Below are positions 1-64,000 of a DNA stretch of 64,000 nt, one piece after another. Source of the DNA: an uncultured Pseudomonadales bacterium (GTDB taxonomy: Bacteria; Patescibacteriota; Microgenomatia; UBA1400; PJMF01); contig CAZVBO010000002.1 of assembly GCA_964625685.1 (NCBI GenBank), positions 55,440-119,439 on the forward strand, written 5' to 3'. The notes beneath the pieces were generated by a model, which made no database searches, had not been told where the DNA came from, and worked only from the letters and a program-made list of their open reading frames with translations. How positions within the stretch are numbered: the first letter of the stretch is position 1; each line of letters opens with the position of its first letter. A program made the position numbers and the translations under genes.

Positions 1-1143
1 TGTATAGAAAATCCCACTCTGAAACTAAATTGTGTTCCATTGGTCTATCTTTGTAGTAACTATAGGCAAAAGTTTCAACGCCCGATCCGAGCAGAGGATA
101 TCGTTTCCAAACATCAATTGCCCCTTTCCAAACAATCTTTCTAATCTCTCCCGAATCGGTGCCACCCACTTCCAATCTATCAACGGGATTCTGGGTTTGA
201 TCAGTGATCGGTGGCTCTTCGGTTGCTACTTCTTGATGAATAAGCTGAGACACACTGGGAGTATAGGGACTACCAAAGATGAGAATGGGAGTGGCTAAGC
301 CAAGGAATAAAAGACTGATTGATTTCCAAGGTAACATCGACCATTCAAAATGAAGTTTCTTTTTTCTAGAAAGAGCTGACAAGATTACGCCACCGAGGAA
401 CACTCCCAAACCTATTGCTAAGCCCAGAAAACCAGACCGGGATTTGGTAAAGAGAAGGGTTGTGGTCAGAAGAACAGTAATAGCAGCGAAACTTATTTTT
501 TTTATTTTTGAAGGTGAAATGGCACTCAAGGCAATCCCGAGTGGAATCAATACTATAGTATAAGCAGCTAACCAGTTGGGTTGCCCAAAAGTACCAAAAA
601 TTCGGTTTTGAACATCCTGAACCCAGCATGAGACTCCAAAGTTTTTGCCACCACTAATGAGCCAACAACTGGGAGAATGTCCAAAATGCTCAGGCAAAGT
701 GTAGACAGTCACACCGAAAGCACTCGCAAATAAGGTCAACAATAATCCCTTCACTTGGTTGCGACTTAGATTATTAGCTACTACATAATAAAAAGTAGTA
801 TAGGTAATAGTGGAAAGCAGTCCACCATTAAAGCGACCGTAGTAGCCTAGCAGAGAGGTACGTGGATGAATCGAAAAAATGGTTGACAAAATTTGAGATC
901 CTAAAAATAGGAGAATGGGGATATCGAAAGGGGTACGTTTGATTAAAATTTTTTCCTGAATTACCATTCGAGCCAACCAAAAACAAAGGAGGATAGCTAC
1001 TAATCCGTAAGTAACCATCATTTTATTAAACTCGAAAAGCTCATCATTTATCCAGGTAAACGTAAAAGGCAAGATAAAAATCAAAAAATGAGTCAAAACC
1101 AGAATGGTTTTCTGAAAAAATCTATCAAGCTGAGACGACGACA
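1..1143 (-). CDS. O-antigen-ligase / Wzy_C-like polytopic membrane protein (3' end runs off the window; absent from supplied ORF track)
   Basis: Manual reverse-complement translation from the ATG at 1143 stays open to position 1 (MSSSQLDRFFQKTILVLTHFLIFILPF...LLFTKSRSGFLGLAIG...YPLLGSGVETFAYSYYKDRP). It has many hydrophobic helices. The TKSRSG and GSGxxTF motifs recall Wzy_C/O-antigen-ligase-like proteins. Track ORFs 32..298 and 366..629 lie in other frames. Confidence 0.6.
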
Positions 1144-1253
1144 TACTATGCAGTATAAGTGATTTAGGAGTAATCAGCTAGCGGTTAATATGGTACTATT
1201 AACAGTAATCCCTTACTAAGTAGAGGAGAGATTGTAAAAGGAGATTTACTCGT

Positions 1254-2024
1254 ATGGATACCAACCTGCCCCAAGATTCCAACATGGCCCCAACTCAACC
1301 GAATACACAGTCAACGAATTCCTATGTGGATTCTTATCAGCCACCTCAGTCATCGGTTGCAACTCCGGCTCCCGCCAGTGAGGCTCCGGTTACTGAACAT
1401 TACCAAACAGATTTTGCTTCACCCAGTCCAGCAGATGTTACCCCGGCTGCTCCTAGTGCTTCAATGCCAGCTGCCACTCCCACTGAAACTCCAGCAGTGA
1501 CCCCAGAACCAGTCTCAGCTACTTCTTCAACCCCAGCTTCGGCAACTCCAGTGAGTCCAAGCACTGAATCTGGTTCTTCTGAAACTCTGGAAGACCAAAA
1601 TATTTTCTTCTTATTAGGAGTAGAAGATGGAACGGAAGAAGAAAAAGAGTCATTTTTGGATGAATTGCAACAAGTTATTTGGGAAGATTTCTTAGAGAGT
1701 GATGTTGAGCTGTTAATTACCCAAGAAGAATTGACAGAGCTCAAAAAATTAATGGATAAGACGGATGTTTCAGAAGATCAAAAGCAAGAAGAAATTATTA
1801 CCTATTTAGAAAAACTCATTCCTGATTTAGAAGAAATCATGTTGGAAAAGGCCTTACAATTGAAAGAAGACATGGTGCGGGAACGAATTGTTGGAATGAA
1901 AGAGTACTTTGAAGGACAATCCGAAAAATTGTCAGCCATTGACGAAGCCGAAAGTCTGATCCAGAATGACAAATGGAGACAGGCTGCGGAAAAACTCAAC
2001 CACTTATTGCCGCCTGCTGAATAA
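1254..2024 (+). CDS. Hypothetical protein with a P/T/S/A-rich disordered N-terminus and an acidic helical C-terminus
   Basis: 256-aa ORF with an AAAGGAG-like RBS at 1238-1244. The low-complexity segment ATPTETPAVTPEPVSATSSTPASATPVSP is followed by an E/D/K-rich helical region. No family recognised. Confidence 0.55.
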   Translation: MDTNLPQDSNMAPTQPNTQSTNSYVDSYQPPQSSVATPAPASEAPVTEHYQTDFASPSPADVTPAAPSASMPAATPTETPAVTPEPVSATSSTPASATPVSPSTESGSSETLEDQNIFFLLGVEDGTEEEKESFLDELQQVIWEDFLESDVELLITQEELTELKKLMDKTDVSEDQKQEEIITYLEKLIPDLEEIMLEKALQLKEDMVRERIVGMKEYFEGQSEKLSAIDEAESLIQNDKWRQAAEKLNHLLPPAE

Positions 2025-2030
2025 TTTTGT

Positions 2031-3044
2031 ATGAGCCGATTTAGTTACTTGGTTTCAAAATTGGTGTCTTTGACCCCGTTGAAAGTAGTTCATTTGGGTG
2101 TGGATTTGGGTTCTTTTAAGACACGAGTCATGGTAGGACGCAAGTTAGTATTTGATGAGCCTACCTGTATTGCTGTTCATGATTCGACTAAAGAAGTGGT
2201 GGCAGTTGGTAGTAAAGCTTTTTCATTATTGGGTCGAACGGCACCCTCAATTCAAGTAGTTTTTCCCCTGGAAAGAGATGCAATTCATAATCGTACTTTA
2301 CTGAAACTGTTTTTACAGGAGGTTTTGAAAAAAATAGAACCAGCCCCAGTTGTACGATTCCAAGCTAAAGTAGCTATTCCTTTAAGTTTGAGTTCGTCTC
2401 ATCAAACTGTTTTAGGGGGAATTTTTAAAGATTTAGGAGGCGATCAAGTTGAGTTTATTCACCGTGGCCAAGCTGTTTATCAGTCACTGTTACATCAAAA
2501 GAAGATTGGGGCTACCGGGTGTATCTTGATTATGGGGAATGGTTCCACTGACATCATGTTGCTGGCACAGGGAGAAGAATTGGCACAAAAATCTATTTTA
2601 GTAGGGGGACTTGATTACACTCAAGCGATCATCAAAACTATTCGTCAACAATATCATGTGGAGATTGGTTTACAACCCGCTTATTCAATTCGAGATGAAA
2701 TAGGGAGTATTAGTCAACGAAATCTCAAAAAACATACTACTGTGGTTAGAGGAAAGGACCTAGTCAGTTGTTTGCCGGTTACTTTGACTGTTACGGCTAG
2801 CGATTTTGAGGCAGAGTTTCAAAAGCTCACTCAAGAAATTACTCATCAAATTTTAGGACTCTTTAGTACTTTATCATCAGAATTGGTAAATGAAATTGTA
2901 GAAAGCGGTATTATTTTAACTGGTGGATCAAGTCAAATATTGGGGCTTGAAAATGTACTAACTGACGCACTTCATTGTAAAGTCAGTAAGATGCCTCAGT
3001 CAGAGTATGATGTAGTAAGGGGATTAGCCTATGCGTTGGGATAA
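2031..3044 (+). CDS. mreB: MreB-like actin-family rod-shape protein (divergent)
   Basis: Phosphate-1-like motif GVDLGSFKTRV, a C-terminal IILTGGSSQILGL motif, and position directly upstream of mreC/mreD/PBP2. Confidence 0.7.
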   Translation: MSRFSYLVSKLVSLTPLKVVHLGVDLGSFKTRVMVGRKLVFDEPTCIAVHDSTKEVVAVGSKAFSLLGRTAPSIQVVFPLERDAIHNRTLLKLFLQEVLKKIEPAPVVRFQAKVAIPLSLSSSHQTVLGGIFKDLGGDQVEFIHRGQAVYQSLLHQKKIGATGCILIMGNGSTDIMLLAQGEELAQKSILVGGLDYTQAIIKTIRQQYHVEIGLQPAYSIRDEIGSISQRNLKKHTTVVRGKDLVSCLPVTLTVTASDFEAEFQKLTQEITHQILGLFSTLSSELVNEIVESGIILTGGSSQILGLENVLTDALHCKVSKMPQSEYDVVRGLAYALG

Positions 3045-3816
3045 TCATGACCGGTTAGTGTTTCCTAGATCCTATTTGAGTGTTTTGCTCGTTATTTTTA
3101 TTGCTGGAGTGTTACAGTTTGTAAATCTGGATCAACCTCTACGACAAGGTGGAGAAAAATTACTCTTACCATTACAAACCCAAACCGCTCGATTAGCCCG
3201 TTGGTTACTCGAACCCTATCAACTTTTTCAAAATGCATATCAAGCTAGTAATAAAATTGAAGATCTAGAGCTTCGATACTCTGAGGCCTTAGCCCAACTG
3301 GGAGAAATGAATGCTCTCAAAGAGGAAAATGAGGCTTTACGAGCTTTAGTGGAGAACACTGATCGGAAACTAACGCAGAATCTCATCTCCACGCCCATTA
3401 TTGCTTATGGTCAGCCTTCTATTGGCAGTGGGAGCCAAGAGGGAGTGATGGAAGGAGATTTAGTTTTATCTGCTCAGACGCTGGTGGGTCGAATTGGTAA
3501 AATATCAGATCATCAAGCTTTAGTAATTTTACTTTCTAGTGAAGAGACCCAACCAATTTTAGTGAAAACTGAACAGAATATAGAAGGAATTATCATTGGT
3601 GATGGCAAACATATTGTCTTAACTGAGATTCCAAGCGATGTTGAACTACAGCTTCAAGAACGAGTGGTGACTGCTGGTCAAGAAGGGATTCAAAAAGATA
3701 TTTTTGTAGGCAAAATTAGCTATATCAAAAAAGATCCTGCTTCCTCGACCCAGCAAGCCTATATTGAGCAGTTAGTTTCATTCTATGACTCTCGAATAGT
3801 GGAGGTAGTGAAATGA
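3031..3816 (+). CDS. mreC: Rod shape-determining protein MreC
   Basis: N-terminal TM helix, a coiled coil (LELRYSEALAQLGEMNALKEENEALRAL) and a beta-rich C-terminus. It overlaps the mreB stop by 14 nt and is ATGA-coupled to the next gene. Confidence 0.7.
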   Translation: MRWDNHDRLVFPRSYLSVLLVIFIAGVLQFVNLDQPLRQGGEKLLLPLQTQTARLARWLLEPYQLFQNAYQASNKIEDLELRYSEALAQLGEMNALKEENEALRALVENTDRKLTQNLISTPIIAYGQPSIGSGSQEGVMEGDLVLSAQTLVGRIGKISDHQALVILLSSEETQPILVKTEQNIEGIIIGDGKHIVLTEIPSDVELQLQERVVTAGQEGIQKDIFVGKISYIKKDPASSTQQAYIEQLVSFYDSRIVEVVK

Positions 3817-4274
3817 ACGTCTGGTTGAAGAAAATATTGGAATTTAGTGGATTATTAGTTCTTTTGTCTTTAGAACATGCTTTTGGTTTACCTATTGCTT
3901 TTTTGATGGGACTATTTTTAGTAACAGCAGATATGTCCTCAGAGTTACGACTCTGGAGCAGTTTGGGATGGGGAATACCACTAGGTTTAATCTATGTACT
4001 TCCCTTTTGGCAGGCAATGGTGATTCTAGTAGGTGGCATCTTTTTATATGAATGGCTATCTAAATTTATGTCAGGAGAAATTCGTCGATTAATGGTAGTA
4101 GCAGGAATCCAAACCATCAGCTTGTGGGTGTTGACTTCATTCTCCGTCAATTGGGTGACAGTCAGTTATCATGGAGCAATTTTAGTGGGGACGACACTGC
4201 TTATTTTTTTGAGTCGTTTATGGAAGTATCGAAGTGGCAGCATTGGTTTCTCTCAAAGGTATAGGTTAAAATAG
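3813..4274 (+). CDS. mreD: MreD-like small polytopic membrane protein
   Basis: 153 aa and almost entirely hydrophobic helices. ATGA overlap with mreC. The call rests on synteny (mreB-mreC-mreD-PBP2). Confidence 0.5.
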   Translation: MNVWLKKILEFSGLLVLLSLEHAFGLPIAFLMGLFLVTADMSSELRLWSSLGWGIPLGLIYVLPFWQAMVILVGGIFLYEWLSKFMSGEIRRLMVVAGIQTISLWVLTSFSVNWVTVSYHGAILVGTTLLIFLSRLWKYRSGSIGFSQRYRLK

Positions 4275-4278
4275 GGTA

Positions 4279-6117
4279 ATGTTAAAAAAAATTTTTCCTC
4301 AGCAATGGGCGTTTCGACTCTACGTTTTTGGGTTAGCCCTGTTGGTCAGCTTTTTAGCGGTTCGGTTGGTGGATGTACAATTAGTCCGAGGAGAGACTTT
4401 TCTTAATCGAGCAGATAATAATCGATTTTTTGTGATGCCAGTGCTCGCATCTCGAGGTATTTTTTTGGACAGATATAATCAGCCATTAGTCCTCAATAAA
4501 AAGCAGTATTATCAACTTGAATCTCCCACCGCTTTATATTCGCAAATGACTCCTCTAGATTCTACTCAGGCGTTGAATGCTATAGCGAGTGATTCAAGTC
4601 GTGTCACTTCTCAGGAACAACGTAATTATCTCCATCCGACGGTACTATCTCCAGTATTAGGTTATGTGGGGAGCGTAACTGCTGAAGACTTAGAACAAAA
4701 CTCAAATTTATTACCCACCTCACTCATTGGAAAATCTGGATTAGAATTGAAGTTTAATGATCGCTTAATGGGCAAGAACGGGAGTACCTATTTTGAAATC
4801 AATGCAAATGGGGAACGGCAACGAGTTATTCGAAAAGTTGAACCAATTGCTGGGGAGAATATCCAAACTACTTTGGATCCTTATTTATCAGAAATTGCCT
4901 ATCAAGCTTTAGGAGACCAGCGAGGAAGTGTCATTATTGCCGATGCCAGTAATGGTCAAATTTTAACTTTACTCAGCAAACCCACTTTTGATGACAATAT
5001 CATGAGTACTCCTTATGCCGACCCAGAACAGGAAAAAGCACGAAAGAATGTAGTTAACGCGTGGTTCAATGATCCTTTAAAACCGTTTTTTAATCGAGCC
5101 ATTGGGGGGGCTTATCCACCAGGGTCAGTTTTTAAAATTGTGACCGCTCTAGCTGGCTTGGAAAATGAGAAGTTGACCGCTGATACTACCGTGACTGACG
5201 AAGGGAGTCTAGAAGTAGGCGATTATGAATACCGATCATGGTACTACTGGGGTTATGGCCGAGTAGAGGGGGAAATTAATGTGGTCGAAGCCTTAGCTCG
5301 AAGTAATGACATTTTCTTTTATAAAACAGCGGAATGGGTTGGGCCTGATTTATTAGCAGCCATGGCTCGTTCCTTTGGTTTCGGGCGGAAAGTTGGGATT
5401 GATTTAGCAGGTGAAGCAGCTGGGTTGGTGCCTGATCCGGCCTGGAAAGAACAGGCCACCGGAGAACAATGGTATCTAGGCAATACGTATCATTTTGGAA
5501 TTGGGCAAGGGGACCTGACGGTTACTCCGTTGCAGGTGAACCAGATGATTCAAACAGTGGGGAATAACGGTACGATGTGTACGCCCACACTGACCATTCA
5601 AGAAGGGAATAACTGTCATGAGATTGGAATTCAAGAACAGAATTTAAATTTGGTATTAGAAGGATTACTTGATGTGTGTTCGCCAGGGGGGACTGCTTTT
5701 CCTTTTTTCTCCTATAACGAAGCGGTAACTACTCCAGAGGCAGATGTGAAGGAGAGTTTGGCCAATGGAGCGGTAGCTTGTAAAACTGGAACTGCTGAGT
5801 GGGGTGAGGTAGATGAGAAAGGTTATCGAAAAACTCATGGTTGGTGGGTGGGAATTGTACCCGTTTCTCACGATAGAGTGATGAATACACTTCCCGAGAG
5901 TTGTCAGAATGAGGTTGAAGCTTCTAGTAATGATCTGCCGACTCCTTGTTCACTCCGTTCTGCTTGGTTGGATCAAGTGAAACAGCATGATTTTCCTTCT
6001 AGAGTGGTGATTACAGTCTTGGTAGAAAGCGATGAGACTGACCCTTATAAGGAAGGATCTGAGGATGCTGCTCCAGTTGGCAAACAAATTGTGGATTGGA
6101 TGATGGGTCAAATCTAG
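4279..6117 (+). CDS. mrdA: Penicillin-binding protein 2 (class B transpeptidase)
   Basis: N-terminal TM anchor, SxxK (PPGSVFKIV), SxN (RSNDIFF) and KTG (ACKTGTAE) motifs, and mre-operon context. Confidence 0.85.
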   Translation: MLKKIFPQQWAFRLYVFGLALLVSFLAVRLVDVQLVRGETFLNRADNNRFFVMPVLASRGIFLDRYNQPLVLNKKQYYQLESPTALYSQMTPLDSTQALNAIASDSSRVTSQEQRNYLHPTVLSPVLGYVGSVTAEDLEQNSNLLPTSLIGKSGLELKFNDRLMGKNGSTYFEINANGERQRVIRKVEPIAGENIQTTLDPYLSEIAYQALGDQRGSVIIADASNGQILTLLSKPTFDDNIMSTPYADPEQEKARKNVVNAWFNDPLKPFFNRAIGGAYPPGSVFKIVTALAGLENEKLTADTTVTDEGSLEVGDYEYRSWYYWGYGRVEGEINVVEALARSNDIFFYKTAEWVGPDLLAAMARSFGFGRKVGIDLAGEAAGLVPDPAWKEQATGEQWYLGNTYHFGIGQGDLTVTPLQVNQMIQTVGNNGTMCTPTLTIQEGNNCHEIGIQEQNLNLVLEGLLDVCSPGGTAFPFFSYNEAVTTPEADVKESLANGAVACKTGTAEWGEVDEKGYRKTHGWWVGIVPVSHDRVMNTLPESCQNEVEASSNDLPTPCSLRSAWLDQVKQHDFPSRVVITVLVESDETDPYKEGSEDAAPVGKQIVDWMMGQI

Positions 6118-6159
6118 ATTTCACTTAAAAGACACTTTTCTATCGTATATTTCCATGTT

Positions 6160-7329
6160 ATGGAATGGTGGAAAAAAGTGACCTATGACGACAAAAGAGT
6201 CTTAACTGCTCTATTATCTTGTGATGGGATTGGTCCCAAAACCATTGAGCATTTGCTGAATTTTCTGTGGCAAAGTCATTTCGCATTGATGGAATTTTGG
6301 GATGAACCCAAACTATGTTCGGATAATTTTCGTTTGTCAGAACGACAACTGATAGGGATTGAGAATTTTAAAAAAAAATACTCAATACATAATTATTTAA
6401 ATGAATTATCAGATAAAAATATTAAAGTAATTTTTCCTGATGAACTATTGTACCCGCCACTTTTACAGCAAATTCCCGATTACCCTGTGATGCTATTTGT
6501 GAAAGGTAATTTGGATTTTATTCATGATTTCCCCATAGCGGTAGTAGGGAGTCGAAGTATGACTGAATATGGTCAAATGGCGACCGATCTGATTGTGAGC
6601 CAACTGGTTAGTGTGGGAGCTCAGATTATTTCAGGAGGTATGTATGGGATTGACACTCAAGCACATCAGTCCTGTCTAAAATATGGTGGACCAACAGTCT
6701 GCGTTTTAGGATACGGTTTTGATTATGCTTATCCAGAAACCCACCAATTATTTTTTGAGGAATTGCTTCAACAGGGAGGCACCATTCTGACTGAATTTGC
6801 ACCAACTGTGTCACCTAAACCAGGGAATTTTCCTCGAAGGAACCGAATTGTAGCCGGGATGAGTTTAGGTACGGTGGTCATTGAAGCAGCTAAAAAAAGT
6901 GGTAGTCAAATTACAGCCAGATTGGCTGCAGAATATGGACGAGAGGTTTTTGCTGTACCTGGAAGTATTACTAATCCTTACACAGAAGGCACCAAAATTC
7001 TGATCAATGAAGGGGCAAAACTCGTCAGTTCCGCCACCGACATTCTAGAAGAACTGCACCAGCACTACACTTCTTTACCTGTTTTTGATTCTCATAAAAA
7101 TGTACTCAGTTTGCCAACAAAAAATGATCAAATAGAACAAAAAAATTTACCGGAATTTAGTTCTGATCACCACAAACAGCTCTTTGTGATACTCAAATCC
7201 CAATCGCACACTACGGATGAATTGTGTCAGATGTTACAATTACCCTTTGTCCAATTGAGCCCGTTATTAACCGAGTTGGAGCTTGAAGGCTTAATCGAAA
7301 ACAGGGGCGAAGTGTGGCAGTGTAAATAG
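6160..7329 (+). CDS. dprA: DNA-processing protein DprA (Smf)
   Basis: Rossmann-like DprA core (IAVVGSRSMTEYG, ISGGMYGIDTQAH, FPRRNRIVAG, VIEAAKKSGS) plus a C-terminal winged-helix-like tail. Confidence 0.85.
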   Translation: MEWWKKVTYDDKRVLTALLSCDGIGPKTIEHLLNFLWQSHFALMEFWDEPKLCSDNFRLSERQLIGIENFKKKYSIHNYLNELSDKNIKVIFPDELLYPPLLQQIPDYPVMLFVKGNLDFIHDFPIAVVGSRSMTEYGQMATDLIVSQLVSVGAQIISGGMYGIDTQAHQSCLKYGGPTVCVLGYGFDYAYPETHQLFFEELLQQGGTILTEFAPTVSPKPGNFPRRNRIVAGMSLGTVVIEAAKKSGSQITARLAAEYGREVFAVPGSITNPYTEGTKILINEGAKLVSSATDILEELHQHYTSLPVFDSHKNVLSLPTKNDQIEQKNLPEFSSDHHKQLFVILKSQSHTTDELCQMLQLPFVQLSPLLTELELEGLIENRGEVWQCK

Positions 7330-7366
7330 TGTACAATGAAACATTGTGACGAGGAAAAGGAAAGTT

Positions 7367-9562
7367 ATGAAGTTAGTTATTGTAGAATCACCAACTAAAG
7401 CCAAAAAATTAAAAGAATACTTGGGAAGAGATTTTCATATTGAGGCTTCGGTAGGACATGTGCGTGATTTGCCCAAGAAAAATTTGGGCATTGATATTGA
7501 ACATAATTTTGAACCCACGTATGAAGTCAGTGCTGATAAGAAAAAAGTGGTTTCTCAATTAAAAAAACTTTCTAAAACTGCTGATACGGTTTATCTGGCA
7601 ATGGACCCTGATCGCGAGGGGGAAGCCATTGCTTGGCATATTGAGCAACTACTGGGCAAGAAAAAGTTTTTGAGAGCTACCTTTCATGAAATCACCAAAT
7701 CAGCTGTTCAGGAAGCTATCAGTCATCCTGGTGAACTAAACATGAGTCTAGTTGATGCGCAACAGGCTCGTCGAGTTTTAGATCGATTAGTGGGGTATCA
7801 AATTTCACCGGTACTCTGGAAAAAAATCCGTCGTGGCTTATCAGCTGGTCGGGTTCAGTCAGTTGCCTTGAGATTAATTGTCGAGCGAGAGCGAGAAATT
7901 GCCGCTTTTGTCCCAGAAGAATATTGGGAAGTCGATGTATTATTGGCAGTGACAGAACAAGCTTTTTCTAGACAAAAAAAGAAACCAACTGAAAAACCGG
8001 GCTGGTTGGAAACCACACCGGCTGAAATGTTGGTGGGGAGAGTGATTGAAGTCAATCAAAAAAAGTACGAACCAAAAAAAGAAGAACAGGTAACAGATTT
8101 ATTACAAGCTTTGGAAAAAGCAAGTTATCAAGTGCAATCAGTCGAGCGAAAAGAGAGAAAACGCTCACCTTTTGCTCCTTTTACCACTTCAACTCTTCAA
8201 CAAGGAGCTGCCAATAAATTAGGTTTTACGAGTAAACAGACCATGACTTTGGCTCAACAACTCTATGAAGAAGGACTTATTACTTATCATCGAACAGATT
8301 CGGTGAACCTTTCAACTCAGGCTATTGGTACTGCTCGGGGGTTGATTCAACAGCAGTATGGTGAAAAATACCTGCCAGGGAAACCCAACTACTATAGTGC
8401 CAAATCAAAAAATGCCCAAGAAGCTCATGAAGCAATCCGTGTAACTGATCTTTCGATTGTTAAGGATGCCATTTTAGCCAAAAGTAGTAAGTACACGCCC
8501 AATCATGTAAAGTTATATGATTTGATCTGGCGGCGATTTGTTGCCAGCCAGATGACCGATGCCATCTATGATGGGACAACAATTACGACGCAGGCCAAAT
8601 TTACTGATTCTAACCTGAAGTCAGCAACCTTGAGAACCACAGGCTCAGTTTTAAAATTTGACGGTTGGATGAAACTCTTTCCTGGTGGAGAGGATAATTT
8701 ATTGCCTGAGGTTTCAGTAGATCAATCACTTCACTTCGAAGATCTTCATGGAGCTCAAAAATTTACGCAACCTCCAGCACGTTACAATGATGCCTCTTTG
8801 GTCAAAGAATTGGAAAAACGAGGCATTGGGCGACCCAGTACCTATGCCTCTATTATTTCTGTCTTGGAAGCTCGTGGCTATGTAACCCGCGATAAAAAAC
8901 GTTTTATCGCTTCTCCAGTAGGAATGACCGTCACCGATTTTTTGAATGACCACTTTGCGGAAATTATGGATTATGATTTTACTGCTGAAATGGAGGAAGA
9001 CTTAGATCGGGTTTCTCGTGGTGAAAAGGACTGGCGCAAAATTGTTAAAGAATTTTATGGTCCCTTTGAAAAACAAATTGACACGGTAATTGATAAAGCA
9101 GATCGAGTTCAAATTCCAGTAGAGAAGACAGGTGAAAAATGTCCTGACTGTTTGGAGAGACTAAAGAAAGGCGAAATCAATGAATCGGAAGTAGGTGAAG
9201 TAGTTATCCGATCTGGCCGGTTTGGCAAATTCAAGAGTTGTAGCCGATTTCCAGAATGTAAATATACGGAAAATATTGTCGAAACAGTGCCTGGCGTCAA
9301 GTGTCCACTCTGTGGAAAAGGCGATGTGATTGCTCGTAACACTCGCTGGGGAAGACAGTTCTATGGATGTAGTGAATATCCCAAATGTGATTGGGCCAGT
9401 TGGACTCCACCTAAACCCGGTGACAAAATTACACCAGCAGAGTGGAAGAAACAACAAGCGGCTCGAGCTGAGCGCAATGCTAAACGTAAAGCCACGATGG
9501 AAGCAAGGTATGGGAAATCAAAAGCTGGAAAACCAAAAGTAAAAAGCAAAAAAAAGAGTTGA
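7367..9562 (+). CDS. topA: DNA topoisomerase I
   Basis: Toprim start MKLVIVESPTKAKK, catalytic region LITYHRTDS, C-terminal Cys4 zinc ribbons (CPDC...C..C; CPLC...C..C) and a basic tail. The ATG at 7367 with an upstream GGAAAAGGAAAG is preferred over the GTG at 7346. Confidence 0.95.
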   Translation: MKLVIVESPTKAKKLKEYLGRDFHIEASVGHVRDLPKKNLGIDIEHNFEPTYEVSADKKKVVSQLKKLSKTADTVYLAMDPDREGEAIAWHIEQLLGKKKFLRATFHEITKSAVQEAISHPGELNMSLVDAQQARRVLDRLVGYQISPVLWKKIRRGLSAGRVQSVALRLIVEREREIAAFVPEEYWEVDVLLAVTEQAFSRQKKKPTEKPGWLETTPAEMLVGRVIEVNQKKYEPKKEEQVTDLLQALEKASYQVQSVERKERKRSPFAPFTTSTLQQGAANKLGFTSKQTMTLAQQLYEEGLITYHRTDSVNLSTQAIGTARGLIQQQYGEKYLPGKPNYYSAKSKNAQEAHEAIRVTDLSIVKDAILAKSSKYTPNHVKLYDLIWRRFVASQMTDAIYDGTTITTQAKFTDSNLKSATLRTTGSVLKFDGWMKLFPGGEDNLLPEVSVDQSLHFEDLHGAQKFTQPPARYNDASLVKELEKRGIGRPSTYASIISVLEARGYVTRDKKRFIASPVGMTVTDFLNDHFAEIMDYDFTAEMEEDLDRVSRGEKDWRKIVKEFYGPFEKQIDTVIDKADRVQIPVEKTGEKCPDCLERLKKGEINESEVGEVVIRSGRFGKFKSCSRFPECKYTENIVETVPGVKCPLCGKGDVIARNTRWGRQFYGCSEYPKCDWASWTPPKPGDKITPAEWKKQQAARAERNAKRKATMEARYGKSKAGKPKVKSKKKS

Positions 9563-9636
9563 AAGAATAAAGTTACTAGTTACTGGTAATTGGAACTTGT
9601 TTGGATTTTGATATTTTTTATTAATCGAGTTTAACT

Positions 9637-10200
9637 ATGTCAAAAATTGCGCTTTTCGGTGGAGCGTTTGATCCGCCACATTTAGGTCACCAGGCTGTAA
9701 CAGCAGCTTTACTGGAAAAACAACTGGTAGATGAGGTCTGGTATGTACCAGTATTTCAGCATCCTTGGGCAGATAAATTGGGTAAACACCACATTTCAGA
9801 TTATCAGCAACGGGTCGAAATGCTGGAACTGATCACACAAAAAGGCAGCAGAGTTGCTCATTTTAAAGATGTCAGCTTTACCTATCCGACACTGCTTTAT
9901 TTTTCCCAAAAATACCCCGAATATAAATTTTGGTGGGTGATGGGTTCCGAATATTTGTCAAAGTTTAATCTCTTTTTGGAAGGTCACCCCAAACTAGTAG
10001 ACTTTCCATTTTTTATTTATCCTCGAGCAGGGTTTCCGATGAAACCTCTCTATGAAAATATGATCCCGGTTGAAGGAGTACAAGAAGTAACGATTGCTTC
10101 CACTCAAATTCGAGAAGCAGTCAAACAAGGGAATTCCATTTATGGTTTAGTAGACCCTCAGGTCAAAGCCTATCTTGACTCACATCAACTCTACTTATAG
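9637..10200 (+). CDS. nadD: Nicotinate-nucleotide adenylyltransferase
   Basis: IALFGGAFDPPHLGH (HxGH nucleotidyltransferase motif) and an ISSTxxR-like IASTQIREAV motif. Confidence 0.85.
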   Translation: MSKIALFGGAFDPPHLGHQAVTAALLEKQLVDEVWYVPVFQHPWADKLGKHHISDYQQRVEMLELITQKGSRVAHFKDVSFTYPTLLYFSQKYPEYKFWWVMGSEYLSKFNLFLEGHPKLVDFPFFIYPRAGFPMKPLYENMIPVEGVQEVTIASTQIREAVKQGNSIYGLVDPQVKAYLDSHQLYL

Positions 10201-10371
10201 AGTGAGCTATATTAGTAAACTTAAAGACAGTTATGGATCAATTCATTATTTCTGCAATTTTGTCATTAACGGTGGTAGCGGGGATTGCTTCACTTTGGAC
10301 TCCTATTTCCAGTTTGGGAAGGTTGCTTTTTAAGTATCTCCAGAAACTTATTTCAGGACCAATTAACATGG

Positions 10372-10944
10372 ATGAACAGCATGAAAAGAAACGGTCATAA
10401 AATAATTTTTCACTCTCAAGATATTCCCGATCTTTTAGCGAAGATTGGTCGAGACAATAAAAAAATTGTTTTGACTCAAGGTTCTTTTGACATGATTCAT
10501 ATTGGACATGCTCGCTATCTGGCCGAAGCCAAAAAATATGGTGACATTTTGATTGTAGGTACCGACAGTGACAGTAAAATTCGTAAGCGAAAAGGTTTGG
10601 GTAGACCAATTGTGCCTCAAGAAGAACGATTAGAGATGCTGACCTACTTAAAAAGTGTAGATTATGTAGTTTTAAAACACATTGAAGATCCCAAATGGGG
10701 ATTAATTAAAACTGTTAAACCAGATATTCTGATTATTATTCAAGAAAACTATACCGGTGAGCAAATTCAAGAGTTAGAAAAATATTGTGGTGAAGTCATT
10801 ATTTTACCCAGAATGGCGACCACTTCCACCAGTGCTAAATTGAGAGCAGTTCAGATTGATGCTACCAATAAAATTCAAAAAACTCTTTCCGAGAAATTAC
10901 TCCATGCTTTGGAAGAGACTATTAAAGAAATAAATGGAGAGTAA
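10372..10944 (+). CDS. Cytidylyltransferase-family protein (RfaE domain II / TagD-like)
   Basis: GSFDMIHIGHARYLAEAKKYGDILIVGTDSD matches the FDxxHxGH cytidylyltransferase signature. The start was moved to the ATG at 10372 (or 10381), because the first 29 codons of the track ORF are non-homologous extension. Confidence 0.7.
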   Translation: MNSMKRNGHKIIFHSQDIPDLLAKIGRDNKKIVLTQGSFDMIHIGHARYLAEAKKYGDILIVGTDSDSKIRKRKGLGRPIVPQEERLEMLTYLKSVDYVVLKHIEDPKWGLIKTVKPDILIIIQENYTGEQIQELEKYCGEVIILPRMATTSTSAKLRAVQIDATNKIQKTLSEKLLHALEETIKEINGE

Positions 10945-10952
10945 CTCAAGAT

Positions 10953-11774
10953 ATGAAAGTCATTGTTGCCTATATTCCAGTTTTACATCAAGGGTATATT
11001 GAGTTTTTAGAAAAATATAAAGCCGATCGAGTATACGTATTAGGGAAAAGTATTACTCACCAATTTCGACCACTCCAAAAGGATATTAGGGCACTGTCAC
11101 CGGAAATGATTGTTACTTCTTTGAGAGCCTTAAAGTTAGCCAAGGAAGTTCAAGTTATAGAAGAGGAGGGATTACAGTCTCTAACCGCTAATGAAATCAT
11201 TATGCCTGATGAGGAAATTTGCCGACATTTGGCTGAAAAATATTTGGCGGATAAAAAAATAGTCTTTGATTCTATTTTTCTTCGCTGGGATTCCCAAAAG
11301 TCGCTCAGCCCACAGGAGGTGATGGCTGATAGTAAAGTGACTACTGATGATCTGACTGATAGATTTTTAATAGCAGCCACAGCTGAGGCTCAAAAAAGTG
11401 CAGATTGGTGGAGGCAAATAGGGGCAGTCATTGTCAAAGATGGTCAGATTCTTTTTTCTGGTCATAATCGTCACTTGCCCAGTGAGCAACAACCGTATAT
11501 TGATGGAGATCCTCGAGCTGATTTCCATAAAGGAGAGCATATTGATAAATCAACCGCTCTCCATGCTGAAGCAGGACTAATTGTAGAAGCTGCCAAACAA
11601 GGAGTTTCGCTTACTGGCGCTAGTTTATATGTGACTACCTTTCCTTGTCCTAATTGTGCCAAATTAGTGGCTCATAGTGGTATTAAAGAAGTCTACTTTA
11701 GAGAGGGTTATGCCATGGTTGACGGGGAACGAGTCATGCGGGATCAAGGTGTGAAGATTATTAAGGTAGAATAA
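10953..11774 (+). CDS. dCMP deaminase with a ~130-aa N-terminal extension
   Basis: The C-terminal half carries the zinc motifs HAEAGLI and PCPNCAKLV typical of ComEB/dCMP deaminases. The N-terminal half (MKVIVAYIPVLHQGYIEFL...) is not part of the canonical domain. Confidence 0.8.
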   Translation: MKVIVAYIPVLHQGYIEFLEKYKADRVYVLGKSITHQFRPLQKDIRALSPEMIVTSLRALKLAKEVQVIEEEGLQSLTANEIIMPDEEICRHLAEKYLADKKIVFDSIFLRWDSQKSLSPQEVMADSKVTTDDLTDRFLIAATAEAQKSADWWRQIGAVIVKDGQILFSGHNRHLPSEQQPYIDGDPRADFHKGEHIDKSTALHAEAGLIVEAAKQGVSLTGASLYVTTFPCPNCAKLVAHSGIKEVYFREGYAMVDGERVMRDQGVKIIKVE

Positions 11775-11775
11775 C

Positions 11776-12231
11776 TTACTTTTTATTCTTCCCAATTTTA
11801 ACGCGAGTGGGTTCAAAATCAGGGGCATCAATATCAGGCACGATAAACTGAGCGTGGAGATGGGCCACCGTCCCTGCAGAATAGTCAGTATCACCAAACC
11901 GCATTGCAAATCCACCACCGGGTACATGAAAATGTTTTTCCGCCCAAGCCAAAAATTCGATTAGTTCTTTTCCTGCTTCAGGATTCAGCTCTGTCAGTTT
12001 AGTGGCGTGTTCTTTGTAAATAGCTAATAAATGAAGTTTAGTATGATCATACGGCCACTGATTGTAAGTTAGAATCCAATACTGGCCATCTTTGAGAATC
12101 TCTTGCTTATGATATTTCCAGAGATTCTCTAGACAAAAAGGACAGTGTTCTGCCTGAGCAATATTTTTCATGACCTGTTTTTGATCACCTTTACGGGAAT
12201 TATCAACATCGATAAATTGATTTTTATTCAT
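11776..12231 (-). CDS. HIT-superfamily nucleotide hydrolase/transferase (GalT-branch-like)
   Basis: A CPFC zinc-type motif plus histidine triad variant VAHLHAQFIVP (HxHxQ). The ATG at 12231, 5 nt after the thyA stop, is preferred over the GTG at 12261. Confidence 0.6.
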   Translation of the reverse strand: MNKNQFIDVDNSRKGDQKQVMKNIAQAEHCPFCLENLWKYHKQEILKDGQYWILTYNQWPYDHTKLHLLAIYKEHATKLTELNPEAGKELIEFLAWAEKHFHVPGGGFAMRFGDTDYSAGTVAHLHAQFIVPDIDAPDFEPTRVKIGKNKK

Positions 12232-12236
12232 AGGGT

Positions 12237-13109
12237 TTAGACTGCGACCGGAATATCCCACATACCAGGGTGAGGATTGTAGTCATAGACCTCAAAATCA
12301 TCTGGTCGGTAAGAGAATAGATCTTTCTTCTTATTAACAATTTTCATTTTTGGCAGTGGCCGAGTTTCCCGACTCAGTAATTCTTTGACTTTATCCAACT
12401 GATCCACATAAATATGAGCATCAGAAAAGCTGTGGATATATTCACCGACTTCATAACCCGTAACTTCTGCTAATGCCAAAGTTAGAGCGGAGTATTGAGC
12501 CAAGTTGGCCGGCAATCCGATAGGAATATCACAGGATCGCTGAAACATGTGTAAATAGAGTTTATTATTCAAAATTCGGATATTAATCCAACCATGACAA
12601 GGACAAACCACTACTTTTTGGGTTCTCCCTTTAATTCTCACATTATATTGAGGGATCCATGGTGAAATAAAGTGAGTTTTCAAAAAAGGGCGCTCTTTAA
12701 TTTGTTGCACAATAGCCTCAAATTGGTTAAAAGTTTCACCTTCGGCGGTAGGAAAGTCGTGGAAGGCTGCTCCATAAGAACCAGGTCCTAAATCTCCTGT
12801 CTCCAAGCCACGTTTTTTACATTTTTTTTCAGTAACCCATGATTTCCACCAAGTGCAGCCAAAAGTTTCGAGTTCAGCTTGAGTTCGAGCTCCATTGATA
12901 AAGCCAAACAGTTCTCCGATGGCTCCTTTCCACATTTTTTCACTAATTTTTCGCTCAGTAATCACTGGGACTTCTTTTGACAGATCAAAACGTAAAGTCA
13001 TGGGGGAGAGTAAAGTGATGGTATCTACTTCCATTTGAGATTCACTGCGGATGCCTTGTTCCATGACTAATTTGAGAAGTTGTTGGTATTGGGAGAGTGG
13101 TTGTGACAT
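12237..13109 (-). CDS. thyA: Thymidylate synthase (ThyA type)
   Basis: Catalytic Cys region VVVCPCHGW and FQRSCDIPIGLPANLAQYSALTLALA, corresponding to the conserved QRSxDxxLGxPFNIAxY block. Confidence 0.9.
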   Translation of the reverse strand: MSQPLSQYQQLLKLVMEQGIRSESQMEVDTITLLSPMTLRFDLSKEVPVITERKISEKMWKGAIGELFGFINGARTQAELETFGCTWWKSWVTEKKCKKRGLETGDLGPGSYGAAFHDFPTAEGETFNQFEAIVQQIKERPFLKTHFISPWIPQYNVRIKGRTQKVVVCPCHGWINIRILNNKLYLHMFQRSCDIPIGLPANLAQYSALTLALAEVTGYEVGEYIHSFSDAHIYVDQLDKVKELLSRETRPLPKMKIVNKKKDLFSYRPDDFEVYDYNPHPGMWDIPVAV

Positions 13110-13142
13110 ACAGTTTCCACTATAGAGGATTTTATTTTTTTA

Positions 13143-15179
13143 TCAATTATTGGCTGCCTTCCATGCCCGCCATTTATTGCCGATAAGCGCTCTTAGATAC
13201 CACCAACCTTGACGAGGATGTTCCAGACAATAGGTGACTTGATCTTTACAGTTGGGTGCAAAATAAATTTTCAATTCTTGGTGAAAGGCATCTTGAGTTA
13301 CTTTCGCTGTCGTAGCCAGTGGTTCCTGATTGTAGAAATCTAAGAAGACCATCCCATTTCGACCGTGTTGTTTTTGACTCGACATACTCTCGACTTCGGG
13401 ATTGGTTTCCAGTTGGGGATAACTAGAAATTTGAACCGGGTATTGATATTTATCTCGAGGGTAGTAAACGAGCCGAACTGGATTTTGCCCCGCAATGGCA
13501 TATCGATTATTAATATAGATGGAACTCTGATCAGCATCGACTGGAGTGTTTTTCAATTCAGGGAAAAGGAGTGGGTACTTTTGAGTACGTTCAGTTGCAA
13601 GATCAATCTGGTCATGAATTTTGAGCTGATAGCCAGTCAATGATTCTTTTTTATCAGTTTCTACCAGTTCCCAAGCAGTTTGACCGTCTGCTGATTTCCA
13701 AGAAAATTGTTGAATAGTAGATGCTAAAATGGAATTGGTGAGTTCTGGCTTTTCTACATCCATAAAAATTTGATTTGGTTGAAAAATAATGACTGGTTGG
13801 TTATCTGAGGTTAGCCAGACTTCTGATCCATGTTGACTCATTTCCATGTTGCCCGTTTGATGTGAGTTGAGTAACCACCGGGTGGGGGAGAGATCATCAG
13901 GTTTACGATCCAACAGTGTATCGTTAGCCAAGGTATCAAAATTGAAAGAATCATCGTGATAAAAATAGCGAGAGCCGTCAACTAAAAAAGGAGCGACCCA
14001 CCAACCAAAAGAAGTAGCTTTGGTATCTTGGTATGGGTCGCTAAAGGTTGCGTCATACAAGCGAAAGTCAGAAATATACAACTGATCTTTACTGAGTCTG
14101 ACTCTGGCTCGATACTTAGGAGTAGTAATCCACCACGCTTTTTCAATACCTTCTTCGCCAAATTGACCCGCATAAACTTGAATAGGAGGCTGAGTTTGTT
14201 GGGTCAACCACTGATGGAACTGGTTTGCAGTGATTACTTGGTTTTGAAAGGAATCTTTGGTCCAGTCTTTAACAATATCCAACTGGTTAAAAAATTCAGT
14301 TTGGACTTCAGCTGGCATAGAATTTTCCAAACCAATTAAAGCAAAAGTATAATTGTTAGTGGGTTGATTGTGGGCTTGTTTGAGGAGTTTGGTAAAGTAA
14401 TCGATGGTCACTTTTCGTTGACCATAATCATTGGGTTGAGAAGTATAGGAATTAGTCGGATCACCATAATTCATCACTGGATCAGTAATGGTCTGTCTAA
14501 TAATAAGAGGTAGATTATTTTTTTCAGCACTAGGAATGAGTGGCCAGTTGGGGCTTGGCCAATAAGGATAATGGGGTGGTCCGCCATACAGAGAATAGGA
14601 ATCTGTACCCATTTGTTCGCGGGTAAGCTGATGAACTTTTACTCCATATTTTTCGGCGAGATATTGTAAAGACCAACTATCAATCATCCAAGCAGTAGTA
14701 GTGGTTGGGTATTGACCAAAATCACTCTTGAATTGAGCCATATAGGTGTCCAGCAGTTTTTGTCGATCAGTTTGATCATAGCCTATCAAGAATGCATGTT
14801 GAGCTTCGTACCAATTAGTTTCATTCCCATCATAAGCAACTTGACTTTCTTGGGCTAAAGAGGGCGTAATTTCCAAAAATCCACCCACTTCAAATTGGAT
14901 AGAATCTAGTTCTTTTAATTGATTTACAAAGTCTGGATTTTTGAGGGCGTCGTACCGAATGGTAAAGGTTGCTGCAAATTCAAGGGCTTTGAGTTTTTCA
15001 ATTTGCTGGTACAGTGATTCAGCGCTGCCCACATCACAGCACTCGGTACCGCGAACTTGGTTAACGATAAGGGTATAGTGAGGGGGCTCTGTTTGAGCAT
15101 CAGCACGGATAGAGCTATTAGAAAATAAACTTCCTATAAAGATAATGAAAGCTAGAAAAACAATAAATTTTTTTAACAT
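13143..15179 (-). CDS. Large secreted hypothetical protein (678 aa)
   Basis: N-terminal signal peptide (MLKKFIVFLAFIIFIGSLFSNSSIRADA). W/Y/P-rich globular body. No motif I can name. Confidence 0.55.
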   Translation of the reverse strand: MLKKFIVFLAFIIFIGSLFSNSSIRADAQTEPPHYTLIVNQVRGTECCDVGSAESLYQQIEKLKALEFAATFTIRYDALKNPDFVNQLKELDSIQFEVGGFLEITPSLAQESQVAYDGNETNWYEAQHAFLIGYDQTDRQKLLDTYMAQFKSDFGQYPTTTTAWMIDSWSLQYLAEKYGVKVHQLTREQMGTDSYSLYGGPPHYPYWPSPNWPLIPSAEKNNLPLIIRQTITDPVMNYGDPTNSYTSQPNDYGQRKVTIDYFTKLLKQAHNQPTNNYTFALIGLENSMPAEVQTEFFNQLDIVKDWTKDSFQNQVITANQFHQWLTQQTQPPIQVYAGQFGEEGIEKAWWITTPKYRARVRLSKDQLYISDFRLYDATFSDPYQDTKATSFGWWVAPFLVDGSRYFYHDDSFNFDTLANDTLLDRKPDDLSPTRWLLNSHQTGNMEMSQHGSEVWLTSDNQPVIIFQPNQIFMDVEKPELTNSILASTIQQFSWKSADGQTAWELVETDKKESLTGYQLKIHDQIDLATERTQKYPLLFPELKNTPVDADQSSIYINNRYAIAGQNPVRLVYYPRDKYQYPVQISSYPQLETNPEVESMSSQKQHGRNGMVFLDFYNQEPLATTAKVTQDAFHQELKIYFAPNCKDQVTYCLEHPRQGWWYLRALIGNKWRAWKAANN

Positions 15180-15260
15180 GAACTTGATCAGCAGAATAAC
15201 AAATCAGAAGAGATTTGGCTAGCTTGGAATAAGAGCATATATGCTACACTAGCCAGAGTT

Positions 15261-15695
15261 ATGAAAGTTCTGATTAAGCGTTTTGACAAATCATTACCAT
15301 TGCCTGAATACAAATCTGCTGGTGCCGCTGCTATCGATCTATATGCTCGGGAAAATACGGTCATTAAACCCGGTTTGGTGGGGTATGTGCCGTTGAATAT
15401 CGCCCTACAAATTCCGGAAGGGCACTGGGTATTATTATCAGCTCGGAGCTCATTACATAAACGTGGGGTAATTCCCGCCAATGGCATTGGCGTAGGTGAT
15501 TATGATTACCGAGGTAATAATGATGAATATAAAGCAGCTTTGCTTAATTTTAGTCAAGAGAATGTTACAATTGAACGTGGCGAGAGAATTGTGCAGATGA
15601 TGGTTCTACCTCGAGAAAAAGTTGAATTTACGGAAGCTGTTCAATTTGAAGAAGCAGATCGAGGTGGGTTTGGTAGTACGGGGAGAAAAATATGA
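15261..15695 (+). CDS. dut: dUTP diphosphatase
   Basis: The five dUTPase motifs are recognisable: GAAAIDLYA, ARSSL, GVGDYDYRG, ERIVQMMV and a C-terminal RGGFGSTG. Confidence 0.85.
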   Translation: MKVLIKRFDKSLPLPEYKSAGAAAIDLYARENTVIKPGLVGYVPLNIALQIPEGHWVLLSARSSLHKRGVIPANGIGVGDYDYRGNNDEYKAALLNFSQENVTIERGERIVQMMVLPREKVEFTEAVQFEEADRGGFGSTGRKI

Positions 15696-16303
15696 AAGTT
15701 TTACTTATTGCAGTTACTTCGATTGATGGCTTCATTGCTCAAGATCCTAACGTGGCTTCTACCAGTTGGACGAGCCCTGAAGATACTCAATGGTTTAATG
15801 AGCGAACTAAGCAAGCCCGTTTAGTAGTGATGGGTCGAAAGAGTTTCGCTACCGTACCAGAAAAATATCGACCTTTGTCTCATCGGGTAAATATTATTTA
15901 TTCTTCCAATAAAACAGAGGTAGAGCAGATGGTGAGAGAACCAGTACTTGAACTGACTGAAGATATGGCTCCTCAGCAATTTAAACAACTAATTGACCAA
16001 AGTGAAAATAATAAACCAGTCTTTGTAACCAGTTTAGAACCCCAACAACTGGTAAAGTTAGCAGCCGCTGCCGGCTTCGCTGAATTAGCACTGTGTGGGG
16101 GATCAAGTCTTTATAGTTTATTTATGAATGCGGGAGTAGTAGATACCCTCTTGGTGACGATTGAACCACACGTTTTTGGCAACGGAGTCAAATTATTTAG
16201 TGAAATGATTCAGCCCCTCAATGACAACTGGCAGCTCAAAAAAGTTCATCATTTGTCTGATCAGACAATTTTGTTGGAGTACACGAGAATGATTAATGAT
16301 TAA
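15692..16303 (+). CDS. Dihydrofolate-reductase-like protein (RibD_C/DHFR fold)
   Basis: IAVTSIDGFIA, VVMGRKSF and CGGSSLY...LLVTIEPHVFGNGVKLF resemble the DHFR/RibD C-terminal fold. ATGA-coupled to dut and close to thyA. Confidence 0.6.
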   Translation: MKVLLIAVTSIDGFIAQDPNVASTSWTSPEDTQWFNERTKQARLVVMGRKSFATVPEKYRPLSHRVNIIYSSNKTEVEQMVREPVLELTEDMAPQQFKQLIDQSENNKPVFVTSLEPQQLVKLAAAAGFAELALCGGSSLYSLFMNAGVVDTLLVTIEPHVFGNGVKLFSEMIQPLNDNWQLKKVHHLSDQTILLEYTRMIND

Positions 16304-16342
16304 TGTCTACTGTTTAGGAAAAAAATTCAGGTCTCAAATTTC

Positions 16343-16421
16343 ACCTGCCCGCAATGCTTTCAGCACCTGCCAGCAAATGCTGAGCATTAGACTCTGCAGG
16401 CTGGTAGCTGAAGCAGGCGGG
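16343..16421. repeat. Long imperfect palindrome (REP-like hairpin) between the convergent DHFR-like and purA genes
   Basis: The left arm cctgcccgc..gctttcagc..acctgccagc..aaatgc mirrors the right arm gcatt..gcaggctggt..gctgaagc..aggcggg. It shares the CCTGCC.GC/GCAGGC core with the palindrome at 37593. Confidence 0.6.
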
Positions 16422-16601
16422 AATTACAAATAAATTCCAAGTTCCAAAATCCAGCCACTTGTAACTAGTCACGAGTAACTTTTTTCTTTACTTTCTGGTC
16501 TTTCAACTTTACTTTTATCTTTCCTCACCCTGGATCCTGAGTCTAACTCAGGATGACAATAAAGAAGTTTTTGGCTTCAAGCTTTTGGCTTTTCACTTCT
16601 C

Positions 16602-18056
16602 TTAAAACCACATCACGCTTTGATCCCGTTTCGGGCCCGTAGTCGCCATTAAAATTTTGACATTCAAACATTGTTGTAAGAATGCCAGATATTGTTGGGC
16701 TTCTTTTGGTAAATCTTTGGGTTTTGTAATGCCGGTAAGACTGGCACCATCCCAACTTGGTAATTCTAACCAAATGGGTTTCACATTATTTAAGAAGAGT
16801 TGATCAGGTTGATAACCCACTTCTTTACCATTTTTTTGATACCCAATACAGATTTTAATCGGTACATCAGGATAACTAATATCAAGATGGGTGACAACTA
16901 AATACTCAATTCGACCAATTTTCATTAAATATGACAACATGGGGATATCGACATGAATGATATCGCGAGGTCGCCCGGTGGTGGTGCCGTATTCATGAGC
17001 ATCATCTCGAATACGTTGTGCTAATTTACCCTTCATCTCACTGGGCAGCTTACGTGCTCCCACACTAGAATTATAAGTAGCTTTAGTGACAGCAGCTTTG
17101 AGGGAAATTAACTCAGGATCAATTATTCCTTGTGTTGAGGAAAAAATACCAGCCAACGTACAGTCGGAAGCAGTCACATCAGGATAGACCCCCCAGCGAA
17201 TATCCAATCCCATCGCTTGAGCCTTTTCAAACACAATCGGTGTATCTTTTTCCCAAGTTTTGTGAAGAAGTTCAGAGACAGGCTGAATAAATGGTTTCAA
17301 AACTTGACGAGCTTTTTCTAAACGATTAAGAAAGGTTTGTGGGGTGCCTACTTTGACCACACTGCCATCAATCCGAGCCACTTCAATTGTTTTGAGGTCT
17401 CCGCCCAAACCCTTAATCAAATCTCGATAGAGCAGATAGTGTTGGGTAAAAACTTCTTTCCAATTTGATTTTACAAAATCTCTCATTCGGAGAGGATGAC
17501 GGTAGGTAACATCGGCATAGGCCGGAGCGATCCCGCGTCCGGTGGAACCTTTAGAACCACTGGCCCGGGTTTTGAGGGCATTTTCATATGCTCGGTGAGT
17601 ATCTAGTGATAGTACCGCTAGTTCATCAATGATCAATTCAGCCGGAATTTTACCTTGGCAAGCTTGCTTGACGGACTCTAATTCGGTTACAAAATCTTCC
17701 GGATGTAGCACCATTTCTTTTCCAGAAATAACGGTACAACCCTTTTGAAGAATGCCAGCCCCAATTTGGTGAAGAGCGATTTTGGTGTCACCGACGGCTA
17801 CAGTGTGTCCTGCATTCGCTCCACCATTATCCCGATAATGAATCACTTTTTTTGATTTTGCTAAAAAAAGTGAAGTCAGTTCATCGGTAATACGGCCTTT
17901 GCCTTCATCTCCCAAAAATCCACCGACGACCGCAGCCGAATTCGGTCTCATTCCGGGTACTCGTAGGGGATTGGGTTTCAATTTTTGGGTAATGTTATCC
18001 AGCTCGCCTTTTTTATAGACTTGCTGGTAAATTTTTTTGACTTGGCTACTGGTCAT
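16602..18056 (-). CDS. purA: Adenylosuccinate synthetase
   Basis: P-loop GGFLGDEGKGRITD (GDEGKGK signature), GTTTGRPR and overall length. Confidence 0.9.
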   Translation of the reverse strand: MTSSQVKKIYQQVYKKGELDNITQKLKPNPLRVPGMRPNSAAVVGGFLGDEGKGRITDELTSLFLAKSKKVIHYRDNGGANAGHTVAVGDTKIALHQIGAGILQKGCTVISGKEMVLHPEDFVTELESVKQACQGKIPAELIIDELAVLSLDTHRAYENALKTRASGSKGSTGRGIAPAYADVTYRHPLRMRDFVKSNWKEVFTQHYLLYRDLIKGLGGDLKTIEVARIDGSVVKVGTPQTFLNRLEKARQVLKPFIQPVSELLHKTWEKDTPIVFEKAQAMGLDIRWGVYPDVTASDCTLAGIFSSTQGIIDPELISLKAAVTKATYNSSVGARKLPSEMKGKLAQRIRDDAHEYGTTTGRPRDIIHVDIPMLSYLMKIGRIEYLVVTHLDISYPDVPIKICIGYQKNGKEVGYQPDQLFLNNVKPIWLELPSWDGASLTGITKPKDLPKEAQQYLAFLQQCLNVKILMATTGPKRDQSVMWF

Positions 18057-19426
18057 GATGCCTTTCGTTGAAGGTACTTGCTAAGTTGACGATGTGCTTT
18101 TTGGGCAATTTGGACACTCAGCCCAAGATATTTTTGAGGAGTAAGTTCACTTAGGTAAGTTCCCAGTTTTTGGGTGGTTTTTTGCCAATCAGCTTGACTA
18201 AATTCTTTACCCTTCAGCAGTGACATGGCGGTCTCATAGGCATGGGTATTTCCACTCGTTCGACCACTTACGTTTAACGCTTCAGCCAAAATATTCCAGT
18301 TAGCATTGAGATCAGCCGTCATTTGAGTGGTATTGACGGTAATCTGCTGAATACCACTGATGAGATTCTGATAGGCCAACAGAGAATGACCAAAAGCCAC
18401 ACCGATATTTCGGAGAACGGTACTATCAGATAAATCCCTTTGGAGTCGACTGATCGGAAGTTTCCGACTAAAACCTTCAAATAAGCTATTGGCTACTCCC
18501 AGGTTACCTTCACTATTTTCAAACTGAATGGGATTAATTTTTTGAGGCATAGTTGAAGAACCAACTTGACCCTTGGCATGATGTTGGACCAACCAGCCAT
18601 CACTAATATAACGCCACATATCCTGATTAAAATCAATCAAAATGGAGTTGAGTAAGTGATACTGTTGAAAGAGTTCGATCAAATCGTCAGCTGGATTAAT
18701 TTGAGTAGTAAAGTTGTTAGGAGTTAAACCCAGTGATTTGACAAATTTTCCTGAAAGAGTGAGCCAGTTAAGGTCAGGTTGAACAAAATAAAAAGAATTA
18801 AAACTCCCTATTGCACCACTCAGTTTTCCGGTTAGTTGGCAAGATTCCAGTTGTTGAATCTGATGTAAAAGACGCATCGCAAACACAGCCATTTCTTTGC
18901 CAAAAGTAGTGGGCACTGCACCCTGGCCGTGGGTTCGAGCCAGCATGGGTTGTTTTTGATATTTTTCAATCAAAGCAGCCAGCTCGATGAGTATTTTCTT
19001 GAGTTGGGGAAGTAATACTTGAGATTGGGAATCAATAATTTGTAATCTCCAGGCTAAATTGTTGATGTCTTCAGAAGTCAAACAATAGTGAAGATAAGGG
19101 ATCAGGTCTTTGAGTGAAGTTGTCTCAAATTGCTCTTTTAAAAAATATTCAATGGCCTTAATGTCATGATGAGTGGTTTGCTCGATGGTTTTAATGCGTT
19201 GAATTTGGTCCGGCTTAAGGGGAATGAGGTGGCGACATAATTTTTTTTCGGCAGGAGTGAGAGAACGGATAATTTTTTGTTCGCTTAGGAAAATAAAATA
19301 CCGGATTTCAATTTCACATCTTTTGTTAATGATGGCAGCTTCGCTAAAAAAAGAAGATAAACTTTGAGTTGCCGTATGATAACGACCATCAAGGGGAGAG
19401 AGTGCAGTTAGACTCATATCATCCAT
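18053..19426 (-). CDS. purB: Adenylosuccinate lyase
   Basis: N-terminus MDDMSLTALSPLDGRY, fumarate-lyase signature GSSTMPQKINP, and ATGA overlap with purA. The start is at 19426 or 19417, not the track start 19468. Confidence 0.9.
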   Translation of the reverse strand: MDDMSLTALSPLDGRYHTATQSLSSFFSEAAIINKRCEIEIRYFIFLSEQKIIRSLTPAEKKLCRHLIPLKPDQIQRIKTIEQTTHHDIKAIEYFLKEQFETTSLKDLIPYLHYCLTSEDINNLAWRLQIIDSQSQVLLPQLKKILIELAALIEKYQKQPMLARTHGQGAVPTTFGKEMAVFAMRLLHQIQQLESCQLTGKLSGAIGSFNSFYFVQPDLNWLTLSGKFVKSLGLTPNNFTTQINPADDLIELFQQYHLLNSILIDFNQDMWRYISDGWLVQHHAKGQVGSSTMPQKINPIQFENSEGNLGVANSLFEGFSRKLPISRLQRDLSDSTVLRNIGVAFGHSLLAYQNLISGIQQITVNTTQMTADLNANWNILAEALNVSGRTSGNTHAYETAMSLLKGKEFSQADWQKTTQKLGTYLSELTPQKYLGLSVQIAQKAHRQLSKYLQRKAS

Positions 19427-19538
19427 CAATCTATTTATAGCATAAAATAGAGGAACACAAGGAGCCAATTTGTTAGCTTCGTATTTTATTCGTATTGATT
19501 GTAAGAGTTTTCAGGCATAAAGTAATCAAGTTTTACTT

Positions 19539-20306
19539 ATGACTGAATTAGATACTCGTACCATCTTTAGTCTTCCGTATATTTATCGGGTTTATGGAGA
19601 CTTTTTACAAAAAAGGCCATTATTGTTGTGGAATAATACACAGCCAAGCCGTGTTACCAGAATGATGCTCAATGAAGTAGGAGAATTGAATGGTGGAGAG
19701 AATACTGGCTTTTTTAGTCATCCTGAGAATAGAGAAGACTATCGTCAACAAGAAGTTTCGGATATTTTTATTTTAGCCTTTTCCATTTTTTTAGCTATGC
19801 GAGTGGAAGAGGATGAGTTGCCGGTAACTCGGATTATGGCTCAAGTCGCTTTTTTTGCAAAAGAATATCGGGTTAGTTTGGTCGATGTAGAACAATCTTT
19901 TACTGTGCCAGCTCCTTTTAATGATAATCAAGATGAAGTATTTCACCGACTCCAAAAACATATTAATGAGCTGGCATCGCCGTTAATAGAGTCAGGTAAT
20001 CTCAAATCAGAGTTTACTCTTAAGAATCTTGAGCAGGATGTCCTATTCTCTCATCTAGAAAAGATTATGGCATTATGTGTGGTGCTTCATGCCTCTATGG
20101 GGTTGCACTTTTCTCGAGCTATTTATGAAAAAATTATCCGGAATATTTTGAAGTATGATCCGAGAGATTTAGAACTTCCAGTTGATTTTGAACAAATGAG
20201 TCCGGAAAGACAGGAAGAAATATTCCAACAAACAATGACAAAGATTAGGCAAAAATGGACCGAAGATGACAATGAACAATTTTATCGGCAATATCAAGTA
20301 ACTTAG
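19539..20306 (+). CDS. Hypothetical protein, possibly a MazG-like all-alpha NTP pyrophosphohydrolase
   Basis: Paired acidic motifs LNEVGEL ... QEVSDIFILAFSI resemble the ExxE...ExxD metal sites of MazG/dCTPase-type enzymes. This is a weak, motif-only call. Confidence 0.4.
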   Translation: MTELDTRTIFSLPYIYRVYGDFLQKRPLLLWNNTQPSRVTRMMLNEVGELNGGENTGFFSHPENREDYRQQEVSDIFILAFSIFLAMRVEEDELPVTRIMAQVAFFAKEYRVSLVDVEQSFTVPAPFNDNQDEVFHRLQKHINELASPLIESGNLKSEFTLKNLEQDVLFSHLEKIMALCVVLHASMGLHFSRAIYEKIIRNILKYDPRDLELPVDFEQMSPERQEEIFQQTMTKIRQKWTEDDNEQFYRQYQVT

Positions 20307-20366
20307 TTCACATTTACAATTGTTCAAAAAATCAATATGATGGATAGCGATACGTAGAAAGGGAAT

Positions 20367-21002
20367 ATGAAACAAGGTATCTTAATTTCATTTGAAGGTA
20401 TGGAAGGCGCTGGCAAATCTACTCAATGTGCGCTTCTGTCTGAAAAAATGAAGGCTCAAGGGTATGAAACTGTTCTGATTCGTGAACCCGGTGGTGTTCC
20501 TATTTCCGAAGATATTCGCAATGTGGTATTGAGTGCTAAAAATAAAGAAATGGCAGTTACGACTGAGGTACTGTTATTTCAAGCAGCTCGGGCACAATTG
20601 TATGCTCAAGTGGTACTGCCGAGCCTAAAGGCGGGTAAAGTAGTGATTATGGATCGGACCCGTGATAGTAGTGTGATTTACCAAGGAATGGTACGAGGGG
20701 TAGGTATAGAGTTGATAGATTCTCTTAACGATTATTCCACTCAACAAACTTTGCCAGTACTGACTTTTTTGTTGGATGTTCCAGCAGAGGTGGGGATGGA
20801 ACGTATCACTAAATCTCGAGAACTTGATCGAATTGAAAGTGAAGGGGTGGAATTGCAAAAACAGGTTTGCCAGGCCTATTTAGACTATGCCCATCAGGAT
20901 AAATCAGGTAGATGGATAATGGTGGATGGTGAACAATCAATTGAAGAAATTTCTCAAGAAGTGTGGCAACAGGTTCAGACGAAACTCTTACCATCATCAT
21001 AA
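20367..21002 (+). CDS. tmk: Thymidylate kinase
   Basis: ISFEGMEGAGKSTQ P-loop, a DR(Y/T) region (MDRTRDSS) and a LID-like region. Confidence 0.9.
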   Translation: MKQGILISFEGMEGAGKSTQCALLSEKMKAQGYETVLIREPGGVPISEDIRNVVLSAKNKEMAVTTEVLLFQAARAQLYAQVVLPSLKAGKVVIMDRTRDSSVIYQGMVRGVGIELIDSLNDYSTQQTLPVLTFLLDVPAEVGMERITKSRELDRIESEGVELQKQVCQAYLDYAHQDKSGRWIMVDGEQSIEEISQEVWQQVQTKLLPSS

Positions 21003-21114
21003 TTTTTCTCAAAAAAGAATAAGCGGAATATTGATTCAGTTGCCTGCATTAGCAAGTCTGAAACAGGGGGCATGGTATACTGACCTCAATAATTCTATTT
21101 ACTCAAGGAGCCGC

Positions 21115-21780
21115 ATGAATTTTTCAACTAAGACTCTCACCATTGCCTCTGTTATCGGTATTTCTGGATTGGTACTCAGTGGATGCAGTTTTCCTGGTCA
21201 GTCGGCCAACCAAAATGGAACTGCCACTCAACAACAAAATCAGCAAGAGGCCCAACAAATGGCTGCCGCCATCCAGAATGGTCAACCTGCTTATTGTCTA
21301 ATGACTAAACCAGGGACGAATGAAAAAATTGAATATTGGGTAAAAAATAAAAAAATGAGAATGATGGGTACTGGCATTTCTAACTCAGATGATTCGGCAG
21401 AGATGATGGGTAATATGATTAGTGATGGAGAGTATATTTACGTTTGGGGGGAGGGTCAAAGTACGGGGGTGAAAATGAAGATCCCTACTGAAGAAGAGCA
21501 AAGGCAATCGCAAGAACGATATCAAGAATATATGGACAAAATTCCATCTGAAGAAGGAAATTACGAACAACACTTAGAATCGGAATACCAAGATCAGGGC
21601 TATACCGTCAATTGTCAGTCGGAAACTATTGGGGATGATCAGTTTATGCCACCCACTAGTATCACCTTTACTGATATGGCAGTCATGATGAAGGCTATGC
21701 CCTCTGCTCCTGTCATGAATGAAGACGATCAAGCCGCTTTTGAAGAGATGATGAAACAGTATCAAGTTCAAGGTCAATAA
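21115..21780 (+). CDS. Putative lipoprotein, Q/M/E-rich
   Basis: The internal ATG at 21115 gives MNFSTKTLTIASVIGISGLVLSGCSF, a signal peptide with an LSGC lipobox. The upstream part of the track ORF overlaps tmk and is implausible. Confidence 0.6.
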   Translation: MNFSTKTLTIASVIGISGLVLSGCSFPGQSANQNGTATQQQNQQEAQQMAAAIQNGQPAYCLMTKPGTNEKIEYWVKNKKMRMMGTGISNSDDSAEMMGNMISDGEYIYVWGEGQSTGVKMKIPTEEEQRQSQERYQEYMDKIPSEEGNYEQHLESEYQDQGYTVNCQSETIGDDQFMPPTSITFTDMAVMMKAMPSAPVMNEDDQAAFEEMMKQYQVQGQ

Positions 21781-21822
21781 TTTTGGTTCTTGCATATCTC
21801 TTACTCAGGTTTTATCATGGGA

Positions 21823-21852
21823 ATCCTAGTGCCAGTCACTAGGATTTTTTTT
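21823..21852 (+). terminator. Intrinsic terminator
   Basis: atcctagtg-ccag-tcactaggat stem-loop followed by a T8 run. Confidence 0.75.
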
Positions 21853-21901
21853 ACCAGTCACTCAAATCATAAGTGCATTCAAGCACTTAGAATGTAATTA
21901 T

Positions 21902-21928
21902 TCCCGCGTCAGACGCGGGATTTTTTTT
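21902..21928 (+). terminator. Second intrinsic terminator in tandem
   Basis: tcccgcg-tcaga-cgcggga stem-loop followed by a T8 run. Confidence 0.75.
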
Positions 21929-21971
21929 AGCAATTAAAGAAGGGTTCCAGCTTTTGCCGGAATGATAAATC

Positions 21972-23603
21972 ATGTCCACCTACCAAAAAGTTTCATCATA
22001 TGAGGGTCGAAAAGGAGAAATCAAAAAAGTGGTGTTGCTGTATTCAGGGGGACTTGATACTTCGGTGATGTTGAAGTGGATTCAAGATGAGTATGAGGCA
22101 GAGGTGATTGCCTTGACGATTGATATCGGCCAACAAGCAGACGATTTAGAAAAGATCCGTCAAAAAGCTTTAAAATTAGGGGCTATTAAAGCCTTAGTGA
22201 TTGATGCTAAAAAAGAATTTGCGTATCACTATCTAGCCAAAGGCATTAAAGCCAATGCCAGTTATCAAGGGAAATATCATTTGAGTACGCCGATGGGTCG
22301 GCCACTGCTTTCGAAAATTGCGGTAGATGTAGCCCGTGAATATGGGGCAGATACGATTGCACATGGGTGTACAGGCAAGGGGAACGATCAGGTTAGAATT
22401 GAGGGTTCAATTTTGACTTTAGCTCCAGAAATGAAAATCATCGCTCCAGTACGAGAGTGGAGTATGGGTCGAGATGAAGAGTTGGCTTATGCGAAGAAAA
22501 ACCATATTCCTGTAAAGCAAACCAAAGCTTCTCCCTATTCTTATGACGATAATATGTGGGGGGTGACCGGAGAAAGTGGTGAAATTGAAAATCCAGCTTT
22601 AATTCCGCCACTGAATAAAATTTTGCAAGTCTGCCGTTTAGTCGAAGATACTCCTGATAAACCACAATATATCAAACTCCGGTTTGTGAAAGGTTTACCA
22701 GTTGAAGTTGATGGCAAACCAATGGATTTAGTGGATGTTATTTTGCATTTAAATAAAGTAGGAGCTAAACATGGAGTGGGGGTGACGCATCATATTGAAG
22801 ATCGATTGGTGGGTTTGAAAGTTCGAGGGATGTATGAGGCCCCAGCGGCAGAGATTATCATTAATGCTCATTTTAACTTAGAAAAATATGTCTCCACTCG
22901 GGAAGAAAATGAGTTCAAATCTTTGGTAGATACTAAGTGGGCCTATGTTTGTTATGGGGCACTTTGGTATGAGCCGTTGATGGATGACCTGAATGCTTAT
23001 ATTGAGCAGGTCAATAAAAAAGTTTCAGGCTTGGTCACAGTTAAACTCTTTAAAGGTCAAGCCGAGGTAGTCGCAGTTGATACTGCCAATACTATCTTTG
23101 ATGAAAAACTGGCTACATTTATGAAGAATGATGCTTTCAACCAAAATGCTTCTCCTGGTTTTATTGAAATTTATACTCTTCAAATGCGTTTAGCCCAAAA
23201 TACGGAGCGGTATGCCTTACTCACAATTGGTGAAGAAAGAAATAAGAAAAAGTTTCTACCGTTAGTCAAAGATTTACAGGAATTGGGTTTTAAATTTTAC
23301 GCTACAGAGAATACTCACAAATTCTTGAAAAAGCATAGAATTCCGTCAATTCAAGTTCATAAAATGTATAAAAAGGTCTATCCTTCATTAGAAGATGTAT
23401 TGAAACAAAATTTGTTCGATTTAATAATTCATGTTCCATATGACAAACAATTTGAAGAGTCTAAAGAAGATATAGAAGTCATTCATCGTTGGGCAGTGAG
23501 AAATAATATTAAGATTGTGGATCAATTTGATATCGCTAAAAAGCTCGTCGATGAATTAAAAAAACGCTTAGTTATGAGAAAGAATGGGAATGGGAAAAAG
23601 TAA
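21972..23603 (+). CDS. argG: Argininosuccinate synthase fused to a C-terminal MGS-like domain
   Basis: N-type ATP-PPase motif VVLLYSGGLDTSV and an ArgG body (AHGCTGKGNDQVR, YSYDDNMWG) over ~400 aa. The extra ~130 aa (ALLTIGEERNKKKFLPLVKDLQELGFKFYATENTHKFLKKHRIPSIQVHK...DLIIHVP) matches the MGS-like fold pattern of the CarB allosteric domain. Confidence 0.8.
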   Translation: MSTYQKVSSYEGRKGEIKKVVLLYSGGLDTSVMLKWIQDEYEAEVIALTIDIGQQADDLEKIRQKALKLGAIKALVIDAKKEFAYHYLAKGIKANASYQGKYHLSTPMGRPLLSKIAVDVAREYGADTIAHGCTGKGNDQVRIEGSILTLAPEMKIIAPVREWSMGRDEELAYAKKNHIPVKQTKASPYSYDDNMWGVTGESGEIENPALIPPLNKILQVCRLVEDTPDKPQYIKLRFVKGLPVEVDGKPMDLVDVILHLNKVGAKHGVGVTHHIEDRLVGLKVRGMYEAPAAEIIINAHFNLEKYVSTREENEFKSLVDTKWAYVCYGALWYEPLMDDLNAYIEQVNKKVSGLVTVKLFKGQAEVVAVDTANTIFDEKLATFMKNDAFNQNASPGFIEIYTLQMRLAQNTERYALLTIGEERNKKKFLPLVKDLQELGFKFYATENTHKFLKKHRIPSIQVHKMYKKVYPSLEDVLKQNLFDLIIHVPYDKQFEESKEDIEVIHRWAVRNNIKIVDQFDIAKKLVDELKKRLVMRKNGNGKK

Positions 23604-23604
23604 A

Positions 23605-24588
23605 ATGCAAGGTTGGAATTTTAAACCACTTATTTTAGAGGCGATTTCACAGCACGGAGGATGGGTGAATGCTCATGCTCATGTAGATCGAGCTTTTACC
23701 ATCAATCCAAATAGTCTTGAACTCTATAAGAAGCACTCACTTCAGGAAAAGTGGGATTTAGTTGATGAAGTAAAGCAAAATGCTACTGAAGAAGATTACT
23801 ATCGAAGATTTTCTCAAGCAATTGAAGTCATGATCTCTCAGGGAGTAACCGTGTTGGGTTCTTTTGTGGACATTGATCCTGTATGTGAAGATCGAGCAAT
23901 TAAGGCAGGCATTCGAGCACGGGAACACTATCAAAAAGATATTCAAGTAAAGTTTGGAATTCAGACTTTAAAAGGAGTTATTGAACCATCAGCCCGGTAT
24001 TGGTTTGATAGAGGCAGTGAATTAGTAGATATCATCGGTGGCTTACCCAAACGTGATGAGAGAGATTATGGAAAGGGTAAAGAACATATGGAACTCTTAC
24101 TAAGAAGAGGAAAAGAGATGGGGAAATTAGTTCATGTTCATGTTGATCAATTTAATACTCCTGATGATAAAGAAACAGAATTATTATGTGATTTAACCGC
24201 TGAATATGGTATGCAAAATCGAGTAGTAGCCATTCATGGAATTTCTTTGGGAGCACATTCAAAAACGTACCGTCAAAAAGTCTACCGAAAAATGAAGAAA
24301 AATGGAGTGATGATTATTGCTTGTCCGGTTGCATGGATAGATTCAGCTCGAACTGAAAAAAAGTTGCCTACTCATAATTCTTTAACTCCTATTGATGAGC
24401 TCATCCCAGCAGGAGTGACAGTAGCACTAGGAACTGATAATATCTGTGATTATATGGTGCCTTTTTGTGATGGAGATATGTGGCAAGAACTGATGTTATT
24501 GGCCACGGGAAATCGATATGTTGAAATTGATCAACTCGTATCAATTGCGACCACCAATGGTCGAAAGGTTTTGGGTTTAGCGCCATGA
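23605..24588 (+). CDS. Cytosine-deaminase-like amidohydrolase
   Basis: The metal-ligand pattern NAHAHVD ... HVHVDQ ... AIHG ... LGTDN parallels the CodA pattern HxHxD / HxD(E) / H / D. It fits less well to the dihydroorotase pattern DxHxHxR. The ATG at 23605 lies just after the argG stop. Confidence 0.6.
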   Translation: MQGWNFKPLILEAISQHGGWVNAHAHVDRAFTINPNSLELYKKHSLQEKWDLVDEVKQNATEEDYYRRFSQAIEVMISQGVTVLGSFVDIDPVCEDRAIKAGIRAREHYQKDIQVKFGIQTLKGVIEPSARYWFDRGSELVDIIGGLPKRDERDYGKGKEHMELLLRRGKEMGKLVHVHVDQFNTPDDKETELLCDLTAEYGMQNRVVAIHGISLGAHSKTYRQKVYRKMKKNGVMIIACPVAWIDSARTEKKLPTHNSLTPIDELIPAGVTVALGTDNICDYMVPFCDGDMWQELMLLATGNRYVEIDQLVSIATTNGRKVLGLAP

Positions 24589-25661
24589 AAGTGCCATTTT
24601 ATGATCCCACTCTTTCTTATGAAGATAATTTAGAGCAAGGACCTTTTGGTGAGTTTGCTGAAGTTGGGATGATTGAGAGACATGACTACAATCCTACTTA
24701 TTCATTTTTGGGTTCAAAAGTATATACCCCTTTCGGAATTCCAGCTGGACCATTAATTAATGCTAATTTTGTAAGTGCGGCTTTTAAAAAGGGCTTTGAC
24801 ATCTGTGTCTATAAAACTGTTCGTAGTCGGGCCTTACCATGTCATCCTCAGCCGAATGTATTAGCAGTTCAGGTTGAGGGTGATTTAACTTTAGAAAAAG
24901 CACAAGGGGAATTGATTGCCACTTCAGATTACACAGAACCGCTGTCTATTACGAACTCTTTTGGAGTTCCATCTTTGGAACCAGAACAATGGCAACCAGA
25001 TATGAAAAAAGCGGTTGAAGCAGCTGGTGAAGGGCAAGTCATGGTAGGAAGTTTTCAAGGTACTAAATCTGAATCAGGGAATCCAGAAGATTTAGTCACT
25101 GATTATGTTTTGGCAGCCCAACTGGTCAAAGAAACCGGAGCGAAAATTCTTGAAGCTAATTTAAGTTGCCCTAATGAAGGGACAGCCGACTTGTTGTGTT
25201 TTGATGTAGACAGAGTAGAGGTCATTGCTCGTAAAATTAAAGAAGAAATTGGGAATACGCCTTTGCTGATGAAGTTTGCCTATTTTGAGTCAAATGAGCA
25301 GTTAGAAAAGTTGGTGAAGCATCTTGGGCCAATTATCGATGGATTTTCGGCCATTAACACCATTCCGGCTGCTATTGTCAATAGAGAAGGAGATCAAGCA
25401 CTTCCAGGTGAAGGCAGACTCCGAAGTGGAGTGTGCGGATCCAGTATCCAATGGGCTGGTTTAGATATGGTAAAACGACTCAATCGATTGAGGAGTCACC
25501 ACGAAATGAAGTTTACTATTGTCGGTGTGGGTGGAGTGATGTCAGTCGATGCTTACAAAGCATATCGGCAGGCAGGAGCCGACGCCGTGATGAGTGCTAC
25601 GGGAGCGATGTGGCACCCAGATTTAGGAAGGAAAATCTTTGAAGATGAACACCGGCGATAA
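24585..25661 (+). CDS. pyrD: Dihydroorotate dehydrogenase family flavoenzyme (class 1-like)
   Basis: FGIPAGPL, LEANLSCPN (catalytic Cys motif of class 1 DHOD/DPD) and VGVGGV near the C-terminus. ATGA overlap with the upstream gene. Confidence 0.7.
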   Translation: MKVPFYDPTLSYEDNLEQGPFGEFAEVGMIERHDYNPTYSFLGSKVYTPFGIPAGPLINANFVSAAFKKGFDICVYKTVRSRALPCHPQPNVLAVQVEGDLTLEKAQGELIATSDYTEPLSITNSFGVPSLEPEQWQPDMKKAVEAAGEGQVMVGSFQGTKSESGNPEDLVTDYVLAAQLVKETGAKILEANLSCPNEGTADLLCFDVDRVEVIARKIKEEIGNTPLLMKFAYFESNEQLEKLVKHLGPIIDGFSAINTIPAAIVNREGDQALPGEGRLRSGVCGSSIQWAGLDMVKRLNRLRSHHEMKFTIVGVGGVMSVDAYKAYRQAGADAVMSATGAMWHPDLGRKIFEDEHRR

Positions 25662-26283
25662 CCAAGTCCATGTAATTGACCATCCTTTTGTTCAGGATTC
25701 ATTAACACATTTGCGCAATAAAGACACAAAGTTGCAAAAATTTCGGCATCACTCCGATAAAATTTGTCAACTATTATTTGCTGAAGCCATTCGAGGTTCA
25801 GAGTTTAGTGAAATTGAGATTGAGACTCCCTTAACGACCATGAAATCTCCCAAGTTGGCTGATGAAATTATTGTGGTTCCGGTACTGCGTGCAGGTTTAG
25901 CCATGCTCTTTGGAGCCATACACTTGTTGCCGAAGTCCAAAGTAGGGTTCATTGGCTTACAGCGAGATGAAAATACGGCCATAGCGAGTGAATACTACTG
26001 TAAATTTCCCCCCATCCAAGAAAACAGTGTAGTGATTGTGACTGATCCGATGTTGGCCACTGGGGGATCATCTATTCATTTATTACGTAAAGTCAGTCAA
26101 CAGCACCCCAAAGAAATGCGGTTAGTTTGTGTTTTGGCCGCTCCTGAAGGAATTGAAGCCGTTCACCAAGAATTTCCTGATGTTCAAATTTTTACCGCTG
26201 CCATTGATCAAAAGTTGAATGCCCAAAAATATATAGTCCCAGGACTTGGCGACTATGGTGATCGCTACTTTGGAACAGAATAA
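25639..26283 (+). CDS. upp: Uracil phosphoribosyltransferase
   Basis: VIDHPFVQDSLTHLRNKDT, VPVLRAGL, the PRPP loop VIVTDPMLATGGS and the C-terminal YIVPGLGDYGDRYFGT. Confidence 0.88.
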   Translation: MKMNTGDNQVHVIDHPFVQDSLTHLRNKDTKLQKFRHHSDKICQLLFAEAIRGSEFSEIEIETPLTTMKSPKLADEIIVVPVLRAGLAMLFGAIHLLPKSKVGFIGLQRDENTAIASEYYCKFPPIQENSVVIVTDPMLATGGSSIHLLRKVSQQHPKEMRLVCVLAAPEGIEAVHQEFPDVQIFTAAIDQKLNAQKYIVPGLGDYGDRYFGTE

Positions 26284-26305
26284 ATTATTTTTTTAAAGGA
26301 AACTG

Positions 26306-26950
26306 ATGAAAAATTACCAACAGTCAGTAGCTAAGGCGTTACTTGATATTCAAGCAGTCCGATTTACTCCTCAAGAACCTGTTCGATTTAAATCAGGTTT
26401 GTTGTCACCAATTTATTTAGATAATCGCATTTTCCCTTTTTATCCAGTGGCATGGAGAAGAGTTTTAGCTGGATTCAAACAGATGATTGAATCAGAAAAA
26501 ATCCAATTTGATTTGATTGCTGGAGTGGAGTCAGCTGGTATTCCTCACAGCGCTGCACTAGGCTTTTCTTTAAAAAAACCTTCTGTTTTTGTTCGTAAAG
26601 CTCTGAAGGAACATGGAACTAAAAAAAGGGTTGAAGGAGGAAATGTTAAAGGAAAACAAGTTGTTTTGATTGAAGATCATATTACTACTGGCAGTAGTAG
26701 TCTAGCCGGTGTAGATGCTTTACGTACGGAAGGTGCAAAAGTTAAACATTGTTTAGCCATTACCAGTTACGAATTTGAAGTTGCGGATACTTTGTTTTCT
26801 AAATCAAAAGTGAAGCTTCATACCCTTACTAATTTTTCAATTATTTTAAATGAAGCTTTAAAACGAAAACTCTTTTCACTAGAAGAAAAGAGGATGATTG
26901 AAGATTGGTTTAAAGATAGTAACAAATGGGAAAAAAAGTATTTTGGATAA
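26306..26950 (+). CDS. pyrE: Orotate phosphoribosyltransferase
   Basis: FKSGLLSPIYLDNR and the PRPP loop VVLIEDHITTGSS. Confidence 0.85.
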   Translation: MKNYQQSVAKALLDIQAVRFTPQEPVRFKSGLLSPIYLDNRIFPFYPVAWRRVLAGFKQMIESEKIQFDLIAGVESAGIPHSAALGFSLKKPSVFVRKALKEHGTKKRVEGGNVKGKQVVLIEDHITTGSSSLAGVDALRTEGAKVKHCLAITSYEFEVADTLFSKSKVKLHTLTNFSIILNEALKRKLFSLEEKRMIEDWFKDSNKWEKKYFG

Positions 26951-26956
26951 ATCCTT

Positions 26957-27769
26957 ATGACTACTTTTCAACAAAAACTTGATCAAATTCAAACACAGTC
27001 AAATTCTTTGGTCTGTGTTGGCCTCGACAGTGACATCGCTAAATTACCATCGCGATTTCTAAAAGCAGAACATCCTCAATTTGAGTTTAATAAATGGATT
27101 ATTGATCAAACTCATGACTTAGTCTGTGCTTATAAACCGAATTCAGCTTTTTATGAAGCCCGAGGAGCAGCCGGATTGATCGAGTTGGAGATGACGCTTG
27201 AGTATTTGCACCACAACTATTCCGAAGTTATTACGATTGATGATGCTAAGCGGGCAGATATTGGGAATACCAACAATGGGTATGTTCAGGCTATTTTTGA
27301 CCAACTGGGTTTTGATGCCGTTACGCTACATCCCTACTTAGGTCAGGAAGCGCTGCAACCATTTTTAGATCGAGCGGATAAAGGGTGTATTATCTTGTGT
27401 CGAACCAGCAATCCTGGAGCAGGGGAGTTCCAGGATTTAGCAGTGGGAAAAACCAAAAAACCACTCTGGCAGACTATAGCCGAACAGGTGAACCAGACGT
27501 GGAATCAGCACCAAAACTGTTTGCTCGTTGTTGGCGCTACTTATCCACAAGAAATGAAGGTAATTCGTCAACTGGTGGGAGAAATGACATTTTTAGTCCC
27601 AGGAATTGGAGCTCAGGGAGGCGATATTGAGGCTGTGCTGGCTGTTGGCTTAAATTCGCAAAAGAGGGGGCTGATTATTAATTCCGCTCGGGCCATTATC
27701 TTTGCGGATGATCCCCGTCAAGAAACGCAAAAACTTCGCGATGAGATTAATAACTTCCGGAAAGTGTAA
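26957..27769 (+). CDS. pyrF: Orotidine-5'-phosphate decarboxylase (long type)
   Basis: LVCVGLD, DAKRADIGNT and PGIGAQGGD motifs. Confidence 0.85.
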   Translation: MTTFQQKLDQIQTQSNSLVCVGLDSDIAKLPSRFLKAEHPQFEFNKWIIDQTHDLVCAYKPNSAFYEARGAAGLIELEMTLEYLHHNYSEVITIDDAKRADIGNTNNGYVQAIFDQLGFDAVTLHPYLGQEALQPFLDRADKGCIILCRTSNPGAGEFQDLAVGKTKKPLWQTIAEQVNQTWNQHQNCLLVVGATYPQEMKVIRQLVGEMTFLVPGIGAQGGDIEAVLAVGLNSQKRGLIINSARAIIFADDPRQETQKLRDEINNFRKV

Positions 27770-27910
27770 CTTTTTTCTTACTGTATCCATACTTTTCTGT
27801 TAAATACATACTAAATACATCAAAATATATCCTATATTTTTGGGGGTTGTCATATTTTTATTGATATAGTTTAATACCTATTAATCAAAAGTGAAGATTT
27901 TGAGGCGATG

Positions 27911-28090
27911 ACATCCAGATGTTTTCGCTCCCAAGCAACTGAATCTTGTACTGATCCTAGTACAGGAGAAAAACCAAGCGAGCTGAAACAGAGTGGATGT
28001 TTTTTTTTATAAAATTATGAAAAAGTGTAAGCAAAGTATCAATAATAAGAAAAAGGTTTAACTAAACCCCCGTTCGCTGCGGGGGTTTTT
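27911..28090 (+). repeat. Copy A of a ~175-bp structured intergenic element
   Basis: Near-identical to 30754..30926 from gttttcgctcccaagcaactgaa through gcgggggttttt, with a few substitutions and short indels. It contains a long-range stem (acatcca/tggatgt), an inner hairpin (27945-27966), a T9 run, an A/T-rich spacer and a GC hairpin. Confidence 0.85.
28064..28090 (+). terminator. GC-rich hairpin + T5 (terminator/attenuator) 16 nt upstream of the 28106 ATG
   Basis: aaa-cccccg-ttcgctg-cggggg-ttttt. It sits inside repeat copy A, immediately before RBS GAGGGAG and the start codon. Confidence 0.7.
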
Positions 28091-28105
28091 GATAGAGGGA
28101 GAAAA

Positions 28106-28894
28106 ATGGTTACTCAGGAATACGAAATATTTTTATTAAGAGTACTCAAAGATTCATTGCATTTCACGGAATTACAACGGCTTTTAGAGTTACATCAGAA
28201 TAACTTGGAGCATGTTATTCTTGATTTAACCCCACAGCAACTCTGGCTTGTGGTAGAGAGGTGTGATGACCCTAGCCTTTTAAAGTTATTAACTCAAATT
28301 CGATTTGCAGGATCAGCTGAGTTGATGAATGACAACCCTGAAGAGCCTTTCATTCTTTGGGAACCGATGAATCGAGCTCCCGAGCCTTGGGTAGCTTTTG
28401 CCTTAGCCAAAGCAATAAAACTAGAAATACAAACTCCTAACGATACCCATATCATAACTATCCCTTCTTCTGGTAGTTGGCTGAAACCTGGAATGAAGGA
28501 AATATTTCCTGAAAACCCATATATAGACATCCTCCGAAAGGAAGATTTGGAACCGGATCAACCCTTTTTCTATGAGTTTGATGTCCCATCACATTCCCGT
28601 AATAGGGTTCCTCGCCTTATGGCTTTGCTGACAAACCCACTTGATTTAAAAGGTAAAAAGGTATTGGTAGTAGATGATGTTCTAGCTAGAGGTGATGCTG
28701 TGAAACATGTCAGTGAGATGCTCACTTTCTTTGGAGTGGAAGTAGTCCAATTTGGGGTAGTGATGAGTAAGATAATGCAGGGTGGTTCAAATCTGTTAGG
28801 TCAATTTGGGATTGAAAGGTCTACTACTTTAATTCCAGTTCAAGCAGTATTGAAGCGAGATGACCAATCTATTGATTATACTTTTAGTGAGTAA
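28106..28894 (+). CDS. PRTase-fold protein with an N-terminal helical extension and an atypical PRPP loop (possible PyrR/PurR-like regulator)
   Basis: KKVLVVDDVLARGDAVKHVSEML is a type I PRTase PRPP-loop position, but it has RGD instead of TGGT/TGRT. The ~90-aa N-terminal helical region is not found in simple PRTases. Confidence 0.55.
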   Translation: MVTQEYEIFLLRVLKDSLHFTELQRLLELHQNNLEHVILDLTPQQLWLVVERCDDPSLLKLLTQIRFAGSAELMNDNPEEPFILWEPMNRAPEPWVAFALAKAIKLEIQTPNDTHIITIPSSGSWLKPGMKEIFPENPYIDILRKEDLEPDQPFFYEFDVPSHSRNRVPRLMALLTNPLDLKGKKVLVVDDVLARGDAVKHVSEMLTFFGVEVVQFGVVMSKIMQGGSNLLGQFGIERSTTLIPVQAVLKRDDQSIDYTFSE

Positions 28895-28899
28895 TATTT

Positions 28900-29217
28900 A
28901 TGCCATTTACACCTGATAATCCTTGTTTTGGTTGCCGACAAACTCAATTGGATGGAGAAAGAGTTGCGCCTTGCTGTTGGGATAATCAAATAATTATGGG
29001 TGTTATCAAGGCTATTCAATCTTTTCAGGGAAGACCTGGAGTAACTATTTATTCAACCTCCGATGAGATGGAAGTAAAAGTAGTTAATAATGGACCTTGT
29101 CCTCAACTCAACTTACAAACTGGAGCTTGTTTAATTCAAGGTCACAAGCCAGCTAGTTGTGAGAGTGTGGAACCTTACAATCATCGAATTTGTATTAAGA
29201 CTGATAAAAAGGAGTAA
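28900..29217 (+). CDS. Small Cys-rich protein, YkgJ/UPF0153-like (CxxCxxCC-type metal-binding domain)
   Basis: CFGC...PCC at the N-terminus plus C..GACLIQGHKPASC at the C-terminus resemble the putative Zn/Fe-chelating YkgJ family. Confidence 0.45.
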   Translation: MPFTPDNPCFGCRQTQLDGERVAPCCWDNQIIMGVIKAIQSFQGRPGVTIYSTSDEMEVKVVNNGPCPQLNLQTGACLIQGHKPASCESVEPYNHRICIKTDKKE

Positions 29218-29220
29218 AAA

Positions 29221-30732
29221 ATGATCGTCGTTATCGACTTTGGTTCTCAAACAGCCCATTTAATTGGCCGAAGACTCAGACAGTTAGGTATTGCAGTTGA
29301 GTATCTTGATCCTGCAAATGCTTTGAAACAAATAAAAAGACTTAAACCCTCTGGAATTATTTTTTCAGGTGGACCAAATAGTGTTTATGATCAAGGTGCA
29401 CCTACCACTGATTCTCAAATTTTAGAATTAAACATACCAATCTTTGGAATTTGTTATGGGTGGCAATTGATGGCTCAGATTATGGGCGGAAAAGTAGAAA
29501 ATACAGCCAAAGAATATGGACCAGAAACTTTAACGTATCAGAAGAACATATTTAATTTACCTGAAGAGAGTCCCCAAGTCTTTATGTCGCACGGAGATAC
29601 GGTAACTCAATGTCCCCAGGGTTTTGTTGTAGTTGCTTCAACGAAGAGTGTCGAAAATGCGGCAGTTATCAATAATAAAAAACAGATGATAGGAGTTCAA
29701 TTTCATCCCGAAGTGGATCACACTGAATATGGTCTAGAAGTCTTGAGGCATTTTGCAGAAAAAATGTGTGGGGAAATCACTTCTGAGATGAAGCTTGATC
29801 CCCAAAGTATTATTGAAGAAATTAAAGCAAAAGTTGGAACCAAAAAAGTTATTTGTGCTGTATCGGGTGGAGTTGATTCCACAGTGGCTGCTTCTTTGAT
29901 TGGTAAAGCGATAGGAAAGAATCTAATTCCGGTCTATGTTGAGAGTGGGTTGATGCGCCCTGAGACCAAAGAACATGTCATTAAAATCTTTACAGAGCAA
30001 ATTCATGCCAGTTTGGTAGTGGTTGAAGCCAAAGATCGGTTTATGACGGCTTTAGCTGGTAAAGCTGATCCCGAAGAAAAACGAAAAATTATTGGCAAAC
30101 TCTACGTGGATATTTTTCAAGAAGAATCAGAAAAACATGCAGGGGTAGCCTTTTTAGGTCAGGGTACAATTTACTCTGATGTAATTGAATCAAAGGGCTC
30201 GAAAGAAGCTTCTAAAATTAAATCTCACCACAATGTGGGGGGATTGCCTGATGAGGTAAAGTTTGAGCTTCTGGAGCCTGTGAGAAATTTCTACAAAGAT
30301 GAAGTTAGAGAATTGGGACGATTAATAGGTTTACCTGAAGAGCTTGTCATGCAACAACCATTTCCCGGTCCTGGATATGCGATTCGAATCCGAGGTAAAG
30401 TTACTGAAGAAAGATTGCAGAAAGAAATTATCGCTGATGGAATTGTAGTTGATGAAATTAAAAAAGCAGGTTTATACGAGCAAGTTTTCCAATGCTTTGC
30501 TATTATGACTGGTGCCTATAGTACTGCGGTCAAGGGAGATGCACGGGCTTTTGCCGAAGTAGTGGCTGTACGAGCCTACGAATCAAAAGACGTGATGACT
30601 TCTCAGTGGGCAAATATTCCTTATGAAGTTTTACAAAAGATTTCAAGTCGAATAGTCAATGAAGTCCCTGATGTATCAAGAGTAGTTTACGATATTACGA
30701 CTAAACCACCGGCCACCATGGAGTGGGAGTAA
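29221..30732 (+). CDS. guaA: GMP synthase (glutamine-hydrolysing)
   Basis: GATase triad region (GICYGWQ, FHPEV), ATP-PPase loop CAVSGGVDSTV and the C-terminal PPATMEWE. Confidence 0.95.
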   Translation: MIVVIDFGSQTAHLIGRRLRQLGIAVEYLDPANALKQIKRLKPSGIIFSGGPNSVYDQGAPTTDSQILELNIPIFGICYGWQLMAQIMGGKVENTAKEYGPETLTYQKNIFNLPEESPQVFMSHGDTVTQCPQGFVVVASTKSVENAAVINNKKQMIGVQFHPEVDHTEYGLEVLRHFAEKMCGEITSEMKLDPQSIIEEIKAKVGTKKVICAVSGGVDSTVAASLIGKAIGKNLIPVYVESGLMRPETKEHVIKIFTEQIHASLVVVEAKDRFMTALAGKADPEEKRKIIGKLYVDIFQEESEKHAGVAFLGQGTIYSDVIESKGSKEASKIKSHHNVGGLPDEVKFELLEPVRNFYKDEVRELGRLIGLPEELVMQQPFPGPGYAIRIRGKVTEERLQKEIIADGIVVDEIKKAGLYEQVFQCFAIMTGAYSTAVKGDARAFAEVVAVRAYESKDVMTSQWANIPYEVLQKISSRIVNEVPDVSRVVYDITTKPPATMEWE

Positions 30733-30753
30733 AAAGTAAATAATTTGTAGCGG

Positions 30754-30926
30754 AAACATCTCGTTTTCGCTCCCAAGCAACTGAACCCTGTACTTTAGTA
30801 CAGGCGAAAAACCAAGCGAGCTAAAACAGAGTGGATGTTTTTTTTATAAAATTATGAAAAAGTGTAAGCAAAGTATCAATAATAGAAAAAGGTTTAACTA
30901 AACCCCCGTTCGCTGCGGGGGTTTTT
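30754..30926 (+). repeat. Copy B of the ~175-bp structured intergenic element
   Basis: See copy A. The outer stem is re-formed with a different 5' arm (aaacatc/gatgttt). The inner hairpin cctgtact..agtacagg carries a change that turns a G-U pair into a G-C pair relative to copy A. Confidence 0.85.
30900..30926 (+). terminator. GC-rich hairpin + T5 (terminator/attenuator) 13 nt upstream of the 30939 ATG
   Basis: The hairpin cccccg-ttcgctg-cggggg-ttttt is identical to the one in copy A. Confidence 0.7.
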
Positions 30927-30938
30927 AGTAAAGAAAAA

Positions 30939-31607
30939 ATGACAATTGAAATTAGACAAATTTTTGATGCCCAAGAACCTACAGAAATAGAATTAGCTTC
31001 TTTTGTCAGAGCCATTTGTGAGAACTTACAAAGATGTCCAGAGGAATTTGCACACATTGTTCGTCCCGTAAATACTCAGGATGAAGCAGAAGTGAAAGCT
31101 ATCGTGGCTTTAGTTCAGAGAAACTTCGGGGAACATCCCCACTATCAGATATCAGAGACAGAGGGAAATCATCCTCTTAATCAACGAGTAATCGCAAAAT
31201 ACAAAGAAGCAAATTCACTTAAGAACTTATGTGATTCTATGAATCAACCAAATGCCTTTCCCTTTCTGCTTGAACAAGATGGAGAAGTATTAGGGTTTAT
31301 ATTATGTAAAGTAGCAAATGATCAAACGTTAAGAGTTCATCGCTTACACACTTCACTTTCTGCTCCTGATAGGGGAGTGTTAGGAGCTGGCAAAGCTCTA
31401 CTCAATATGGCAGCAATGACGGCACGTAGACTAAATATTTCTACTTTAACTTCAACCGCTTCATATCCGGCAAAAGGATACTTTGAGCACTTAGGTTGGA
31501 GAGGTGAACTAGAACAGAATGAATTTCCTTTTGATGATGGGGAAACAGTAACTTTGACTCAATTTAGATGTTTTTTTGAAATACCAATAGACTTTGAAGG
31601 ATTTTGA
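30939..31607 (+). CDS. GNAT-family N-acetyltransferase-like protein
   Basis: RGVLGAGKALLNMAAMTARRL resembles the acetyl-CoA-binding motif R/Q-x-x-G-x-G/A, and YFEHLGW lies near the C-terminus. Confidence 0.55.
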   Translation: MTIEIRQIFDAQEPTEIELASFVRAICENLQRCPEEFAHIVRPVNTQDEAEVKAIVALVQRNFGEHPHYQISETEGNHPLNQRVIAKYKEANSLKNLCDSMNQPNAFPFLLEQDGEVLGFILCKVANDQTLRVHRLHTSLSAPDRGVLGAGKALLNMAAMTARRLNISTLTSTASYPAKGYFEHLGWRGELEQNEFPFDDGETVTLTQFRCFFEIPIDFEGF

Positions 31608-31608
31608 T

Positions 31609-31971
31609 ATGTCACTCTATACTAAATCAGCCCAACTACCACCTCAGAAAAAAGATGGTATTAGAATATGCATTATGAGAAGACCAGGTGATGAGATTCA
31701 ATGGGATATTTGGATTCCTCATTTAGCACCTTCTCATCAATTACTAACTGATTATCATCAAGGAAAAGTAGATTGGGATGGGTTTTGTGTTCAATTTCAA
31801 AAGGAAGTAATTAAAGATAAAAAAGAGTATCTTCAAGTTGTTATAGATTTAGCAAAACTTCACGATATTACACTTATTTGTTGGGAAGAGACCCCGGAAC
31901 GATGTCATCGGAGACTCATTGCTGAAGAGTGTAAAAAAATAAATACTTCTTTAGAGGTTGTTATCAAGTAA
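31609..31971 (+). CDS. DUF488-family protein
   Basis: LAPSHQLL...W..F...F and the C-terminal LICWEETPERCHRRLIAEE match the conserved DUF488 C..CHR signature. The ATG at 31609 lies 1 nt after the GNAT stop. Confidence 0.6.
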   Translation: MSLYTKSAQLPPQKKDGIRICIMRRPGDEIQWDIWIPHLAPSHQLLTDYHQGKVDWDGFCVQFQKEVIKDKKEYLQVVIDLAKLHDITLICWEETPERCHRRLIAEECKKINTSLEVVIK

Positions 31972-32774
31972 TGAGGAAGATAGAATCTTTCCCAGATCGT
32001 TTGATTATTGCTACAGGAAACCATCAAAAAGCTCGAGCTTATGAGCAATATCCATTTCCTTATATTGATACTTTAGATCCTGAAACAGACTGTGGTGTTG
32101 AAGAGTCACTCTCTTCTGATCCCAAAGAGGTAGCTTGGCAGAAGTCAAATATAGTAGTAGCTACGTTATTAGATTTATGGCCTAGTCAAAATAATTTTGT
32201 TGTTACAGGGAATGATGTAGCGGCTTTTTTTTCTACAACTTTTGAAGGTTTATTTAACTCTTTTCAACGAAAAGAATTAAAAAAGCTTATGCGGTACATA
32301 AGTAAACTTACCACAGATCGGGAACGGCAAAATTTTTTAGCGAGAAAACAAGAAGAAACACTCGTTATGTATTGCAATGGACAATTCCATTTTCGATGGA
32401 TAGTGGGCTTTTCAATTCAAGTTCCCAAAACAGATTTAAATATTACAGGTGAAGTTGATATTGTTGGTGTTTTTAATCCTTTAGCAGAATCTTTAGTTAT
32501 CCAGAGTTTTCAGGATAATAGTGCACTTCATATGAGTCCAAGAGTGCCTTTAGCTTTGGTGCTTGATCTATATGCTCATAAACTTTTTCGAAGAGAAGAG
32601 GATGGTTTACAACCAATTGATAATGCTACTGTCTATTCATTAGTGGTGAATGGAGTGTTACCATACAGTTCTTTTGAAGATTTGGTACTAAACAGGGAAA
32701 TTTTGGGTAAAACAAAAAATTATATAATAAAACCAATTCATTTAAGCACTGGGGAAAAACATGACATTGCATGA
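31971..32774 (+). CDS. Hypothetical protein, possible Maf/Ham1 (ITPase-like) superfamily nucleotide pyrophosphatase
   Basis: The N-terminal LIIATGNHQKARAYE resembles the ATGNxxK start of Ham1/RdgB. The rest is not recognisable. TAATG overlap with the upstream gene. Confidence 0.35.
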   Translation: MRKIESFPDRLIIATGNHQKARAYEQYPFPYIDTLDPETDCGVEESLSSDPKEVAWQKSNIVVATLLDLWPSQNNFVVTGNDVAAFFSTTFEGLFNSFQRKELKKLMRYISKLTTDRERQNFLARKQEETLVMYCNGQFHFRWIVGFSIQVPKTDLNITGEVDIVGVFNPLAESLVIQSFQDNSALHMSPRVPLALVLDLYAHKLFRREEDGLQPIDNATVYSLVVNGVLPYSSFEDLVLNREILGKTKNYIIKPIHLSTGEKHDIA

Positions 32775-33045
32775 TTTAGAAATTGCTCCTTACTCGTTAA
32801 GAGTCGATCAAGAAAAAAAGAGGAAAAGTGGCTGTGGTGTCTGATATATCACAGCTAGATCCAGATCATCAGGTTATTTGTTCGGATTGATCTTAGCCAG
32901 TATCGAGACGAAACGGAAATTTAGACTATGATTTGTGCGGGATTTCGCTCAGTAGAACCCGGATGTGAATCATCTCCCACAATGATACATCTTATCCAGA
33001 CTCTATCTGCGATGGTGGTATATCCTCAATCTGAGGAATCTGGTA

Positions 33046-33663
33046 ATGGTTAATTCTGAACAAACATATCCTAATATAGTTATTATGGGAAACGTTGCCT
33101 CAGGGAAAAGTACATTGCTCGAGGAGATAAATAATGATCCCCAAATTAAAACTATTGCCGCTGATGAATTATATCAGGACAATCCTTTCTTTAAGGGAGA
33201 TAAGTTTCAAGATCCCAAACGATGGTCATTTACTAGTAACACTTGGTTTTTACTTGAAAAGTTAAAAATATTGTCTGATATTGCAAAACTGACCAAATTT
33301 TCACCCGTACTTGTTGATAGCGGCTTTGAAATGTCATATGTATATGGATACTTTTGTTTACTGATGAATTATTATTCTCAAGAAGAATTTGATCTATTTG
33401 AAAAACTTTTTTTTGAACTTAGTTCATCTATAATGAAACCAACGTATATAGTCCGATTAATGACTCCAATTCCCTTACTCTTAGAGAGAATACGTAGGAG
33501 AGGAAGACAATATGAAATTGAAGCATACTCACTTACATATTTGATGAATTTAGAAGCAGCATTGGATTATACTGAAGGAGTATTTCCACAACATACCCCG
33601 GTTATTCAACTAGATTCCACTGAGGATAACCATGTTCTTATAAAGTCGTTACTCGGTATATAG
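33046..33663 (+). CDS. Deoxynucleoside kinase
   Basis: P-loop IMGNVASGKSTLL and the dNK LID motif ERIRRRGRQYE. Confidence 0.8.
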   Translation: MVNSEQTYPNIVIMGNVASGKSTLLEEINNDPQIKTIAADELYQDNPFFKGDKFQDPKRWSFTSNTWFLLEKLKILSDIAKLTKFSPVLVDSGFEMSYVYGYFCLLMNYYSQEEFDLFEKLFFELSSSIMKPTYIVRLMTPIPLLLERIRRRGRQYEIEAYSLTYLMNLEAALDYTEGVFPQHTPVIQLDSTEDNHVLIKSLLGI

Positions 33664-33712
33664 ATTTTGTTCAACTTTTTATCTCTTTTGCTAGTGCTAC
33701 AATCGTGTAGCT

Positions 33713-34552
33713 ATGGCGTCACCTGAGTTAAGACTTACACTTTCTGAAAAAAGACATCTGATTGAATGTTTAGGACCAGTAGGGGATAAGTTATGGCTAA
33801 AACTTCGTTTTGATGAAACTGGGGAGGTATTAGAAGTCACAAGTTTAAATCATACCTTAAAACAAATTTGGCAGTTACTCAAGAATACAACTGAATTTGA
33901 TGGTCTTACTTTTAATCAGCTAGTTTTACCCTATATTCAACAGATTTTACAAAATCCAAGAAGTTTTACAGCTCGATTAGATAGTCCCAAAATCAAAACT
34001 TCTTCCGCTCACCAAGGGGAAACGGTGTTAGAGCATTTGGTTAAAGTATTAGAACATTTGCCGACTGATTTCTTGCGCAAATTTCCCCAAAGTGAAATGG
34101 AAGTCCCTCTCAATCGACAGATTGCTTTATTGAGATTCTTAGCCATAGTACACGATCTGGGAAAGATTATTTTCATTTGTGGTAATGGTCATAATGGAAT
34201 TGGTGTTGCTCACGCTCAAGTTTCAGTTTTACTCCTAAAAGGAGTAACAGACAAACTCTCTTTGTCTGAAGTAGAAAAAGATTTTTTATATCGAGCGGTG
34301 TGGAAACACCATTTTTTTGAAAAGTTAAACTATGGTTTGGTTAGCATTGATGAAGTGTTGGCAGAATTTCCTCATGATCTTCGTCAGTTTCTCCTCTTAG
34401 CTTTTGCTGATCCTTTAAGTATTGCTGGTTATGCCCATTTGAGCATAGGGGTGATTGATCGTATGGCAGAACATGGGTTACTTTCTCCAGATGAAGTGAG
34501 TTTCTTTTTAGCTCGATTTTATGAAGTTCAAGATAAACGAGCTGGTTTCTAA
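33713..34552 (+). CDS. HD-domain phosphohydrolase-like protein
   Basis: H...HD signature (VLEHL ... LAIVHDLGK) with downstream His/Asp residues (WKHH, FADP). Confidence 0.55.
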   Translation: MASPELRLTLSEKRHLIECLGPVGDKLWLKLRFDETGEVLEVTSLNHTLKQIWQLLKNTTEFDGLTFNQLVLPYIQQILQNPRSFTARLDSPKIKTSSAHQGETVLEHLVKVLEHLPTDFLRKFPQSEMEVPLNRQIALLRFLAIVHDLGKIIFICGNGHNGIGVAHAQVSVLLLKGVTDKLSLSEVEKDFLYRAVWKHHFFEKLNYGLVSIDEVLAEFPHDLRQFLLLAFADPLSIAGYAHLSIGVIDRMAEHGLLSPDEVSFFLARFYEVQDKRAGF

Positions 34553-34615
34553 TTTCCCCCTAGCTTTTTTAACCAGATGTTGCTAGTTTGAGTGGGTAAT
34601 AAATAGTACTTCATT

Positions 34616-35326
34616 ATGAGTGTTAATACGGAATTTGATATTCGATCGGTAGAACTTCTCTCGAAAAAGCAACTCCCACCTGGGTTTGAAGTCTTGTACA
34701 CCTGGGAATTTATTCAGCAAAAAATTAATGAATTGGTAGAAACCTTTTTGCGAGAATATAGCGAAGCTCTTATTCTTGAAGAGTTAAATGACGGTACCAA
34801 AAAATATAAAAAAATAGTTTTAATTCAAATTTTAGAGAGTGCTAGACTATTTGCAGCTGACCTGGAGGATAGATTAGTTGCAAAAGGTTTTGAAGTTGAG
34901 GTTAAAGGAGTCAAGATTCAAAGTTATCATGAACAAGAGCAAGGTGAACTCGAATTTGTTGATGGCGAAGAAAATATTACTAATATGGACCCACAGGTAT
35001 TATATTTAATTGTAGATGACATGCTAGACAGCGGTAAAACCATGTTAGGTATTTTAGAGAAAATTAAAGAGTTAAATAAGGAAGTTTTAAGCCTAATTGC
35101 GGTAACCCTATTAAAGAAACCAGGAGCTAAAAATAGTATTGAATATCCTTACTTATCGGCTTTTGAAATGGAGGAAAATCGTTGGATAGGTGGGTATTGG
35201 ATAAATATTGCCATGCCATTGCTTTTTGGGATTATGGATGCACGTAACTATCGCGACATTATTGCCAAAATTAAAAATTTTGAATCGTCAGAGAATATTC
35301 CCGTTGCCGAAATAGATGCTGCGTGA
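34616..35326 (+). CDS. hpt: Hypoxanthine/guanine phosphoribosyltransferase-like protein
   Basis: PRPP loop LYLIVDDMLDSGKTM (HPRT-type D-x-x-D-[ST]-G-x-T) and flanking beta-strand patterns. Longer than the canonical HPRT. Confidence 0.65.
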   Translation: MSVNTEFDIRSVELLSKKQLPPGFEVLYTWEFIQQKINELVETFLREYSEALILEELNDGTKKYKKIVLIQILESARLFAADLEDRLVAKGFEVEVKGVKIQSYHEQEQGELEFVDGEENITNMDPQVLYLIVDDMLDSGKTMLGILEKIKELNKEVLSLIAVTLLKKPGAKNSIEYPYLSAFEMEENRWIGGYWINIAMPLLFGIMDARNYRDIIAKIKNFESSENIPVAEIDAA

Positions 35327-35457
35327 TACAACAATCACAGTGAATTTAAAAAAGAGTACCCATGATTAAATCCTATTTTTCTTTCCAATCTGCCTTTTCT
35401 ACTCTCTGATTTTCCTGATACATTGAAGTAATAAAAATGTAATTTTTAAGGAAAATC

Positions 35458-36771
35458 ATGTCACCAACCATCCAACAACTTATTCAACAAGAACAGCAAC
35501 GTCAAACCGAAAAAATCGGACTCATTCCTTCAGAAAATGCAACCTCTCCAGAGGTGTCTGAGGTTTTGTCCTCGTGTCTATCAAACAAATATGCCGAAGG
35601 ATACCCGAATAAGAGGTATTATGAAGGTAATCAGATTATTGACCAAATTGAACTTGAAGCCCAGGACAGAGTAAAAAAACTGTTCAAGGTTCCCTACGTC
35701 AATGTCCAACCGTATTCTGGAAGTCCTGCTAACTGGGCGATCTATTTTGCCCTAATGAAACCTGGAGATACCCTATTGGGTCTTAAATTGGCTGAGGGAG
35801 GACACTTAACTCACGGTCATCCAGATGTAACGGCTTCAGGACGGTTTTATCATTCAGTGCAATATGGCTTAAATACAGACTCTCGGATTGATTTTGACCA
35901 AGTCCGCCAGTTGGCTCATCAACATAAACCCAAAGTGATTGTGGCCGGAAATACAGCTTATCCATTTAAACTTGATTTTGAGCAGTTTCGCCAAATTGCC
36001 GATGAAGTAGGAGCTTGGTTGGTGGCGGATATTTCCCACGTCACGGGTCTAGTTATTGGTGGAGAACACCCTTCACCCGTTCCCTATGCAGATGTGGTGA
36101 TGACCACCACCCACAAAACTTTTCGAGGCCCACGAGGAGCTATGATTTTAGTAACAGATGTGGGGATGCAAAAAGACCCAAAACTGGGAGCCAAGATGGA
36201 TTCAGCTATTATTCCGGGTACGCAGGGAGGACCACACAATGCTACCACTGCTGCGATTGCGATTGCTGCTCAAGAGGCTCTGAAACCAGAATTTACAGAG
36301 TATGCCCAACAAATTCGGCGAAATGCTGATGCCTTGGCAGAGAGTTTACAAACTGAGGGATTAACCTTAGTCGGCGGTGGCACCGAAACCCATTTGATGC
36401 TAATTGATTTGTCTCAAAAAGGGTTTGGTTTGGGGAAACAGGTAGCTTTTGCGATGGATATGGCTGGTATCTATGCCAATGCTAATACGGTACCTCACGA
36501 ACCCAGTAGTCCTTTTTTCCCATCAGGCGTTAGAGTCGGCACACCTATGGTGACAACTCGCGGCATGAAAGAGGCGGAAATGAGACAAATTGGGCGATGG
36601 ATTGCTCAAGTGGTAAATCAGGTGGCTGAATTTAGCTTACCCGAAGATAAAAAAGCTCAAAAGAAATTTTTAACCGATTTTCAGACGCAAATGAAACAAG
36701 ATCAATTTTTGTTAAACATAGCGGCAGAGGTCAAACAATTGGCCACTCAATTTCCACTGTTTCAGTGGTAG
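35458..36771 (+). CDS. glyA: Serine hydroxymethyltransferase
   Basis: LIPSENATSPEV, NKYAEGYPNKRYYEG and the PLP-lysine region TTTHKTFRGPRG. Confidence 0.95.
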   Translation: MSPTIQQLIQQEQQRQTEKIGLIPSENATSPEVSEVLSSCLSNKYAEGYPNKRYYEGNQIIDQIELEAQDRVKKLFKVPYVNVQPYSGSPANWAIYFALMKPGDTLLGLKLAEGGHLTHGHPDVTASGRFYHSVQYGLNTDSRIDFDQVRQLAHQHKPKVIVAGNTAYPFKLDFEQFRQIADEVGAWLVADISHVTGLVIGGEHPSPVPYADVVMTTTHKTFRGPRGAMILVTDVGMQKDPKLGAKMDSAIIPGTQGGPHNATTAAIAIAAQEALKPEFTEYAQQIRRNADALAESLQTEGLTLVGGGTETHLMLIDLSQKGFGLGKQVAFAMDMAGIYANANTVPHEPSSPFFPSGVRVGTPMVTTRGMKEAEMRQIGRWIAQVVNQVAEFSLPEDKKAQKKFLTDFQTQMKQDQFLLNIAAEVKQLATQFPLFQW

Positions 36772-37482
36772 TTAGACGTGATGAGCCTCGATTAAGAACA
36801 AACCTTTGGCTTGTTGAAAGTGAATTTGTTTGCCTTTTTTCCAAAAGGTGAGTTGAAACTGATGATCTTCTAAAAATTTTTGGAGTTGAGCCAATTTCTG
36901 ACTGGGATGAGTGTGAAACTCAATCATCATAGACTGAATCTGGCTGACTTGGTCATGGAGGGACATCAACACTTTTTGCTCCATGCCTTCAATATCCAGT
37001 TTGAGAAAAATGAAGGGATTTTTGGTTTCTGCTTTAATTTTATTCAGGAAGAAAGACAAAGTTTGAGTAGTGACTGTTATATTTTCAGTTTGCTGTTCGC
37101 CGCTCCAAGCGTGAGGATGCAAACTAGCCGTGCTAAACCAATCAAATTCAGTATCAGCATGAAACTCAGCCTGGCCAGCGGTCTGAGCTAAAGCCACTTG
37201 ATAGGTTTCGACATTGTTCAGATTATTCTCCCAAATATTCTGTTCTAAAAGTTGATAGTTCACTGGGTGAGGTTCAATGGCAATGATCTTGGCCTGGGGA
37301 AACATTTTTTTAAAATAAACAGTAGATAAGCCTATATGTGCCCCAGCATCAATGACCCATAAATTTTCTGATTCAATATTAAGGTCATAGATTCGCTGAA
37401 TAAAGATTTCATTTTTGAGTTCATGAAATTCTTCTTGATTATGGTAGTGAATGGTGAAATTCTGAAGCTTAGTTGTTGGCAT
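36772..37482 (-). CDS. FkbM-family SAM-dependent methyltransferase
   Basis: VIDAGAHIGLSTVYF (SAM motif I of the FkbM type) and LKLDIEGME. It is the only minus-strand gene in this stretch. Confidence 0.7.
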   Translation of the reverse strand: MPTTKLQNFTIHYHNQEEFHELKNEIFIQRIYDLNIESENLWVIDAGAHIGLSTVYFKKMFPQAKIIAIEPHPVNYQLLEQNIWENNLNNVETYQVALAQTAGQAEFHADTEFDWFSTASLHPHAWSGEQQTENITVTTQTLSFFLNKIKAETKNPFIFLKLDIEGMEQKVLMSLHDQVSQIQSMMIEFHTHPSQKLAQLQKFLEDHQFQLTFWKKGKQIHFQQAKGLFLIEAHHV

Positions 37483-37519
37483 TGAGTAGGGTAATTATCT
37501 CACATGGGAAAAAACTTCT

Positions 37520-37680
37520 TAATCGTCATCGCGGATCGCGCCAAACGCGAGTCCAAGATCTTTAAAATTGGTTGACTTTGTTAAAGATTCCACCTGCCTG
37601 CGCAGGCAGGAACTCGAGCCAGACTCGATCTGGAATGACGTAGGACTGAGGATTTTTGGTCCGCCAATTGGCGGATTGGA
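37520..37680. repeat. Cluster of REP-like palindromic hairpins in the divergent FkbM/nfo intergenic region
   Basis: Perfect 18-nt palindrome cctgcctgcgcaggcagg (37593-37610), perfect 16-nt palindrome tccgccaattggcgga (37660-37675) and bulged hairpin ggatcgcg-ccaaa-cgcgagtcc. The string ctggaatgacg is shared with 43621-43630. Confidence 0.7.
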
Positions 37681-37734
37681 ATTTAGCCTCTATCGTGAGA
37701 CACTCTATAGTAAAGAAGTAGAAGAGAGTACAGT

Positions 37735-38625
37735 ATGAGAAAAATTGGTGGACATGTCTCAGCAAGTGGTGGTTTAGACAAAGCAGTTGATCGGGCCGCT
37801 GATATCGGGGCGAATTGTTTACAGCTTTTTTCGGGTAGTCCACGGGTGTGGGCTCGTAAGTCCTTATCAGAAATCAATACAGAAAAATTGTTCTCAAAAC
37901 AACAAAATTTAAGCGTCTCACCAATCATTACTCATTCTCTTTATTTGATTAATTTAGCTTCCGATAATGAGGCTTTGGTCGAAAAATCAATCAACGCCTT
38001 AATTTATGATATGAAGTTTGATGCACAAATTCAGGGAGCAGGGATTGTGGTACACGTGGGCAGTCATACGGGTCGAGGTTGGGAAGAAGTGAACCAAAAG
38101 GTCGTGGAACGAATTGGCCAAATCATTGACCAAAGTCCTCAGGAGGCAACCTTTTTAATCGAAAACTCGGCAGGACAAGGTGGAAAGTTGCATAGTGATC
38201 TGGAAGATATTCGGTGGACATTTGACCAATTACCTGAAATGGTTGAACAAGGAAGACTTGGTTGGTGTTTTGACACTTGTCATGGTTTTGCTAATGGCTA
38301 TCAACTGGGAGACTCTACACCCTCTATTTCAGACAAATCAAAACACGAATCAAAAGGTTTGGCCAGTGATAAAATTTCCGAATTGAATTTATGGTCAACT
38401 CTCAAGTGTATTCATGTCAATGACAGTAAGGATCCATTTGGTTCGGGTAGAGACCGGCATGAAAATATCGGCGATGGTCAAATTCCTCTCGAGGATTTAC
38501 AATACTTCCTCAATTTAGATCAGGTGACCGCAATTCCCCTCATTACCGAAGTTCCCGGTATTGATGGAAAAGGTCCAGATCAAGAAAATATTGAGCGAAT
38601 TAAAAAGTTAGTTGGTGAAACTTAA
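37735..38625 (+). CDS. nfo: Endonuclease IV (AP endonuclease)
   Basis: MRKIGGHVS start, HVGSH, IENSAGQG, CFDTCH and HVNDSK metal-site motifs. Confidence 0.88.
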   Translation: MRKIGGHVSASGGLDKAVDRAADIGANCLQLFSGSPRVWARKSLSEINTEKLFSKQQNLSVSPIITHSLYLINLASDNEALVEKSINALIYDMKFDAQIQGAGIVVHVGSHTGRGWEEVNQKVVERIGQIIDQSPQEATFLIENSAGQGGKLHSDLEDIRWTFDQLPEMVEQGRLGWCFDTCHGFANGYQLGDSTPSISDKSKHESKGLASDKISELNLWSTLKCIHVNDSKDPFGSGRDRHENIGDGQIPLEDLQYFLNLDQVTAIPLITEVPGIDGKGPDQENIERIKKLVGET

Positions 38626-38641
38626 ATTACATTCATAACCT

Positions 38642-39568
38642 ATGATTATTTTAGATGGGATTACTCTAGCTCAACAACGTGAGGCAACATTACGAGAAAA
38701 AGTAGACTCCTTACCTACTAGTAGTTCTCAACCAACTATTGCAGCAGTTCTTTTTACAGAAGATCCGGGAAGCGTCCTCTATACCTCTAAAAAATCAGAG
38801 GCAGCTCAACGGGTAGGAATGGGTTATCAAATATTTCCTTTTTCGATGTTGGAAGAAATTTCAGTAGTCCAAGCCCAAATTCAAAGTCTCAATGATAACC
38901 CGCAAATTACCGGTATCATTATTCAAAAGCCAACTCGCAAAATATGGCAGGATGTCTATCGTCAACGCTTCTCAGGAGAAGAGTTGTCCAAATTAGGGTT
39001 GAATTTTAATGCTTGGTGGATGAGCTTGATTTCAGAAATTAATCCTCACAAAGACGTCGATGGGTTACATCCCAGTACCCTCAAAGCACTTCAAGAAAAT
39101 ACTTGGCAAGAGGAGGGGAAAGTCTTACCGGCTACCTGTCGAGCTGTCATTAGTTTGTTGGAAGAAGCTGATCAAGGACTTCATAGTATTTTTCAGTCGG
39201 AGACTCAATTTGTGATTTTAGGAAAATCTGACCTCTTAGGTCAGCCTCTCTTTTATTATTTAAAAAATCAGGATCTATCAGTTTCACTTATTGGCAGCAA
39301 AGATTTGGCTCGACGCCAAGAAATGGGTACAGACTTACGTGATACTGATGTAGTAATTAGTGCAACTGGTCGACCCAATTTAATTACGGGTGGGATGCTT
39401 AAACCTGGTTGTGTGGTGATTGATGTAGGTGAACCACAAGGTGATGTTGACTTTGAAAGTGTCAAAGACAAAGTTGCGGTCATTACTCCTGTACCAGGTG
39501 GAGTAGGACCGATGACAGTAGTTTGTTTACTAGAAAATTGTTACCAACTCTTTATTTCCCATAACTGA
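38642..39568 (+). CDS. folD: Methylenetetrahydrofolate dehydrogenase/cyclohydrolase
   Basis: ILDG start, IIQKP/DVDG region, GKSDLLGQP (Rossmann) and PVPGGVGPMT. Confidence 0.85.
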   Translation: MIILDGITLAQQREATLREKVDSLPTSSSQPTIAAVLFTEDPGSVLYTSKKSEAAQRVGMGYQIFPFSMLEEISVVQAQIQSLNDNPQITGIIIQKPTRKIWQDVYRQRFSGEELSKLGLNFNAWWMSLISEINPHKDVDGLHPSTLKALQENTWQEEGKVLPATCRAVISLLEEADQGLHSIFQSETQFVILGKSDLLGQPLFYYLKNQDLSVSLIGSKDLARRQEMGTDLRDTDVVISATGRPNLITGGMLKPGCVVIDVGEPQGDVDFESVKDKVAVITPVPGGVGPMTVVCLLENCYQLFISHN

Positions 39569-39582
39569 TTTTCTCTAGAGTG

Positions 39583-39591
39583 TGTTATAAT
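39583..39591 (+). promoter_or_regulatory. Extended -10 promoter (TGtTATAAT) for rpsB-tsf
   Basis: Exact TGnTATAAT match 104 nt upstream of the rpsB ATG. Confidence 0.55.
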
Positions 39592-39613
39592 TCAGTCCTT
39601 AAATAATAGTATG

Positions 39614-39680
39614 GGCTAGGTGGCAGCTAATCTGTCCTGATTTTTCTCCACTAGCCTTCTTGTCACTTTTAGCGACAAGA
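39614..39680 (+). promoter_or_regulatory. Structured rpsB 5' leader (two stem-loops)
   Basis: ggctag(g)tgg (39614-39623) pairs with ccactagcc (39648-39656). tcttgtc (39658-39664) pairs with gacaaga (39674-39680). Confidence 0.45.
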
Positions 39681-39694
39681 GAACAAGGACATCT

Positions 39695-40417
39695 ATGACT
39701 GAAGTTGATCTCAACTCACTTCCTCAGGTGGCTCCCGAAATTGATTTAACCGCTTTACTGGAAGCTGGCTGTCATTTTGGTCACCAAAGTAAAAAATGGC
39801 ATCCTTCCATGCAGAAATGGATTTATGGTGAGAAAAATGGAGTGCATTTATTTGATTTAGTCAAAACCGCTAGTCAATTACAGTTGGCTTACAACTATGC
39901 TTATCAACTTGGTAAGTCCGGCAAAGTCATGGTTTTAGTGGGTACCAAACGCCAAGCTCGGGATATTGTTAAAGAAGCAGCTACTCGGGCTAAACTCCCT
40001 TATATTGCGGCTCGTTGGTTGGGTGGATTCTTGACGAATTGGGAACAAGTCAAAAAATCTCTCAAAAAGATGATTTCGATTGAAGAAGGTTTACAAAGTG
40101 GTAAATTTGATAGCTATACCAAATATGAGCGTGTTCAACTCGAAAAAGAAGCTGGCCGGCTTGACCGATTTTTCGGTGGTTTGCGAGCGTTAACAAAAGA
40201 ACCAGATGCTATTTTTGTGATTGATGCTTCCCGCGAAAAAGTAGCTGTCAAAGAAGCAGTCATTACTGAAACTCCAATTATGGGCATTATTGATAGTAAC
40301 ACTGACTGCCGACCGATTGATGTCGTTATTCCTGCCAATGATGATGCGGTCAAAAGTATTTCACTTTTGGTGAATACCGTAGTTGATGGCTACTTAGCAG
40401 GAAAAAATAGTAAATAA
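39695..40417 (+). CDS. rpsB: 30S ribosomal protein S2
   Basis: LLEAGCHFGHQSKKWHPSM and IPANDDAVKSI, characteristic S2 blocks. Confidence 0.95.
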   Translation: MTEVDLNSLPQVAPEIDLTALLEAGCHFGHQSKKWHPSMQKWIYGEKNGVHLFDLVKTASQLQLAYNYAYQLGKSGKVMVLVGTKRQARDIVKEAATRAKLPYIAARWLGGFLTNWEQVKKSLKKMISIEEGLQSGKFDSYTKYERVQLEKEAGRLDRFFGGLRALTKEPDAIFVIDASREKVAVKEAVITETPIMGIIDSNTDCRPIDVVIPANDDAVKSISLLVNTVVDGYLAGKNSK

Positions 40418-40435
40418 ATTTTTGGGAGAGAAACT

Positions 40436-40894
40436 ATGAATTACACAGCAGCTGATATCAAAAGTTTGCGAGAAGAGACCGGTGCAGGCATGATGGATTG
40501 TAAAAAGGCTTTGGAAGAATCAAATGGGAACATGGACCAAGCTCGTGAATGGATTAAACAGCGTGGACTAATCAAGGCTGAAAAAAAAGCTGATCGTGAA
40601 GCCACAGAAGGTTTTATTGCTCACTACGTGCACAATGATCACAAGACTGCCGCTTTAGTCGAAATTCTCTGCGAAACTGATTTTGTGGCTCGCAATGATG
40701 AATTTCAAAAAATGGCGACAGACGTGGCTATGCAAGTGGTCGCGATGAACCCAGAAAACGTAGAAGAACTCTTAGCCCAGGATTTTATTAAAGATGCTGA
40801 TATGACCATAGAAGAATTGGTCAAACAGCTGAGTGGCAAGATTGGCGAGAGATTTATTGTCAATCGTTTTGTCCGTTATCAAGTGGGAGAGTAA
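40436..40894 (+). CDS. tsf: Elongation factor Ts (short form, 152 aa)
   Basis: UBA-like N-terminus IKSLREETGAGMMDCKKALEESNGNMDQAREWIKQRG and the LCETDFVARND block. It follows rpsB as usual. Confidence 0.85.
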   Translation: MNYTAADIKSLREETGAGMMDCKKALEESNGNMDQAREWIKQRGLIKAEKKADREATEGFIAHYVHNDHKTAALVEILCETDFVARNDEFQKMATDVAMQVVAMNPENVEELLAQDFIKDADMTIEELVKQLSGKIGERFIVNRFVRYQVGE

Positions 40895-40918
40895 TCTCAT
40901 ATTTTTTATGAAAGCATA

Positions 40919-40948
40919 ACCCCGTACTATTAAAAGTACGGGGTTTTT
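40919..40948 (+). terminator. Intrinsic terminator after tsf
   Basis: accccgtac-tattaaaa-gtacggggt followed by a T run. Confidence 0.85.
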
Positions 40949-41021
40949 GTACCTATTCCCATTTTGATAAAAAAAAGTTAAGATGAGTTACCTCAAGAAA
41001 AAAATGAGAAAAAGGAGAAAT

Positions 41022-41627
41022 ATGGGAGAAAGTTTATCATACGAGCCAAAGAGCTCCGAAAAGGGTCGCGGACTAGCAGGAAAAATAAAAGCTCTCTTTG
41101 AAAGAGGACGATCAGAAAAGTCCTTAGTTGGTGAGGACAGTGAACAACTTGCTGTGGAAAAAAAGATAGTCAGTGTCACTCAAGAAATAGTGGCATTACT
41201 AGGGAAGTTAGACTATGCACAAAAAGTGTTATCTGCGGCTGAGAGTGGGCAGGGAAATGTGGATCCAGACATTACACCTACAGTATACCAAAAACTTAAA
41301 CACCAGTTAGAGGACATCTTGTATCAGAAATTATCAGAAAATCCTGATTTACTCGAGGAAATTGAGCGTGATACCCCTCGATTTATTACTCATGTAGAAG
41401 GAGAACTGAAAAGATTAGGAGTGGACTGGAAATATTCCCTCCCAAAAATAGTAGGTTTACAACCAGATATTCGTGGACCTAAAGTATCTGAAAGATCAAC
41501 TCTCCCAGAAATACTAGATCCTTATCACAACCCCCAGATTGAAGAATACATGCAACAAGCTTTAGAAGATATGGGATTACCAGTTCGTTTTAGAGACACT
41601 AAAGAGGTCGAAAATACGAATTATTAA
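41022..41627 (+). CDS. Hypothetical protein
   Basis: ORF with AAGGAG RBS at 41012-41017 and ATG at 41022. Helical and charged. No family recognised. Confidence 0.5.
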   Translation: MGESLSYEPKSSEKGRGLAGKIKALFERGRSEKSLVGEDSEQLAVEKKIVSVTQEIVALLGKLDYAQKVLSAAESGQGNVDPDITPTVYQKLKHQLEDILYQKLSENPDLLEEIERDTPRFITHVEGELKRLGVDWKYSLPKIVGLQPDIRGPKVSERSTLPEILDPYHNPQIEEYMQQALEDMGLPVRFRDTKEVENTNY

Positions 41628-41656
41628 CGAAGCACGAAAAGATCCATATATTCTTC

Positions 41657-41689
41657 TGATATAATGCGTTTCCTAAATAGGAAACGCAT
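41657..41689 (+). promoter_or_regulatory. Extended -10 (TGaTATAAT) overlapping a perfect 10-bp-arm palindrome
   Basis: TGATATAAT at 41657-41665. atgcgtttcc (41664-41673) and ggaaacgcat (41680-41689) are separated by taaata, and the ATG follows at 41694. Confidence 0.5.
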
Positions 41690-41693
41690 AGTT

Positions 41694-42236
41694 ATGCCAG
41701 AAAATGAATTAAAAAATCCGAATAATGGCCAAATTTCTGTTGAAGAAGCTATAATAATCACCACTACAGAACTCTCTCGATTTGTGGCTGATATCCATGC
41801 AAATTATAGTAAGTTAGCTAGTGTGGGAGATATTAACAAGGTAAAAAGTATATTACGTGATCGTGATCCACTATTTTCACTAAATTCTATAGTTATTTTT
41901 TTAACCTCTGATGAATTTAAAGAACATCCCAAACTTGGAATCATTCAAACTTTTTTGGATGTTGTCAGATTTATAACCAATGTTAGTTCTCAAATTAACT
42001 ATCCTTCTTTGCAAGAACCATTAGCCCAAGAATTCGCAGTGAACTTAAGTATTTGGTACCACACTATCTGGGATTTTTTACAGAAAAATGGAACGAGTTT
42101 ATCTCCAGAAGTACTAATCGAGTTTCAAAAAATTCTTACTTTTATCGAGAACCAACCGCACCTGAATTCTTTACCGTCTAGTAGAGTCTTGAATACTTCT
42201 TTATCAGAAAAAATGAGATCAGTATTTTCCACTTAG
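41694..42236 (+). CDS. Hypothetical protein (all-helical)
   Basis: The track ORF starts at an ATG inside the palindrome at 41664. The ATG at 41694 (MPENELK...) is more plausible. No family recognised. Confidence 0.5.
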   Translation: MPENELKNPNNGQISVEEAIIITTTELSRFVADIHANYSKLASVGDINKVKSILRDRDPLFSLNSIVIFLTSDEFKEHPKLGIIQTFLDVVRFITNVSSQINYPSLQEPLAQEFAVNLSIWYHTIWDFLQKNGTSLSPEVLIEFQKILTFIENQPHLNSLPSSRVLNTSLSEKMRSVFST

Positions 42237-42306
42237 GTGATTGGTAAAAAGAGAGGTTCCTTTTTCCCACTTGCTCATTCCCAGCCCTTGTTGTTAGGAT
42301 CCCTCT

Positions 42307-42921
42307 ATGGCAAAACTTCCACGCGCTGTTGACAGACTGATCGAAAAATTTGAACGACTTCCCGGAGTGGGCCCTAAATCGGCTCAGCGCCTGGTTTTTT
42401 ACCTCCTGCATAATCCAGAAAGTGAGTTGCAGGATTTTTCTGATCGATTGCTGGCTTTAAAACGAGAAACGGTCTTATGTAGCCACTGTCATAATGTATC
42501 GGAAAATGATCCCTGTAGCGTCTGTGACGATGTCACCCGAGATAAAACTCGATTGATGGTGGTGGAACAACCCCTTGATATGCTGGCAGTAGAAAAGTCG
42601 GATCGGTACAATGGTCTCTATCATGTGCTGCACGGAGCCATTTCCCCCCTCAATAATATTGGTCCCAGCCAACTCTATTTGACCGACATCGTGAATCGAT
42701 TGGAAGGAGTAGAGGAACTCATTTTGGCTACCAATCCCACCATGGAAGGTGAAGCCACTGCCCTTTACATTAAAGAATTGGTCGAAAACGCCGTTGCTTC
42801 TCAGGATCTTGCTGAGATCCAGATCACCCGGATTGGACACGGTCTACCGATTGGGGCAGATATAGAGTATGCCGATAGCCAAACCATTGCTCGTGCCTTA
42901 GAAGGTCGACGGGGAATTTAA
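42307..42921 (+). CDS. recR: Recombination protein RecR
   Basis: LPGVGPKSAQRL helix-hairpin-helix, CxxC...CxxC zinc finger (CSHC..CSVC) and a Toprim domain. Confidence 0.9.
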   Translation: MAKLPRAVDRLIEKFERLPGVGPKSAQRLVFYLLHNPESELQDFSDRLLALKRETVLCSHCHNVSENDPCSVCDDVTRDKTRLMVVEQPLDMLAVEKSDRYNGLYHVLHGAISPLNNIGPSQLYLTDIVNRLEGVEELILATNPTMEGEATALYIKELVENAVASQDLAEIQITRIGHGLPIGADIEYADSQTIARALEGRRGI

Positions 42922-43041
42922 CAGCAGTCTTACACTTCTCTTGCTAAAGTGATCCCTTTTTATATAGAGACGCATCTTGTTCCAGATGGATGTTTTTGAT
43001 ATAGTTTTTGCTACATGAGTTCGCTCTGGCAATTAAAAAAG

Positions 43042-43088
43042 AGACCTAGTCTTTTTACCTAAATGGGTTGAAAGATTGGGTCTTTTTT
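43042..43088 (+). terminator. Intrinsic terminator after recR
   Basis: agacctagtcttt ... aaagattgggtct forms a 13-bp stem (with G-U pairs) and is followed by T6. Confidence 0.55.
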
Positions 43089-43148
43089 ATCAGTTATTTT
43101 CCTTGACTCTTGCCCAATAGAGCTAAAAGGGAAGTAAGGAGGTTGATA

Positions 43149-43514
43149 ATGAAAGTTATCATCCAGTCGAACACATTGAAGGTGACGGAGGCACTACGAA
43201 TTTTTATTCAAAAACAAATTCGCAAGTTAGCCCGCTGTGGTCAAAAGATCCAACAAGTGACCGTATACTTGGATTGCGTCAAACGCAAGAAAAATGCCGC
43301 TGATGCCACTACCGTGCAGTTTCAGATTACGACCGCTAAAAATAGCTTTGTAGTCAAGAAACAAGCGCACGACATGTACGTGGCTATCAGTGAAGTCGCA
43401 GATAGAGCTACTCGCTTACTGAGGGAGAAGCGTCATAAATATCTTGATAATAAAAGAAAAATATCGCCAAAGCTTAAACTTTTAGAAAACTTTGATTTAG
43501 CTTGGGTAGAATAG
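43149..43514 (+). CDS. hpf: Ribosome hibernation factor (HPF/RaiA family, short form)
   Basis: MKVIIQSNTLKVTEALRIFIQKQIRKL ... HDMYVAISEVADRATRLLRE matches the HPF/YfiA pattern. AGGAGG RBS precedes the ATG at 43149; the track's TTG at 43110 was rejected. Confidence 0.8.
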   Translation: MKVIIQSNTLKVTEALRIFIQKQIRKLARCGQKIQQVTVYLDCVKRKKNAADATTVQFQITTAKNSFVVKKQAHDMYVAISEVADRATRLLREKRHKYLDNKRKISPKLKLLENFDLAWVE

Positions 43515-43557
43515 CCTCGGTAAATTTCAAAGATCAAATTTAATAAATAGTTATCCA

Positions 43558-43630
43558 TGTCATCCCCTCGAAAGAGGGGATCTGGGATAGCAGTAGTGTT
43601 TTTCCAGATTCCCGTTTTCACGGGAATGAC
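43558..43630. repeat. Cluster of three small hairpins (REP-like family) downstream of hpf
   Basis: atcccctc-gaaa-gaggggat (43562-43581), tctgg...ccaga (43581-43608) and attcccg-ttttca-cgggaat (43608-43627), bracketed by gtcat/atgac. Confidence 0.6.
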
Positions 43631-43688
43631 GAGTAGTGTTGTTGACTTCCTCTTGTGTCTGTTTGTTTGAAACGGTATCTTAGTCTAT

Positions 43689-44060
43689 ATGACCGATGAT
43701 ACGCAAACCGCTCCAACTTCTTCAGACTCGCCAAAAGCCAATGCACAAGATCCATTAAGTGTCTTGGAAGACATTTTGAATGAAGCCAAAGAGCGAACCG
43801 CTGGAGGAGCCCAAACGACAGAAGAACAAGCAGCAGCAGAAGCGGCCAAACGAGCCGCCATTGAACGGCAAGAAGCAGAACGAAAAAAACAAGACGCATT
43901 AGCTCTGCAGGCAGAAATTGAGAAAATGAAGCAGATTTCAGAAATGCCACAGGAGCAGGCTCGGCTTCGACAAGAACAACAACAAGATGCTGATGCTGCA
44001 GAAGCTAAACAATCACATCAGACCAATCAAATTCGTCAATTAGGTCATACTAAAATTTAA
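43689..44060 (+). CDS. Hypothetical E/Q/A-rich coiled-coil protein
   Basis: The plus strand is chosen over antisense ORF 43618..43950 because a same-strand gene follows 2 nt after its stop. Charged heptad-like sequence. Confidence 0.5.
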   Translation: MTDDTQTAPTSSDSPKANAQDPLSVLEDILNEAKERTAGGAQTTEEQAAAEAAKRAAIERQEAERKKQDALALQAEIEKMKQISEMPQEQARLRQEQQQDADAAEAKQSHQTNQIRQLGHTKI

Positions 44061-44062
44061 AT

Positions 44063-44680
44063 ATGCCGACTCCACCCAAAACAACAGCCCGACCTCGACC
44101 CAGTGGTGGTTTTAATGATAATTTTGGCGATGAATTTGGCGAGCATTTAGATGAGAATGCGATGCAGGCGGCAATGCAACAAAAAGCGACTAATCAACAG
44201 GCAGCTGATCCCCAGACTGCTCCTGTCCAGCAAAATTCTTCACAAGCAACCCAACCAACCCCGCCCAGAGAAGTGGGAACTCTCGGGGAGGAATTAGTCA
44301 AACGACCACTCAAAGATATCGCTCGGGAATTATTATCTTTTTTTGATATTCATAAATTATTAAACATCAATCCTCAAACTGATACTCCCGAAGAGCAAGC
44401 TAAAAAGAAGCAAATGCATCATCGGTTGCAACAATTAAATCAAGAACAACAGCAAGTGGTTCAGCAAAAATATCGAGCCGAAATGGAAAAGAAAAAACAG
44501 GAAGAAGAAGAGAAAGAAATGAAAAAACGTCAAGCCGAAGCGGCAAAGCAACAAGAGATTGCGCCGCCGTCGAGTCCGAAAAAAGGTCCGGTTGGTCCTG
44601 GAAGTTCAGGGAAAAAACGAGCTGTAGATAAATTAGAACAGGATCGAAAAACACTGAGTGGTCCGGCAAGTGTGAATTAG
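44063..44680 (+). CDS. Hypothetical Q/K/E-rich low-complexity protein
   Basis: 205-aa ORF packed 2 nt after the previous stop. Q-rich N-terminus and a KKQEEEEKEMKKRQ coiled segment. Confidence 0.5.
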   Translation: MPTPPKTTARPRPSGGFNDNFGDEFGEHLDENAMQAAMQQKATNQQAADPQTAPVQQNSSQATQPTPPREVGTLGEELVKRPLKDIARELLSFFDIHKLLNINPQTDTPEEQAKKKQMHHRLQQLNQEQQQVVQQKYRAEMEKKKQEEEEKEMKKRQAEAAKQQEIAPPSSPKKGPVGPGSSGKKRAVDKLEQDRKTLSGPASVN

Positions 44681-44688
44681 GAGGCAAA

Positions 44689-45249
44689 ATGGCACTGGAA
44701 GACACACTGCAACCAGAAAAAGTATCACAGCTTTATGATAGGTATGATGAATTTTTAGCCGATTCAGAAGCATTATTACGATCTGTTAAAACGACAATAG
44801 TAAATCCTGAAGTCAAAAATAACTTGCTCAATAGTTTGATTATTCAAACCAGAGCAAATAAACTATTACGTAGTCTAAACTTATTTACTGCTAGCCTTAG
44901 AGAACAGCAAGATAGTTGGCCACATTCTGATCAAGTATATGATAAAATTCGATTGTTTTTAGATTCTCGAGGTAAGTCGCTGGGAACTTTTAATCGAATA
45001 AAACAAGTTTTTTCTCTTGAAAGACAATTCGAAAACTTGTTATTAAAGAAAGAATTAACTCCAGAAGTAGTTAAAAGCCTTATAACTCATGTTTTTTCGA
45101 AAATGAAGGTTATTCAAACTTCAATTGATATAGTTGAAAAGCCACCGGATGTTAAAATAGATCGCATTGAAAGTGCCTTGTCTGATGTTAAGGCAATCAT
45201 GATGATTTTATTGCCAGAGGAAAAATCAAATGAGCCAATTAAAAGATAA
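44689..45249 (+). CDS. Hypothetical helical protein
   Basis: 186-aa ORF with GGAGG RBS at 44679-44683. No family recognised. Confidence 0.5.
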   Translation: MALEDTLQPEKVSQLYDRYDEFLADSEALLRSVKTTIVNPEVKNNLLNSLIIQTRANKLLRSLNLFTASLREQQDSWPHSDQVYDKIRLFLDSRGKSLGTFNRIKQVFSLERQFENLLLKKELTPEVVKSLITHVFSKMKVIQTSIDIVEKPPDVKIDRIESALSDVKAIMMILLPEEKSNEPIKR

Positions 45250-45676
45250 ATATCTTAGCAGAGGGACTTTTACCATTGATCAACTCAGGCAAAAACAAAC
45301 AGGGTATCTTGAAGCAATGTTGATTGAGGCTCCCAGACTTGAAAAAACAATTCAAAAACTTCATGAGCTAAGTAATGATAAAAACCTCTCGAAGAGACAA
45401 GAGCAGAGTTTGATGGATATTATTGAAAATATAATGAAGGTTGAATATCTATTACCTTTCGTTTCTCCTTTTTTAAAATATATTCTAGTTACAAGACTGC
45501 TTCATTTTTCTCAAATTAATCTTGAAGCTTTTGAAGAAGAGTTTAGTTACTATAGGGATATACATCTAACAGATCAGAGAGGAGACAATGCTATTTGGCA
45601 TGCGATCAAGAGTATGGTTGGCTATGGTGCGATAATAGTAGATGAAAATGGAAACCCAATTAATGAAACTCTATAA
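45230..45676 (+). CDS. Hypothetical helical protein
   Basis: 148-aa ORF that overlaps the upstream gene by 20 nt and the cysS start by 14 nt. Confidence 0.5.
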   Translation: MSQLKDKYLSRGTFTIDQLRQKQTGYLEAMLIEAPRLEKTIQKLHELSNDKNLSKRQEQSLMDIIENIMKVEYLLPFVSPFLKYILVTRLLHFSQINLEAFEEEFSYYRDIHLTDQRGDNAIWHAIKSMVGYGAIIVDENGNPINETL

Positions 45677-47108
45677 CACCCTGTCCCGCCAAGTTGAAGA
45701 AGTTGAGCCCATTCATTCTGGAAAGATTGGTTTATATGCTTGTGGCTTTACGGTGTATGACTATACCCATCTCGGTCATTTACGAAAATATACCATGGAT
45801 GATGTTTTGATCCGCACGCTGCGCCACGCAGGATTTGAAGTGCGATTTGTTCAGAATATTACCGATGTCGGTCATCTAGCCAGTGATGAAGACACCGGTG
45901 AAGATAAATTGGAAAAAGGCGCCAAAAAATATGGCGAAAGTGTGTGGGATATTGCACATAAATTTGAAGATTATTTTTTCCGATCTATGGATTTAATGGG
46001 AAATGTACGCCCTGATGTCAGTTGCCGTGCAACTGAACACATACCTGAGCAACTGGCTATGGTTTTAGAGCTAGAGAAGAAAGGGTACACCTACGTGATT
46101 GAAGGCGACGGAGTTTATTTTGACACCAGTAAGATAGATGACTATGGGAAACTGGCCCGCTTAGATCTGAAACATCTCAAAGAAGGAGCGAGAGTAGAGG
46201 CAGTTCAAGGGAAACGCAATCCCACTGATTTTGCGCTGTGGAAGTTTGAAAGACCAGGGGAAAATCGAGCCATGAGTTGGCCGAGTCCGTGGGCAGAAAA
46301 AAGTTTCCCTGGTTGGCATATTGAATGTAGTGCCATGAGTACAGAGTATCTGGGAGATCAATTCGATATCCATACCGGAGGAATCGACCATATACCCGTT
46401 CATCACACCAATGAAATTGCCCAAGCCGAAGCGGCTACCGGTAAAAAACCATTTGTTCGCTACTGGGTTCACCACAATTTCCTCCAAGTTGAAGGGGAGA
46501 AAATGAGTAAGTCACTGGGAAATTTTTATACGATTGACGATATTCTAGAAAAAGGTTTTTCTCCTCAAGAATTAAGATTATTGTTCTTGGGGAGTCACTA
46601 TCGAAGTGAACTCAACTTTACGTGGGAGGCATTAGCGGGAGCTCAGAAAGCTTGGGAGAGACTGATCTCGCGAGTTCAATCTTTGTTAACAGAAATGGAT
46701 CAACAGCCCGCTCCAGAAAGTAAAAGATCTGATGTGGCTCAGGGTTTTGCTAGACAATTTTGGTCATTTATGCAAGATGATCTCAAAACGCCTGAAGCCA
46801 TGAGTGTGGTGTGGGAAGTACTCAAAAATGATCAATTGTCTGCAGGTGAAAAAATTGGATTATTATTTGAATTTGATCAGGTATTAGGTTTAAAGCTAAA
46901 TGAAAATCAGCCTGATATAAAAGTGAGTCAAGAAACTTTCCCCGCAACTATTAAACACTTAATTGAGCAGAGAGCTCAAGCCCGAGAAAACAAAGATTGG
47001 CAGCAGGCAGATCAATTACGAGATGAACTGGCTCAGCGAGGCTATGAAGTGATAGATACGGCTGAGGGACAAGAAGTCCAAAAGTTTAAAGACAAAAGAA
47101 TAAAGTAA
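45663..47108 (+). CDS. cysS: Cysteinyl-tRNA synthetase
   Basis: MKLYNTLSRQ start, HIGH variant (YDYTHLGHLR), Zn-site residues, and KMSKS (EKMSKSLGN). Confidence 0.95.
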   Translation: MKLYNTLSRQVEEVEPIHSGKIGLYACGFTVYDYTHLGHLRKYTMDDVLIRTLRHAGFEVRFVQNITDVGHLASDEDTGEDKLEKGAKKYGESVWDIAHKFEDYFFRSMDLMGNVRPDVSCRATEHIPEQLAMVLELEKKGYTYVIEGDGVYFDTSKIDDYGKLARLDLKHLKEGARVEAVQGKRNPTDFALWKFERPGENRAMSWPSPWAEKSFPGWHIECSAMSTEYLGDQFDIHTGGIDHIPVHHTNEIAQAEAATGKKPFVRYWVHHNFLQVEGEKMSKSLGNFYTIDDILEKGFSPQELRLLFLGSHYRSELNFTWEALAGAQKAWERLISRVQSLLTEMDQQPAPESKRSDVAQGFARQFWSFMQDDLKTPEAMSVVWEVLKNDQLSAGEKIGLLFEFDQVLGLKLNENQPDIKVSQETFPATIKHLIEQRAQARENKDWQQADQLRDELAQRGYEVIDTAEGQEVQKFKDKRIK

Positions 47109-47194
47109 AAAATTGAGATTTGACCTTTGAATTTTGTTTGAAATTTGGGTATTGGAGTTGGGACTTTCTGCTTTATTCTTTGCTCTTTTAACTT

Positions 47195-47881
47195 TCAAAT
47201 GAGTCTCCGCTGACTCAGTGACACATATTGCCCCTTAGCAATAATGACATGATCAATCAGTTGGATGCCGAGTAATTTACCCGCTTTTTGAATTTTTTTG
47301 GTAAAAGTAATATCTTCTTCACTCGGTTCTGGATTTCCTGAAGGGTGATTGTGAACCAAAATAATTCCCAAGCAGGGAATCTTTAAAGCATCAGCAAAAA
47401 CATCGCGAGGTTCAATAATAATTTGATTGAGACTTCCAATACTAATTAATTGTTTTTTTAAGAGTTGATGCCGGGCATCCAAGTAGAGACAGTAGAGTTT
47501 TTCCCGATGAGAATCAGTTAAATGGTGAGTTTCTTGAAACACATCTTCTGGAGTTAAAATACTCTTTTGAGTTGAAGGTTGAAAGACCCTTTTACCTAGT
47601 TCAAAAGTAGCTAAAATTTGACCAGCTTTAATGGGGCCAATTCCTTTCAATTTAGTTAAATCTTGAAACGAAGTTCCAGCCAAATCCTTTAAGCTACTAT
47701 AACTCCTGGTCAAACGTTGGGAGAGTTGCAGCACATTTTCTGACTTGGTGCCTGAAGCTAGAATCAACGCCAGTAATTCAGGAGTAGTTAAAGCAGCTAC
47801 TCCATATTCCATCAGTTTTTCTCTTGGTTTTAAAAAATGAGGTAAATGTTTTAAAGAATGATGACTCATATCCATAACCAT
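47195..47881 (-). CDS. radC: RadC-like JAB-domain protein
   Basis: LKPREKLMEYGVAALTTPELLALILASG (HhH part) and the JAMM motif ILVHNHPSGNPEPSEED. The start at 47881 has a GAGGA RBS. The track start 48007 would overlap the divergent gene. Confidence 0.85.
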   Translation of the reverse strand: MVMDMSHHSLKHLPHFLKPREKLMEYGVAALTTPELLALILASGTKSENVLQLSQRLTRSYSSLKDLAGTSFQDLTKLKGIGPIKAGQILATFELGKRVFQPSTQKSILTPEDVFQETHHLTDSHREKLYCLYLDARHQLLKKQLISIGSLNQIIIEPRDVFADALKIPCLGIILVHNHPSGNPEPSEEDITFTKKIQKAGKLLGIQLIDHVIIAKGQYVSLSQRRLI

Positions 47882-47978
47882 ATTCCTCAAAAATGACAAA
47901 TCGATGACAAATATATCTTGATCTTCTGTGCTAAACAGAAGATAATAATTTCTTACATAACTAATTATTTTTTGAACT

Positions 47979-49169
47979 ATGAAAAAATTTCTTCTTTTAT
48001 CAGTCATTGTAAGTGGATTTCTCTGGGTTTCTCCTGCCAGCGCTCAAATGATGCAACAAAATCAATTTCAGGCAGCAGATGAGTCTCACATGATGGTGGA
48101 ATCTGAAGGCAGGGTAGAGGGTCCACATTTCCGATTTGATAGTACCGTTGTCATCTCTGAAAATTTAAGTGGTGATGTGTACGCAGCTGGTGAAAAAGTG
48201 GTCATCAATAGTGATATCGATGGTGATCTAATGGTAGCAGGGAAAGATGTCATTATTAATGGAAATGTATCTCAAGATGTTCGTGCTGCTGGGATGAATG
48301 TAACCATTAATGGCGTGGTAGGCGGAAATGTTTCAGTAGCCGGAGCCACTGTTGATTTTGGACCTCAAAGTCAGGTGATGGGCAGTATGATTGGGGGAAT
48401 GCAGAGTGCACAACTGAATGGTCAGGTTCGTGGTAATGTCTATATGGCAGCTGAAGATTACGATGTAAATGGCGAATTTAATCAGGATGTAATGATGCAC
48501 GCTGGTCGCTTGAATTTAATGAAAGGAGCTCATATTAAAGGAAATCTGACGGCGAAGTTGGAAAGTCCTGAAGCTCAAGTGGTCAACGACCAAGCTCAAA
48601 TTGATGGTCAAAAAGATATTCAAACCTATGTTGCCCCAGAAAGAAATCGAGAGCGTGATCGCCAAGCTTCTCAAGCTTGGACCGGAATCAAAACGTCGGG
48701 ACTCGTGATGAGTTTAATTGTTGGATTCATTACGGCAGCAGTCTTGCTCTATCTTTTCCCTCAAGCTTTTCGTTTGCTATCAAGTGAAGTGCAAACCAAT
48801 ACCATGGGAAGTCTCGGCTGGGGTTTTGCTTATACCATCTTGGCTCCTATTGCCATGATTCTATTGGCAGTAACGTTAGTAGGTTTACCATTGGCTGGTT
48901 TATTATTAGTGACTTACATTCTGAGTTGTGTCTTTGCTCATTGGGTAGTTTCACTCGCAGTAGGTCAAGCTATTTTCAAAAAATATAAATTCAGCTGGCT
49001 AAAGAATCAATATGCCCAATTATTTGGTGGTTTATTGGTATTGGGAGTGATTGGATTAATTCCCGTAGTAGGTTGGTGGGTACAGTTAGTGGTGTTCTTT
49101 ATCGGGATGGGAGCCATTTACCTCACCTTCAAGAACTCCATTCGTAAAAAAGGTGTATCTAAAAAATAA
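47979..49169 (+). CDS. Secreted/membrane protein with a bactofilin-like (polymer-forming, beta-helical) repeat region and a C-terminal polytopic membrane domain
   Basis: Signal peptide MKKFLLLSVIVSGFLWVSPASA. Repeats of the type GDVYAAGEKVVINSDIDGDLMVAGKDVIINGNVSQDVRAAG. Four or more hydrophobic helices at the C-terminus. Confidence 0.55.
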   Translation: MKKFLLLSVIVSGFLWVSPASAQMMQQNQFQAADESHMMVESEGRVEGPHFRFDSTVVISENLSGDVYAAGEKVVINSDIDGDLMVAGKDVIINGNVSQDVRAAGMNVTINGVVGGNVSVAGATVDFGPQSQVMGSMIGGMQSAQLNGQVRGNVYMAAEDYDVNGEFNQDVMMHAGRLNLMKGAHIKGNLTAKLESPEAQVVNDQAQIDGQKDIQTYVAPERNRERDRQASQAWTGIKTSGLVMSLIVGFITAAVLLYLFPQAFRLLSSEVQTNTMGSLGWGFAYTILAPIAMILLAVTLVGLPLAGLLLVTYILSCVFAHWVVSLAVGQAIFKKYKFSWLKNQYAQLFGGLLVLGVIGLIPVVGWWVQLVVFFIGMGAIYLTFKNSIRKKGVSKK

Positions 49170-49214
49170 TTAAAACAGAAAGCTCTATGCCGAAATCTAC
49201 TAATCCGAAAAAAA

Positions 49215-49400
49215 TTGTATCGTCCGCTTAAGGGCAGAAAAATTGGGGGAGTCGCACTCGCTTTTGCTAACTACTTTAATATTGATATTATCCTGGTTCG
49301 TCTGATTTGGCTCTTTTTATTAGTTCCAGGTGGTTTACCAGCATTTATCCCGTATTTGATCTGTTGGGTAGTGATTCCTGATGAGAAGGATGTGCGCTAA
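49215..49400 (+). CDS. PspC-domain membrane protein
   Basis: LYRPLKGRKIGGVALAFANYFNIDIILVRLIWLFL is the PspC N-terminal domain pattern. It has a TTG start and no in-frame ATG upstream. Confidence 0.65.
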   Translation: MYRPLKGRKIGGVALAFANYFNIDIILVRLIWLFLLVPGGLPAFIPYLICWVVIPDEKDVR

Positions 49401-49541
49401 GGCGGTATAATACCTCCCATATGTCACTCTCAATAGCAATAGAGGGGTAGCTAATAGACATGGGATTCCCTTCGAGTTTACTATCAAGCTTCCCAAACCA
49501 AGAAAAGCACGAAAGATAACAAAGAGGGACGAATTAGGTCG

Positions 49542-49581
49542 TATAATATGGACGAAAGCTAAATAGTCGACTTATCTACTT
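49542..49581 (+). promoter_or_regulatory. TATAAT box plus AGTCGACTTATCTACTT motif abutting the 49582 ATG
   Basis: tataat at 49542-49547. The 12-mer acttatctactt at 49570-49581 recurs at 52967-52978 and, reverse-complemented, at 62162-62173. No Shine-Dalgarno sequence is visible. Confidence 0.45.
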
Positions 49582-50334
49582 ATGAATAGGGAAATAATAA
49601 TAAAAAAAATAAAAGCTGTTGGATTTTTCGATTTTACTAATTGGGTTCAAAATAACAAAGAGCTTACAATCGCTCTAATTATTGTTTTTATAATATTTAT
49701 TGATATTTCTAATCTAGACGCTTCTTTTCACAAGGCTTTTTGTTTATCTCTAACAATATTACCAACATCAGTTGTTTGCCCAGATTTTTATGATATTCCT
49801 ATTTGGTCTTTTTTTGAAGTTGCCGGTGTAATAGCGACTGTTGTTGTTGCACTTTGGTCAGTAAATATTGGATTGAAACAAGCGAATAAGCAAGAAAAAA
49901 GTGCACAGGAAATCAAAATGGACCAGGACATGCCAATTATTTTTTTGAATCCTGAACCACAGCCGAAGTTACACAAAAATGGTGAAGTGTGTCTAGAGCT
50001 TATGAATGTTGGTAAGGGGATTGCCAAAGATGTATATGTATATATTGAAGACATTTTGGTTGAAGGAAATTTTTCAATGCTCACCGCCTCACCTGATAAT
50101 TTATCTGAACTAAAGATAAAATTTATTGCTTCTGATTCTTCACCTGAAAGGCAAAAGGCTATAGCACAAAAAATTCAACATTTTTCAGAAAAAAAGGATT
50201 TGCAAATGAAAATTACCTACTCTGACATTCACGGCCGATCATTTGTTACAGATCAAATAATATTTGAAAAAAACCAAGTTGGCGACTACATGCACAACAG
50301 GGGAAAGTGGTCGTTCCGAAAGGTTCAGTCATGA
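49582..50334 (+). CDS. Hypothetical membrane protein (2-3 N-terminal TM helices, beta-rich C-terminal domain)
   Basis: 250-aa ORF with hydrophobic segments LTIALIIVFIIFIDI and FFEVAGVIATVVVALWSV. ATGA-coupled to the next gene. Confidence 0.5.
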   Translation: MNREIIIKKIKAVGFFDFTNWVQNNKELTIALIIVFIIFIDISNLDASFHKAFCLSLTILPTSVVCPDFYDIPIWSFFEVAGVIATVVVALWSVNIGLKQANKQEKSAQEIKMDQDMPIIFLNPEPQPKLHKNGEVCLELMNVGKGIAKDVYVYIEDILVEGNFSMLTASPDNLSELKIKFIASDSSPERQKAIAQKIQHFSEKKDLQMKITYSDIHGRSFVTDQIIFEKNQVGDYMHNRGKWSFRKVQS

Positions 50335-51095
50335 ACACCTTCCTCCAATTAGCAAAACATATTCTTGAACAAGTTGGTCAACCTCTTCATTACAAAGAAA
50401 TCACTCAAAAAGCCATAGAGCAGGGCCTTCAAACAGAAGGGGCAACTCCTTGGGCCACCATGAATGCTCAAATCGCCACTGACATCAAAAAGAACGGTGA
50501 AGATTCACTCTTTTATCGAAGTGAGCCAGGTTTTTATGGTCTCAATCAAGAAGGTGTGCCTAAAGTGGCTGTTTCAGAAGTAAAGGCCAAGATTACCGGT
50601 GCCTTGCATAAAGTCACCTCTGACCTCAACACTAAGCAAAAAGGCGATATTGCCGAAGCCAGAGTGGCAGAACTGATTACTTTGTATGGTGATGAGGGTC
50701 TTTCTTGTTACCGTCCAATTAGTGATGACGAAGGCATAGATATTATTGTCAAAAAAAGAGGTGATCTCGATGTAGCTTATGTTCAGGTCAAATCAACCTT
50801 TGGCAATGGCTCTGATCGTTTTGTGTGCAGTGTCAAAGAGGACAAAATCGTCAACAAAAGAAGAATGCTGATGGTCTTTGTGTACTTTGATTTGACTGAC
50901 GGTGATATTCATGAGCATGTTTTTTGTGTGCCAGCATCTGAATTTTTGAAGCTCACTCACAATGAAAATAAAAAGCCAGGTCATCGAGTTTTTACGGTCA
51001 GCCTCAATAGTCCAGACAAATCAAAATATGCCAAGTATTTGATCGAAAAAAGAGAATTGGCTAATAAAATTCTTGAAATAATGAATGAAACATAA
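50331..51095 (+). CDS. HARE-HTH domain fused to a PD-(D/E)xK-like nuclease domain
   Basis: The N-terminal FLQLAKHILEQVGQPLHYKEITQKAIEQGL..TPWATMNAQIATDIKK....FYRSEPGFYGL fits the HARE-HTH (RpoE-delta N-terminal-like) pattern. The C-terminal E..(n)..DDEGIDIIV..(n)..VQVKS fits a D...(D/E/Q)xK restriction-endonuclease-like core. Confidence 0.55.
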   Translation: MNTFLQLAKHILEQVGQPLHYKEITQKAIEQGLQTEGATPWATMNAQIATDIKKNGEDSLFYRSEPGFYGLNQEGVPKVAVSEVKAKITGALHKVTSDLNTKQKGDIAEARVAELITLYGDEGLSCYRPISDDEGIDIIVKKRGDLDVAYVQVKSTFGNGSDRFVCSVKEDKIVNKRRMLMVFVYFDLTDGDIHEHVFCVPASEFLKLTHNENKKPGHRVFTVSLNSPDKSKYAKYLIEKRELANKILEIMNET

Positions 51096-52608
51096 AGCAC
51101 ACCTAACTGCATCTGATTTATACAACTACATTCAGTGTCCTCATCGTGTATGGCGTGATATATACGGTCCTCAACAAGAAAAACTCAAAGAAACAAATCC
51201 ATTTGTAGAAATGCTCTGGGAAAAGGGTGTTCAGCACGAAAAAGAAGTGTTGGGCAGGATGGGGGAGTTAGTTGATTTGGGAAAAGGGGACCAACAAGAG
51301 CGTATCCAAGCTACCAAAAAGGCGATGGATGATGGCGTGGACTTACTTTATCAGCCAGTAATAGTTCATGAAAATCTTTTAGGTATTCCGGACTTTTTGA
51401 AAAAGTTAGATGACGGCACGTATATGGCCGTTGATGTGAAGAGTGGTAGGGGCTTTGAAGGCACAGATGATGATACTTCTGAAAATGGTCCTAAGCTCAA
51501 AAAACACTACGCTGTTCAGTTGGCTTTATATACAGAAATTTTAGAAAAGAACGGATTTAGCAATGGCCACAGACAGGCAATTATTTATGATATTGAACAC
51601 AAAGAAGTGTTATATGAATTGGACCGCCAAATTGGCGTGCGGGACCAAAGAAGCTATTGGCAATATTACCAGTGGCTCAAAGTTGAAGTTTGGAATTTGA
51701 TCTCAAATCAAAAAAGCAATGACCCTGCAATGGCGGGAATTTGCAAACTTTGTCCGTGGTACAACAGTTGCAGTTCGTGGGTCAAAGCTAACGATGACAC
51801 CACTGGCTTATTCTACGTTGGCAGAAGTGTGAGAGACACTTTGAGAAGTGATATTGGTTTGACAACTATTCACGATGCTCAAAACATTGATGTGAATGAT
51901 CTCATGGCAGAGAAGGCTAAGGACAAGCAGTTTTTACAAAGAATTGGAGAGAAAACACTTGAGAAGATCAAGATTAGAGCTGAGATTATGGCTAATAAAT
52001 TGCCACCAGTTCTTTATGATGAATTAGATCTGCCAGATATGGAATATGAGCTTTTCTTTGATATTGAGGATGATCCAACTCAAGCATTTGTTTATTTGCA
52101 TGGTGTCTACGAAAGAACCTCAAAAGGGGAGCGGTTTATTCCATTTGTGGCTTCAAGCGTGACACCAGAAGCAGAGGCTCAAGCTTGGCAAGAGTTTTGG
52201 AATTATATTCGTTCACTGCCACAGGATGATTTTGCCTTGTATTACTATTCTCACCATGAAGAGACAACTTACAAGAAAATGGCTGATCTCTATCCGCACG
52301 TTGCTACAAGAGAAGATGTTGAGTGGCTATATCAAGATTCAAGAGCGATAGATTTGTACAGGGTCATCAGTAAATCAACTGATTGGCCTGTTGGCAGTTA
52401 TTCTCTCAAGAGTATTGCCAAGTATTTAGGTTTCAGTTGGCGTGACAAGACACCATCAGGGGCACTTTCTATCCAGTGGTATAACGGCTATCTAAAAACA
52501 GGTGATCAGGCTATTTTGGAGCGTATTTTGCTCTATAACGAGGATGATTGTATTGCCACTTTGGTGATCAAAGATGCCTTGATGAAAATGGTCCCAACTA
52601 ATTCTTAG
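51085..52608 (+). CDS. TM0106-type RecB/Cas4-like nuclease fused to an RNase-H-like (YprB-type) exonuclease domain
   Basis: LTASDLYNYIQCPHRVW, DVKSGRG, QLALYTEIL and CKLCPWYNSC form a Cas4-like PD-(D/E)xK core with a 4-Cys cluster. FFDIEDDP, YYYSHHEET and LLYNEDDC form an RNase-H-like DEDD-type pattern. It overlaps the upstream gene by 11 nt. Confidence 0.7.
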   Translation: MKHKAHLTASDLYNYIQCPHRVWRDIYGPQQEKLKETNPFVEMLWEKGVQHEKEVLGRMGELVDLGKGDQQERIQATKKAMDDGVDLLYQPVIVHENLLGIPDFLKKLDDGTYMAVDVKSGRGFEGTDDDTSENGPKLKKHYAVQLALYTEILEKNGFSNGHRQAIIYDIEHKEVLYELDRQIGVRDQRSYWQYYQWLKVEVWNLISNQKSNDPAMAGICKLCPWYNSCSSWVKANDDTTGLFYVGRSVRDTLRSDIGLTTIHDAQNIDVNDLMAEKAKDKQFLQRIGEKTLEKIKIRAEIMANKLPPVLYDELDLPDMEYELFFDIEDDPTQAFVYLHGVYERTSKGERFIPFVASSVTPEAEAQAWQEFWNYIRSLPQDDFALYYYSHHEETTYKKMADLYPHVATREDVEWLYQDSRAIDLYRVISKSTDWPVGSYSLKSIAKYLGFSWRDKTPSGALSIQWYNGYLKTGDQAILERILLYNEDDCIATLVIKDALMKMVPTNS

Positions 52609-52644
52609 CTTGCAACTTTTCTACATTTGTCCCTAATATGAAGC

Positions 52645-52917
52645 ATGAGGTTTTTTGTAAATTCCAAGCTTCTAGGTGATGACCTAAAAATTGAAGAGAT
52701 TGAGTCAGCATCTGCTATTGAGAGCGAAGTAGTTTTTCAGTTTGATGGTAAAAAGATTTTCGGTAGGCTTGATTTTGATCAAAGTTCTTTGCCTAGTTTT
52801 ATTGTATTGAATAGTTGCTCAGGGACTGAAAAATATCCAGTCAATCAGATTGAACAGTTTCAGGTCCTTGATGAAGGAATTGCAGATTACTTTGGTCCAC
52901 CTATCTTTACTCAATAA
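52645..52917 (+). CDS. Small hypothetical protein (90 aa)
   Basis: ORF only. No motif and no clear RBS. Confidence 0.3.
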   Translation: MRFFVNSKLLGDDLKIEEIESASAIESEVVFQFDGKKIFGRLDFDQSSLPSFIVLNSCSGTEKYPVNQIEQFQVLDEGIADYFGPPIFTQ

Positions 52918-52958
52918 AAAGAGATCATTTTGTGCTACGGCTAGGACCACATTTGGTT

Positions 52959-52978
52959 TATAATCTACTTATCTACTT
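52959..52978 (+). promoter_or_regulatory. Putative hsdR promoter: TATAAT immediately followed by the shared CTACTTATCTACTT motif
   Basis: tataat at 52959-52964 and the 12-mer acttatctactt at 52967-52978, 34 nt upstream of the hsdR ATG. Confidence 0.45.
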
Positions 52979-53011
52979 TTAGTAAGAATTCAGTCGAGAG
53001 AACACTGCCTT

Positions 53012-55408
53012 ATGGACAAATCACAACTATCTGAACGAGACATATGTACCAAATTTATTACGCCAGCAGTACAGCAGGCCGGTTGGGACGTTGATTCACA
53101 AATCCGTGAAGAAGTCAGTTTCACAAAGGGTCGCATCATTGTTAGAGATAAGGTGATTGCCAGAGGTAAACCAAAAAGAGCAGATTACATTCTTTACTAT
53201 AAAGAAAATTTTCCAATTGCCTTGATTGAAGCCAAGGACAACAAGCACTCAGTGGGTGATGGCATGCAACAGGGCCTTGAGTATGCTGAAACCTTGGATA
53301 TTCCTTTTGTGTTTAGCTCAAATGGAGATGCTTTCATAGCTCATGACAGAACTGGTATGTCAGCTGATACGGAAAAGCAGATTCGACTAGATGAATTCCC
53401 AAGCCCTCAAGAGCTGTATCAGCGATACTTGCGTTGGAAAAACATTGATATGGTCGAGGAGCAGATTCTGACCACAGACTACTACTATGACGCTCGTGGC
53501 AAATCACCTCGTTATTATCAACAAATTGCCATCAATAGAACTATTGAAGCAGTGGCCAATGATCAAAAGCGAATCATGTTGGTTATGGCCACCGGTACAG
53601 GGAAAACATACACAGCCTTTCAGATTATGTGGCGTTTGTGGAAGTCAGGGGCCAAAAAGAGAATTTTGTTCTTAGCGGACCGCAACATCCTTATTGATCA
53701 AGCAAAGACCAATGATTTCATTCCATTTGGTGACAAAATGACCAAGATCAGTAATCGCCAGATTGATAAGTCATATGAACTCTACCTTTCCTTGTATCAA
53801 GCTGTGACGGGCAATGAGGAAGAAAAGAACATCTACAAACAATTCAGTCCTGATTTCTTTGATTTGATTATTGTGGATGAGTGTCATCGAGGTAGTGCCA
53901 GAGCAGATTCAGCGTGGAGAGAGATTCTTGAATACTTTGACCATGCTACCCAAATCGGTTTGACTGCCACCCCAAAAGAAACAAAAGATGTCTCAAATAT
54001 TGATTACTTTGGTGAGCCGGTTTACACCTATTCACTCAAGCAAGGTATTGAGGATGGCTTTTTGGCACCTTATAAAGTGGTCCGTTACACCATTGATCGT
54101 GATGTTGAAGGCTACCGTCCAGAGCCTCATAAAAGAGATATTTATGGGGAAGAAGTTCCTGATGAGGTGTATTATGGCCATGATTTTGATCGCAAGCTGA
54201 TTATCGATGACCGAACCAAACTGGTAGCTAAGAAAGTAACTGAATACTTAGAAGCTAATGAAGCATTTGCCAAGACAATCGTGTTCTGTATCGACATCGA
54301 ACATGCCGAAAGAATGAGAAGAGCTTTGATCAATGAAAACCAAGAACGCTACCAAGAGAACTCTAAATACATCATGCGAATTACTGGTGACAATGAGCAG
54401 GGAAAAGCAGAATTAGACGGTTTTATTGATCCTGAGAGCAAATATCCAGTCATTGTGACTACTTCTAAGTTATTGACCACAGGTGTTGATGCTCAAACTT
54501 GTAAGTTAGTGGTCCTTGATGCTCCGATCAAATCAATGACCGAGTTCAAACAAATTGTAGGACGTGGTACGAGACTTCGTGAGGATCATGACAAGTTCTA
54601 CTTCACAATTATGGATTTCCGTAATGCTACGGATAACTTTGCAGATCCTGATTTTGATGGCGAGCCAGTGCAAATTTATGAACCAGTTTTGCCAGCAAAA
54701 ATTGAAGGGGTCCAACCCGTCAAAACACAGTCTGTTTCAACCGATGAACTAGATATTTCAGAAGTTTTGTATGATCCACAGCGTGTTGATGCCATGACAC
54801 TGAGAGATTCAGCCGGTGAAGTGGGGTATCGAACTGGTGGAGTTCACAAATACCACCTCAATGATGTAGAAGTGATGGTCTCAAGTGAGAAAATTCAATT
54901 TTATGATGAGGGTGGCAAACTTGTTTCAGAGTCACTGGAAGAGTATTCAGCCAAAAACTTGAAGAGGCTCTATCCTGAGCTAGCCGATTTCCAACGAGCT
55001 TGGGCGGAAGCTGAAAACAAAACGGTCTTGATTCACAGTTTAGTTGAGAATGGCTTTTTTATTGATGAGCTTCTAGAAAAAGTTGATCCCGCATTAGATA
55101 TTTTTGATTTGGTTCTGAGCGTTGCGTATAAGCAAGAAGCAAGCATGACTCGGTCCCAAAGAGCTCAGCAAGTACGAGGAAGTGAATTTTTCAATCAATA
55201 TCAAGATACACAAAAAGAGCTATTGCTTGATCTTTTGAGTGTGTATGAACAAGAAGGTATTGTGGCAATTGAGGACGTTGAATTGCTTAGGGTTGAACCA
55301 TTCACCAAGTATGGATCACCGGTTGAGATACTTGGGACCATTTTTTCTGGAAGAAATGAATATTTATTAGCATTAGCAGATATGAAGAAGCACTTATACA
55401 AAGGTTAG
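53012..55408 (+). CDS. hsdR: Type I restriction enzyme, R subunit
   Basis: N-terminal nuclease motif (RADYILY ... ALIEAKD) and SF2 helicase motifs MATGTGKT, VDECHRG, LTATP and QIVGRGTR. Confidence 0.92.
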   Translation: MDKSQLSERDICTKFITPAVQQAGWDVDSQIREEVSFTKGRIIVRDKVIARGKPKRADYILYYKENFPIALIEAKDNKHSVGDGMQQGLEYAETLDIPFVFSSNGDAFIAHDRTGMSADTEKQIRLDEFPSPQELYQRYLRWKNIDMVEEQILTTDYYYDARGKSPRYYQQIAINRTIEAVANDQKRIMLVMATGTGKTYTAFQIMWRLWKSGAKKRILFLADRNILIDQAKTNDFIPFGDKMTKISNRQIDKSYELYLSLYQAVTGNEEEKNIYKQFSPDFFDLIIVDECHRGSARADSAWREILEYFDHATQIGLTATPKETKDVSNIDYFGEPVYTYSLKQGIEDGFLAPYKVVRYTIDRDVEGYRPEPHKRDIYGEEVPDEVYYGHDFDRKLIIDDRTKLVAKKVTEYLEANEAFAKTIVFCIDIEHAERMRRALINENQERYQENSKYIMRITGDNEQGKAELDGFIDPESKYPVIVTTSKLLTTGVDAQTCKLVVLDAPIKSMTEFKQIVGRGTRLREDHDKFYFTIMDFRNATDNFADPDFDGEPVQIYEPVLPAKIEGVQPVKTQSVSTDELDISEVLYDPQRVDAMTLRDSAGEVGYRTGGVHKYHLNDVEVMVSSEKIQFYDEGGKLVSESLEEYSAKNLKRLYPELADFQRAWAEAENKTVLIHSLVENGFFIDELLEKVDPALDIFDLVLSVAYKQEASMTRSQRAQQVRGSEFFNQYQDTQKELLLDLLSVYEQEGIVAIEDVELLRVEPFTKYGSPVEILGTIFSGRNEYLLALADMKKHLYKG

Positions 55409-55411
55409 ATT

Positions 55412-56845
55412 ATGGCACTTTCAACAAAGATCAAAACGATTCAAAACATCATGCGTCAAGACAGTGGTGTCGATGGTGATGCTCAGAGAATTTCGCAATT
55501 AGGCTGGTTGATATTCCTCAAGATTTTTGACGATCGTGAGCGAGAGCTTGAGATCATGAAAGGGGATTATGAATCACCAATGCCAGAAGAGTTGAGATGG
55601 CGAAATTGGGCATTGGACGAAGAAGGTATTACTGGTGATGAGTTATTGAACTTTGTAAACAATGACCTTTTCCCTAAGTTGAAGAACCTTGAAGTCAAAT
55701 CTACCGATGATAAAAAGGCACTTATTTTACGGTCCGTGTTTGAAGATGCTTTCAACTACATGAAGTCAGGGACCTTACTTCGTCAGGTAATCAACGAGCT
55801 GAATGATATTGACTTTGCTAGTTCAAATGACAGACATGTATTCAATGATGTGTATGAAAAAATCCTCAAGGACTTGCAGAGTGCCGGAAATGCCGGTGAG
55901 TTTTACACCCCTCGTGCAGTTACTCAATTTATTGTGGACATGGTGGATCCAAAGCTTGGCGAAAAAGTATTTGACCCCGCTTGTGGTACCGGTGGTTTTT
56001 TGACATCGGTAATTGAGCATGTTCGCAAGAATGAAGTCAAAACGGGTGAAGACAACGAAGCTTTGGCAAATTCAATATATGCAGTAGAAAAGAAACCACT
56101 GCCTCATTTGCTTTGTACAACCAATATGATTCTTCATGGTATTGATGATCCAAGCAATATTGTCAGAGGTAATTCATTGGTTCGTCCTTTGCGTGATTAC
56201 ACCGAAGATGATAGGGTCCATGTGATCGTGACTAATCCACCGTTTGGTGGGACCGAAGAAGATGGAATTGAACTTGGCTTTCCAAAGAAGTTCCAAACAA
56301 GGGAAACTGCTGATTTGTTTTTGGTCCTGATTATTCATTTACTCAAAGAGAATGGTCGAGTGGGTATAGTTTTGCCAGATGGTTCTTTATCTGGTGAAGG
56401 TGTCAAACAGAGAATCAGAGAGCATTTGCTCAATAAATGTAATTTACACACGATTATTCGTTTGCCAAACAGCGTCTTCAAGCCATATGCCACTGTTAGT
56501 ACTAATTTATTGTTTTTCTCAAAGGGTGAGCCAACCAAAGAAGTTTGGTATTACGAGCACCAACTTCCAGACGGATACAAAAGCTATTCAAAGACAAAAC
56601 CAATTCAACTAAGTGAATTTGATGTTATCAAAAAATGGTGGAGCAACAGAGAAGAAGGTCCTTTTTCATGGAAGGTTGGCATCAAAGATATTGAAGAAAA
56701 AGGTTTCAACTTAGATATCAAGAATCCAAATATCAAACGAAAGAAAATTGAACAATCACCAGAAGAAATCATTTCAGAGATTCGAGAGAATCAGAGTCAA
56801 ATTGATCAATTGTTGAGTGAGATTGAGGAACTAATCAAATCATGA
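55412..56845 (+). CDS. hsdM: Type I restriction-modification system, M subunit (N6-adenine methyltransferase)
   Basis: HsdM N-terminal domain (IMRQDSGVDGDAQRISQLGWLIFLKIFDD), motif I DPACGTGGFL and motif IV VTNPPFGG. Confidence 0.93.
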   Translation: MALSTKIKTIQNIMRQDSGVDGDAQRISQLGWLIFLKIFDDRERELEIMKGDYESPMPEELRWRNWALDEEGITGDELLNFVNNDLFPKLKNLEVKSTDDKKALILRSVFEDAFNYMKSGTLLRQVINELNDIDFASSNDRHVFNDVYEKILKDLQSAGNAGEFYTPRAVTQFIVDMVDPKLGEKVFDPACGTGGFLTSVIEHVRKNEVKTGEDNEALANSIYAVEKKPLPHLLCTTNMILHGIDDPSNIVRGNSLVRPLRDYTEDDRVHVIVTNPPFGGTEEDGIELGFPKKFQTRETADLFLVLIIHLLKENGRVGIVLPDGSLSGEGVKQRIREHLLNKCNLHTIIRLPNSVFKPYATVSTNLLFFSKGEPTKEVWYYEHQLPDGYKSYSKTKPIQLSEFDVIKKWWSNREEGPFSWKVGIKDIEEKGFNLDIKNPNIKRKKIEQSPEEIISEIRENQSQIDQLLSEIEELIKS

Positions 56846-58032
56846 GCTATACATTAGATGAACTATGCCATATAGAAAAAGGCAAAATTGGCATTACAAA
56901 AGCCGTTGATGGTGAATATCCATTAGTTACCACTGGTGAAGATTTTGGAACACACAATGAATACCATTTTGAAGGTCCTGCTGTATGTGTGCCACTAGTT
57001 TCTTCAACTGGCCACGGACACGCTAGCATCAAGAGATTGCACTATATTGAAGGAAAGTTTGCTTGTGGAAATATTTTGGCAGTACTGATTCCAAAGGATC
57101 CAAGTAAGTTGTCAGCGAAGTTTTTATACACCTATCTTACTGTTCACAAACAGGAAAAATTGGTGAGAAAAATGAAGGGGGCGGCTAATGTATCTTTGAC
57201 TTTGACAAATTTGAAAAAAGTGAAAATTGAGGACTTGCCTTCGCTGAAAGAACAGGAAAAAATATCTAGCATTTATTCGTCTATTGATAAATTTTCTTTG
57301 GAATTTTTAAAAAAAATTGAATTCAACAAAACAAGAACTAGTACTCTAAAAAATAAGGTTATTGATTTGGCTGTGTTTGGCCATTTTTTACCATATTCAA
57401 ATAATGATTATTCATTTTCAGATGATTTTGATCACTTAGTTCCAAACAAGTGGTCATTTTCTAGCTTAGAGGATATAGCAGAATTCATTGATTATAGAGG
57501 CAAGACTCCAAAAAAAGTTGATACTGGTATTAGGTTGGTCACTGCTAAAAATGTAAAGCTCGGATATTTTTCATATGAGCCAGCAGAATATATGGAATCT
57601 CATGCTTATGATGATTGGATGACAAGAGGGTTTCCTCAAAAGAATGATGTTTTATTTACCACAGAGGCCCCATTAGCTAATACATGTTTATACCCGTTTG
57701 AGCACACAGAGAAAATTGCTTTAGCACAGAGAATCATTACATTGCACCCATATAATGATAGTGATTATATAAAAAGCAGATATTTGTTTTATTGCTTATT
57801 AGCACCTTCAATAAGAAGAAAAATTCAGGCAAAAGCAACTGGTACGGCCGCTTTAGGAATTAGATCTAGTAGGCTAAAAAAAATTATTTTTCCAGTACCT
57901 TCTCAAGATGAGATGCTGAAAATTGTGAATTTTTTGGAAGTTTTCTTTGAGTTCATTGAACAAATTGGATCAAAGGTTTCAGACAATGAAGAAATCATCG
58001 ATAAACTAAAAAATCAATCTTACAAAGGATAG
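56842..58032 (+). CDS. hsdS: Type I restriction-modification system, S (specificity) subunit
   Basis: Two target-recognition halves separated by conserved spacers (LPSLKEQEKISSIY, then FPVPSQDEMLKIVNFL). ATGA overlap with hsdM. Confidence 0.85.
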   Translation: MSYTLDELCHIEKGKIGITKAVDGEYPLVTTGEDFGTHNEYHFEGPAVCVPLVSSTGHGHASIKRLHYIEGKFACGNILAVLIPKDPSKLSAKFLYTYLTVHKQEKLVRKMKGAANVSLTLTNLKKVKIEDLPSLKEQEKISSIYSSIDKFSLEFLKKIEFNKTRTSTLKNKVIDLAVFGHFLPYSNNDYSFSDDFDHLVPNKWSFSSLEDIAEFIDYRGKTPKKVDTGIRLVTAKNVKLGYFSYEPAEYMESHAYDDWMTRGFPQKNDVLFTTEAPLANTCLYPFEHTEKIALAQRIITLHPYNDSDYIKSRYLFYCLLAPSIRRKIQAKATGTAALGIRSSRLKKIIFPVPSQDEMLKIVNFLEVFFEFIEQIGSKVSDNEEIIDKLKNQSYKG

Positions 58033-58040
58033 TGACATAA

Positions 58041-61010
58041 ATGAAATCTGATTACTTCACCCCTGACGGCTATCTATCAGCTCAAAAAGTTCGAGATGTG
58101 CTCAAGAACGTTGAGTATGAGGGTAAAAAATTATCAGAGGAAAAGGTGGGGGACATAGTTGAACAATTTTGGTTTCAGGATTACTACTCCAATTTTATTT
58201 GTATCCCAGACGTTTTTGAGTTCCTTCAAGAGTATTTAGAAGAGTATGGGCCAGAAGTAAAGAGAATCGATTTCTATCGATACCACTTTTCAAAGGTTGT
58301 TACTGACGATAAAAAAAAGTCCAGCTTAGAGCTAATCTCTGTTGATTTTGAAACAAAGCAACGCAATGACATAAATCAAGACCTTTTGCAGGAAGTTCTT
58401 GATAAACATGAGATCACTAATATTTCATTTGAGTGGTTACTTGAGAAGAAGTTCATTTGGCAAATAGAAGATAAATTTGAATGGCGTCACCACACATATA
58501 CTGAGTTCTTTGCTTCTGAATACATCCTCAAGCAAAAAGAGCCGATCAAAGTTGTTGATGAGTTAGCAGTTTTGAATGTTGAAGCTGACAACTCAAAAAA
58601 CATCAAGCCTTCGTGGCATGGTGTGATCAAGTTTTTACTTCAAAGCGAAATTTCCCATGATGCGTTGAACTGGCTTATTGGATTGATCAAAGAAAACCCA
58701 CTCAATTTGAGTGAAGATCTGACAAACATCATCAGCATGTTTGCTCCTCACGATTTAGATGATTCTGAAAAATCAGAGGTTTTCAATATTATTTATGACA
58801 CCTATCAAGAAAGAATGGTTTGGTTACCGGTCTGGGCAAGAACAGGGTTGGCTAAGTTTTTTACAACCACACAGTTAGAGAAATTTGAAAAGCACTTAGA
58901 AGCTACTGATGATGAGGTCGAAACATATGTCCATCGTGGCAACGTGGTGGCAGTAGTGGGTGAATTGATTGAGATAGGAATTATTAGTGATAAAAAACAA
59001 ATTGGCTTATGGAAGGATAGATTTGTTGAGTACGCCTTGGATGAAAATGATAATGGGGTACTGCAAAGGCACAGTCTTCATGCTCTTAGGCAGTTCAAAG
59101 AAAAAGATGGCCAACTGATCCTCAAGCTAAGAAAAAACCTGAATTCGTCAGATACTTTGGTTCGAGATGCATTTATTCAGTACTGCTCAGAGTCGGCCCC
59201 AAATACAAAAGAGGCAATAGACGTTTTTGCTGATGCATATGGCGAAGGAATGTCTCGTGTGTATAGCAGACACGGTATGTATGAAATTTCTTCATTGGAA
59301 GGCTTCACATATCTAATCGACAAACTAATAGACAATAGCAATTTCTTACATGAGTTTATTGATTCTGAATCAATCTTTGATGGTGAAAGAAAAGATCCCG
59401 ATGCAGAGTTTGTTCAAAAGATTATTGACTCGGCGAGGTCAAATACAGGTTTTGCTAAAAAGTTGAGCGATCTATTGAAGGAGGTCATAAAGAATGACGA
59501 AATATACCAGGTAGAACGTTCATATTTTGTTAGAAATATTAGTTTATTTCTTTTTGATGACCGCGACAGAGGTATTGAGTTTATCAAAGACGTAATTAGT
59601 GAAGAAGACATTACAAGGCATTTTGTTCATAACTTTTTTGACATACTTCCGGAAGTTTTGACGTCTGAGAATTGGCAAGAAATATTTGAAATTTTAGAAG
59701 CAACGGATATTGAATATGTTGATCGCCACCTTGAGAGAGTTTCGTATGGTCTTAGGTTTAGAAAAGAAGCTGGTGGTAAAGAACTATTTGAAGAGATTGC
59801 CCAAAAAAGAGGGTATAAGATCGAGAAACCAAGAGATTATGAGAAAGAAGAGAAAAAGAGGCAGGATGAGCTCTACAAAGAATTCAAATTCAAGATAGAA
59901 CCTGACAAGGGTCGGTTCATGGGAGATGTCTTTGAATATTACCTCAATAATGCAGAGGTTATTGAAGAGAGATGGTCTGATTATGAAGAAGAGCGAATGC
60001 TGTTCTTGGCTTACGAAGATGGTATCAAGAGGTTAGACCCAAGAGATTTTAGAGTCACATTTGAAGAGAAGAAAAAACGAGGAGGACGTTTTAGGTGGTC
60101 CAGTCAGGCCGCTTTTTATGGCGAAATGATCAAGGTTGTTCAGCGGATGAGACCTGATTTACTGGAAGAACCAGCTGTAAGACAACACATTATCGATTTC
60201 ACTCCGTATTGCTATTCTGATGACTACAAAGTGGTCCATGAGCTAATTACTGAGATTGAACCAAGTGATATTAGTTGGCTCGTTGAGCTCTACAAAAATG
60301 AAGATGATGATCGCCGGTATTTGGTCCCTGAATCATTTATTTATTTTCTTGAGAGCTTATTGGACCACAAACAAAATGTCACTAGTGCCATTCCAACACT
60401 TAGAACATTTATTCTTGATGAAAACATCTCGGATTGGGTAAGTCGAAGTGCTTTGGAGTTGCTAGGCAAAATTGAAGCATCAAGTAAGGATTACCAAGAT
60501 TTTCTTCAAGAGGTATTTGAAAAAACTGAATACGACAAAGTAAAAGAGGAAGCAAATAGGCAATTGATTGTTTTATTTGAAGAAGAAGAAGCGATTCAAT
60601 GGAGATTTGAGCAAATCAAAGCAAAAGTTTCTCCATTCAAGAGAGAAGAAGGTGTTCACTCGGTTGGTGAACTGGAAAGTGAGCTTGATTCAAGATCATT
60701 TATATCACCTCTTTGTGAGGTAAAGACAGAAAAAATACTCAAAGATTTTTTGAAGCTTTTTGAATATGTATTAGTTAAGTATGAAACGGATGAGGGATAT
60801 TCTGCCTACCTTGAATATGTTTGGGCAGCAATTATTAGATTTGTTTATAAATTTGACGAAGAACAGTTCTTTGACTTATACGCTAGATTGAAAAAATATG
60901 TTGAGGAGTCAGAGATTTCTAGTAAGAAGAGGCCTTACCTTGAGTATTCATTGCAGAAAACCAAAACAGATTTTATAAATAAAATGGCACTTGAAGGGAG
61001 AAATGAGTAG
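58041..61010 (+). CDS. Large uncharacterised all-alpha protein (989 aa) with a STAND-type winged-helix signature but no NTPase motifs
   Basis: It starts 8 nt after the hsdS stop. FEWRHHTYTEFFASEYIL resembles the F-x-H-x-x-F-x-E-[FY]-x-A signature that follows NACHT/STAND NTPase modules. The remaining ~800 aa look like helical repeats. No GxxxxGK[ST] occurs anywhere. Confidence 0.5.
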   Translation: MKSDYFTPDGYLSAQKVRDVLKNVEYEGKKLSEEKVGDIVEQFWFQDYYSNFICIPDVFEFLQEYLEEYGPEVKRIDFYRYHFSKVVTDDKKKSSLELISVDFETKQRNDINQDLLQEVLDKHEITNISFEWLLEKKFIWQIEDKFEWRHHTYTEFFASEYILKQKEPIKVVDELAVLNVEADNSKNIKPSWHGVIKFLLQSEISHDALNWLIGLIKENPLNLSEDLTNIISMFAPHDLDDSEKSEVFNIIYDTYQERMVWLPVWARTGLAKFFTTTQLEKFEKHLEATDDEVETYVHRGNVVAVVGELIEIGIISDKKQIGLWKDRFVEYALDENDNGVLQRHSLHALRQFKEKDGQLILKLRKNLNSSDTLVRDAFIQYCSESAPNTKEAIDVFADAYGEGMSRVYSRHGMYEISSLEGFTYLIDKLIDNSNFLHEFIDSESIFDGERKDPDAEFVQKIIDSARSNTGFAKKLSDLLKEVIKNDEIYQVERSYFVRNISLFLFDDRDRGIEFIKDVISEEDITRHFVHNFFDILPEVLTSENWQEIFEILEATDIEYVDRHLERVSYGLRFRKEAGGKELFEEIAQKRGYKIEKPRDYEKEEKKRQDELYKEFKFKIEPDKGRFMGDVFEYYLNNAEVIEERWSDYEEERMLFLAYEDGIKRLDPRDFRVTFEEKKKRGGRFRWSSQAAFYGEMIKVVQRMRPDLLEEPAVRQHIIDFTPYCYSDDYKVVHELITEIEPSDISWLVELYKNEDDDRRYLVPESFIYFLESLLDHKQNVTSAIPTLRTFILDENISDWVSRSALELLGKIEASSKDYQDFLQEVFEKTEYDKVKEEANRQLIVLFEEEEAIQWRFEQIKAKVSPFKREEGVHSVGELESELDSRSFISPLCEVKTEKILKDFLKLFEYVLVKYETDEGYSAYLEYVWAAIIRFVYKFDEEQFFDLYARLKKYVEESEISSKKRPYLEYSLQKTKTDFINKMALEGRNE

Positions 61011-61833
61011 TTCTTCCTTACCAATCCATGATGATTTTTCAAACAATCCTTTTGGTTTGCCTGATCCACCGACACCTAGGATTCCAACTGATCCATTAGA
61101 AAAAATTATCTATGCCTTTGAAGCTTGTCGTGGTGGAATACAACAAAGTCAGTTTCCTAATTACTCAGTAGATTCAATAATATGGTGTTTCAGGGCATTT
61201 GAATTGGTAAACAAGCTCAATGGGGAAGTGACTCAAAATGGTAAGAATCAGATTGAGAAATGGAAAAAACAGAAAAATATAGATTCAATGGATCAGGTGA
61301 CGGCCCTTTTTATAAGGAAGAAAGCAGAATTACCTGAATTTGAACTCGAAATAGAAAATCACTTTGATAACAAACATGTATATGTTGATTACTTTAGACA
61401 TACTTCACCGACTGATAAACTCCATTGGTTGAATTTTCTAATATATTTGGGATTTATAGACAATTCTGACTATAAACTCATTGATGTGTGTGACAGAAAT
61501 GGAAAAAGATATAAGTGGACTGAATCAGGTAAACTTTTTATTACAAAAATTAGAGAAGCAATTTCTCCAAAGGAAATCTTTTCAGATGGAGTAATCACTG
61601 AAGAACTAAACTGGCACGAAAAGACAAGAAAGTTTTTGTCAAAGATTCCCAAGTGGTTTTGGTCAATTCCTATCTTGATGATTCTACTAATTTTGCTTTT
61701 TTTTGCCAAACATTGGCTTCCCGTATTTTGTCCGATTGTAACTAAAGACAAAAGTACTTATCAGGTATTCAAATCGATAGAAATTGGACCTATCAATGGT
61801 TCTGAATTATGTGAGCCAATTCCGGAAAACTAG
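61003..61833 (+). CDS. Uncharacterised protein with a single C-terminal TM helix
   Basis: The ATG at 61003 overlaps the stop of the 989-aa gene (atgagtag). The alternative start is the TTG at 60991 used by the ORF track. TM segment WFWSIPILMILLILLFFAKHWLPVF lies near the C-terminus. Confidence 0.5.
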   Translation: MSSSSLPIHDDFSNNPFGLPDPPTPRIPTDPLEKIIYAFEACRGGIQQSQFPNYSVDSIIWCFRAFELVNKLNGEVTQNGKNQIEKWKKQKNIDSMDQVTALFIRKKAELPEFELEIENHFDNKHVYVDYFRHTSPTDKLHWLNFLIYLGFIDNSDYKLIDVCDRNGKRYKWTESGKLFITKIREAISPKEIFSDGVITEELNWHEKTRKFLSKIPKWFWSIPILMILLILLFFAKHWLPVFCPIVTKDKSTYQVFKSIEIGPINGSELCEPIPEN

Positions 61834-62120
61834 AGTAATTCAAGAATCTTATCTGCAACTTCCTCACCATCATTCCATTTCAGTTTGATTTTGTGAGTTT
61901 TACCGCCCGTTGTTTCAATCAAAACCCATTTGAAACCCTTGATATTGAAAGGGTTGATCTTTGAACTGCCGTCAGCGTTGGTAGAGGTGATGACGTTGGC
62001 GATTTGTTTTGTTGGAATGGAGATTTTATTGAAGCTGAGCTTTTTTCCGATAACCACTTTTGCAGGGTAGATCTCAATCCAATCAAGGACTAATTGTTTC
62101 TTTAGTAGTTTATTTTCCAT
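61830..62120 (-). CDS. Small hypothetical protein (96 aa, beta-rich)
   Basis: ORF convergent with the R-M operon. The two stop codons overlap in CTAG at 61830-61833. No family recognised. Confidence 0.4.
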   Translation of the reverse strand: MENKLLKKQLVLDWIEIYPAKVVIGKKLSFNKISIPTKQIANVITSTNADGSSKINPFNIKGFKWVLIETTGGKTHKIKLKWNDGEEVADKILELL

Positions 62121-62162
62121 AGTAGGTTGCTTTCTATATTGCTTTGAATTATAGATCTAAAA

Positions 62163-62203
62163 AGTAGATAAGTCTACTAATAGTGCGTTTATCTTTAGTG
62201 CGT
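62163..62203. promoter_or_regulatory. Candidate operator cluster in the divergent intergenic region
   Basis: Palindrome AGTAGA-taag-TCTACT (62163-62178), followed by direct repeats TAGTGCGT at 62181-62188 and 62196-62203. Confidence 0.5.
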
Positions 62204-62217
62204 AAGGGTCTGTAATC

Positions 62218-62448
62218 GTGGATATGCTAAGCAAATCCCGTTTCACTCAAATCGTAGGTCAAAATATTCGAAAAGTTCGTTTAGATAAGGGGATGACTCA
62301 AGATGAGCTTTCTCACGAATGTGGGTTTTACAGAACCTATATCAACTTAGTTGAAACTGCTCACAGGACCCCATCTTCATTCACTTTGTTCAAAATAGCA
62401 AAGGCTCTAAAGGTCTCGGTTGATGACCTTTATCCAACCACGGTTTAG
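62218..62448 (+). CDS. XRE-family helix-turn-helix regulator (76 aa; controller/C-protein-like size)
   Basis: IRKVRLDKGMTQDELSHECGFYRTYINLVETAHRTPSSFTLFKIAKAL is a classic Cro/C1-type HTH. The start is the GTG at 62218 or the ATG at 62224. Confidence 0.8.
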   Translation: MDMLSKSRFTQIVGQNIRKVRLDKGMTQDELSHECGFYRTYINLVETAHRTPSSFTLFKIAKALKVSVDDLYPTTV

Positions 62449-62525
62449 GTAAAATCTACAAAGTTACCGTATTTCTCATTTTCCTCAAGTAGTGGTTGGG
62501 TAGAACGCCGGTTGGATGACGGTGA

Positions 62526-62547
62526 AAACGGCATATACCGTTTTTTT
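62526..62547 (+). terminator. Intrinsic terminator after the XRE gene
   Basis: aaaacgg-catata-ccgtttt with a T7 run. Confidence 0.65.
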
Positions 62548-62606
62548 GAAGCACGTCATAAAATATATCAAAATGACACAAGATGAAATGATGACAGAAT
62601 GCAAAA

Positions 62607-63380
62607 ATGAATCAGAAAAGTGACAAGTGGATTTCGAATCCAACCACAAAATATGATGAGCTAATACTCGGTGATGATGAAGCGATATCAAAGTACTCCT
62701 ATTCATTGTGTGCGGTCTTAGTTAGACTTGGATCATTTCAATATGAGTTGAAAAAGTTTAGAGAAAGCTTGGGTATAAACAAAATCTACGAATTGCCCAA
62801 GAATTTTCGTTATAAAGAACTCGGATATTGGCTAGATAGCCTAGATTTAGATTATTCAAGGCTACTTGAAGCAGGCGATTTTATTTGTTTTTTGTACAGA
62901 TTGCCCAATGACTGGCAAATGTCATTTATGTGTGCAATTGTTGCAGATTTTTTACCAATTCCAATCGAATTGCCGGCCATTGAGATATATAAGCCAAATA
63001 ACTACTTATCACTTGCCAAAAATAATTTTCCAACTTCTTTGTCGAGATATCCAGCACTTATCATCAAGAAAAATATCTCACCGACAAAGATGAGGACTTG
63101 GATCCTAGAAAATAGCAATCAAGTAAGAGATGCAACTAATCCTCTTTATGACGAGAACCTGATACGGAATGAAGAGAAAACCATCATTTGGGGGGCAATT
63201 GCGAGTCAAGTTTTTATAGATTATCCCAAAATAGATCGAGAATTTGTAGATAAGTGCGAGAAGCTAGCGAAAGATATAAACATTGATTTGGGGCTTCCGG
63301 GTACTAATGAAATTTTCAACCATAAAGAGCGATTTGAAGAAGCCATAGCTAAGTCAGATTTCCTCAAGCACAGTAGTTAG
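62607..63380 (+). CDS. Hypothetical protein (257 aa)
   Basis: ORF only. No recognisable motif. Confidence 0.4.
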   Translation: MNQKSDKWISNPTTKYDELILGDDEAISKYSYSLCAVLVRLGSFQYELKKFRESLGINKIYELPKNFRYKELGYWLDSLDLDYSRLLEAGDFICFLYRLPNDWQMSFMCAIVADFLPIPIELPAIEIYKPNNYLSLAKNNFPTSLSRYPALIIKKNISPTKMRTWILENSNQVRDATNPLYDENLIRNEEKTIIWGAIASQVFIDYPKIDREFVDKCEKLAKDINIDLGLPGTNEIFNHKERFEEAIAKSDFLKHSS

Positions 63381-63430
63381 ACTAGTTGCCGTTTTTATCA
63401 AAAAAGTTTTTTTCACCATAATCATGCTCA

Positions 63431-63556
63431 ATGAGAGATATAGAACTTCTCTACGAGCAAAGCACAGAAATGACACCAGAAGACTTGGATGTCATTTTTG
63501 ACATGCTTTTTGAGATGGTTTGGGAATCTCTTCAAAAAAAGTCGGCAGAAGCATAG
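63431..63556 (+). CDS. Possible small acidic protein (41 aa)
   Basis: Manual translation gives MRDIELLYEQSTEMTPEDLDVIFDMLFEMVWESLQKKSAEA. It is below the track's size cutoff and has no RBS evidence. Confidence 0.2.
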   Translation: MRDIELLYEQSTEMTPEDLDVIFDMLFEMVWESLQKKSAEA

Positions 63557-63843
63557 CCCTTGTGTTGAATAGACGACTCAAAATAGCTATTCAGAGGTAA
63601 GGGACTCGATGGCAAGACACCTATACTAGATGACTGTATTTTGACTGACAAGGTTTGGTAAGCACTGATAAAACCCTTTGACCATGACAAGAATCATGGG
63701 GGTGGCACACAAGACTGTTAGAACACACGCACAAATACATCTAGGCAGGATGAGGAGTCCAGAAGAGGGAAATACAACTAGGGGGCCGAAGGCCCTAAGA
63801 GAAAAGTCGACTAGTAAATAGTAATAAAAAAAGAAAGGAAAGT

Positions 63844-64000
63844 ATGAAATATCATACAGTTGTACCTTATTTGAAAAATGAGGATAAAACATTCCAGTTG
63901 CGTCTGCATATTGGGTGGAGGTCTTTTTTGCTTGAACAAAGAGCCCTAACTGGGAAAAAAATGAAAGATATTGTTGAAGAATTATTAGTTGATCACTTCA
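63844..64000 (+). CDS. Possible ribbon-helix-helix (CopG/Arc-like) protein, truncated by the window end
   Basis: AAAGGAAAG RBS, then MKYHTVVPYLKNEDKTFQLRLHIGWRSFLLEQRALTGKKMKDIVEELLVDHF... The beta-strand (FQLRL) followed by two helices fits an RHH layout. Confidence 0.4.
   Translation, partial: MKYHTVVPYLKNEDKTFQLRLHIGWRSFLLEQRALTGKKMKDIVEELLVDHF

Follow-up and report, generated by a model that had tools for sequence, protein, structure and literature searches.

Guanine-sensing riboswitches that form terminators control xpt-pbuX and guaA/guaB-type genes in B. subtilis. The leader RNA described here resembles this purine riboswitch class (RF00167) in lying in cis, in the 5′ leader of xanthine phosphoribosyltransferase (PRTase) and GMP-synthesis genes, in having an intrinsic terminator as output and, by analogy, in its expected logic, in which the end product would turn off salvage and GMP synthesis. 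However, there is no similarity in sequence or structure and no cmscan match even at E ≤ 10. While RF00167 combines a three-way junction and kissing loops with a subsequent, separate terminator/antiterminator, the new leader consists of one rod-like hairpin in which a single internal loop is conserved, the basal helices themselves serve as terminator and the competitor strand lies 5′ of the hairpin. The PyrR pyr attenuators (RF00515), three of which are present in the pyr operon, likewise occur in nucleotide-metabolism leaders and as repeated copies in one gene cluster, set a terminator against an alternative pairing and are directly followed by a gene for a PRTase-fold protein. PyrR itself is such a protein and binds the leader of its own operon. 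In contrast to their order of anti-antiterminator, antiterminator and terminator, the new leader has two competing folds only; moreover, the PyrR binding-loop model is unmatched and the PRTase found here is of the XPRT/APRT type, not of the UPRTase/PyrR type. The NMT1 motif (xanthine riboswitch) is also a purine-related regulatory RNA, and its aptamer is a rod-like helix stack with a conserved internal loop as ligand pocket, an arrangement that the new leader would share, but it gave no cmscan match, its conserved nucleotides differ and it controls purine oxidation and transport genes in Proteobacteria. Finally, PRPP and ppGpp riboswitches (ykkC subtype 2) are candidate purine-pathway sensors upstream of purine genes and are terminator-based, but they show no similarity to the new leader, and the PRPP class has a ykkC-type fold and works as an ON switch.

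The stretch of DNA analysed here (the window, 64 kb) had been annotated as containing two near-identical structured elements of ~175 bp. This repeat pair is real: blastn of each copy against the window aligned 27921–28090 (copy A) with 30763–30926 (copy B) at 93.5% identity over 170 columns (E = 5e-69), and no third copy was found in the 64 kb, where other blastn matches were no better than E about 0.1. Because an independent Logan assembly (L027) reproduces 28061–30926 at 99.97% identity, with contig ends that fall inside the repeat, the repeat is no artefact of one assembly. The parts listed in the initial annotation were found again, namely an outer stem (ACATCCA/TGGATGT in copy A, AAACATC/GATGTTT in copy B), an inner hairpin with a G-U to G-C change (CTTGTAC/GTACAGG in A, CCTGTAC/GTACAGG in B), internal direct half-sites (CCAAGC), a T-run (T9 in A, T8 in B), an A/T-rich spacer in both copies, and a CCCCCG/CGGGGG hairpin with a T5 that ends 15 nt (A) or 12 nt (B) before the ATG. 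The extent of the element had to be redrawn. The 5′ ~105 nt are conserved (27903–28008; 30748–30846), while the spacer and the GC hairpin lie outside the conserved element. The true start is located upstream of the near-identical block, at 27903 in copy A and 30748 in copy B, and the stretch added in this way provides the outer stem with its 5′ arm and also includes a GCG-purine strand that is conserved. What had been described as a 175-bp element thus consists of a ~105-nt RNA, which is conserved, and a young appendage of ~82 nt. We are somewhat inclined to see in each repeat one copy of an uncatalogued cis-acting leader RNA of ~100 nt, a riboswitch-like transcription attenuator for guanine-nucleotide salvage in the ultrasmall Patescibacteria (Pacebacteria-like CPR).

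Table 1 Features of the two leaders and the genes downstream of them (positions in the window).
Feature	Position	Strand	Details
Copy A promoter-like region	27829–27875	+	ATCCTATATT 27829–27838; TTGTCA 27847–27852; 17-nt spacer; TTTAAT 27870–27875
Copy A U strand, GGCGATGAC	27904–27912	+	can pair with GTTTTCGCT (27921–27929)
Copy A terminator-form element	27911–28008	+	fold, CM and pair counts
Copy A P1	5′ arm 27911–27917; 3′ arm 27994–28000	+	
Copy A P1b	5′ 27920–27925; 3′ 27985–27990	+	
Copy A P2	5′ 27927–27930; 3′ 27980–27983	+	GCTC; GAGC
Copy A internal-loop strands	27931–27944; 27967–27979	+	CCAAGCAACTGAAT; AGAAAAACCAAGC
Copy A P3	27945–27966	+	
Copy A T9 run	28000–28008	+	
Copy A tail	28009–28090	+	A/T-rich spacer; hairpin CCCCCG 28067–28072, CGGGGG 28080–28085; T5 28086–28090
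Copy A tail mini-ORF	ATG 28017	+	MKKCKQSINNKKKV, then stop; without Shine-Dalgarno
PRTase-like gene, first after copy A	28106–28894	+	divergent XPRT fold, 262 aa
YkgJ-like, CxxCxxCC-like protein	28900–29217	+	105 aa; Pfam PF03692 E = 0.002, below its cut-off
guaA (glutamine-hydrolysing GMP synthase), last cassette gene	29221–30732	+	NCBIfam NF000848 E = 1.4e-197
Copy B U strand, AGCGGAAAC	30749–30757	+	pairs with GTTTTCGCT (30763–30771)
Copy B terminator-form element	30754–30845	+	CM R2 and folds
Copy B P1	5′ arm 30754–30760; 3′ arm 30834–30840	+	
Copy B P1b	3′ 30823–30827	+	
Copy B P2	5′ 30769–30772; 3′ 30818–30821	+	GCTC; GAGC
Copy B P3	30787–30804	+	
Copy B loop	30805–30817	+	CGAAAAACCAAGC
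Copy B T8 run	30838–30845	+	
Copy B tail	30846–30926	+	spacer; hairpin CCCCCG 30903–30908, CGGGGG 30916–30921; T5 30922–30926
Operon after copy B	30939–32774	+	Pfam: GNAT acetyltransferase 30939–31607; DUF488 31594–31971; 267-aa protein 31971–32774

The fold is a long hairpin consisting of P1, P1b, P2, an internal loop with near-invariant strands (CCAAG.AAC and AAACCAAGY) and a variable P3, and it ends directly in a T6–9 run. Since the 3′ arm of P1 continues directly into this tract, formation of the hairpin is formation of a terminator. The terminator form was the minimum free energy (MFE) fold in 12/12 copies computed, with −33.5 kcal/mol and a CM R2 score of 102.9 bits for copy A; for copy B the score was 98.9 bits, and constrained and unconstrained folds both gave −24.8 kcal/mol. 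The T6–9 run follows P1 after 0–2 nt in 14/14 copies. Compensatory base changes, proposed earlier as a check, were found across related genomes. In a 14-copy alignment (A12), which had been fitted to the model and whose sequences are not independent as they include within-genome pairs, 93.5% of 308 cells were paired compared with 34–54% after sliding the partners by 1–3 columns, both sides had changed in 14 of the 23 pairs, and the observed values were matched by 0–1 of 500 shuffles. P2 and the loop are invariant and contribute no covariation signal. The sequence of P3 is wholly different among close relatives, for instance CTTGTAC/GTACAGG in the window versus CTCACCAC/GTGGTGAG in the relative L001, with pairing kept in all, and an independent RNAalifold run returned the same helices.

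An upstream strand (U), GCGAARRC, is complementary to GYTTTCGC (M), which forms the 5′ arms of P1b and P2, and is transcribed before this partner. The 5′ hairpin formed by U and M occupies the 5′ arm of P1, partly as stem and partly as loop; the 5′ hairpin and the terminator fold are therefore mutually exclusive. Such an alternative pairing had been suggested on the basis of TCGCT motifs. The pairing that matters is that of GCGRWRRC (27905–27912; 30750–30757) with GTTTTCGC; the GC hairpin, whose loop contains a TCGCT, is not involved. At positions 2–3 of U, GC is unchanged in 13/13 distinct sequences and the next G in 12/13. Pairing in the U:M helix extends to 90.6% of the cells versus 44–50% in slid controls, and three pairs vary on both sides; in L025 a change of GCG to GCA in U goes with one of CGC to TGC in M, which affects a nucleotide left bulged by the terminator fold. 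This amounts to moderate support for the 5′ hairpin, as pairing with the T-run likewise explains why the U strand varies among purines only, and as the A-U/G-C covariation splits the sequences into two groups that may be just two clades. By itself the 5′ hairpin has −9 to −14 kcal/mol (12 copies computed), and it is present in the RNAfold centroid of the copy B region. Because the terminator fold is more stable than the 5′ hairpin by 2–10 kcal/mol in every copy computed, regulation would have to be kinetic. A competing strand located 5′ of the sensor is an unusual design.

The family has 14 distinct members, spread over 10 distinct genome lineages that are Patescibacteria-like (CM R2 60–103 bits); the next best CM R2 match in 225–240 kb had 16 bits (E about 1). 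One contig among the copy-bearing lineages is labelled Pseudomonadales. Every one of the 14 copies has the same orientation as its downstream gene, with 8–97 nt between the end of the T-run and the start codon. XPRT-like PRTase(s) and guaA lie downstream of five copies, a PRTase in L002, IMPDH in L003 and inside the L016 operon, and a GNAT-DUF488-unknown operon in the window and L023. The remaining copies precede other genes of the same nucleotide/one-carbon cluster, and SHMT is the last gene of some downstream operons. This recurrence of the core upstream of salvage genes, with compensatory changes, supports the earlier proposal of a cis-regulatory RNA on nucleotide-salvage operons. None of the Rfam 15 families attains its gathering score, either in the window or in the 9 related loci scanned, and 27770–31000 gave no relevant match at E ≤ 10; a full-text literature search for such a leader RNA, including “guanine-II riboswitch”, found no description. 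Most copies have a promoter-like site 20–35 nt upstream. The layout A(T/C)CCTA(T/A)(A/T)A.., TTGACA-like, 17 nt, (TAG)TTTAAT is common to both copies of L021, to the copies in L023 and L025, and to copy A, for which the promoter call is a consensus match only; ~65 nt at this region are nearly identical in L001 (alignment A11). For copy B of the window and L001-B no own promoter was recognisable. L017 and L022 carry the same PRTase-guaA genes and have no element within 10 kb.

As the 12 copies computed all have the terminator form as their MFE structure, most transcripts may stop at the T-run and give a discrete small RNA. Together with the strong synteny among these genomes, this is what would be expected of a stand-alone small RNA gene (promoter, ~110–130-nt RNA, terminator) or an elaborate constitutive terminator whose adjacency to purine genes is inherited synteny. 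We consider this improbable, because the position in the cluster varies (before PRTase, after guaA, before IMPDH, GNAT or unrelated unknown genes) but is always immediately 5′ of a co-oriented gene, because gaps down to 8–13 nt leave no space for a further promoter, and because a plain terminator needs neither invariant loop nucleotides nor a conserved competing 5′ strand.

The appendage has a different history. The tails of copies A and B are identical at 81/82 positions, and the single 1-nt difference is missing in L027. The first ~40 nt of the spacer are found in L001 copy A; the following 46 nt, which bear the GC hairpin (−17.3 kcal/mol), are an insertion relative to L001 (alignment A11) and are missing from 26/26 loci compared. 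The L001 copy at the position of copy B is tail-less, with a T8 run, 9 nt and then the ATG. The identity of the two tails points to recent copying or gene conversion; spacer and GC hairpin would thus be a young addition copied between both leaders and lie outside the sensor. A duplication or insertion scar, as the initial annotation had considered, hence describes the lineage-specific 3′ half only. That the whole repeat is such a scar, or a small mobile repeat, bracketing or delivering the 2.6-kb cassette without any regulatory role, is hardly credible and for the core largely refuted. It would account for tails that are nearly identical yet conserved in no other genome compared, for the two near-identical copies of L021, promoters included, for the precise presence/absence of the element in L013 versus L017, and for the differing genes after copy B in the window and L001, which suggest recombination at the element. 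However, the core is conserved, with compensatory changes, even between genomes in which the proteins flanking it share no more than about 25–75% identity, and just 1–2 copies occur per 20–64 kb, each of them immediately upstream of a related gene and on its strand. Signs of mobility (terminal inverted repeats, target-site duplications, an integrase or a transposase) were absent, and a sequence-level check revealed no degenerate copies at random sites; the element is not a dispersed repeat of the MITE/REP kind. The two copies of L001 have only the conserved core in common; the bracket arrangement is therefore older than the near-identity of A and B.

The 262-aa protein encoded after copy A (Pfam Pribosyltran E = 1.5e-8) has a degenerate PRPP loop, VVDDVLARGDA, and an additional N-terminal four-helix segment of ~55 residues. 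Its AlphaFold2 model (pLDDT 90.8) has B. subtilis xanthine PRTase 1Y0B as best PDB fold match (TM 0.83), and it shares 26% identity with the PRTase of ~200 aa encoded after the element in L002. L001 also encodes a protein of 102 aa between the PRTase-like gene and guaA, which is comparable in size and position to the 105-aa protein of the window. In B. subtilis PurR and haloarchaeal GfcR, a DNA-binding domain is joined to a PRTase domain. The N-terminal extension and weak NCBIfam and PDB matches to PurR could accordingly be taken to mean that the direct CCAAGC repeats are a DNA operator bound by a PurR-/GfcR-like 262-aa protein, with incidental hairpins. We judge this very improbable, as the element sits downstream of the promoter-like sites and not over them, and as P1, P1b and P3 change in a compensatory manner and the T-run is obligatory, both of which are features at the level of RNA. 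Furthermore, the N-terminal segment is without a predicted beta-wing, the fold matches XPRT first and PurR at rank 41, and element-adjacent PRTases other than those of the window and L001 have ~200 aa and no N-terminal extension.

The same protein is the candidate if the leader is a protein-dependent attenuator of the PyrR type, in which a protein that responds to a purine nucleotide or PRPP would read the CCAAG strands and P3 and could stabilise the terminator fold. In 6/14 copies, one of the first two genes behind the element encodes a PRTase, always of one family; the window protein, in which RGDA replaces the usual TGGT-type loop and which carries ~55 extra N-terminal residues, fits a regulator better than an enzyme; and the CCAAG strands, two in number and identical, might be recognised by a dimeric binder. 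On the other hand, neither of the first two genes encodes a PRTase in 8/14 copies, the ~200-aa PRTases keep an intact AHGST loop and resemble APRT/XPRT enzymes of solved structure to a normal degree (E = 1e-13 to 1e-11), and in L017 and L022 the PRTase is present without the element. Neither an RNA-binding surface nor a PyrR-like motif was identified, the PyrR model of Rfam is unmatched, and CAAG/CAAG is also readable as internal self-pairing (C-G, A.A, A.A, G-C). The product of 28106–28894 may bind the leader RNA but need not do so, since some genomes with the element have a downstream PRTase that lacks the N-terminal extension. Altogether we regard a PyrR-type mechanism as rather unlikely, although the conserved loop by itself could equally well be read by a protein.

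The leader RNA is most likely a riboswitch-like off-switch. It would act as a conditional intrinsic terminator before genes that make GMP from salvaged bases: a small molecule, probably of the guanine family (guanine, xanthine, GMP/GTP or (p)ppGpp), may bind the conserved internal loop and stabilise P2/P1b/P1 against the 5′ hairpin, leading to termination, while without ligand the 5′ hairpin would last until RNA polymerase clears the T-run. Copy A would govern the PRTase-like-CxxCxxCC-guaA cassette from the conserved promoter-like region, and copy B, whose U strand begins 17 nt past the guaA stop codon, would gate entry into the GNAT-DUF488-267-aa operon. In L023/L024 the element precedes a matching set, GNAT-DUF488-305 aa, with a DUF488 protein of 52% identity, and the 267-aa protein of the window is related to the 305-aa protein of L023, the 304-aa protein of L025 and the 275-aa protein of L002.

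Copy A (27921-28090) and copy B (30763-30926), the two repeats that flank the PRTase-like/CxxCxxCC-like/guaA cassette, align by blastn over 170 columns with 93.5% identity (E = 5e-69), and direct reading, a repeat finder, pairwise alignment and blastn agree on their extent. All sub-features listed in the initial annotation were found in place on inspection of the sequence. An independent short-read assembly (L027, Logan SRR13617040) matches 28061-30926 at 99.97% with both contig ends inside the repeat, which shows that the repeat does exist in the population. When searched by blastn against the window, each copy matched only the other; there is no third copy in the 64 kb, the next matches having E ~0.1 or worse.

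Related copies of the conserved 5' part of the repeat (the element, ~105 nt) were gathered by pattern scans of genome and metagenome collections, from contigs encoding homologues of the downstream PRTase, and in two rounds of covariance-model search (R1 and R2). This gave 14 distinct copies across 10 distinct genome lineages (Table). A strict two-sided pattern contributed three new genomes from these collections, but was too strict for true members, which vary at CCAAG[C/A/T]AAC and AAGY-GAGC; six viral-contig matches to a loose pattern all lay within coding sequence and were discarded as chance. The 14 copies score 60-103 bits, whereas the next best match in ~240 kb reaches 16 bits (E ~1), so that a dispersed repeat of the MITE/REP type can be rejected. 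The 64 kb contain two copies and no related locus has more than two, each in the orientation of the gene that follows it. Of the eight distinct genomes traced by way of the PRTase, six carry a copy within 10 kb; the covariance-model search found none within 10 kb in loci L017 and L022. L017 (9380-9411) has the same promoter as its close relative L013 (9290-9411), and the element lies between promoter and ATG in L013 alone. L017 lacks the whole ~100-nt module exactly (tcatcccTGC is followed directly by aATG), a clean presence/absence polymorphism. A real MITE-like contrast is provided by L001, the closest relative of the window, where an insertion of ~165 nt with inverted ends, absent from the window, lies between the conserved promoter and copy A.

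Coordinates of the element copies, associated sites and genes (PRTase family members and other genes as named in the text)
Feature	Locus	Position	Remarks
upp	window	25639-26283	
pyrE	window	26306-26950	
pyrF	window	26957-27769	followed by copy A
Common promoter layout	window	27829-27875	
Promoter-like site	window A	27847-27875	TTGTCA-17-TTTAAT
Element	window A	27903-28008	3': one or two PRTases, then guaA
Spacer mini-ORF	window A	28017-28064	MKKCKQSINNKKKV, then stop
PRTase-like protein, 262 aa	window	28106-28894	
CxxCxxCC-like protein	window	28900-29217	
guaA	window	29221-30732	followed by copy B
Element	window B	30748-30846	3': GNAT-DUF488-(267 aa)
Spacer mini-ORF	window B	30854-30901	MKKCKQSINNRKRFN, then stop; after 1-nt indel
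GNAT	window	30939-31607	
DUF488	window	31594-31971	
267-aa protein	window	31971-32774	function not assigned; ~270-305-aa family
Deoxynucleoside kinase	window	33046-33663	
HD-like protein	window	33713-34552	
Second PRTase	window	34616-35326	
SHMT	window	35458-36771	
MITE-like insertion	L001	9661-9827	inverted ends TAGACTTGTAGCTAAATAAG ... TTATTTAGCTACAAGTCTA
Element	L001 A	9844-9948	3': one or two PRTases, then guaA
Element	L001 B	12635-12761	3': other uncharacterised proteins leading to SHMT
Element	L002	4140-4247	3': PRTase, then 275-aa protein
~270-305-aa family	L002	4917-5744	
Element	L003	5614-5724	minus strand; 3': IMPDH family
Element	L011	3261-3368	minus strand; 3': other uncharacterised proteins leading to SHMT
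Element	L013	9304-9400	3': one or two PRTases, then guaA
Promoter-like site	L016		TGGTATAAT
Element	L016	12486-12580	3': long operon incl. PRTase, PNP, IMPDH
Element	L020	9870-9990	3': one or two PRTases, then guaA
Promoter-like sites	L021, L023, L025		TTGACA-like/17/TAGTTTAAT
Common promoter layout	L021	9820-9865, 12133-12185	
Element	L021 A	9883-9983	3': one or two PRTases, then guaA
Element	L021 B	12206-12309	3': other uncharacterised proteins leading to SHMT
Common promoter layout	L023	13133-13180	
Element	L023	13208-13298	3': GNAT-DUF488-(305 aa)
~270-305-aa family	L023	14426-15343	
Common promoter layout	L025	12630-12675	
Element	L025	12695-12797	3': 304-aa member of the 267/305-aa family
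~270-305-aa family	L025	12837-13751	

From 5' to 3' the consensus reads GCGAARRC (the U strand), CAYC with a few nt, GYUUU-C-GCUC, CCAAG.AAC(N)GAAY and the variable hairpin P3, followed by RGRGRAAACCAAGY, GAGC-Y-RAAAR, a few nt with GRUGY, and U6-9. In the 14-copy alignment, the fold made up of the helices P1, P1b, P2 and P3 has 93.5% of 308 cells paired in comparison to 34-54% with the partners slid by 1-3 columns. These values are flattering, as the alignment used for counting had been fitted to the model; the compensations in P3 and P1 can be seen in the raw sequences too. Both sides have changed in 14 of 23 pairs, and the observed values were reached by 0-1 of 500 shuffles. P3 is paired in every copy, although even the window and L001 have unrelated P3 sequences. 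P2 (GCUC/GAGC) does not vary, nor do the loop strands, and both are therefore uninformative for covariation. RNAalifold returned the same helices, with P1 extended by an upstream purine run that pairs with the U-tract. Across the loop, the opposed CCAAG strands could form C-G, A.A, A.A and G-C. The suggestion in the initial annotation of a cis-regulatory RNA controlling nucleotide-salvage operons is thus borne out both by these compensatory changes in a conserved, structured 5' leader and by the genes of nucleotide-salvage/one-carbon clusters that follow every copy.

The 3' arm of P1 (GRTGY) abuts a run of T6-9 in all 14 copies, which marks the folded element as a predicted intrinsic terminator (full-fold MFE -25 to -43 kcal/mol in the 12 copies computed). 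A simple promoter/terminator scanner flagged neither terminator of the window because the “loop” is the whole sensor. The U strand is complementary to GYUUUCGC (M), i.e. the 5' arms of P1b and P2, and the resulting hairpin, -9 to -14 kcal/mol on its own, would enclose the 5' arm of P1. Among 13 distinct sequences, 90.6% of the U:M cells are paired versus 44-50% in slid controls and three pairs have changed on both sides, although pairing with the U-tract accounts equally well for a U strand that varies among purines only. In L025 a change of GCG to GCA in U accompanies a change of CGC to UGC in M, at a base that is bulged in the terminator fold. We place moderate confidence in this putative competing 5' hairpin. 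The terminator fold was the MFE structure in 12/12 copies computed, with an advantage of 2-10 kcal/mol over the best structure constrained to contain the 5' hairpin, and any switching would consequently have to be kinetic and co-transcriptional.

All copies lie in leader position, the end of the U-tract being 8-97 nt 5' of the start codon, and most lie 20-35 nt 3' of a promoter-like site. Copy B of the window and that of L001 start 17 nt past the guaA stop codon with no recognisable promoter and probably act on read-through from guaA. A common promoter layout was seen at several loci, in which A(T/C)CCTA(T/A)(A/T)A stands ~10 nt 5' of a TTGACA-like -35 followed by a 17-nt spacer and (TAG)TTTAAT. 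The first motif of this layout may serve as an UP element, as a second -10 hexamer or as a binding site for a regulator shared across the regulon.

The two repeats of the window extend beyond the element into a tail, an A/T spacer with a strong CCCCCG/CGGGGG hairpin and T5 that stand a short way 5' of each start codon. L001, whose PRTase-like protein is 74% identical to that of the window, has copies at the same two positions, but these share only the 5' ~105 nt with the window. Pairwise alignment shows that L001 copy A is without a 46-nt piece bearing the GC hairpin, and in copy B a T8 run is followed by 9 nt and the next ATG, with no tail. As the hairpin occurs in 0 of the 26 other loci compared, it can be ruled out as part of the conserved switch, and the proposal that TCGCT in its loop serves as an alternative pairing partner falls with it. 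Within the window the non-conserved tail is more alike between A and B (81/82 identical) than the conserved core (79/88), and the single tail difference is not present in L027; identity within the genome thus exceeds conservation between genomes and extends past the core, as in a recent segmental copy or gene conversion. By these comparisons the tail is a recent addition, copied between the leaders of A and B. The alternative explanation of the repeats as the scar of a duplication or insertion is hence apt for the tail but not for the core, which recurs in other genomes. The genes 3' of copy B differ between the window and L001, which suggests recombination at the element. L021 carries two near-identical copies, promoters included, around PRTase-guaA, and the L001 pair has only the core in common; the bracket arrangement is accordingly old, with near-identity produced by concerted evolution within each lineage.

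The spacer of each tail contains a mini-ORF whose stop lies 2-5 nt 5' of the GC hairpin stem, a geometry that would suit translation-coupled melting of the hairpin. It was rejected as a leader peptide, since it has no Shine-Dalgarno sequence and a 1-nt indel puts the two copies into different frames beyond that point; it is unlikely to be translated. Within the spacer, for which other genomes show no conservation, the simple scanner placed its best promoter-like matches on the minus strand (TTGATA-17-CATAAT).

The genes at the window locus form a cluster for nucleotide salvage and one-carbon metabolism, in a genome of 39% G+C with transcription mostly from a single strand. XPRT together with GuaA leads from xanthine to GMP, a step also fed by IMPDH, so the theme common to the genes downstream of the element is guanine-nucleotide supply. 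The PRTases of ~200 aa are similar to solved APRT/XPRT enzymes (E = 1e-13 to 1e-11). The model of the 262-aa protein of the window (pLDDT 90.8) has xanthine PRTase of B. subtilis (1Y0B) as top PDB fold match with TM 0.83. The protein carries four additional helices at its N-terminus (residues 1-55), and its PRPP loop is degenerate, with RGDA where PRTases usually have a TGGT-type loop. A word search of 5.8 billion proteins returned a single close homologue (74% identity), and an exact look-up of the protein itself gave no record. Its role may be regulatory and not enzymatic. A family of ~270-305-aa proteins without Pfam hit (47% identity between L023 and L025, 23-25% between the window and those two, ~20% between the window and L002 with E = 8e-5) is a candidate new player in guanine-nucleotide metabolism because it recurs 3' of the element in four genomes. 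The 294-, 262-, 251- and 534-aa proteins of L001, L011, L021 and L016, respectively, showed neither a family nor mutual similarity in Pfam, NCBIfam and BLAST searches.

The element would work like a riboswitch or attenuator, which are known kinds, but is a member of no catalogued family. In cmscan runs against Rfam 15 over the 64-kb window and nine related loci, no family attained its gathering score; the initial annotation had recognised no purine, ZTP, PRPP/ykkC or preQ1 consensus. Within 27770-31000, the purine/guanine riboswitch RF00167 and its variants (2'-dG, guanine-II, xanthine-II) had no match at E <= 10, and PRPP/ppGpp ykkC-2, ZTP, preQ1, NMT1/xanthine and 2'-dG-II were absent from the 18 weak matches at this threshold. 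Those that did appear (rimP, Phe/Trp leader, rdlD) align only the GC hairpin and T-run of the tail and are chance matches. While the RF00167 model is a three-way junction of P1, P2 and P3 with a conserved junction and loop-loop contacts, the element is an unbranched hairpin; its fold also differs from the published “guanine-II” class, which is described as belonging to the guanine riboswitch family. Its layout is unusual in that the helices of the putative sensor themselves form the terminator, and the putative competitor strand is placed 5' of them. Full-text literature searches on riboswitches or structured RNAs of CPR/Patescibacteria and on orphan motifs of purine genes yielded no description of the element. 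An att site inside a tRNA was discarded after a tRNA/tmRNA scan of the window found none; positions 1-64000 contain zero detected tRNA/tmRNA genes and zero Rfam families.

The comparisons show a conserved terminator-forming hairpin whose internal loop is invariant, placed in leaders and with a coherent regulon, and a 5' hairpin that could plausibly compete with it; a DNA operator, a stand-alone sRNA or a mobile repeat fits these data poorly. With slightly more doubt than confidence, we propose a new riboswitch class confined to Patescibacteria, in which a rod-like internal-loop aptamer senses guanine/xanthine, GMP/GTP, ppGpp or PRPP, the closing helices are the terminator, the competitor lies upstream, and the GMP-salvage regulon is small and includes uncharacterised genes, namely GNAT, DUF488 and the ~270-305-aa family. 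Ligand bound in the invariant loop would stabilise the terminator, giving an OFF switch. Guanine riboswitches occur on xpt and gua genes, and by this analogy a compound of the guanine family would be the most plausible ligand. The chief alternative would operate in the manner of PyrR, with the loop read by a protein that may be the PRTase itself. The possible regulatory nature of the 262-aa protein is consistent with it; on the other side, the PyrR-binding attenuator RF00515 has no match in 27770-31000, and Pfam and NCBIfam searches revealed no pyrR-type protein near the element, the window encoding upp, pyrE and pyrF.

If the riboswitch proposal is true, Patescibacteria would have a dedicated RNA switch 5' of the xanthine-PRTase/guaA, IMPDH and associated operons, one of few regulatory RNAs native to this group, and purine-pathway sensors would gain a member built differently from the classical purine aptamer. 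The switch would also hint at guanine-nucleotide roles for the co-regulated GNAT-DUF488 and ~270-305-aa proteins. CPR/Patescibacteria are not known to synthesise nucleotides de novo and depend on salvaged bases. Literature searches returned almost nothing on gene regulation in these organisms; in a review of 2024 (PMC11665869), riboswitches are mentioned solely as a prospective gene-control tool for Patescibacteria. Although the organisms are uncultured, an RNA of ~100 nt is small enough for direct biochemistry. The relatives are labelled Candidatus Pacebacteria or Patescibacteria, and apart from L003 all taxon-labelled contigs bearing the element are Patescibacteria. The L003 contig (CAZPQG010000008.1), with the element 5' of IMPDH, is A+T-rich and labelled “uncultured Pseudomonadales”; it may be mis-binned.

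Follow-up and report, generated by a model that had tools for sequence, protein, structure and literature searches.

Two probable accessory nucleases, a HARE-HTH enzyme and a Cas4-like exonuclease, attached to restriction-modification systems of Patescibacteria

Three overlapping genes (g1, g2, and g3) in a 64,000-nucleotide stretch of DNA, analyzed as a whole and called the window below, belong to what we read, at a probability of roughly 0.55, as the 5′ part of a defense island centered on restriction-modification (R-M) in a Patescibacteria-type genome, with g2 and g3 as modular accessory nucleases and not as parts of a closed system of three genes. In Patescibacteria, g2 is sporadic but highly conserved; it is an accessory gene appended to several types of R-M system in a polar, position-specific association (with loci counted as such). 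That g2 and g3 pair facultatively, as attachments to R-M systems, holds up; that a membrane protein and two nucleases form a system of their own does not. Two uncharacterized nuclease families share a polar grammar in which R-M genes are followed by a HARE-HTH nuclease and then by a Cas4-like exonuclease, giving a testable hypothesis for both. Patescibacteria make up a large share of bacterial diversity, and very few defense functions are known in them (PMC12366544).

Layout of the locus

The original prediction described three same-strand open reading frames (ORFs) joined by an ATGA overlap (50331-50334) and an 11-nt overlap (51085-51095), both of which can be read directly from the sequence (Table 1). 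The 11-nt g2/g3 overlap is also present in the relatives L001, L002, L004, and L030, and a GTG at 50307 is open as an alternative start for g2. Chance ORFs are excluded for g2 and g3, which have 593 and 1571 homologs, respectively, of full length and 53 to 96% identity and with invariant catalytic residues.

Table 1. Features of the g1-g2-g3 locus and the adjoining R-M operon (positions in the window)
Feature	Position	Strand	Description
Putative promoter and operator of the g1-g2-g3 operon	49542..49581	+	TATAAT 49542-49547; 12-mer ACTTATCTACTT 49570-49581, abutting the g1 ATG; putative function
g1	49582..50334	+	250 aa; two predicted membrane helices and beta-rich C-terminal domain; lineage-specific
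g2	50331..51095	+	254 aa from ATG; HARE-HTH (residues 3-72) fused to PD-(D/E)xK endonuclease core
g3	51085..52608	+	507 aa; TM0106 family, Cas4-like 4-Cys PD-(D/E)xK nuclease and DEDDy RNase-H-like exonuclease
orf90	52645..52917	+	90-aa ORF between g3 and hsdR; 80% conserved in L002
TATAAT and second ACTTATCTACTT copy	52959..52978	+	TATAAT 52959-52964; ACTTATCTACTT 52967-52978; upstream of hsdR; probable promoter, separate but co-regulated
Type I R-M operon	53012..58032	+	hsdR 53012-55408, hsdM 55412-56845, hsdS 56842-58032

The operon beside the trio is a Type I R-M operon with HsdR, HsdM, and HsdS all present and the hsdM and hsdS ORFs contiguous; its HsdR scores 1095 bits against PADLOC REase_I and carries HSDR_N, ResIII, and EcoEI_R_C domains. 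The interval from g3 to hsdR consists of orf90, for which no family match was found, and a 94-nt spacer bearing its own TATAAT box. Because the R-M operon lies downstream with this promoter-like element of its own, the coupling in the window itself may reflect no more than a shared island. The 12-mer ACTTATCTACTT occurs in three exact copies in the 64 kb, against 0.39 expected at one mismatch or fewer, and each copy precedes an operon start; in L001 and L002, too, it stands at the start of the g2 operon. Its occurrence at the starts of both the g1-g2-g3 operon and hsdR suggests co-regulation. Sigma-70 promoter and terminator scans performed no better than on shuffled sequence, and PADLOC, NCBIfam, and PHROGs yielded nothing useful for g1, orf90, a 989-aa HEAT ORF, or a 280-aa ORF.

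g2 and its R-M neighborhoods

The proposed union of a HARE-HTH with a D...QxK endonuclease-like core in g2 is borne out by family profiles and conservation. HARE-HTH (PF05066) matches residues 3 to 72 at an E value of 1.4e-17 (64.2 bits against a gathering score of 25.9) and is annotated in all but one of the top 120 g2 homologs, and E109, D137, Q152, and K154 of the D...QxK nuclease are invariant in 22 diverse homologs. PDDEXK_5 (PF11645), carried by about half of the g2 homologs, falls just below its gathering score of 26.1 in g2 itself (E = 5e-5, 23.8 bits), and Mrr_cat (PF04471) matches weakly and over residues 130 to 156 only, at 15.2 bits against the 21 needed for assignment. The HARE-HTH recognition segment, TPWATMNA, is nearly invariant across the family. 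A structural model of g2 of moderate quality (pLDDT, 73) gave Foldseek matches, at 14 to 18% identity, to the SPARDA DREN nuclease (E = 3.5e-5), the homing endonuclease I-Ssp6803I (2ost; E = 1e-4), and EcoRV; a sequence search of solved structures yielded no match to the g2 profile and no more than noise with g3. The first two are the best fold matches of the g2 nuclease domain, a likeness of fold only, and g2, unlike them, has neither an Argonaute partner nor an intron context.

In Escherichia coli the immigration control region is arranged as hsdRMS-mrr-mcrBC. Like Mrr, g2 combines an N-terminal DNA reader of winged-helix type with a C-terminal PD-(D/E)xK core and stands beside a Type I R-M system; its D...QxK recalls the PD-QxK motif of Mrr mentioned in PMC11037411. 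The likeness is incomplete: g2 falls short of the Mrr_cat threshold, and its N-terminal domain is HARE-HTH and not Mrr_N. In architecture, g2 would be classed as an Mrr-like, Type-IV-style enzyme.

A scan of species-representative genomes of 185,579 species with family-invariant peptides found g2 at only 19 loci, with 53 to 96% identity across Pacebacteria, Roizmanbacteria, Gottesmanbacteria, WWE3, and Saccharibacteria. A test for phage-gene origin found no match to g2 and one to g3 in viral contigs. Across 43 distinct loci, with four gene slots considered on each side of g2, R-M-type genes account for 35/99 upstream and 2/104 downstream (Fisher p = 1e-10), in a count of loci and not of independent events, with neighbors labeled from crude gene calls and BLAST against few references. 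A same-strand R-M gene lies within 6 kb at no fewer than 20 of the 32 distinct loci having at least 1 kb of upstream sequence. The immediate upstream neighbor is a Type I HsdR, DUF2130, HsdS, a Type III Mod or Res, or an Eco57I-type methylase, and the stop codon of the upstream R-M gene often overlaps the g2 start codon. Partners thus named belong to Type I, Type III, and IIG, and because these types are mixed over the g2 tree, g2 behaves as a cassette. Downstream flanks of both g2 and g3 are not conserved.

Two other accounts of g2 were rejected. It does not serve to equip translocases that lack a nuclease: the HSDR_N domain, and hence a nuclease of their own, is kept in each of the seven HsdR proteins linked to g2 that were tested (7/7), and the R-M enzyme is therefore complete without g2. 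Nor is it a core gene beside an insertion hotspot, given its rarity, its variable downstream flanks, and the R-M genes that overlap its start from upstream.

A regulatory or addictive role was also weighed, in which g2 would be mainly a C protein-like HARE-HTH binder, or else a toxin-like addiction nuclease of the R-M cassette, with g3 as an unrelated passenger. The terminal position of g2 in operons of many R-M types, its nearly invariant recognition segment, and the candidate operator before both the g2 operon and hsdR would fit such a role, but the full invariant catalytic set is needless for a pure regulator, and the position-specific link to Cas4-like nucleases is left unexplained. Moreover, none of the 70 more distant loci has the 12-mer, which is thus no family-wide g2 operator, and an XRE-type HTH gene adjoining the third copy of the motif in the window is a more ordinary candidate binder. 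We consider this role improbable and prefer to read g2 as an accessory nuclease of R-M systems.

g3, its pairing with g2, and the place of g1

g3 has the predicted TM0106 architecture, a Cas4-like nuclease with four cysteines followed by a DEDD-type RNase-H fold. It matches TIGR03491 at 259.3 bits (cut-off, 97.45; E = 7e-77) over residues 8 to 497, on model positions 2 to 460 of 462, along with RNase_H_2 (PF13482; E = 1e-30) and PDDEXK_1 (E = 3e-6). In 21 diverse sequences, the nuclease residues C18, D103, D117-x-K119, Q145..Y149, and C220/C223/C229 and the DEDDy residues D326-x-E328 and Y484..D488 are all invariant. The core with its QxxxY motif and 4-Cys Fe-S cluster signature resembles CRISPR Cas4 and the AddB/RecB nuclease domains, but g3 scores 27.4 bits against the Cas4 equivalog TIGR00372 (cut-off, 65), and the window holds no tandem-repeat array and no cas genes that we saw near the trio. 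As anticipated, no named defense system matches: PADLOC-DB v2 (including Shedu, Gabija, Hachiman, Kiwa, Zorya, Nhi, Mokosh, and the PDC candidates) gave no HMM match for g1 or g2, and for g3 only Cas4 models at E values of 5e-7 or weaker.

TM0106/COG2251 (TIGR03491), classified as RNase-H-like family F.13 (PMC3985635), is spread over several phyla of bacteria and is also carried by plasmids and, occasionally, phages. g3 clearly belongs to this family: its N-terminal half is Cas4/DUF83-like, and its exonuclease half is of the PF13482 type. Our literature search for TM0106 as a protein family found no paper, and COG2251 was mentioned in classification papers only; searches on TM0106, PF13482, COG2251, and DUF2779 together found classification papers and a 2026 annotation paper but no functional study. 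All seven independent g3 contexts examined (7/7) lack g2, and six of them (6/7) are R-M, CBASS, or Abi neighborhoods, so the caveat attached to the original prediction, that g3 homologs might behave as stand-alone housekeeping nucleases, did not materialize. The g3 homolog is the last gene after a Type III Res in L064 and L070 and after DUF2130 and an SNF2 helicase in L065; it adjoins CBASS with an HNH-SAVED effector in L071, sits in an AbiE/Eco57I island in L072, and is near a TaqI R-M system in L068. The context in L067 is mostly housekeeping genes, and in L069 the homolog lies within a phage replication module. TM0106 genes are present on 71 plasmids; in Vibrio p123 the module follows the BREX gene brxL, and on proteobacterial plasmids it is fused to an SF1 helicase, in proteins of 1115 to 1144 aa with C-terminal AAA_11/AAA_12 domains. 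The Patescibacteria form, unlike the plasmid form, is without a helicase and is encoded beside R-M translocases, a natural case of the same nuclease module being encoded separately.

Cas4-like genes (TM0106, DUF2779::Cas4, and small PDDEXK_1) are concentrated at g2, filling 13/126 slots within two genes of it and 0/241 slots farther away (p = 6e-7). A g3-type gene directly follows g2 at 8 of 36 distinct loci, about a fifth, and lies within two genes of it at 13 of 43, about a third. Adjacency of TM0106 itself is essentially confined to one g2 clade; DUF2779-type genes, whose products are homologous to the N-terminal half of g3 (hhalign, 90%; E = 1.5e-6), follow g2 in L045, L018, and L049. g3 is absent after g2 in L025 (g2 91% identical), L023 (73%), and about 80% of loci overall. 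The usual order is R-M, then g2, then the Cas4-like nuclease, to which the pair in the window, upstream of hsdRMS, is an exception.

g1 has the N-terminal transmembrane helices and beta-rich domain expected of it, with hydropathy peaks at approximately residues 22 to 50 and 80 to 98 that predict two helices and an AlphaFold model (pLDDT, 67 overall) in which a beta-rich C-terminal domain spans residues 120 to 250 (pLDDT, 75 to 88). It matched no Pfam family, and a fold search found no PDB match at E ≤ 1e-3, only generic beta-sandwich and Kir-channel matches. It is a rare, lineage-specific gene: a search of 5.8 billion clusters found 5 homologs, and one of 1.84 billion found 32 weak representative clusters (E ≤ 1e-3). 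Its pairing with g2 is limited to the closest lineage (the window, L001, L075/L076, and a 39% relative in L025), and that relative is its sole occurrence at g2 loci below about 85% identity. It is missing or replaced in L002, L004, L029, and L030; in L002, where g2 is 89% identical, unrelated small ORFs stand in its place. Another g1 homolog adjoins a STAND NTPase, without g2.

These distributions bear directly on the idea that g1, g2, and g3 form a novel, self-contained defense system, a membrane sensor or anchor with two nucleases, that merely happens to lie beside hsdRMS. Stop and start codons overlap at both junctions of the trio, which would fit translational coupling, the 4-nt g1-g2 overlap recurs in L001 and L075, the shared upstream motif marks the operon start, and no known system matches. 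Against this, g1 is rare, is replaced even in a close relative, and occurs with a different partner, and g2 and g3 are each mostly found without the other. All three genes occur together in the window and L001 only, so the trio was not upheld as a conserved operon, and the three-component system, to which we assign very little probability, is largely refuted by the lack of co-occurrence. The broader suggestion of a defense or DNA-surveillance module survives in part, in that both nucleases are linked to defense genes, but not for g1-g2-g3 as one unit. Our preferred reading of g2 and g3 as modular accessory nucleases does not require g1. Even if the pair proves to have another role, a spurious candidate for a novel system of three genes will have been eliminated.

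Alternatively, g3 and possibly g2 could be general repair, recombination, or nucleotide-scavenging enzymes of bacteria with reduced genomes, replacing RecBCD/AddAB and lying near R-M genes only through a shared insertion hotspot. MMSYN1_0389 of the minimal Mycoplasma JCVI-syn3.0, a DUF2779 (PF11074) Cas4::DEDDh protein, is quasi-essential, and the DEDD domain is related to the repair exonuclease MrfB (PMC13621843). The phage replication module and the housekeeping flanks noted above point the same way, g2 and g3 are unusually conserved for defense genes, and an EF-P/tRNA-synthetase flank common to L023 and L065 suggests a common insertion hotspot. The quasi-essential protein and the phage module, which point to general DNA-end processing and away from dedicated defense, also count against our own reading, as do the housekeeping surroundings in L067, the nuclease domain kept by g2-linked HsdR proteins, and the sub-threshold PDDEXK_5 and Mrr_cat scores of g2. 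g2, however, occurs in only 19 of the species-representative genomes scanned and therefore cannot be a core gene, and TM0106 genes are carried by plasmids. Downstream flanks are not conserved, upstream R-M genes often overlap start codons, and the strict polarity and two-gene limit of the associations are not expected from hotspot sharing. MMSYN1_0389 shares with g3 a two-nuclease architecture and a homologous N-terminal half but has an exonuclease half of a different Pfam family; only two of its four cysteines survive, and it is quasi-essential, whereas g3, an accessory protein, retains all four. We regard a housekeeping function as unlikely and retain the accessory-nuclease reading.

A possible mechanism and comparable systems

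What we infer of substrates, activities, g2-g3 cooperation, and any anti-phage effect is as follows. Because its recognition segment is nearly invariant, the g2 HARE-HTH would recognize not a variable sequence but some generic state of the DNA, a base modification not made by the partner amino-methyltransferases being the likeliest, and the PD-QxK core would then cut the DNA so read. g3, a predicted helicase-less Cas4-like Fe-S nuclease fused to a DEDDy 3′-5′ exonuclease, may resect or degrade the ends made by g2 and by the neighboring Type I enzyme in a RecBCD-like finishing step. g1 would be a lineage-specific membrane protein, co-translated with g2 and dispensable for the general design.

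A bolder proposal, which we hold only tentatively, is that g2 and a Cas4::DEDD exonuclease of either the TM0106 or the DUF2779 type make up a two-gene second-line module able to plug into the 3′ end of any Patescibacteria R-M operon. DNA escaping or blocking the primary R-M enzyme, such as DNA carrying modified cytosines, would be flagged by the HARE-HTH and cut by the PD-QxK core. The double exonuclease, which has no helicase, would then provide the RecBCD-like step by destroying this DNA from both strands, and its products might feed nucleotide salvage in these auxotrophs. If true, the pair would add a second layer to R-M immunity and explain how bacteria that may lack RecBCD/AddAB finish off restricted DNA.

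Aravind and Iyer (2012) reportedly linked fusions of HARE-HTH to restriction-endonuclease folds with DNA-modification systems. For Dnd and BREX loci, HARE-HTH::REase fusions have been put forward as auxiliary effectors that discriminate between modifications (PMC10853773, PMC12839542). As described there, these fusions share with g2 the two-domain architecture, placement right downstream of modification or restriction genes, and the role proposed for both, that of an auxiliary or backup nuclease able to discriminate modifications. Unlike the fusions so described, g2 has as its partners R-M operons of Type I, Type III, and Eco57I type in Patescibacteria, often has a Cas4-like exonuclease gene after it, and belongs to a tight clade of 250-aa proteins whose core resembles PDDEXK_5 and I-Ssp6803I.

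Stand-alone effector nucleases inside or at the end of R-M operons offer a further comparison, and a backup or second-line role is plausible for g2 and g3 as it is for PrrC and Shedu. PrrC is a defense gene embedded in the Type I R-M operon EcoprrI. Neither g2 nor g3 is related in sequence to PrrC or SduA, however, and neither shows any sign of being kept latent by the R-M complex. Shedu genes were themselves found between hsdS and hsdR in this survey.

Gene content of the island and its candidate operator

Under the original prediction, three same-strand genes upstream of a type I restriction-modification (R-M) operon, here g1, g2, and g3, resemble a defense or DNA-surveillance module that matches no named system. 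ORF calls and direct reading of the junctions confirm the three ORFs and both overlaps, ATGA at g1/g2 (GTCATGAAC; 50331-50334) and 11 nt at g2/g3 (ATAATGAATGAAACATAAAGC; 51085-51095), and profile searches and alignments likewise bear out its sequence-level statements on all three genes. Residues 3 to 72 of g2 form a HARE-HTH domain (PF05066; E = 1.4e-17), and its C-terminal half narrowly misses the PDDEXK_5 cutoff (23.8 bits; cutoff, 26.1) and matches Mrr_cat weakly. The predicted D...QVK-type core is seen in 22 homologues as invariant D137, Q152, and K154, with E109 also invariant and the HARE-HTH segment TPWATMNA mostly so. An AlphaFold model of g2 (pLDDT 73) resembles PD-(D/E)xK nucleases, with fold matches to the DREN domain of SPARDA (E = 3.5e-5), I-Ssp6803I (E = 1e-4), and EcoRV; a purely regulatory g2 does not explain such invariant catalytic residues. 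g3 is a TM0106 protein over its full length (TIGR03491; 259 bits) that also matches RNase_H_2 (PF13482; E = 1e-30) and PDDEXK_1, and its Cas4 (C18; D103; D117-x-K119; Q145..Y149; C220, C223, C229) and DEDDy (D326-x-E328; Y484..D488) signatures are invariant in 21 homologues. g1 matches no family. It has two hydrophobic segments, and its predicted structure, of moderate quality and with no significant match in the PDB, shows a C-terminal domain rich in beta strands.

Genes upstream of g1 are ordinary (CysRS, a RadC-like ORF labeled from our own reading of its sequence rather than by HMM, a bactofilin-domain membrane protein, and PspC), and the island therefore begins near 49.4 kb. Between g3 and hsdR lie a 90-aa ORF and a spacer of 94 nt; hsdM and hsdS come after hsdR. 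The 90-aa ORF is 80% conserved at the equivalent site of L002 (L numbers denote comparison loci, of which L001 and L002 are the two closest relatives). A HEAT-repeat ORF starts 9 nt past hsdS, also accompanies hsdRMS in L002 (84% identity), and is overlapped at its end by a 280-aa ORF; neither has a match in PADLOC or NCBIfam, and both may be further R-M accessory genes.

The window contains three exact copies of the 12-mer ACTTATCTACTT, all inside the island and each shortly before an operon start; the third copy makes an inverted repeat (AGTAGA-N4-TCTACT). It recurs at equivalent sites in L001 and L002 and is absent from 70 other loci. This placement before g1-g2-g3, hsdR, and a third operon, together with its recurrence, suggests that the g2-g3 pair is co-regulated with the type I system and makes the 12-mer a candidate operator for island-wide regulation.

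Coordinates and contexts of features in the window and in comparison loci
Feature	Locus	Position	Strand	Remarks
g1	window	49582-50334	+	250 aa, ORF call
g2	window	50331-51095	+	254 aa, ORF call
g3	window	51085-52608	+	507 aa, ORF call
90-aa ORF	window	52645-52917		no family match
hsdRMS	window	53012-58032		type I R-M
HEAT-repeat ORF	window	58041-61010		989 aa
280-aa ORF	window	60991-61833
ACTTATCTACTT	window	49570-49581	+	before g1
ACTTATCTACTT	window	52967-52978	+	before hsdR
ACTTATCTACTT	window	62162-62173	-	before 96-aa ORF divergent from XRE-type HTH gene (62218-62448)
ACTTATCTACTT	L001	3002-3013
ACTTATCTACTT	L002	4621-4632; 7901-7912
SduA_C	L045	3650-4858
SduA_C	L006	4417-5493
DUF2130	L005	8730-9989		between hsdR and g2
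DUF2130	L007	8727-9983		between hsdR and g2
DUF2130	L011	4426-5484		between hsdR and g2
DUF2130	L033	1166-2425		between hsdR and g2
DUF2130	L065	1723-3228		upstream of SNF2 helicase preceding g3 homologue
g3 homologue	L064			overlapping, after type III Mod-Mod-Res
g3 homologue	L065/L066			after RhuM, DUF2130, 1236-aa SNF2 helicase
g3 homologue	L067			mostly housekeeping flanks
g3 homologue	L068			TaqI R-M system two genes off
g3 homologue	L070			after AAA_11/12 helicase, Mod, Res
g3 homologue	L071			after CBASS (HNH-SAVED, SMODS)
g3 homologue	L072			in AbiEii/Eco57I island
g3 homologue	L069	7998-9506		phage contig
TM0106 gene	L077	5974-9321		plasmid, Roseomonas
TM0106 gene	L078	5974-9363		plasmid, Piscirickettsia
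TM0106 gene	L079	5971-9405		plasmid, Vibrio
LexA-like gene	L020	20438-20753
LexA-like gene	L064	9001-9627
LexA-like gene	L067	14592-15200
LexA-like gene	L068	4477-6000
LexA-like gene	L071	3856-4437
EF-P flank	L023	19237-20753		g2 island
EF-P flank	L065	13149-14741		g3 island

Neighbors of g2 and the limits of the trio

g1 has five homologues in a 5.8-billion-cluster search and 32 weakly matching clusters when 1.84 billion representatives were searched exhaustively with HMMER. Only in the lineage closest to the window does it lie upstream of g2 (L001, L075/L076, and L025, the last with a relative at 39%). The g2 of L002 is 89% identical, and unrelated ORFs of 136 and 74 aa occupy the g1 site there; one further g1 homologue adjoins a STAND NTPase without g2. 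These co-occurrence data contradict a closed system of all three genes, which we regard as very improbable; the original interpretation is supported in part, for a g2-g3 nuclease pair attached to R-M systems but not for the trio. g1 is here best described as a lineage-specific membrane protein preceding that pair.

g2 has 593 detectable homologues; the best 120 are 56 to 96% identical and nearly all 246 to 268 aa long, and their few named sources are Patescibacteria. The gene is rare: probing one genome per species (185,579 species) with family-invariant peptides yielded 19 loci and a metagenome scan 39 more, leaving 43 distinct loci after duplicate removal. Counted before de-duplication, 11 loci have a type I HsdR as the immediate same-strand neighbor upstream of g2, and HSDR_N is retained in all seven HsdR proteins tested from g2 operons. 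Alternatives are DUF2130 (itself after hsdR), HsdS, type III Mod or Res, an Eco57I/TaqI_C methylase, and a PLD-SNF2 helicase plus Eco57I methylase pair, and the g2 start codon often overlaps the upstream stop. Counted by locus with kinship ignored and labels assigned by BLAST against a few references, R-M-type genes fill 35 of 99 slots in the four positions upstream versus 2 of 104 downstream (p = 1e-10), and Cas4-like genes 13 of 126 slots within two genes of g2 versus 0 of 241 further out (p = 6e-7). The exceptions to this layout are the window and L002, with the R-M operon downstream. Partner R-M types are scattered across the g2 tree, and g2 therefore acts as a conserved terminal cassette.

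A TM0106 gene follows g2 in the window, L001, L002, L004, L029, and L030, with the 11-nt overlap also in L001, L002, L004, and L030. These g2 genes fall in one clade, which also holds L025 and L023, where g2 precedes a SocA-HTH and an FtsK_alpha-domain gene, respectively. DUF2779, a different Cas4::RNase-H-like family with homology to g3 across its N-terminal half (hhalign, 90%), follows g2 in L045, L018, and L049 and lies on the opposite strand within two genes in L010, L032, and L037; small stand-alone PDDEXK_1 genes adjoin g2 in L041, L046/L047, L017, and L016. The g2-g3 pair is best described as a facultative accessory nuclease pair attached to R-M systems in Patescibacteria.

Shedu-type SduA_C genes sit between hsdS and hsdR in L045, L006, and L035, inside type I operons ending in g2, which therefore hold several nested defense genes each. 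DUF2130 (PF09903), recurrent between hsdR and g2, may be another uncharacterized R-M satellite.

TM0106 proteins outside g2 operons

g3 has 1571 detectable homologues, the best 120 being ∼500 aa long and 53 to 88% identical, with named sources mostly in Patescibacteria. g2 is absent from all seven g3 contexts examined. To judge from these contexts, g3 tends to be the terminal gene behind defense enzymes that cut or translocate DNA. TM0106 genes also occur on 71 plasmids of other phyla. In Proteobacteria the proteins are ∼1100 aa long (1115 to 1144 aa in the three plasmid genes inspected), with the TM0106 module as N-terminal half and, as C-terminal half, an SF1 helicase that resembles Mokosh MkoA: AAA_11/AAA_12 is C-terminal in both proteins scanned with Pfam, and MkoA models (PADLOC) match all three. 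The neighbors of the gene on Vibrio tubiashii p123 are BREX brxL/SMEK genes, which it follows, and a TrlF/Ppl-like ATPase, which it precedes. Fusion to a helicase there and proximity to translocase genes here fit a nuclease needing a motor or pre-made ends.

Our literature search found no functional study of TM0106; COG2251/PF13482 and DUF2779 have been classed as predicted 3′-5′ exonucleases that carry a fused DUF83 (Cas4-like) domain (PMC3985635). A housekeeping or salvage role would agree with the quasi-essential DUF2779 protein of JCVI-syn3.0, a Cas4 plus MrfB-like DEDDh nuclease by recent analysis (PMC13621843), and with a g3 homologue (49%) on a genuine phage contig (portal, Mu-F, intein-containing gene), where it neighbors HNH, radical-SAM, DNA polymerase III beta clamp, and metallophosphatase genes. 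We nevertheless judge this role unlikely, as it is at odds with the rarity of g2, the plasmid-borne TM0106 genes, and the polar associations.

A proposed mechanism for the nuclease pair

Comparative genomic work describes HARE-HTH::REase fusions next to Dnd and BREX loci as nucleases that discriminate modifications or serve as a backup (PMC10853773, PMC12839542). HARE-HTH has also been suggested to sense modified adenine or, with greater likelihood, modified cytosine (PMC11037411, citing Aravind & Iyer 2012). We infer that g2 would recognize a general state of the DNA and not a particular sequence, because its recognition segment is invariant while partner R-M specificities are diverse. The partner methylases seen are all amino-methyltransferase types (N6_Mtase, N6_N4_Mtase, Eco57I), and a cytosine-modification reader would therefore not conflict with the host genome. 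Such a reader would complement R-M as mrr and mcrBC complement hsdRMS in Escherichia coli, with the PD-QxK core of g2 cutting the recognized DNA. Cas4-type nucleases in characterized relatives are 5′-3′ exonucleases; g3 would combine such a nuclease with a DEDDy 3′-5′ exonuclease and degrade ends left by g2, HsdR, Res, or HNH effectors.

Auxiliary nucleases of modification-based defense loci are a known kind, of which the g2-g3 pair is a new variant; we found neither the g2 family nor its pairing described in the literature. Most worth pursuing is the polar layout from R-M system to HARE-HTH nuclease to Cas4::DEDD exonuclease, along with the functional lead that it offers for the orphan TM0106/DUF2779 families.

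Several g2 or g3 loci have a LexA-like gene (LexA_DNA_bind plus Peptidase_S24) only a few genes away; in L068 this module is fused to an N6_N4 methyltransferase. An EF-P/class II tRNA-synthetase flank borders both the g2 island of L023 and the g3 island of L065, two different genomes, and this suggests a shared hotspot in the chromosome whose defense cargo can be exchanged. The MAGs behind L001, L002, L007, L010, L012, and L016 carry these typical Patescibacteria genes and are labeled "uncultured Pseudomonadales" or "Gammaproteobacteria," probably through binning or labeling errors or host-epibiont co-binning.

Follow-up and report, generated by a model that had tools for sequence, protein, structure and literature searches.

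Restriction operon and the two genes behind it

The window analysed here, a DNA stretch of 64,000 nucleotides, carried a complete type I restriction-modification (R-M) operon on the forward strand, followed by two genes encoding proteins of 989 aa and 276 aa (Table 1), on an island terminated by a large serine recombinase. Pfam matches identified the restriction genes as a helicase-nuclease (HsdR), an N6-methyltransferase (HsdM) and an HsdS with two target-recognition domains. As described in an earlier note on this DNA, the ORF coordinates gave a 3-nt gap between hsdR and hsdM, an ATGA overlap between hsdM and hsdS, and an 8-nt gap between hsdS and the 989-aa ORF, which has AAGGA 11 nt 5' of its ATG. 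The overlap of this ORF with the partner gene was also found (8 nt, ATGAGTAG), while the partner length given before, 280 aa, was corrected to 276 aa: the ORF listing starts at TTG 60991, and ATG 61003, with a GGGAGA ribosome-binding site ahead of it, is the likely start. The five-gene unit ended, as reported, in a CTAG stop/stop overlap with a convergent gene (61830-61833). A strong terminator inside the unit was likewise not seen, the sole forward-strand terminator-like site being a weak 6-bp stem inside hsdS, and a consensus scan gave terminator-like and promoter-like sites no more often than in shuffled sequence. Judged from the gene junctions only, hsdRMS and the pair are probably transcribed together.

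Compared with the related islands of lineages L001 and L014, which shared about 91% DNA identity elsewhere, hsdS was a variable cassette, identity being lost at 56562-58046 against L001 and at 57214-58036 against L014. Behind the pair, DNA similarity to the relatives restarted precisely at 61831, at the convergent 96-aa gene, which was also kept in L001, L014 and L010-13.

Table 1. Features of the R-M operon, the gene pair and the flanking genes in the window
Feature	Coordinates	Strand	Evidence
hsdR, type I restriction subunit, 798 aa	53012..55408	+	Pfam ResIII 161 bits, EcoEI_R_C 67 bits, HSDR_N, Helicase_C
hsdM, type I methyltransferase, 477 aa	55412..56845	+	Pfam N6_Mtase 248 bits, HsdM_N
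hsdS, specificity subunit, 396 aa	56842..58032	+	Pfam Methylase_S, two stretches
989-aa NTPase-less NACHT-family sensor protein (putative)	58041..61010	+	413-representative family; no Walker A/B; AF2 pLDDT 85.2
Residues ~27-165, NACHT-module remnant past P-loop core (helical lid + winged-helix-like region)	58119..58535	+	BLASTP against P0061; AF2
Motif FEWRHHTYTEFFASEYIL, residues 146-163	58476..58529	+	10-sequence alignment
Residues ~200-860, HEAT-like alpha-solenoid	58638..60620	+	
Residues ~862-989, C-terminal five-helix module	60625..61007	+	Exchanged with partner gene
276-aa partner: cytoplasmic ~215-aa domain, one transmembrane helix, short Cys-containing tail	61003..61833	+	Ribosome-binding site, overlap
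Partner transmembrane helix, residues ~217-240	61651..61722	+	Kyte-Doolittle 19-residue maximum 2.26
Convergent 96-aa gene closing the unit	61830..62120	-	CTAG shared with partner TAG; context conserved
XRE-family HTH gene, 74 aa	62224..62448	+	Pfam HTH_3 47.7 bits

The 989-aa protein and its NACHT-bearing relatives

The 989-aa protein had been described as all-alpha and free of a Walker A motif. A motif scan of all 989 residues agreed with the latter, giving neither G/AxxxxGK[ST] nor any GK[ST], and the NACHT-type Walker B, D[GAS]hDE (defined according to 10.1101/2022.07.19.500537), was absent as well. The AlphaFold model (pLDDT 85) was helical except for four short beta-hairpins, so the first description held only in the main. 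Helices were predicted at residues 33-135, and the hairpin at 139-148 directly preceded motif FEWRHHTYTEFFASEYIL, in which W148, H150, H151, T154 and E155 were invariant in a 10-sequence alignment. In NACHT/STAND proteins a winged-helix extension C-terminal to the NTPase core carries a conserved motif of the type F-x-[HN]-x-x-x-Q/T-E-[FY]-L-A-A; here FEWRHHTYTEFFASEYIL lined up with FENPEFQEYLAS of NACHT-bearing relatives, with HH, specific to the clade without NTPase, in place of N(T/A). A C-terminal repeat-type sensor, as in NACHT/STAND proteins, was also present in the form of the HEAT-like solenoid, the presumed ligand-sensing body. The five-helix module behind it presumably docks the effector, and where long relatives carry a fused effector domain, it came straight after this module.

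An exhaustive profile search with the 989-aa protein gave 413 family representatives, about half of which were 1310-1435 aa long, homologous over its full length, and carried a true NACHT domain just ahead of the shared region. These relatives passed the Pfam NACHT cut-off (26.7 bits) and contained Walker A and D[GAS]hDE. Representative P0061, found with E=7e-159 over query residues 24-984, matched Pfam NACHT with 38.1 bits at residues 51-196 and carried GEPGSGKT and CLDGLDE; in BLASTP its residues 195-385, directly past the NACHT match, aligned with residues 27-201 of the 989-aa protein. Among 64 N-extended relatives, Walker A in the form [AG]EPGxGK[ST] was found in 49, and D[GAS]hDE, as hhhD[GAS][LFI]DE, in nearly all. 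The suspected STAND relation of a protein without an NTPase was largely borne out in this way, the protein being homologous to proteins above the NACHT threshold and starting exactly past their core; by sequence homology, then, it is a STAND (NACHT) relative without NTPase. Fold searches gave only generic HEAT/ARM scaffolds, a plain HEAT-repeat match of the kind that the earlier note had named as evidence against its reading; it was present at the level of fold and was overridden by the sequence homology to NACHT-bearing proteins.

Midpoint rooting of a neighbour-joining tree with 121 near-full-length representatives set 55 NTPase-less proteins apart from the other 66, of which 65 had P-loop motifs and the remaining one, P0098, was an N-terminally truncated fragment. 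The NTPase-less proteins thus made up one old clade (55 representatives at 50% clustering), in which the first ~26 residues were kept, as was the position of the start (10-sequence alignment). Identity within the clade was 29-30% and conserved motifs were intact, so a functional lineage, and not decay, is indicated. The family as a whole was rare and patchy, with 9 clusters by word-indexed search, and was absent from named families; neither protein of the pair had any match in PADLOC, NCBIfam or PHROGs. Its hosts were mostly metagenome genomes of candidate-phyla-radiation bacteria, where it appears to be among the few non-R-M defence candidates.

Partner proteins and effector exchange

For the 276-aa partner, the single C-terminal transmembrane helix proposed before was found, while the description as tail-anchored did not strictly apply, since a tail of 36 residues with two conserved cysteines lies beyond the helix. 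The partner is therefore predicted to span the membrane once and to leave a small tail outside the cytoplasm. Its AF2 model contained a long helix at 217-246, with an overall pLDDT of 43.8 that was too low for use. Homologues were limited to 3 clusters in 5.8 billion proteins, and no match was obtained in Pfam, PADLOC, NCBIfam or PHROG, nor any recognizable catalytic, pore-forming or TIR domain. The tail resembled a 94-aa membrane mini-protein of L001 (BLASTP 1e-6), and the soluble part showed no secure similarity to p220-type partners (hhalign probability 1.7%). The partner is presumed to be the effector.

Near-identical islands (~91% DNA identity) held unrelated genes at the partner position. 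Of the two relatives compared, one, L014, also differed in the C-terminal ~125 residues of the big protein, which had been swapped along with the partner: DNA similarity ended at 60624, and protein identity was 88-100% until residue ~850 and then fell to 52, 23 and 16%. Comparable C-terminal breaks were observed for L042 vs L045 and for L046 vs L047. Family members of ~990-1010 aa always had a tightly coupled co-directional partner, and those of ~1130-1210 aa had a C-terminal extension in its place. The effector set of the relatives, of a kind classic for defence, comprised fused or adjacent TIR domains, PD-(D/E)xK or Mrr-like nucleases, a HEPN-like domain and membrane proteins. TIR_2 (Pfam cut-off 28 bits) was matched with 32.9 bits in the C-terminal extension of L016 and with 44.1 bits in the separate partner of L027, and TIR (cut-off 21.3) with 24.9 bits in L028. 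PD-(D/E)xK motifs were present in 72 C-terminal domains, and Mrr-like partners were separate in L009, L014 and L015 and fused in P0102. In six aligned C-terminal extensions R104-x4-H109 (RNxFxH) was invariant, and no Pfam or PDB profile matched there. This fusion and fission with TIR, nuclease and HEPN-like domains, together with the cassette-like exchange of partners, supports the sensor and effector roles suggested for the pair.

Proposed defence role, alternatives and known systems

The pair looks like a hitherto undescribed form of STAND-type phage defence on a mobile island. A two-part module of the abortive-infection type, carried on an integrative island and co-transcribed with the type I R-M genes, is the reading that we favour, with a probability of roughly two in three. 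Its ancestor would have been a NACHT/NLR-family receptor that lost the P-loop core once, anciently, and retained the helical lid with the winged-helix remnant, a HEAT-like solenoid of ~650 residues and the C-terminal five-helix docking module. The solenoid would bind a protein from a phage or mobile element, or a host protein that has been perturbed. As in DSR2 and Dsr1, no nucleotide switch would be needed, and binding itself may alter conformation or oligomeric state. The docking module could then free or cluster the single-pass membrane partner, which would harm the membrane, so that the infected cell is halted. R-M would act first, the pair being an independent second layer. The genomic surroundings of the family, mobile and rich in defence genes, favour this reading. 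For the clade as a whole we propose, more tentatively and with somewhat less than even confidence, an ancient and diversified NACHT-derived group, concentrated in candidate-phyla-radiation bacteria, that works without a nucleotide switch, keeps the lid and winged-helix remnant with the HH motif, docks interchangeable effectors, in cis or as cassettes, through a C-terminal adaptor, and was repeatedly wired into R-M operons.

The position of the pair in the hsd operon would also suit a guard of the adjacent type I enzyme, in the manner of PrrC, whose gene lies inside a type IC locus and which senses inhibition of that locus's enzyme (PMC12707154). The solenoid would then bind HsdM, HsdS or HsdR, and the membrane would be damaged once restriction fails, for example through a DNA-mimic or Stp-like anti-restriction protein. 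The tight junctions are consistent with this, as is the overlap of 8 nt between hsdS and the big gene in L001 and L014. The restriction linkage claimed in the earlier note did recur, in six arrangements that involved four or more R-M families, type III among them, and R-M adjacency was also seen for L074, a member of the P-loop clade. The linkage was nevertheless optional: of 17 well-flanked lineages, only 5 had R-M genes as direct neighbours and 7 had them within 10 kb, fewer than the 9 with a large serine recombinase within 10 kb, and close lineages differed in R-M presence (L021 and L040 vs L028; L018 vs L023). A specific guard interface is hard to square with R-M systems from unrelated families, one of them in a convergent arrangement, and hsdS is hypervariable beside a 91%-conserved sensor. 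Moreover R-M genes are the commonest defence genes, and their co-location on islands is expected, so we consider a guard unlikely. The related proposal that the sensor outsources its NTPase to the HsdR motor was not supported, because most relatives had no R-M neighbour and no separate NACHT gene was encoded at any NTPase-less locus.

Less probable still is a role outside defence, either as scaffold and membrane anchor for the mobile island (maintenance, addiction, exclusion or transfer) or as an ordinary HEAT-repeat housekeeping scaffold. It would agree with the generic scaffolds from the fold searches, with the partner's want of a recognizable toxic domain, and with the company of the family, which includes serine recombinases, Prim-Pol primases and, in L017, TraG/VirB4-like genes. 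However, fusions to TIR, PD-(D/E)xK and Rx4H domains are hallmarks of conflict systems, as is NACHT descent, fast effector swapping is unexpected of a housekeeping scaffold, and the rare and patchy occurrence of the family also speaks against this role. A decaying NACHT defence gene, its 5' end lost on insertion behind hsdS, would account for the missing P-loop core and the start 8 nt past hsdS, but is very improbable and effectively refuted by the monophyly of the clade, which has no fewer than 55 representatives (50% clustering), their full-length intact ORFs, invariant motifs, conserved N-terminus and own HH signature, and their occurrence in many contexts unrelated to hsdS.

The defence module favoured here differed from each system compared. 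Bacterial NACHT proteins (Kibby et al., 10.1101/2022.07.19.500537) share homology, the helical and presumed winged-helix region past the NTPase, a HEAT repeat-type sensor and the same effector vocabulary (TIR, REase, HEPN-like, TM). The window clade, in contrast, has no Walker A, Walker B or sensor 1, whereas the Walker A lysine is needed for defence by bNACHT01 (10.1101/2022.07.19.500537); effectors are N-terminal there, and C-terminal or encoded by a separate downstream gene here. No specific PADLOC model was matched by the NTPase-less clade or its P-loop sisters.

Dsr1 and DSR2 are also NTPase-free receptors with an alpha-solenoid sensor, which in their case directly controls an enzymatic effector; the solenoid of DSR2 binds the phage tail tube protein with no NTPase involved (PMC11850899). 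The resemblance is one of general architecture only, as neither a SIR2 domain nor sequence similarity was detected here (Pfam, PADLOC), the window clade probably retains part of the NOD module (lid and presumed WHD), and its effector is C-terminal or encoded in trans, being a membrane protein in the window. The Avs7 sensor was also found in the NTPase-less Dsr1 (PMC13581612), so that one sensor can serve STAND and STAND-less architectures. Like the PrrC and RloC anticodon nucleases (PMC12707154), the pair is a passenger within a type I hsd operon and plausibly a second line of defence, but neither protein has an ABC-ATPase-like head or an anticodon nuclease domain (Pfam, NCBIfam, PADLOC), and the R-M linkage of the homologues is optional. 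In Avs, as proposed for the window family, a repeat sensor for a phage protein controls swappable effectors and is transferred horizontally on defence islands; in Avs proteins the STAND ATPase is central and the effectors are N-terminal, whereas the window family is NACHT-descended with an ATPase-free clade, and no PADLOC Avs model matched the window protein or its P-loop sisters.

The nucleotide switch is what defines STAND/NLR receptors. A natural P-loop-free clade with the receptor body and an apparently partial NOD module is a ready test of the NTPase's role, and if the proposal for the clade is true, NLR signalling of the oligomerization type is possible without NTP binding. Beside Avs7/Dsr1 it would be a second, independent case of a sensor common to STAND and STAND-less immunity. 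A docking module through which effectors can be exchanged as gene cassettes would help in understanding modular immune receptors and in engineering them, and the repeated operon fusion with R-M informs how layered defence is organized.

The 74-aa XRE gene beyond the convergent gene is a candidate regulator of the island; in L002, L027, L030 and L031, an XRE gene preceded the big gene by 69-84 nt.

Operon layout and the integrative island

The hsdR, hsdM and hsdS genes were followed in the same direction by the sensor and partner genes (see table), in the order and with the junctions read in the earlier note. The partner ORF overlapped the sensor ORF by 8 nt (ATGAGTAG) as that note had described, while its length was 276 aa from the likely start instead of 280 aa. 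Promoter-like and terminator-like sites did not exceed their frequency in shuffled sequence, and none was prominent within the five-gene unit, where no terminator had been seen before either, so co-transcription of hsdRMS with the pair is plausible from the gene junctions.

The window is chromosomal, with cysS, radC and a bactofilin gene (the left flank of the island) just upstream of 49.2 kb. In L010, a longer contig of the same genome, the genes after the pair encoded, in order, the 96-aa protein, an XRE regulator, a 257-aa protein and a large serine recombinase, beyond which ychF and then rpsF-ssb-rpsR (the right flank) were found. Therefore an integrative island of roughly 17 kb carries both the R-M operon and the pair. 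No match to plasmids was obtained by blastn of the region, and neither the tRNA nor the Rfam scan of the window gave a hit.

The four-gene block immediately 5' of hsdR was ~91% conserved in L001 and L014, two related islands, and possibly represents another module for restriction or defence. On the other side of the pair, the convergent 96-aa gene had weak bPH-like similarity. An XRE gene was located 69-84 nt upstream of the sensor gene in four other loci (L002, L027, L030 and L031), which suggests XRE-type control of the sensor/partner module.

Features of the window and of related loci (window positions unless a locus is named)
Feature	Position	Strand	Remarks
Island	~49200-64000; L010 11000-15000		right end at a 567-aa large serine recombinase just past the window
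Left start of DNA similarity to L001	49427		
Conserved four-gene block	49582-52917		250-aa unknown; 262-aa HARE-HTH + PD-(D/E)xK; 507-aa PDDEXK_1 + RNase_H_2; 90-aa unknown
hsdR	53012-55408	+	strong Pfam match
hsdM	55412-56845	+	strong Pfam match; 3-nt gap after hsdR
hsdS	56842-58032	+	strong Pfam match; ATGA overlap with hsdM
hsdS variable cassette	56562-58046		
989-aa sensor ORF	58041-61010	+	8-nt gap after hsdS
Partner gene cassette	60990-61830		
276-aa partner ORF	61003-61833	+	likely start ATG 61003, behind GGGAGA ribosome-binding site
Region downstream of the pair	61830-63380		96-aa gene, XRE HTH gene, 257-aa unknown; kept in sufficiently long relatives
Convergent 96-aa ORF	61830-62120	-	stop in palindrome CTAG common with the partner's TAG
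XRE HTH gene	62224-62448		
Split partner, L001	10836-11787		~220-aa protein, then 64-94-aa membrane mini-protein
Split partner, L002	7676-8535		as in L001
Split partner, L004	9639-10488		as in L001
ORFs around the family member of L008	3127-8089		in-frame stops under table 11

NACHT descent of the sensor and loss of the NTPase

HEAT_2 was the sole library-scan match of the sensor (36 bits, cut-off 27.7, residues 779-842), and PADLOC, NCBIfam and PHROGs scans of sensor and partner gave no match beyond a chance-level LmuC (E=0.02). For the sensor, a word-indexed search of 5.8 billion proteins yielded no more than nine clusters, all unnamed. When 1.84 billion cluster representatives were searched exhaustively with a profile, 413 relatives emerged, 260 with E<1e-30. 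Of the near-full-length matches, about half were 1310-1435 aa long, with 150-280 added N-terminal and about 185 added C-terminal residues.

In the representative P0061, Pfam NACHT was matched at residues 51-196 (38.1 bits, cut-off 26.7), and GEPGSGKT and CLDGLDE were present. Walker A, [AG]EPGxGK[ST], occurred in 49 of 64 N-extended relatives, and nearly all of the 64 carried D[GAS]hDE, the signature that defines NACHT among STAND NTPases (10.1101/2022.07.19.500537). The N-terminal addition of the long relatives is thus a genuine NACHT domain. For the NACHT-bearing relatives, PADLOC returned only generic mad8 (P-loop) and mad1 (HTH) matches.

Sensor residues 27-201 aligned with residues 195-385 of P0061, so that the sensor begins at the end of the NACHT core and would keep the region forming the helical lid and winged helix in NACHT modules. 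The motif FEWRHHTYTEFFASEYIL, noticed earlier for its resemblance to the NACHT/STAND winged-helix signature, aligned with FENPEFQEYLAS of the NACHT-bearing relatives. The AlphaFold model (pLDDT 85.2) was helical, with a beta-hairpin (139-148) directly before the motif helix. Neither Walker A, GK[ST] nor D[GAS]hDE was found in all 989 aa. The PDB sequence-profile search with the sensor-family alignment gave only designed helical proteins (E at least 0.03); the P-loop clade profile gave alphaRep/HEAT and, at unusably weak E values of 0.13-0.18, NLRC4 and NOD2.

When 121 near-full-length representatives were placed in a neighbour-joining tree by the region they share, midpoint rooting parted 55 NTPase-less proteins, a pure clade, from 66 others, comprising 65 with P-loop motifs and one N-terminally truncated fragment (P0098). 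Mean identity was 29-30% inside each clade and 23% between them. The NTPase-less clade had its own invariant residues, and its motif read (F/W)xHH(T/S)(I/L)(T/Q)E(F/Y)LAA, against FxN(T/A)EFQEYLAA in the P-loop clade. The pure clade, the divergence within it and the clade-specific motif point to a single, ancient loss and a long diversification afterwards, and the window sensor is evidently not a broken gene. The earlier note had supposed that the NTPase might be outsourced; a split into a neighbouring gene is ruled out, since the NACHT-core HMM across all 82 loci matched only P-loop-clade members and no separate NACHT gene stood at NTPase-less loci. The NTPase was thus probably lost, not split off.

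HTH additions were observed in the P-loop sister clade, of MerR/excisionase type before NACHT in P0066 and P0075 and as a C-terminal HARE-HTH after the nuclease in P0142, which hints at DNA-linked regulation or sensing.

Effector classes and exchange of the partner

Across the 82 loci, sensors of ~990-1010 aa had, without exception, a co-directional and tightly coupled gene for 190-345 aa behind them, and sensors of ~1130-1210 aa had a C-terminal extension and no such partner, with two possible exceptions (L037, L042). This clean fusion/fission pattern is evidence that the sensor works with interchangeable effectors. Together with the NACHT-bearing relatives and the missing Walker A, it bears out the earlier idea of an NTPase-less STAND-like sensor plus effector.

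Several effector classes were revealed. TIR_2 was fused in L016 (32.9 bits) and encoded as a separate partner in L027 (44.1 bits), and TIR was matched in L028 (24.9 bits). A PD-(D/E)xK nuclease with conserved E...Q...RE..D..D[FL]hI.YG..hhhE.K existed in 72 proteins, the majority from the P-loop clade. An Mrr-like nuclease was encoded by its own gene in L009, L014 and L015 and as a fusion in P0102. An all-alpha C-terminal extension with invariant RNxFxH was HEPN-like by motif alone, and Pfam and PDB searches of it gave no profile support for HEPN. The membrane-protein class included the window partner, L003, L022 and split pairs of 220 aa and 64-94 aa (L001, L002, L004). In the split pairs, the C-terminal ~23 residues of the ~220-aa protein recurred at the mini-protein N-terminus (57-70% identity), which might be explained by gene fission in the recent past, duplication of the junction or programmed frameshifting.

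The window partner was nearly an orphan (three clusters) and had no family match. It consisted of a ~215-residue cytoplasmic part, the single TM helix recognized before (about 217-240) and a tail of 36 residues in which two cysteines are conserved. Its structure prediction from 3 sequences reached pLDDT 43.8, too low for a usable model. Profile-profile comparison of the soluble part with the 220-aa (p220-type) partners was collinear at a probability of only 1.7%, which is not significant, so homology is not claimed. From its position and by analogy with the other effector classes, we infer that the partner may be a membrane-damaging effector.

DNA identity of the window island to L001 and L014 was about 91% everywhere but in the hsdS target-recognition regions and the partner gene. 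In place of the 276-aa membrane protein, L014 had the Mrr-like protein, and L001 had an unrelated 220-aa protein and a 94-aa membrane mini-protein with a tail resembling that of the window partner. The break in L014 lay inside the sensor gene, where identity to the window was 88-100% up to residue ~850, then 52, 23 and 16%. Similar C-terminal breaks accompanied the change of effector between L042 and L045 and between L046 and L047. In fused relatives, the effector domain came directly after a five-helix module equivalent to sensor residues ~862-989, and this module is probably an effector-docking adaptor.

The hsdS gene was a second variable cassette, with a half-size 185-aa HsdS in L001 and a different second target-recognition half in L014. 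Restriction specificity is evidently shuffled beside the conserved sensor.

Relation to restriction-modification and proposed mechanism

At 70% identity the loci fell into 40 lineages, and the 17 with at least 3 kb on both sides were used for counts. By raw count, R-M was directly adjacent in five of the 17 and within 10 kb in seven; a large serine recombinase was within 10 kb in nine. Six arrangements were found: hsdRMS then sensor (window clade); sensor and partner ahead of hsdMSR from another type I family (L003, L041, L073); hsdM-hsdS then sensor (L044, L050); hsdR and fused hsdM-S ahead of the sensor (L019, L043, L075); a sensor with fused TIR in convergent orientation to hsdSMR (L028, L038, L068); and the sensor preceded by type III-like res and mod (L023, L062, L029). 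R-M presence also varied between close relatives, such as L021 and L040 against L028. Thus the linkage is recurrent and often operonic, yet optional and not bound to one R-M family, and the earlier description as restriction-linked stands only in this looser sense.

A guardian role, that is, a watch over the adjacent Hsd enzyme, has a precedent in PrrC (PMC12707154) and is conceivable for the window clade. However, the optional linkage, the several R-M families and the close relatives without R-M speak against it, so layered defence on shared islands fits better than specific guard of the Hsd complex. Since most of the family has no R-M neighbour, the supposed reliance on the HsdR motor in place of the NTPase is rejected as a mechanism for the family in general.

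The pair is most likely a two-part abortive-infection module, of which we infer every functional step. A HEAT-solenoid receptor of NACHT descent would bind an invader protein or a perturbed host protein and, without a nucleotide switch, would activate or cluster the docked effector, which in the window would be the single-pass membrane partner. The NTPase-less clade and its P-loop sisters are covered by no described family or PADLOC model. NTPase-free solenoid reception of the kind proposed for the window sensor has precedents in DSR2, whose alpha-solenoid binds the phage tail tube protein (PMC11850899), and in NTPase-less Dsr1, which has its sensor in common with Avs7 (PMC13581612). Unlike these systems, the NTPase-less clade keeps part of the NOD module, and its effectors lie at the C-terminus or are encoded in trans. 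In bNACHT01 the Walker A lysine is required (10.1101/2022.07.19.500537), whereas the window sensor has no P-loop.

The hosts of the sensor family were mainly Patescibacteria/CPR MAGs (Woesebacteria, Curtissbacteria, Levyibacteriota, Roizmanbacteria, WWE3). The L008 locus had in-frame stops, and its translation did not yield the query protein; an alternative genetic code (UGA is recoded in some candidate-phyla-radiation lineages) or assembly errors may be the cause. Several family MAGs (among L014-L029) were labelled 'uncultured Gammaproteobacteria/Pseudomonadales', which would imply cross-phylum transfer if the labels are real but may be a binning/naming artefact.
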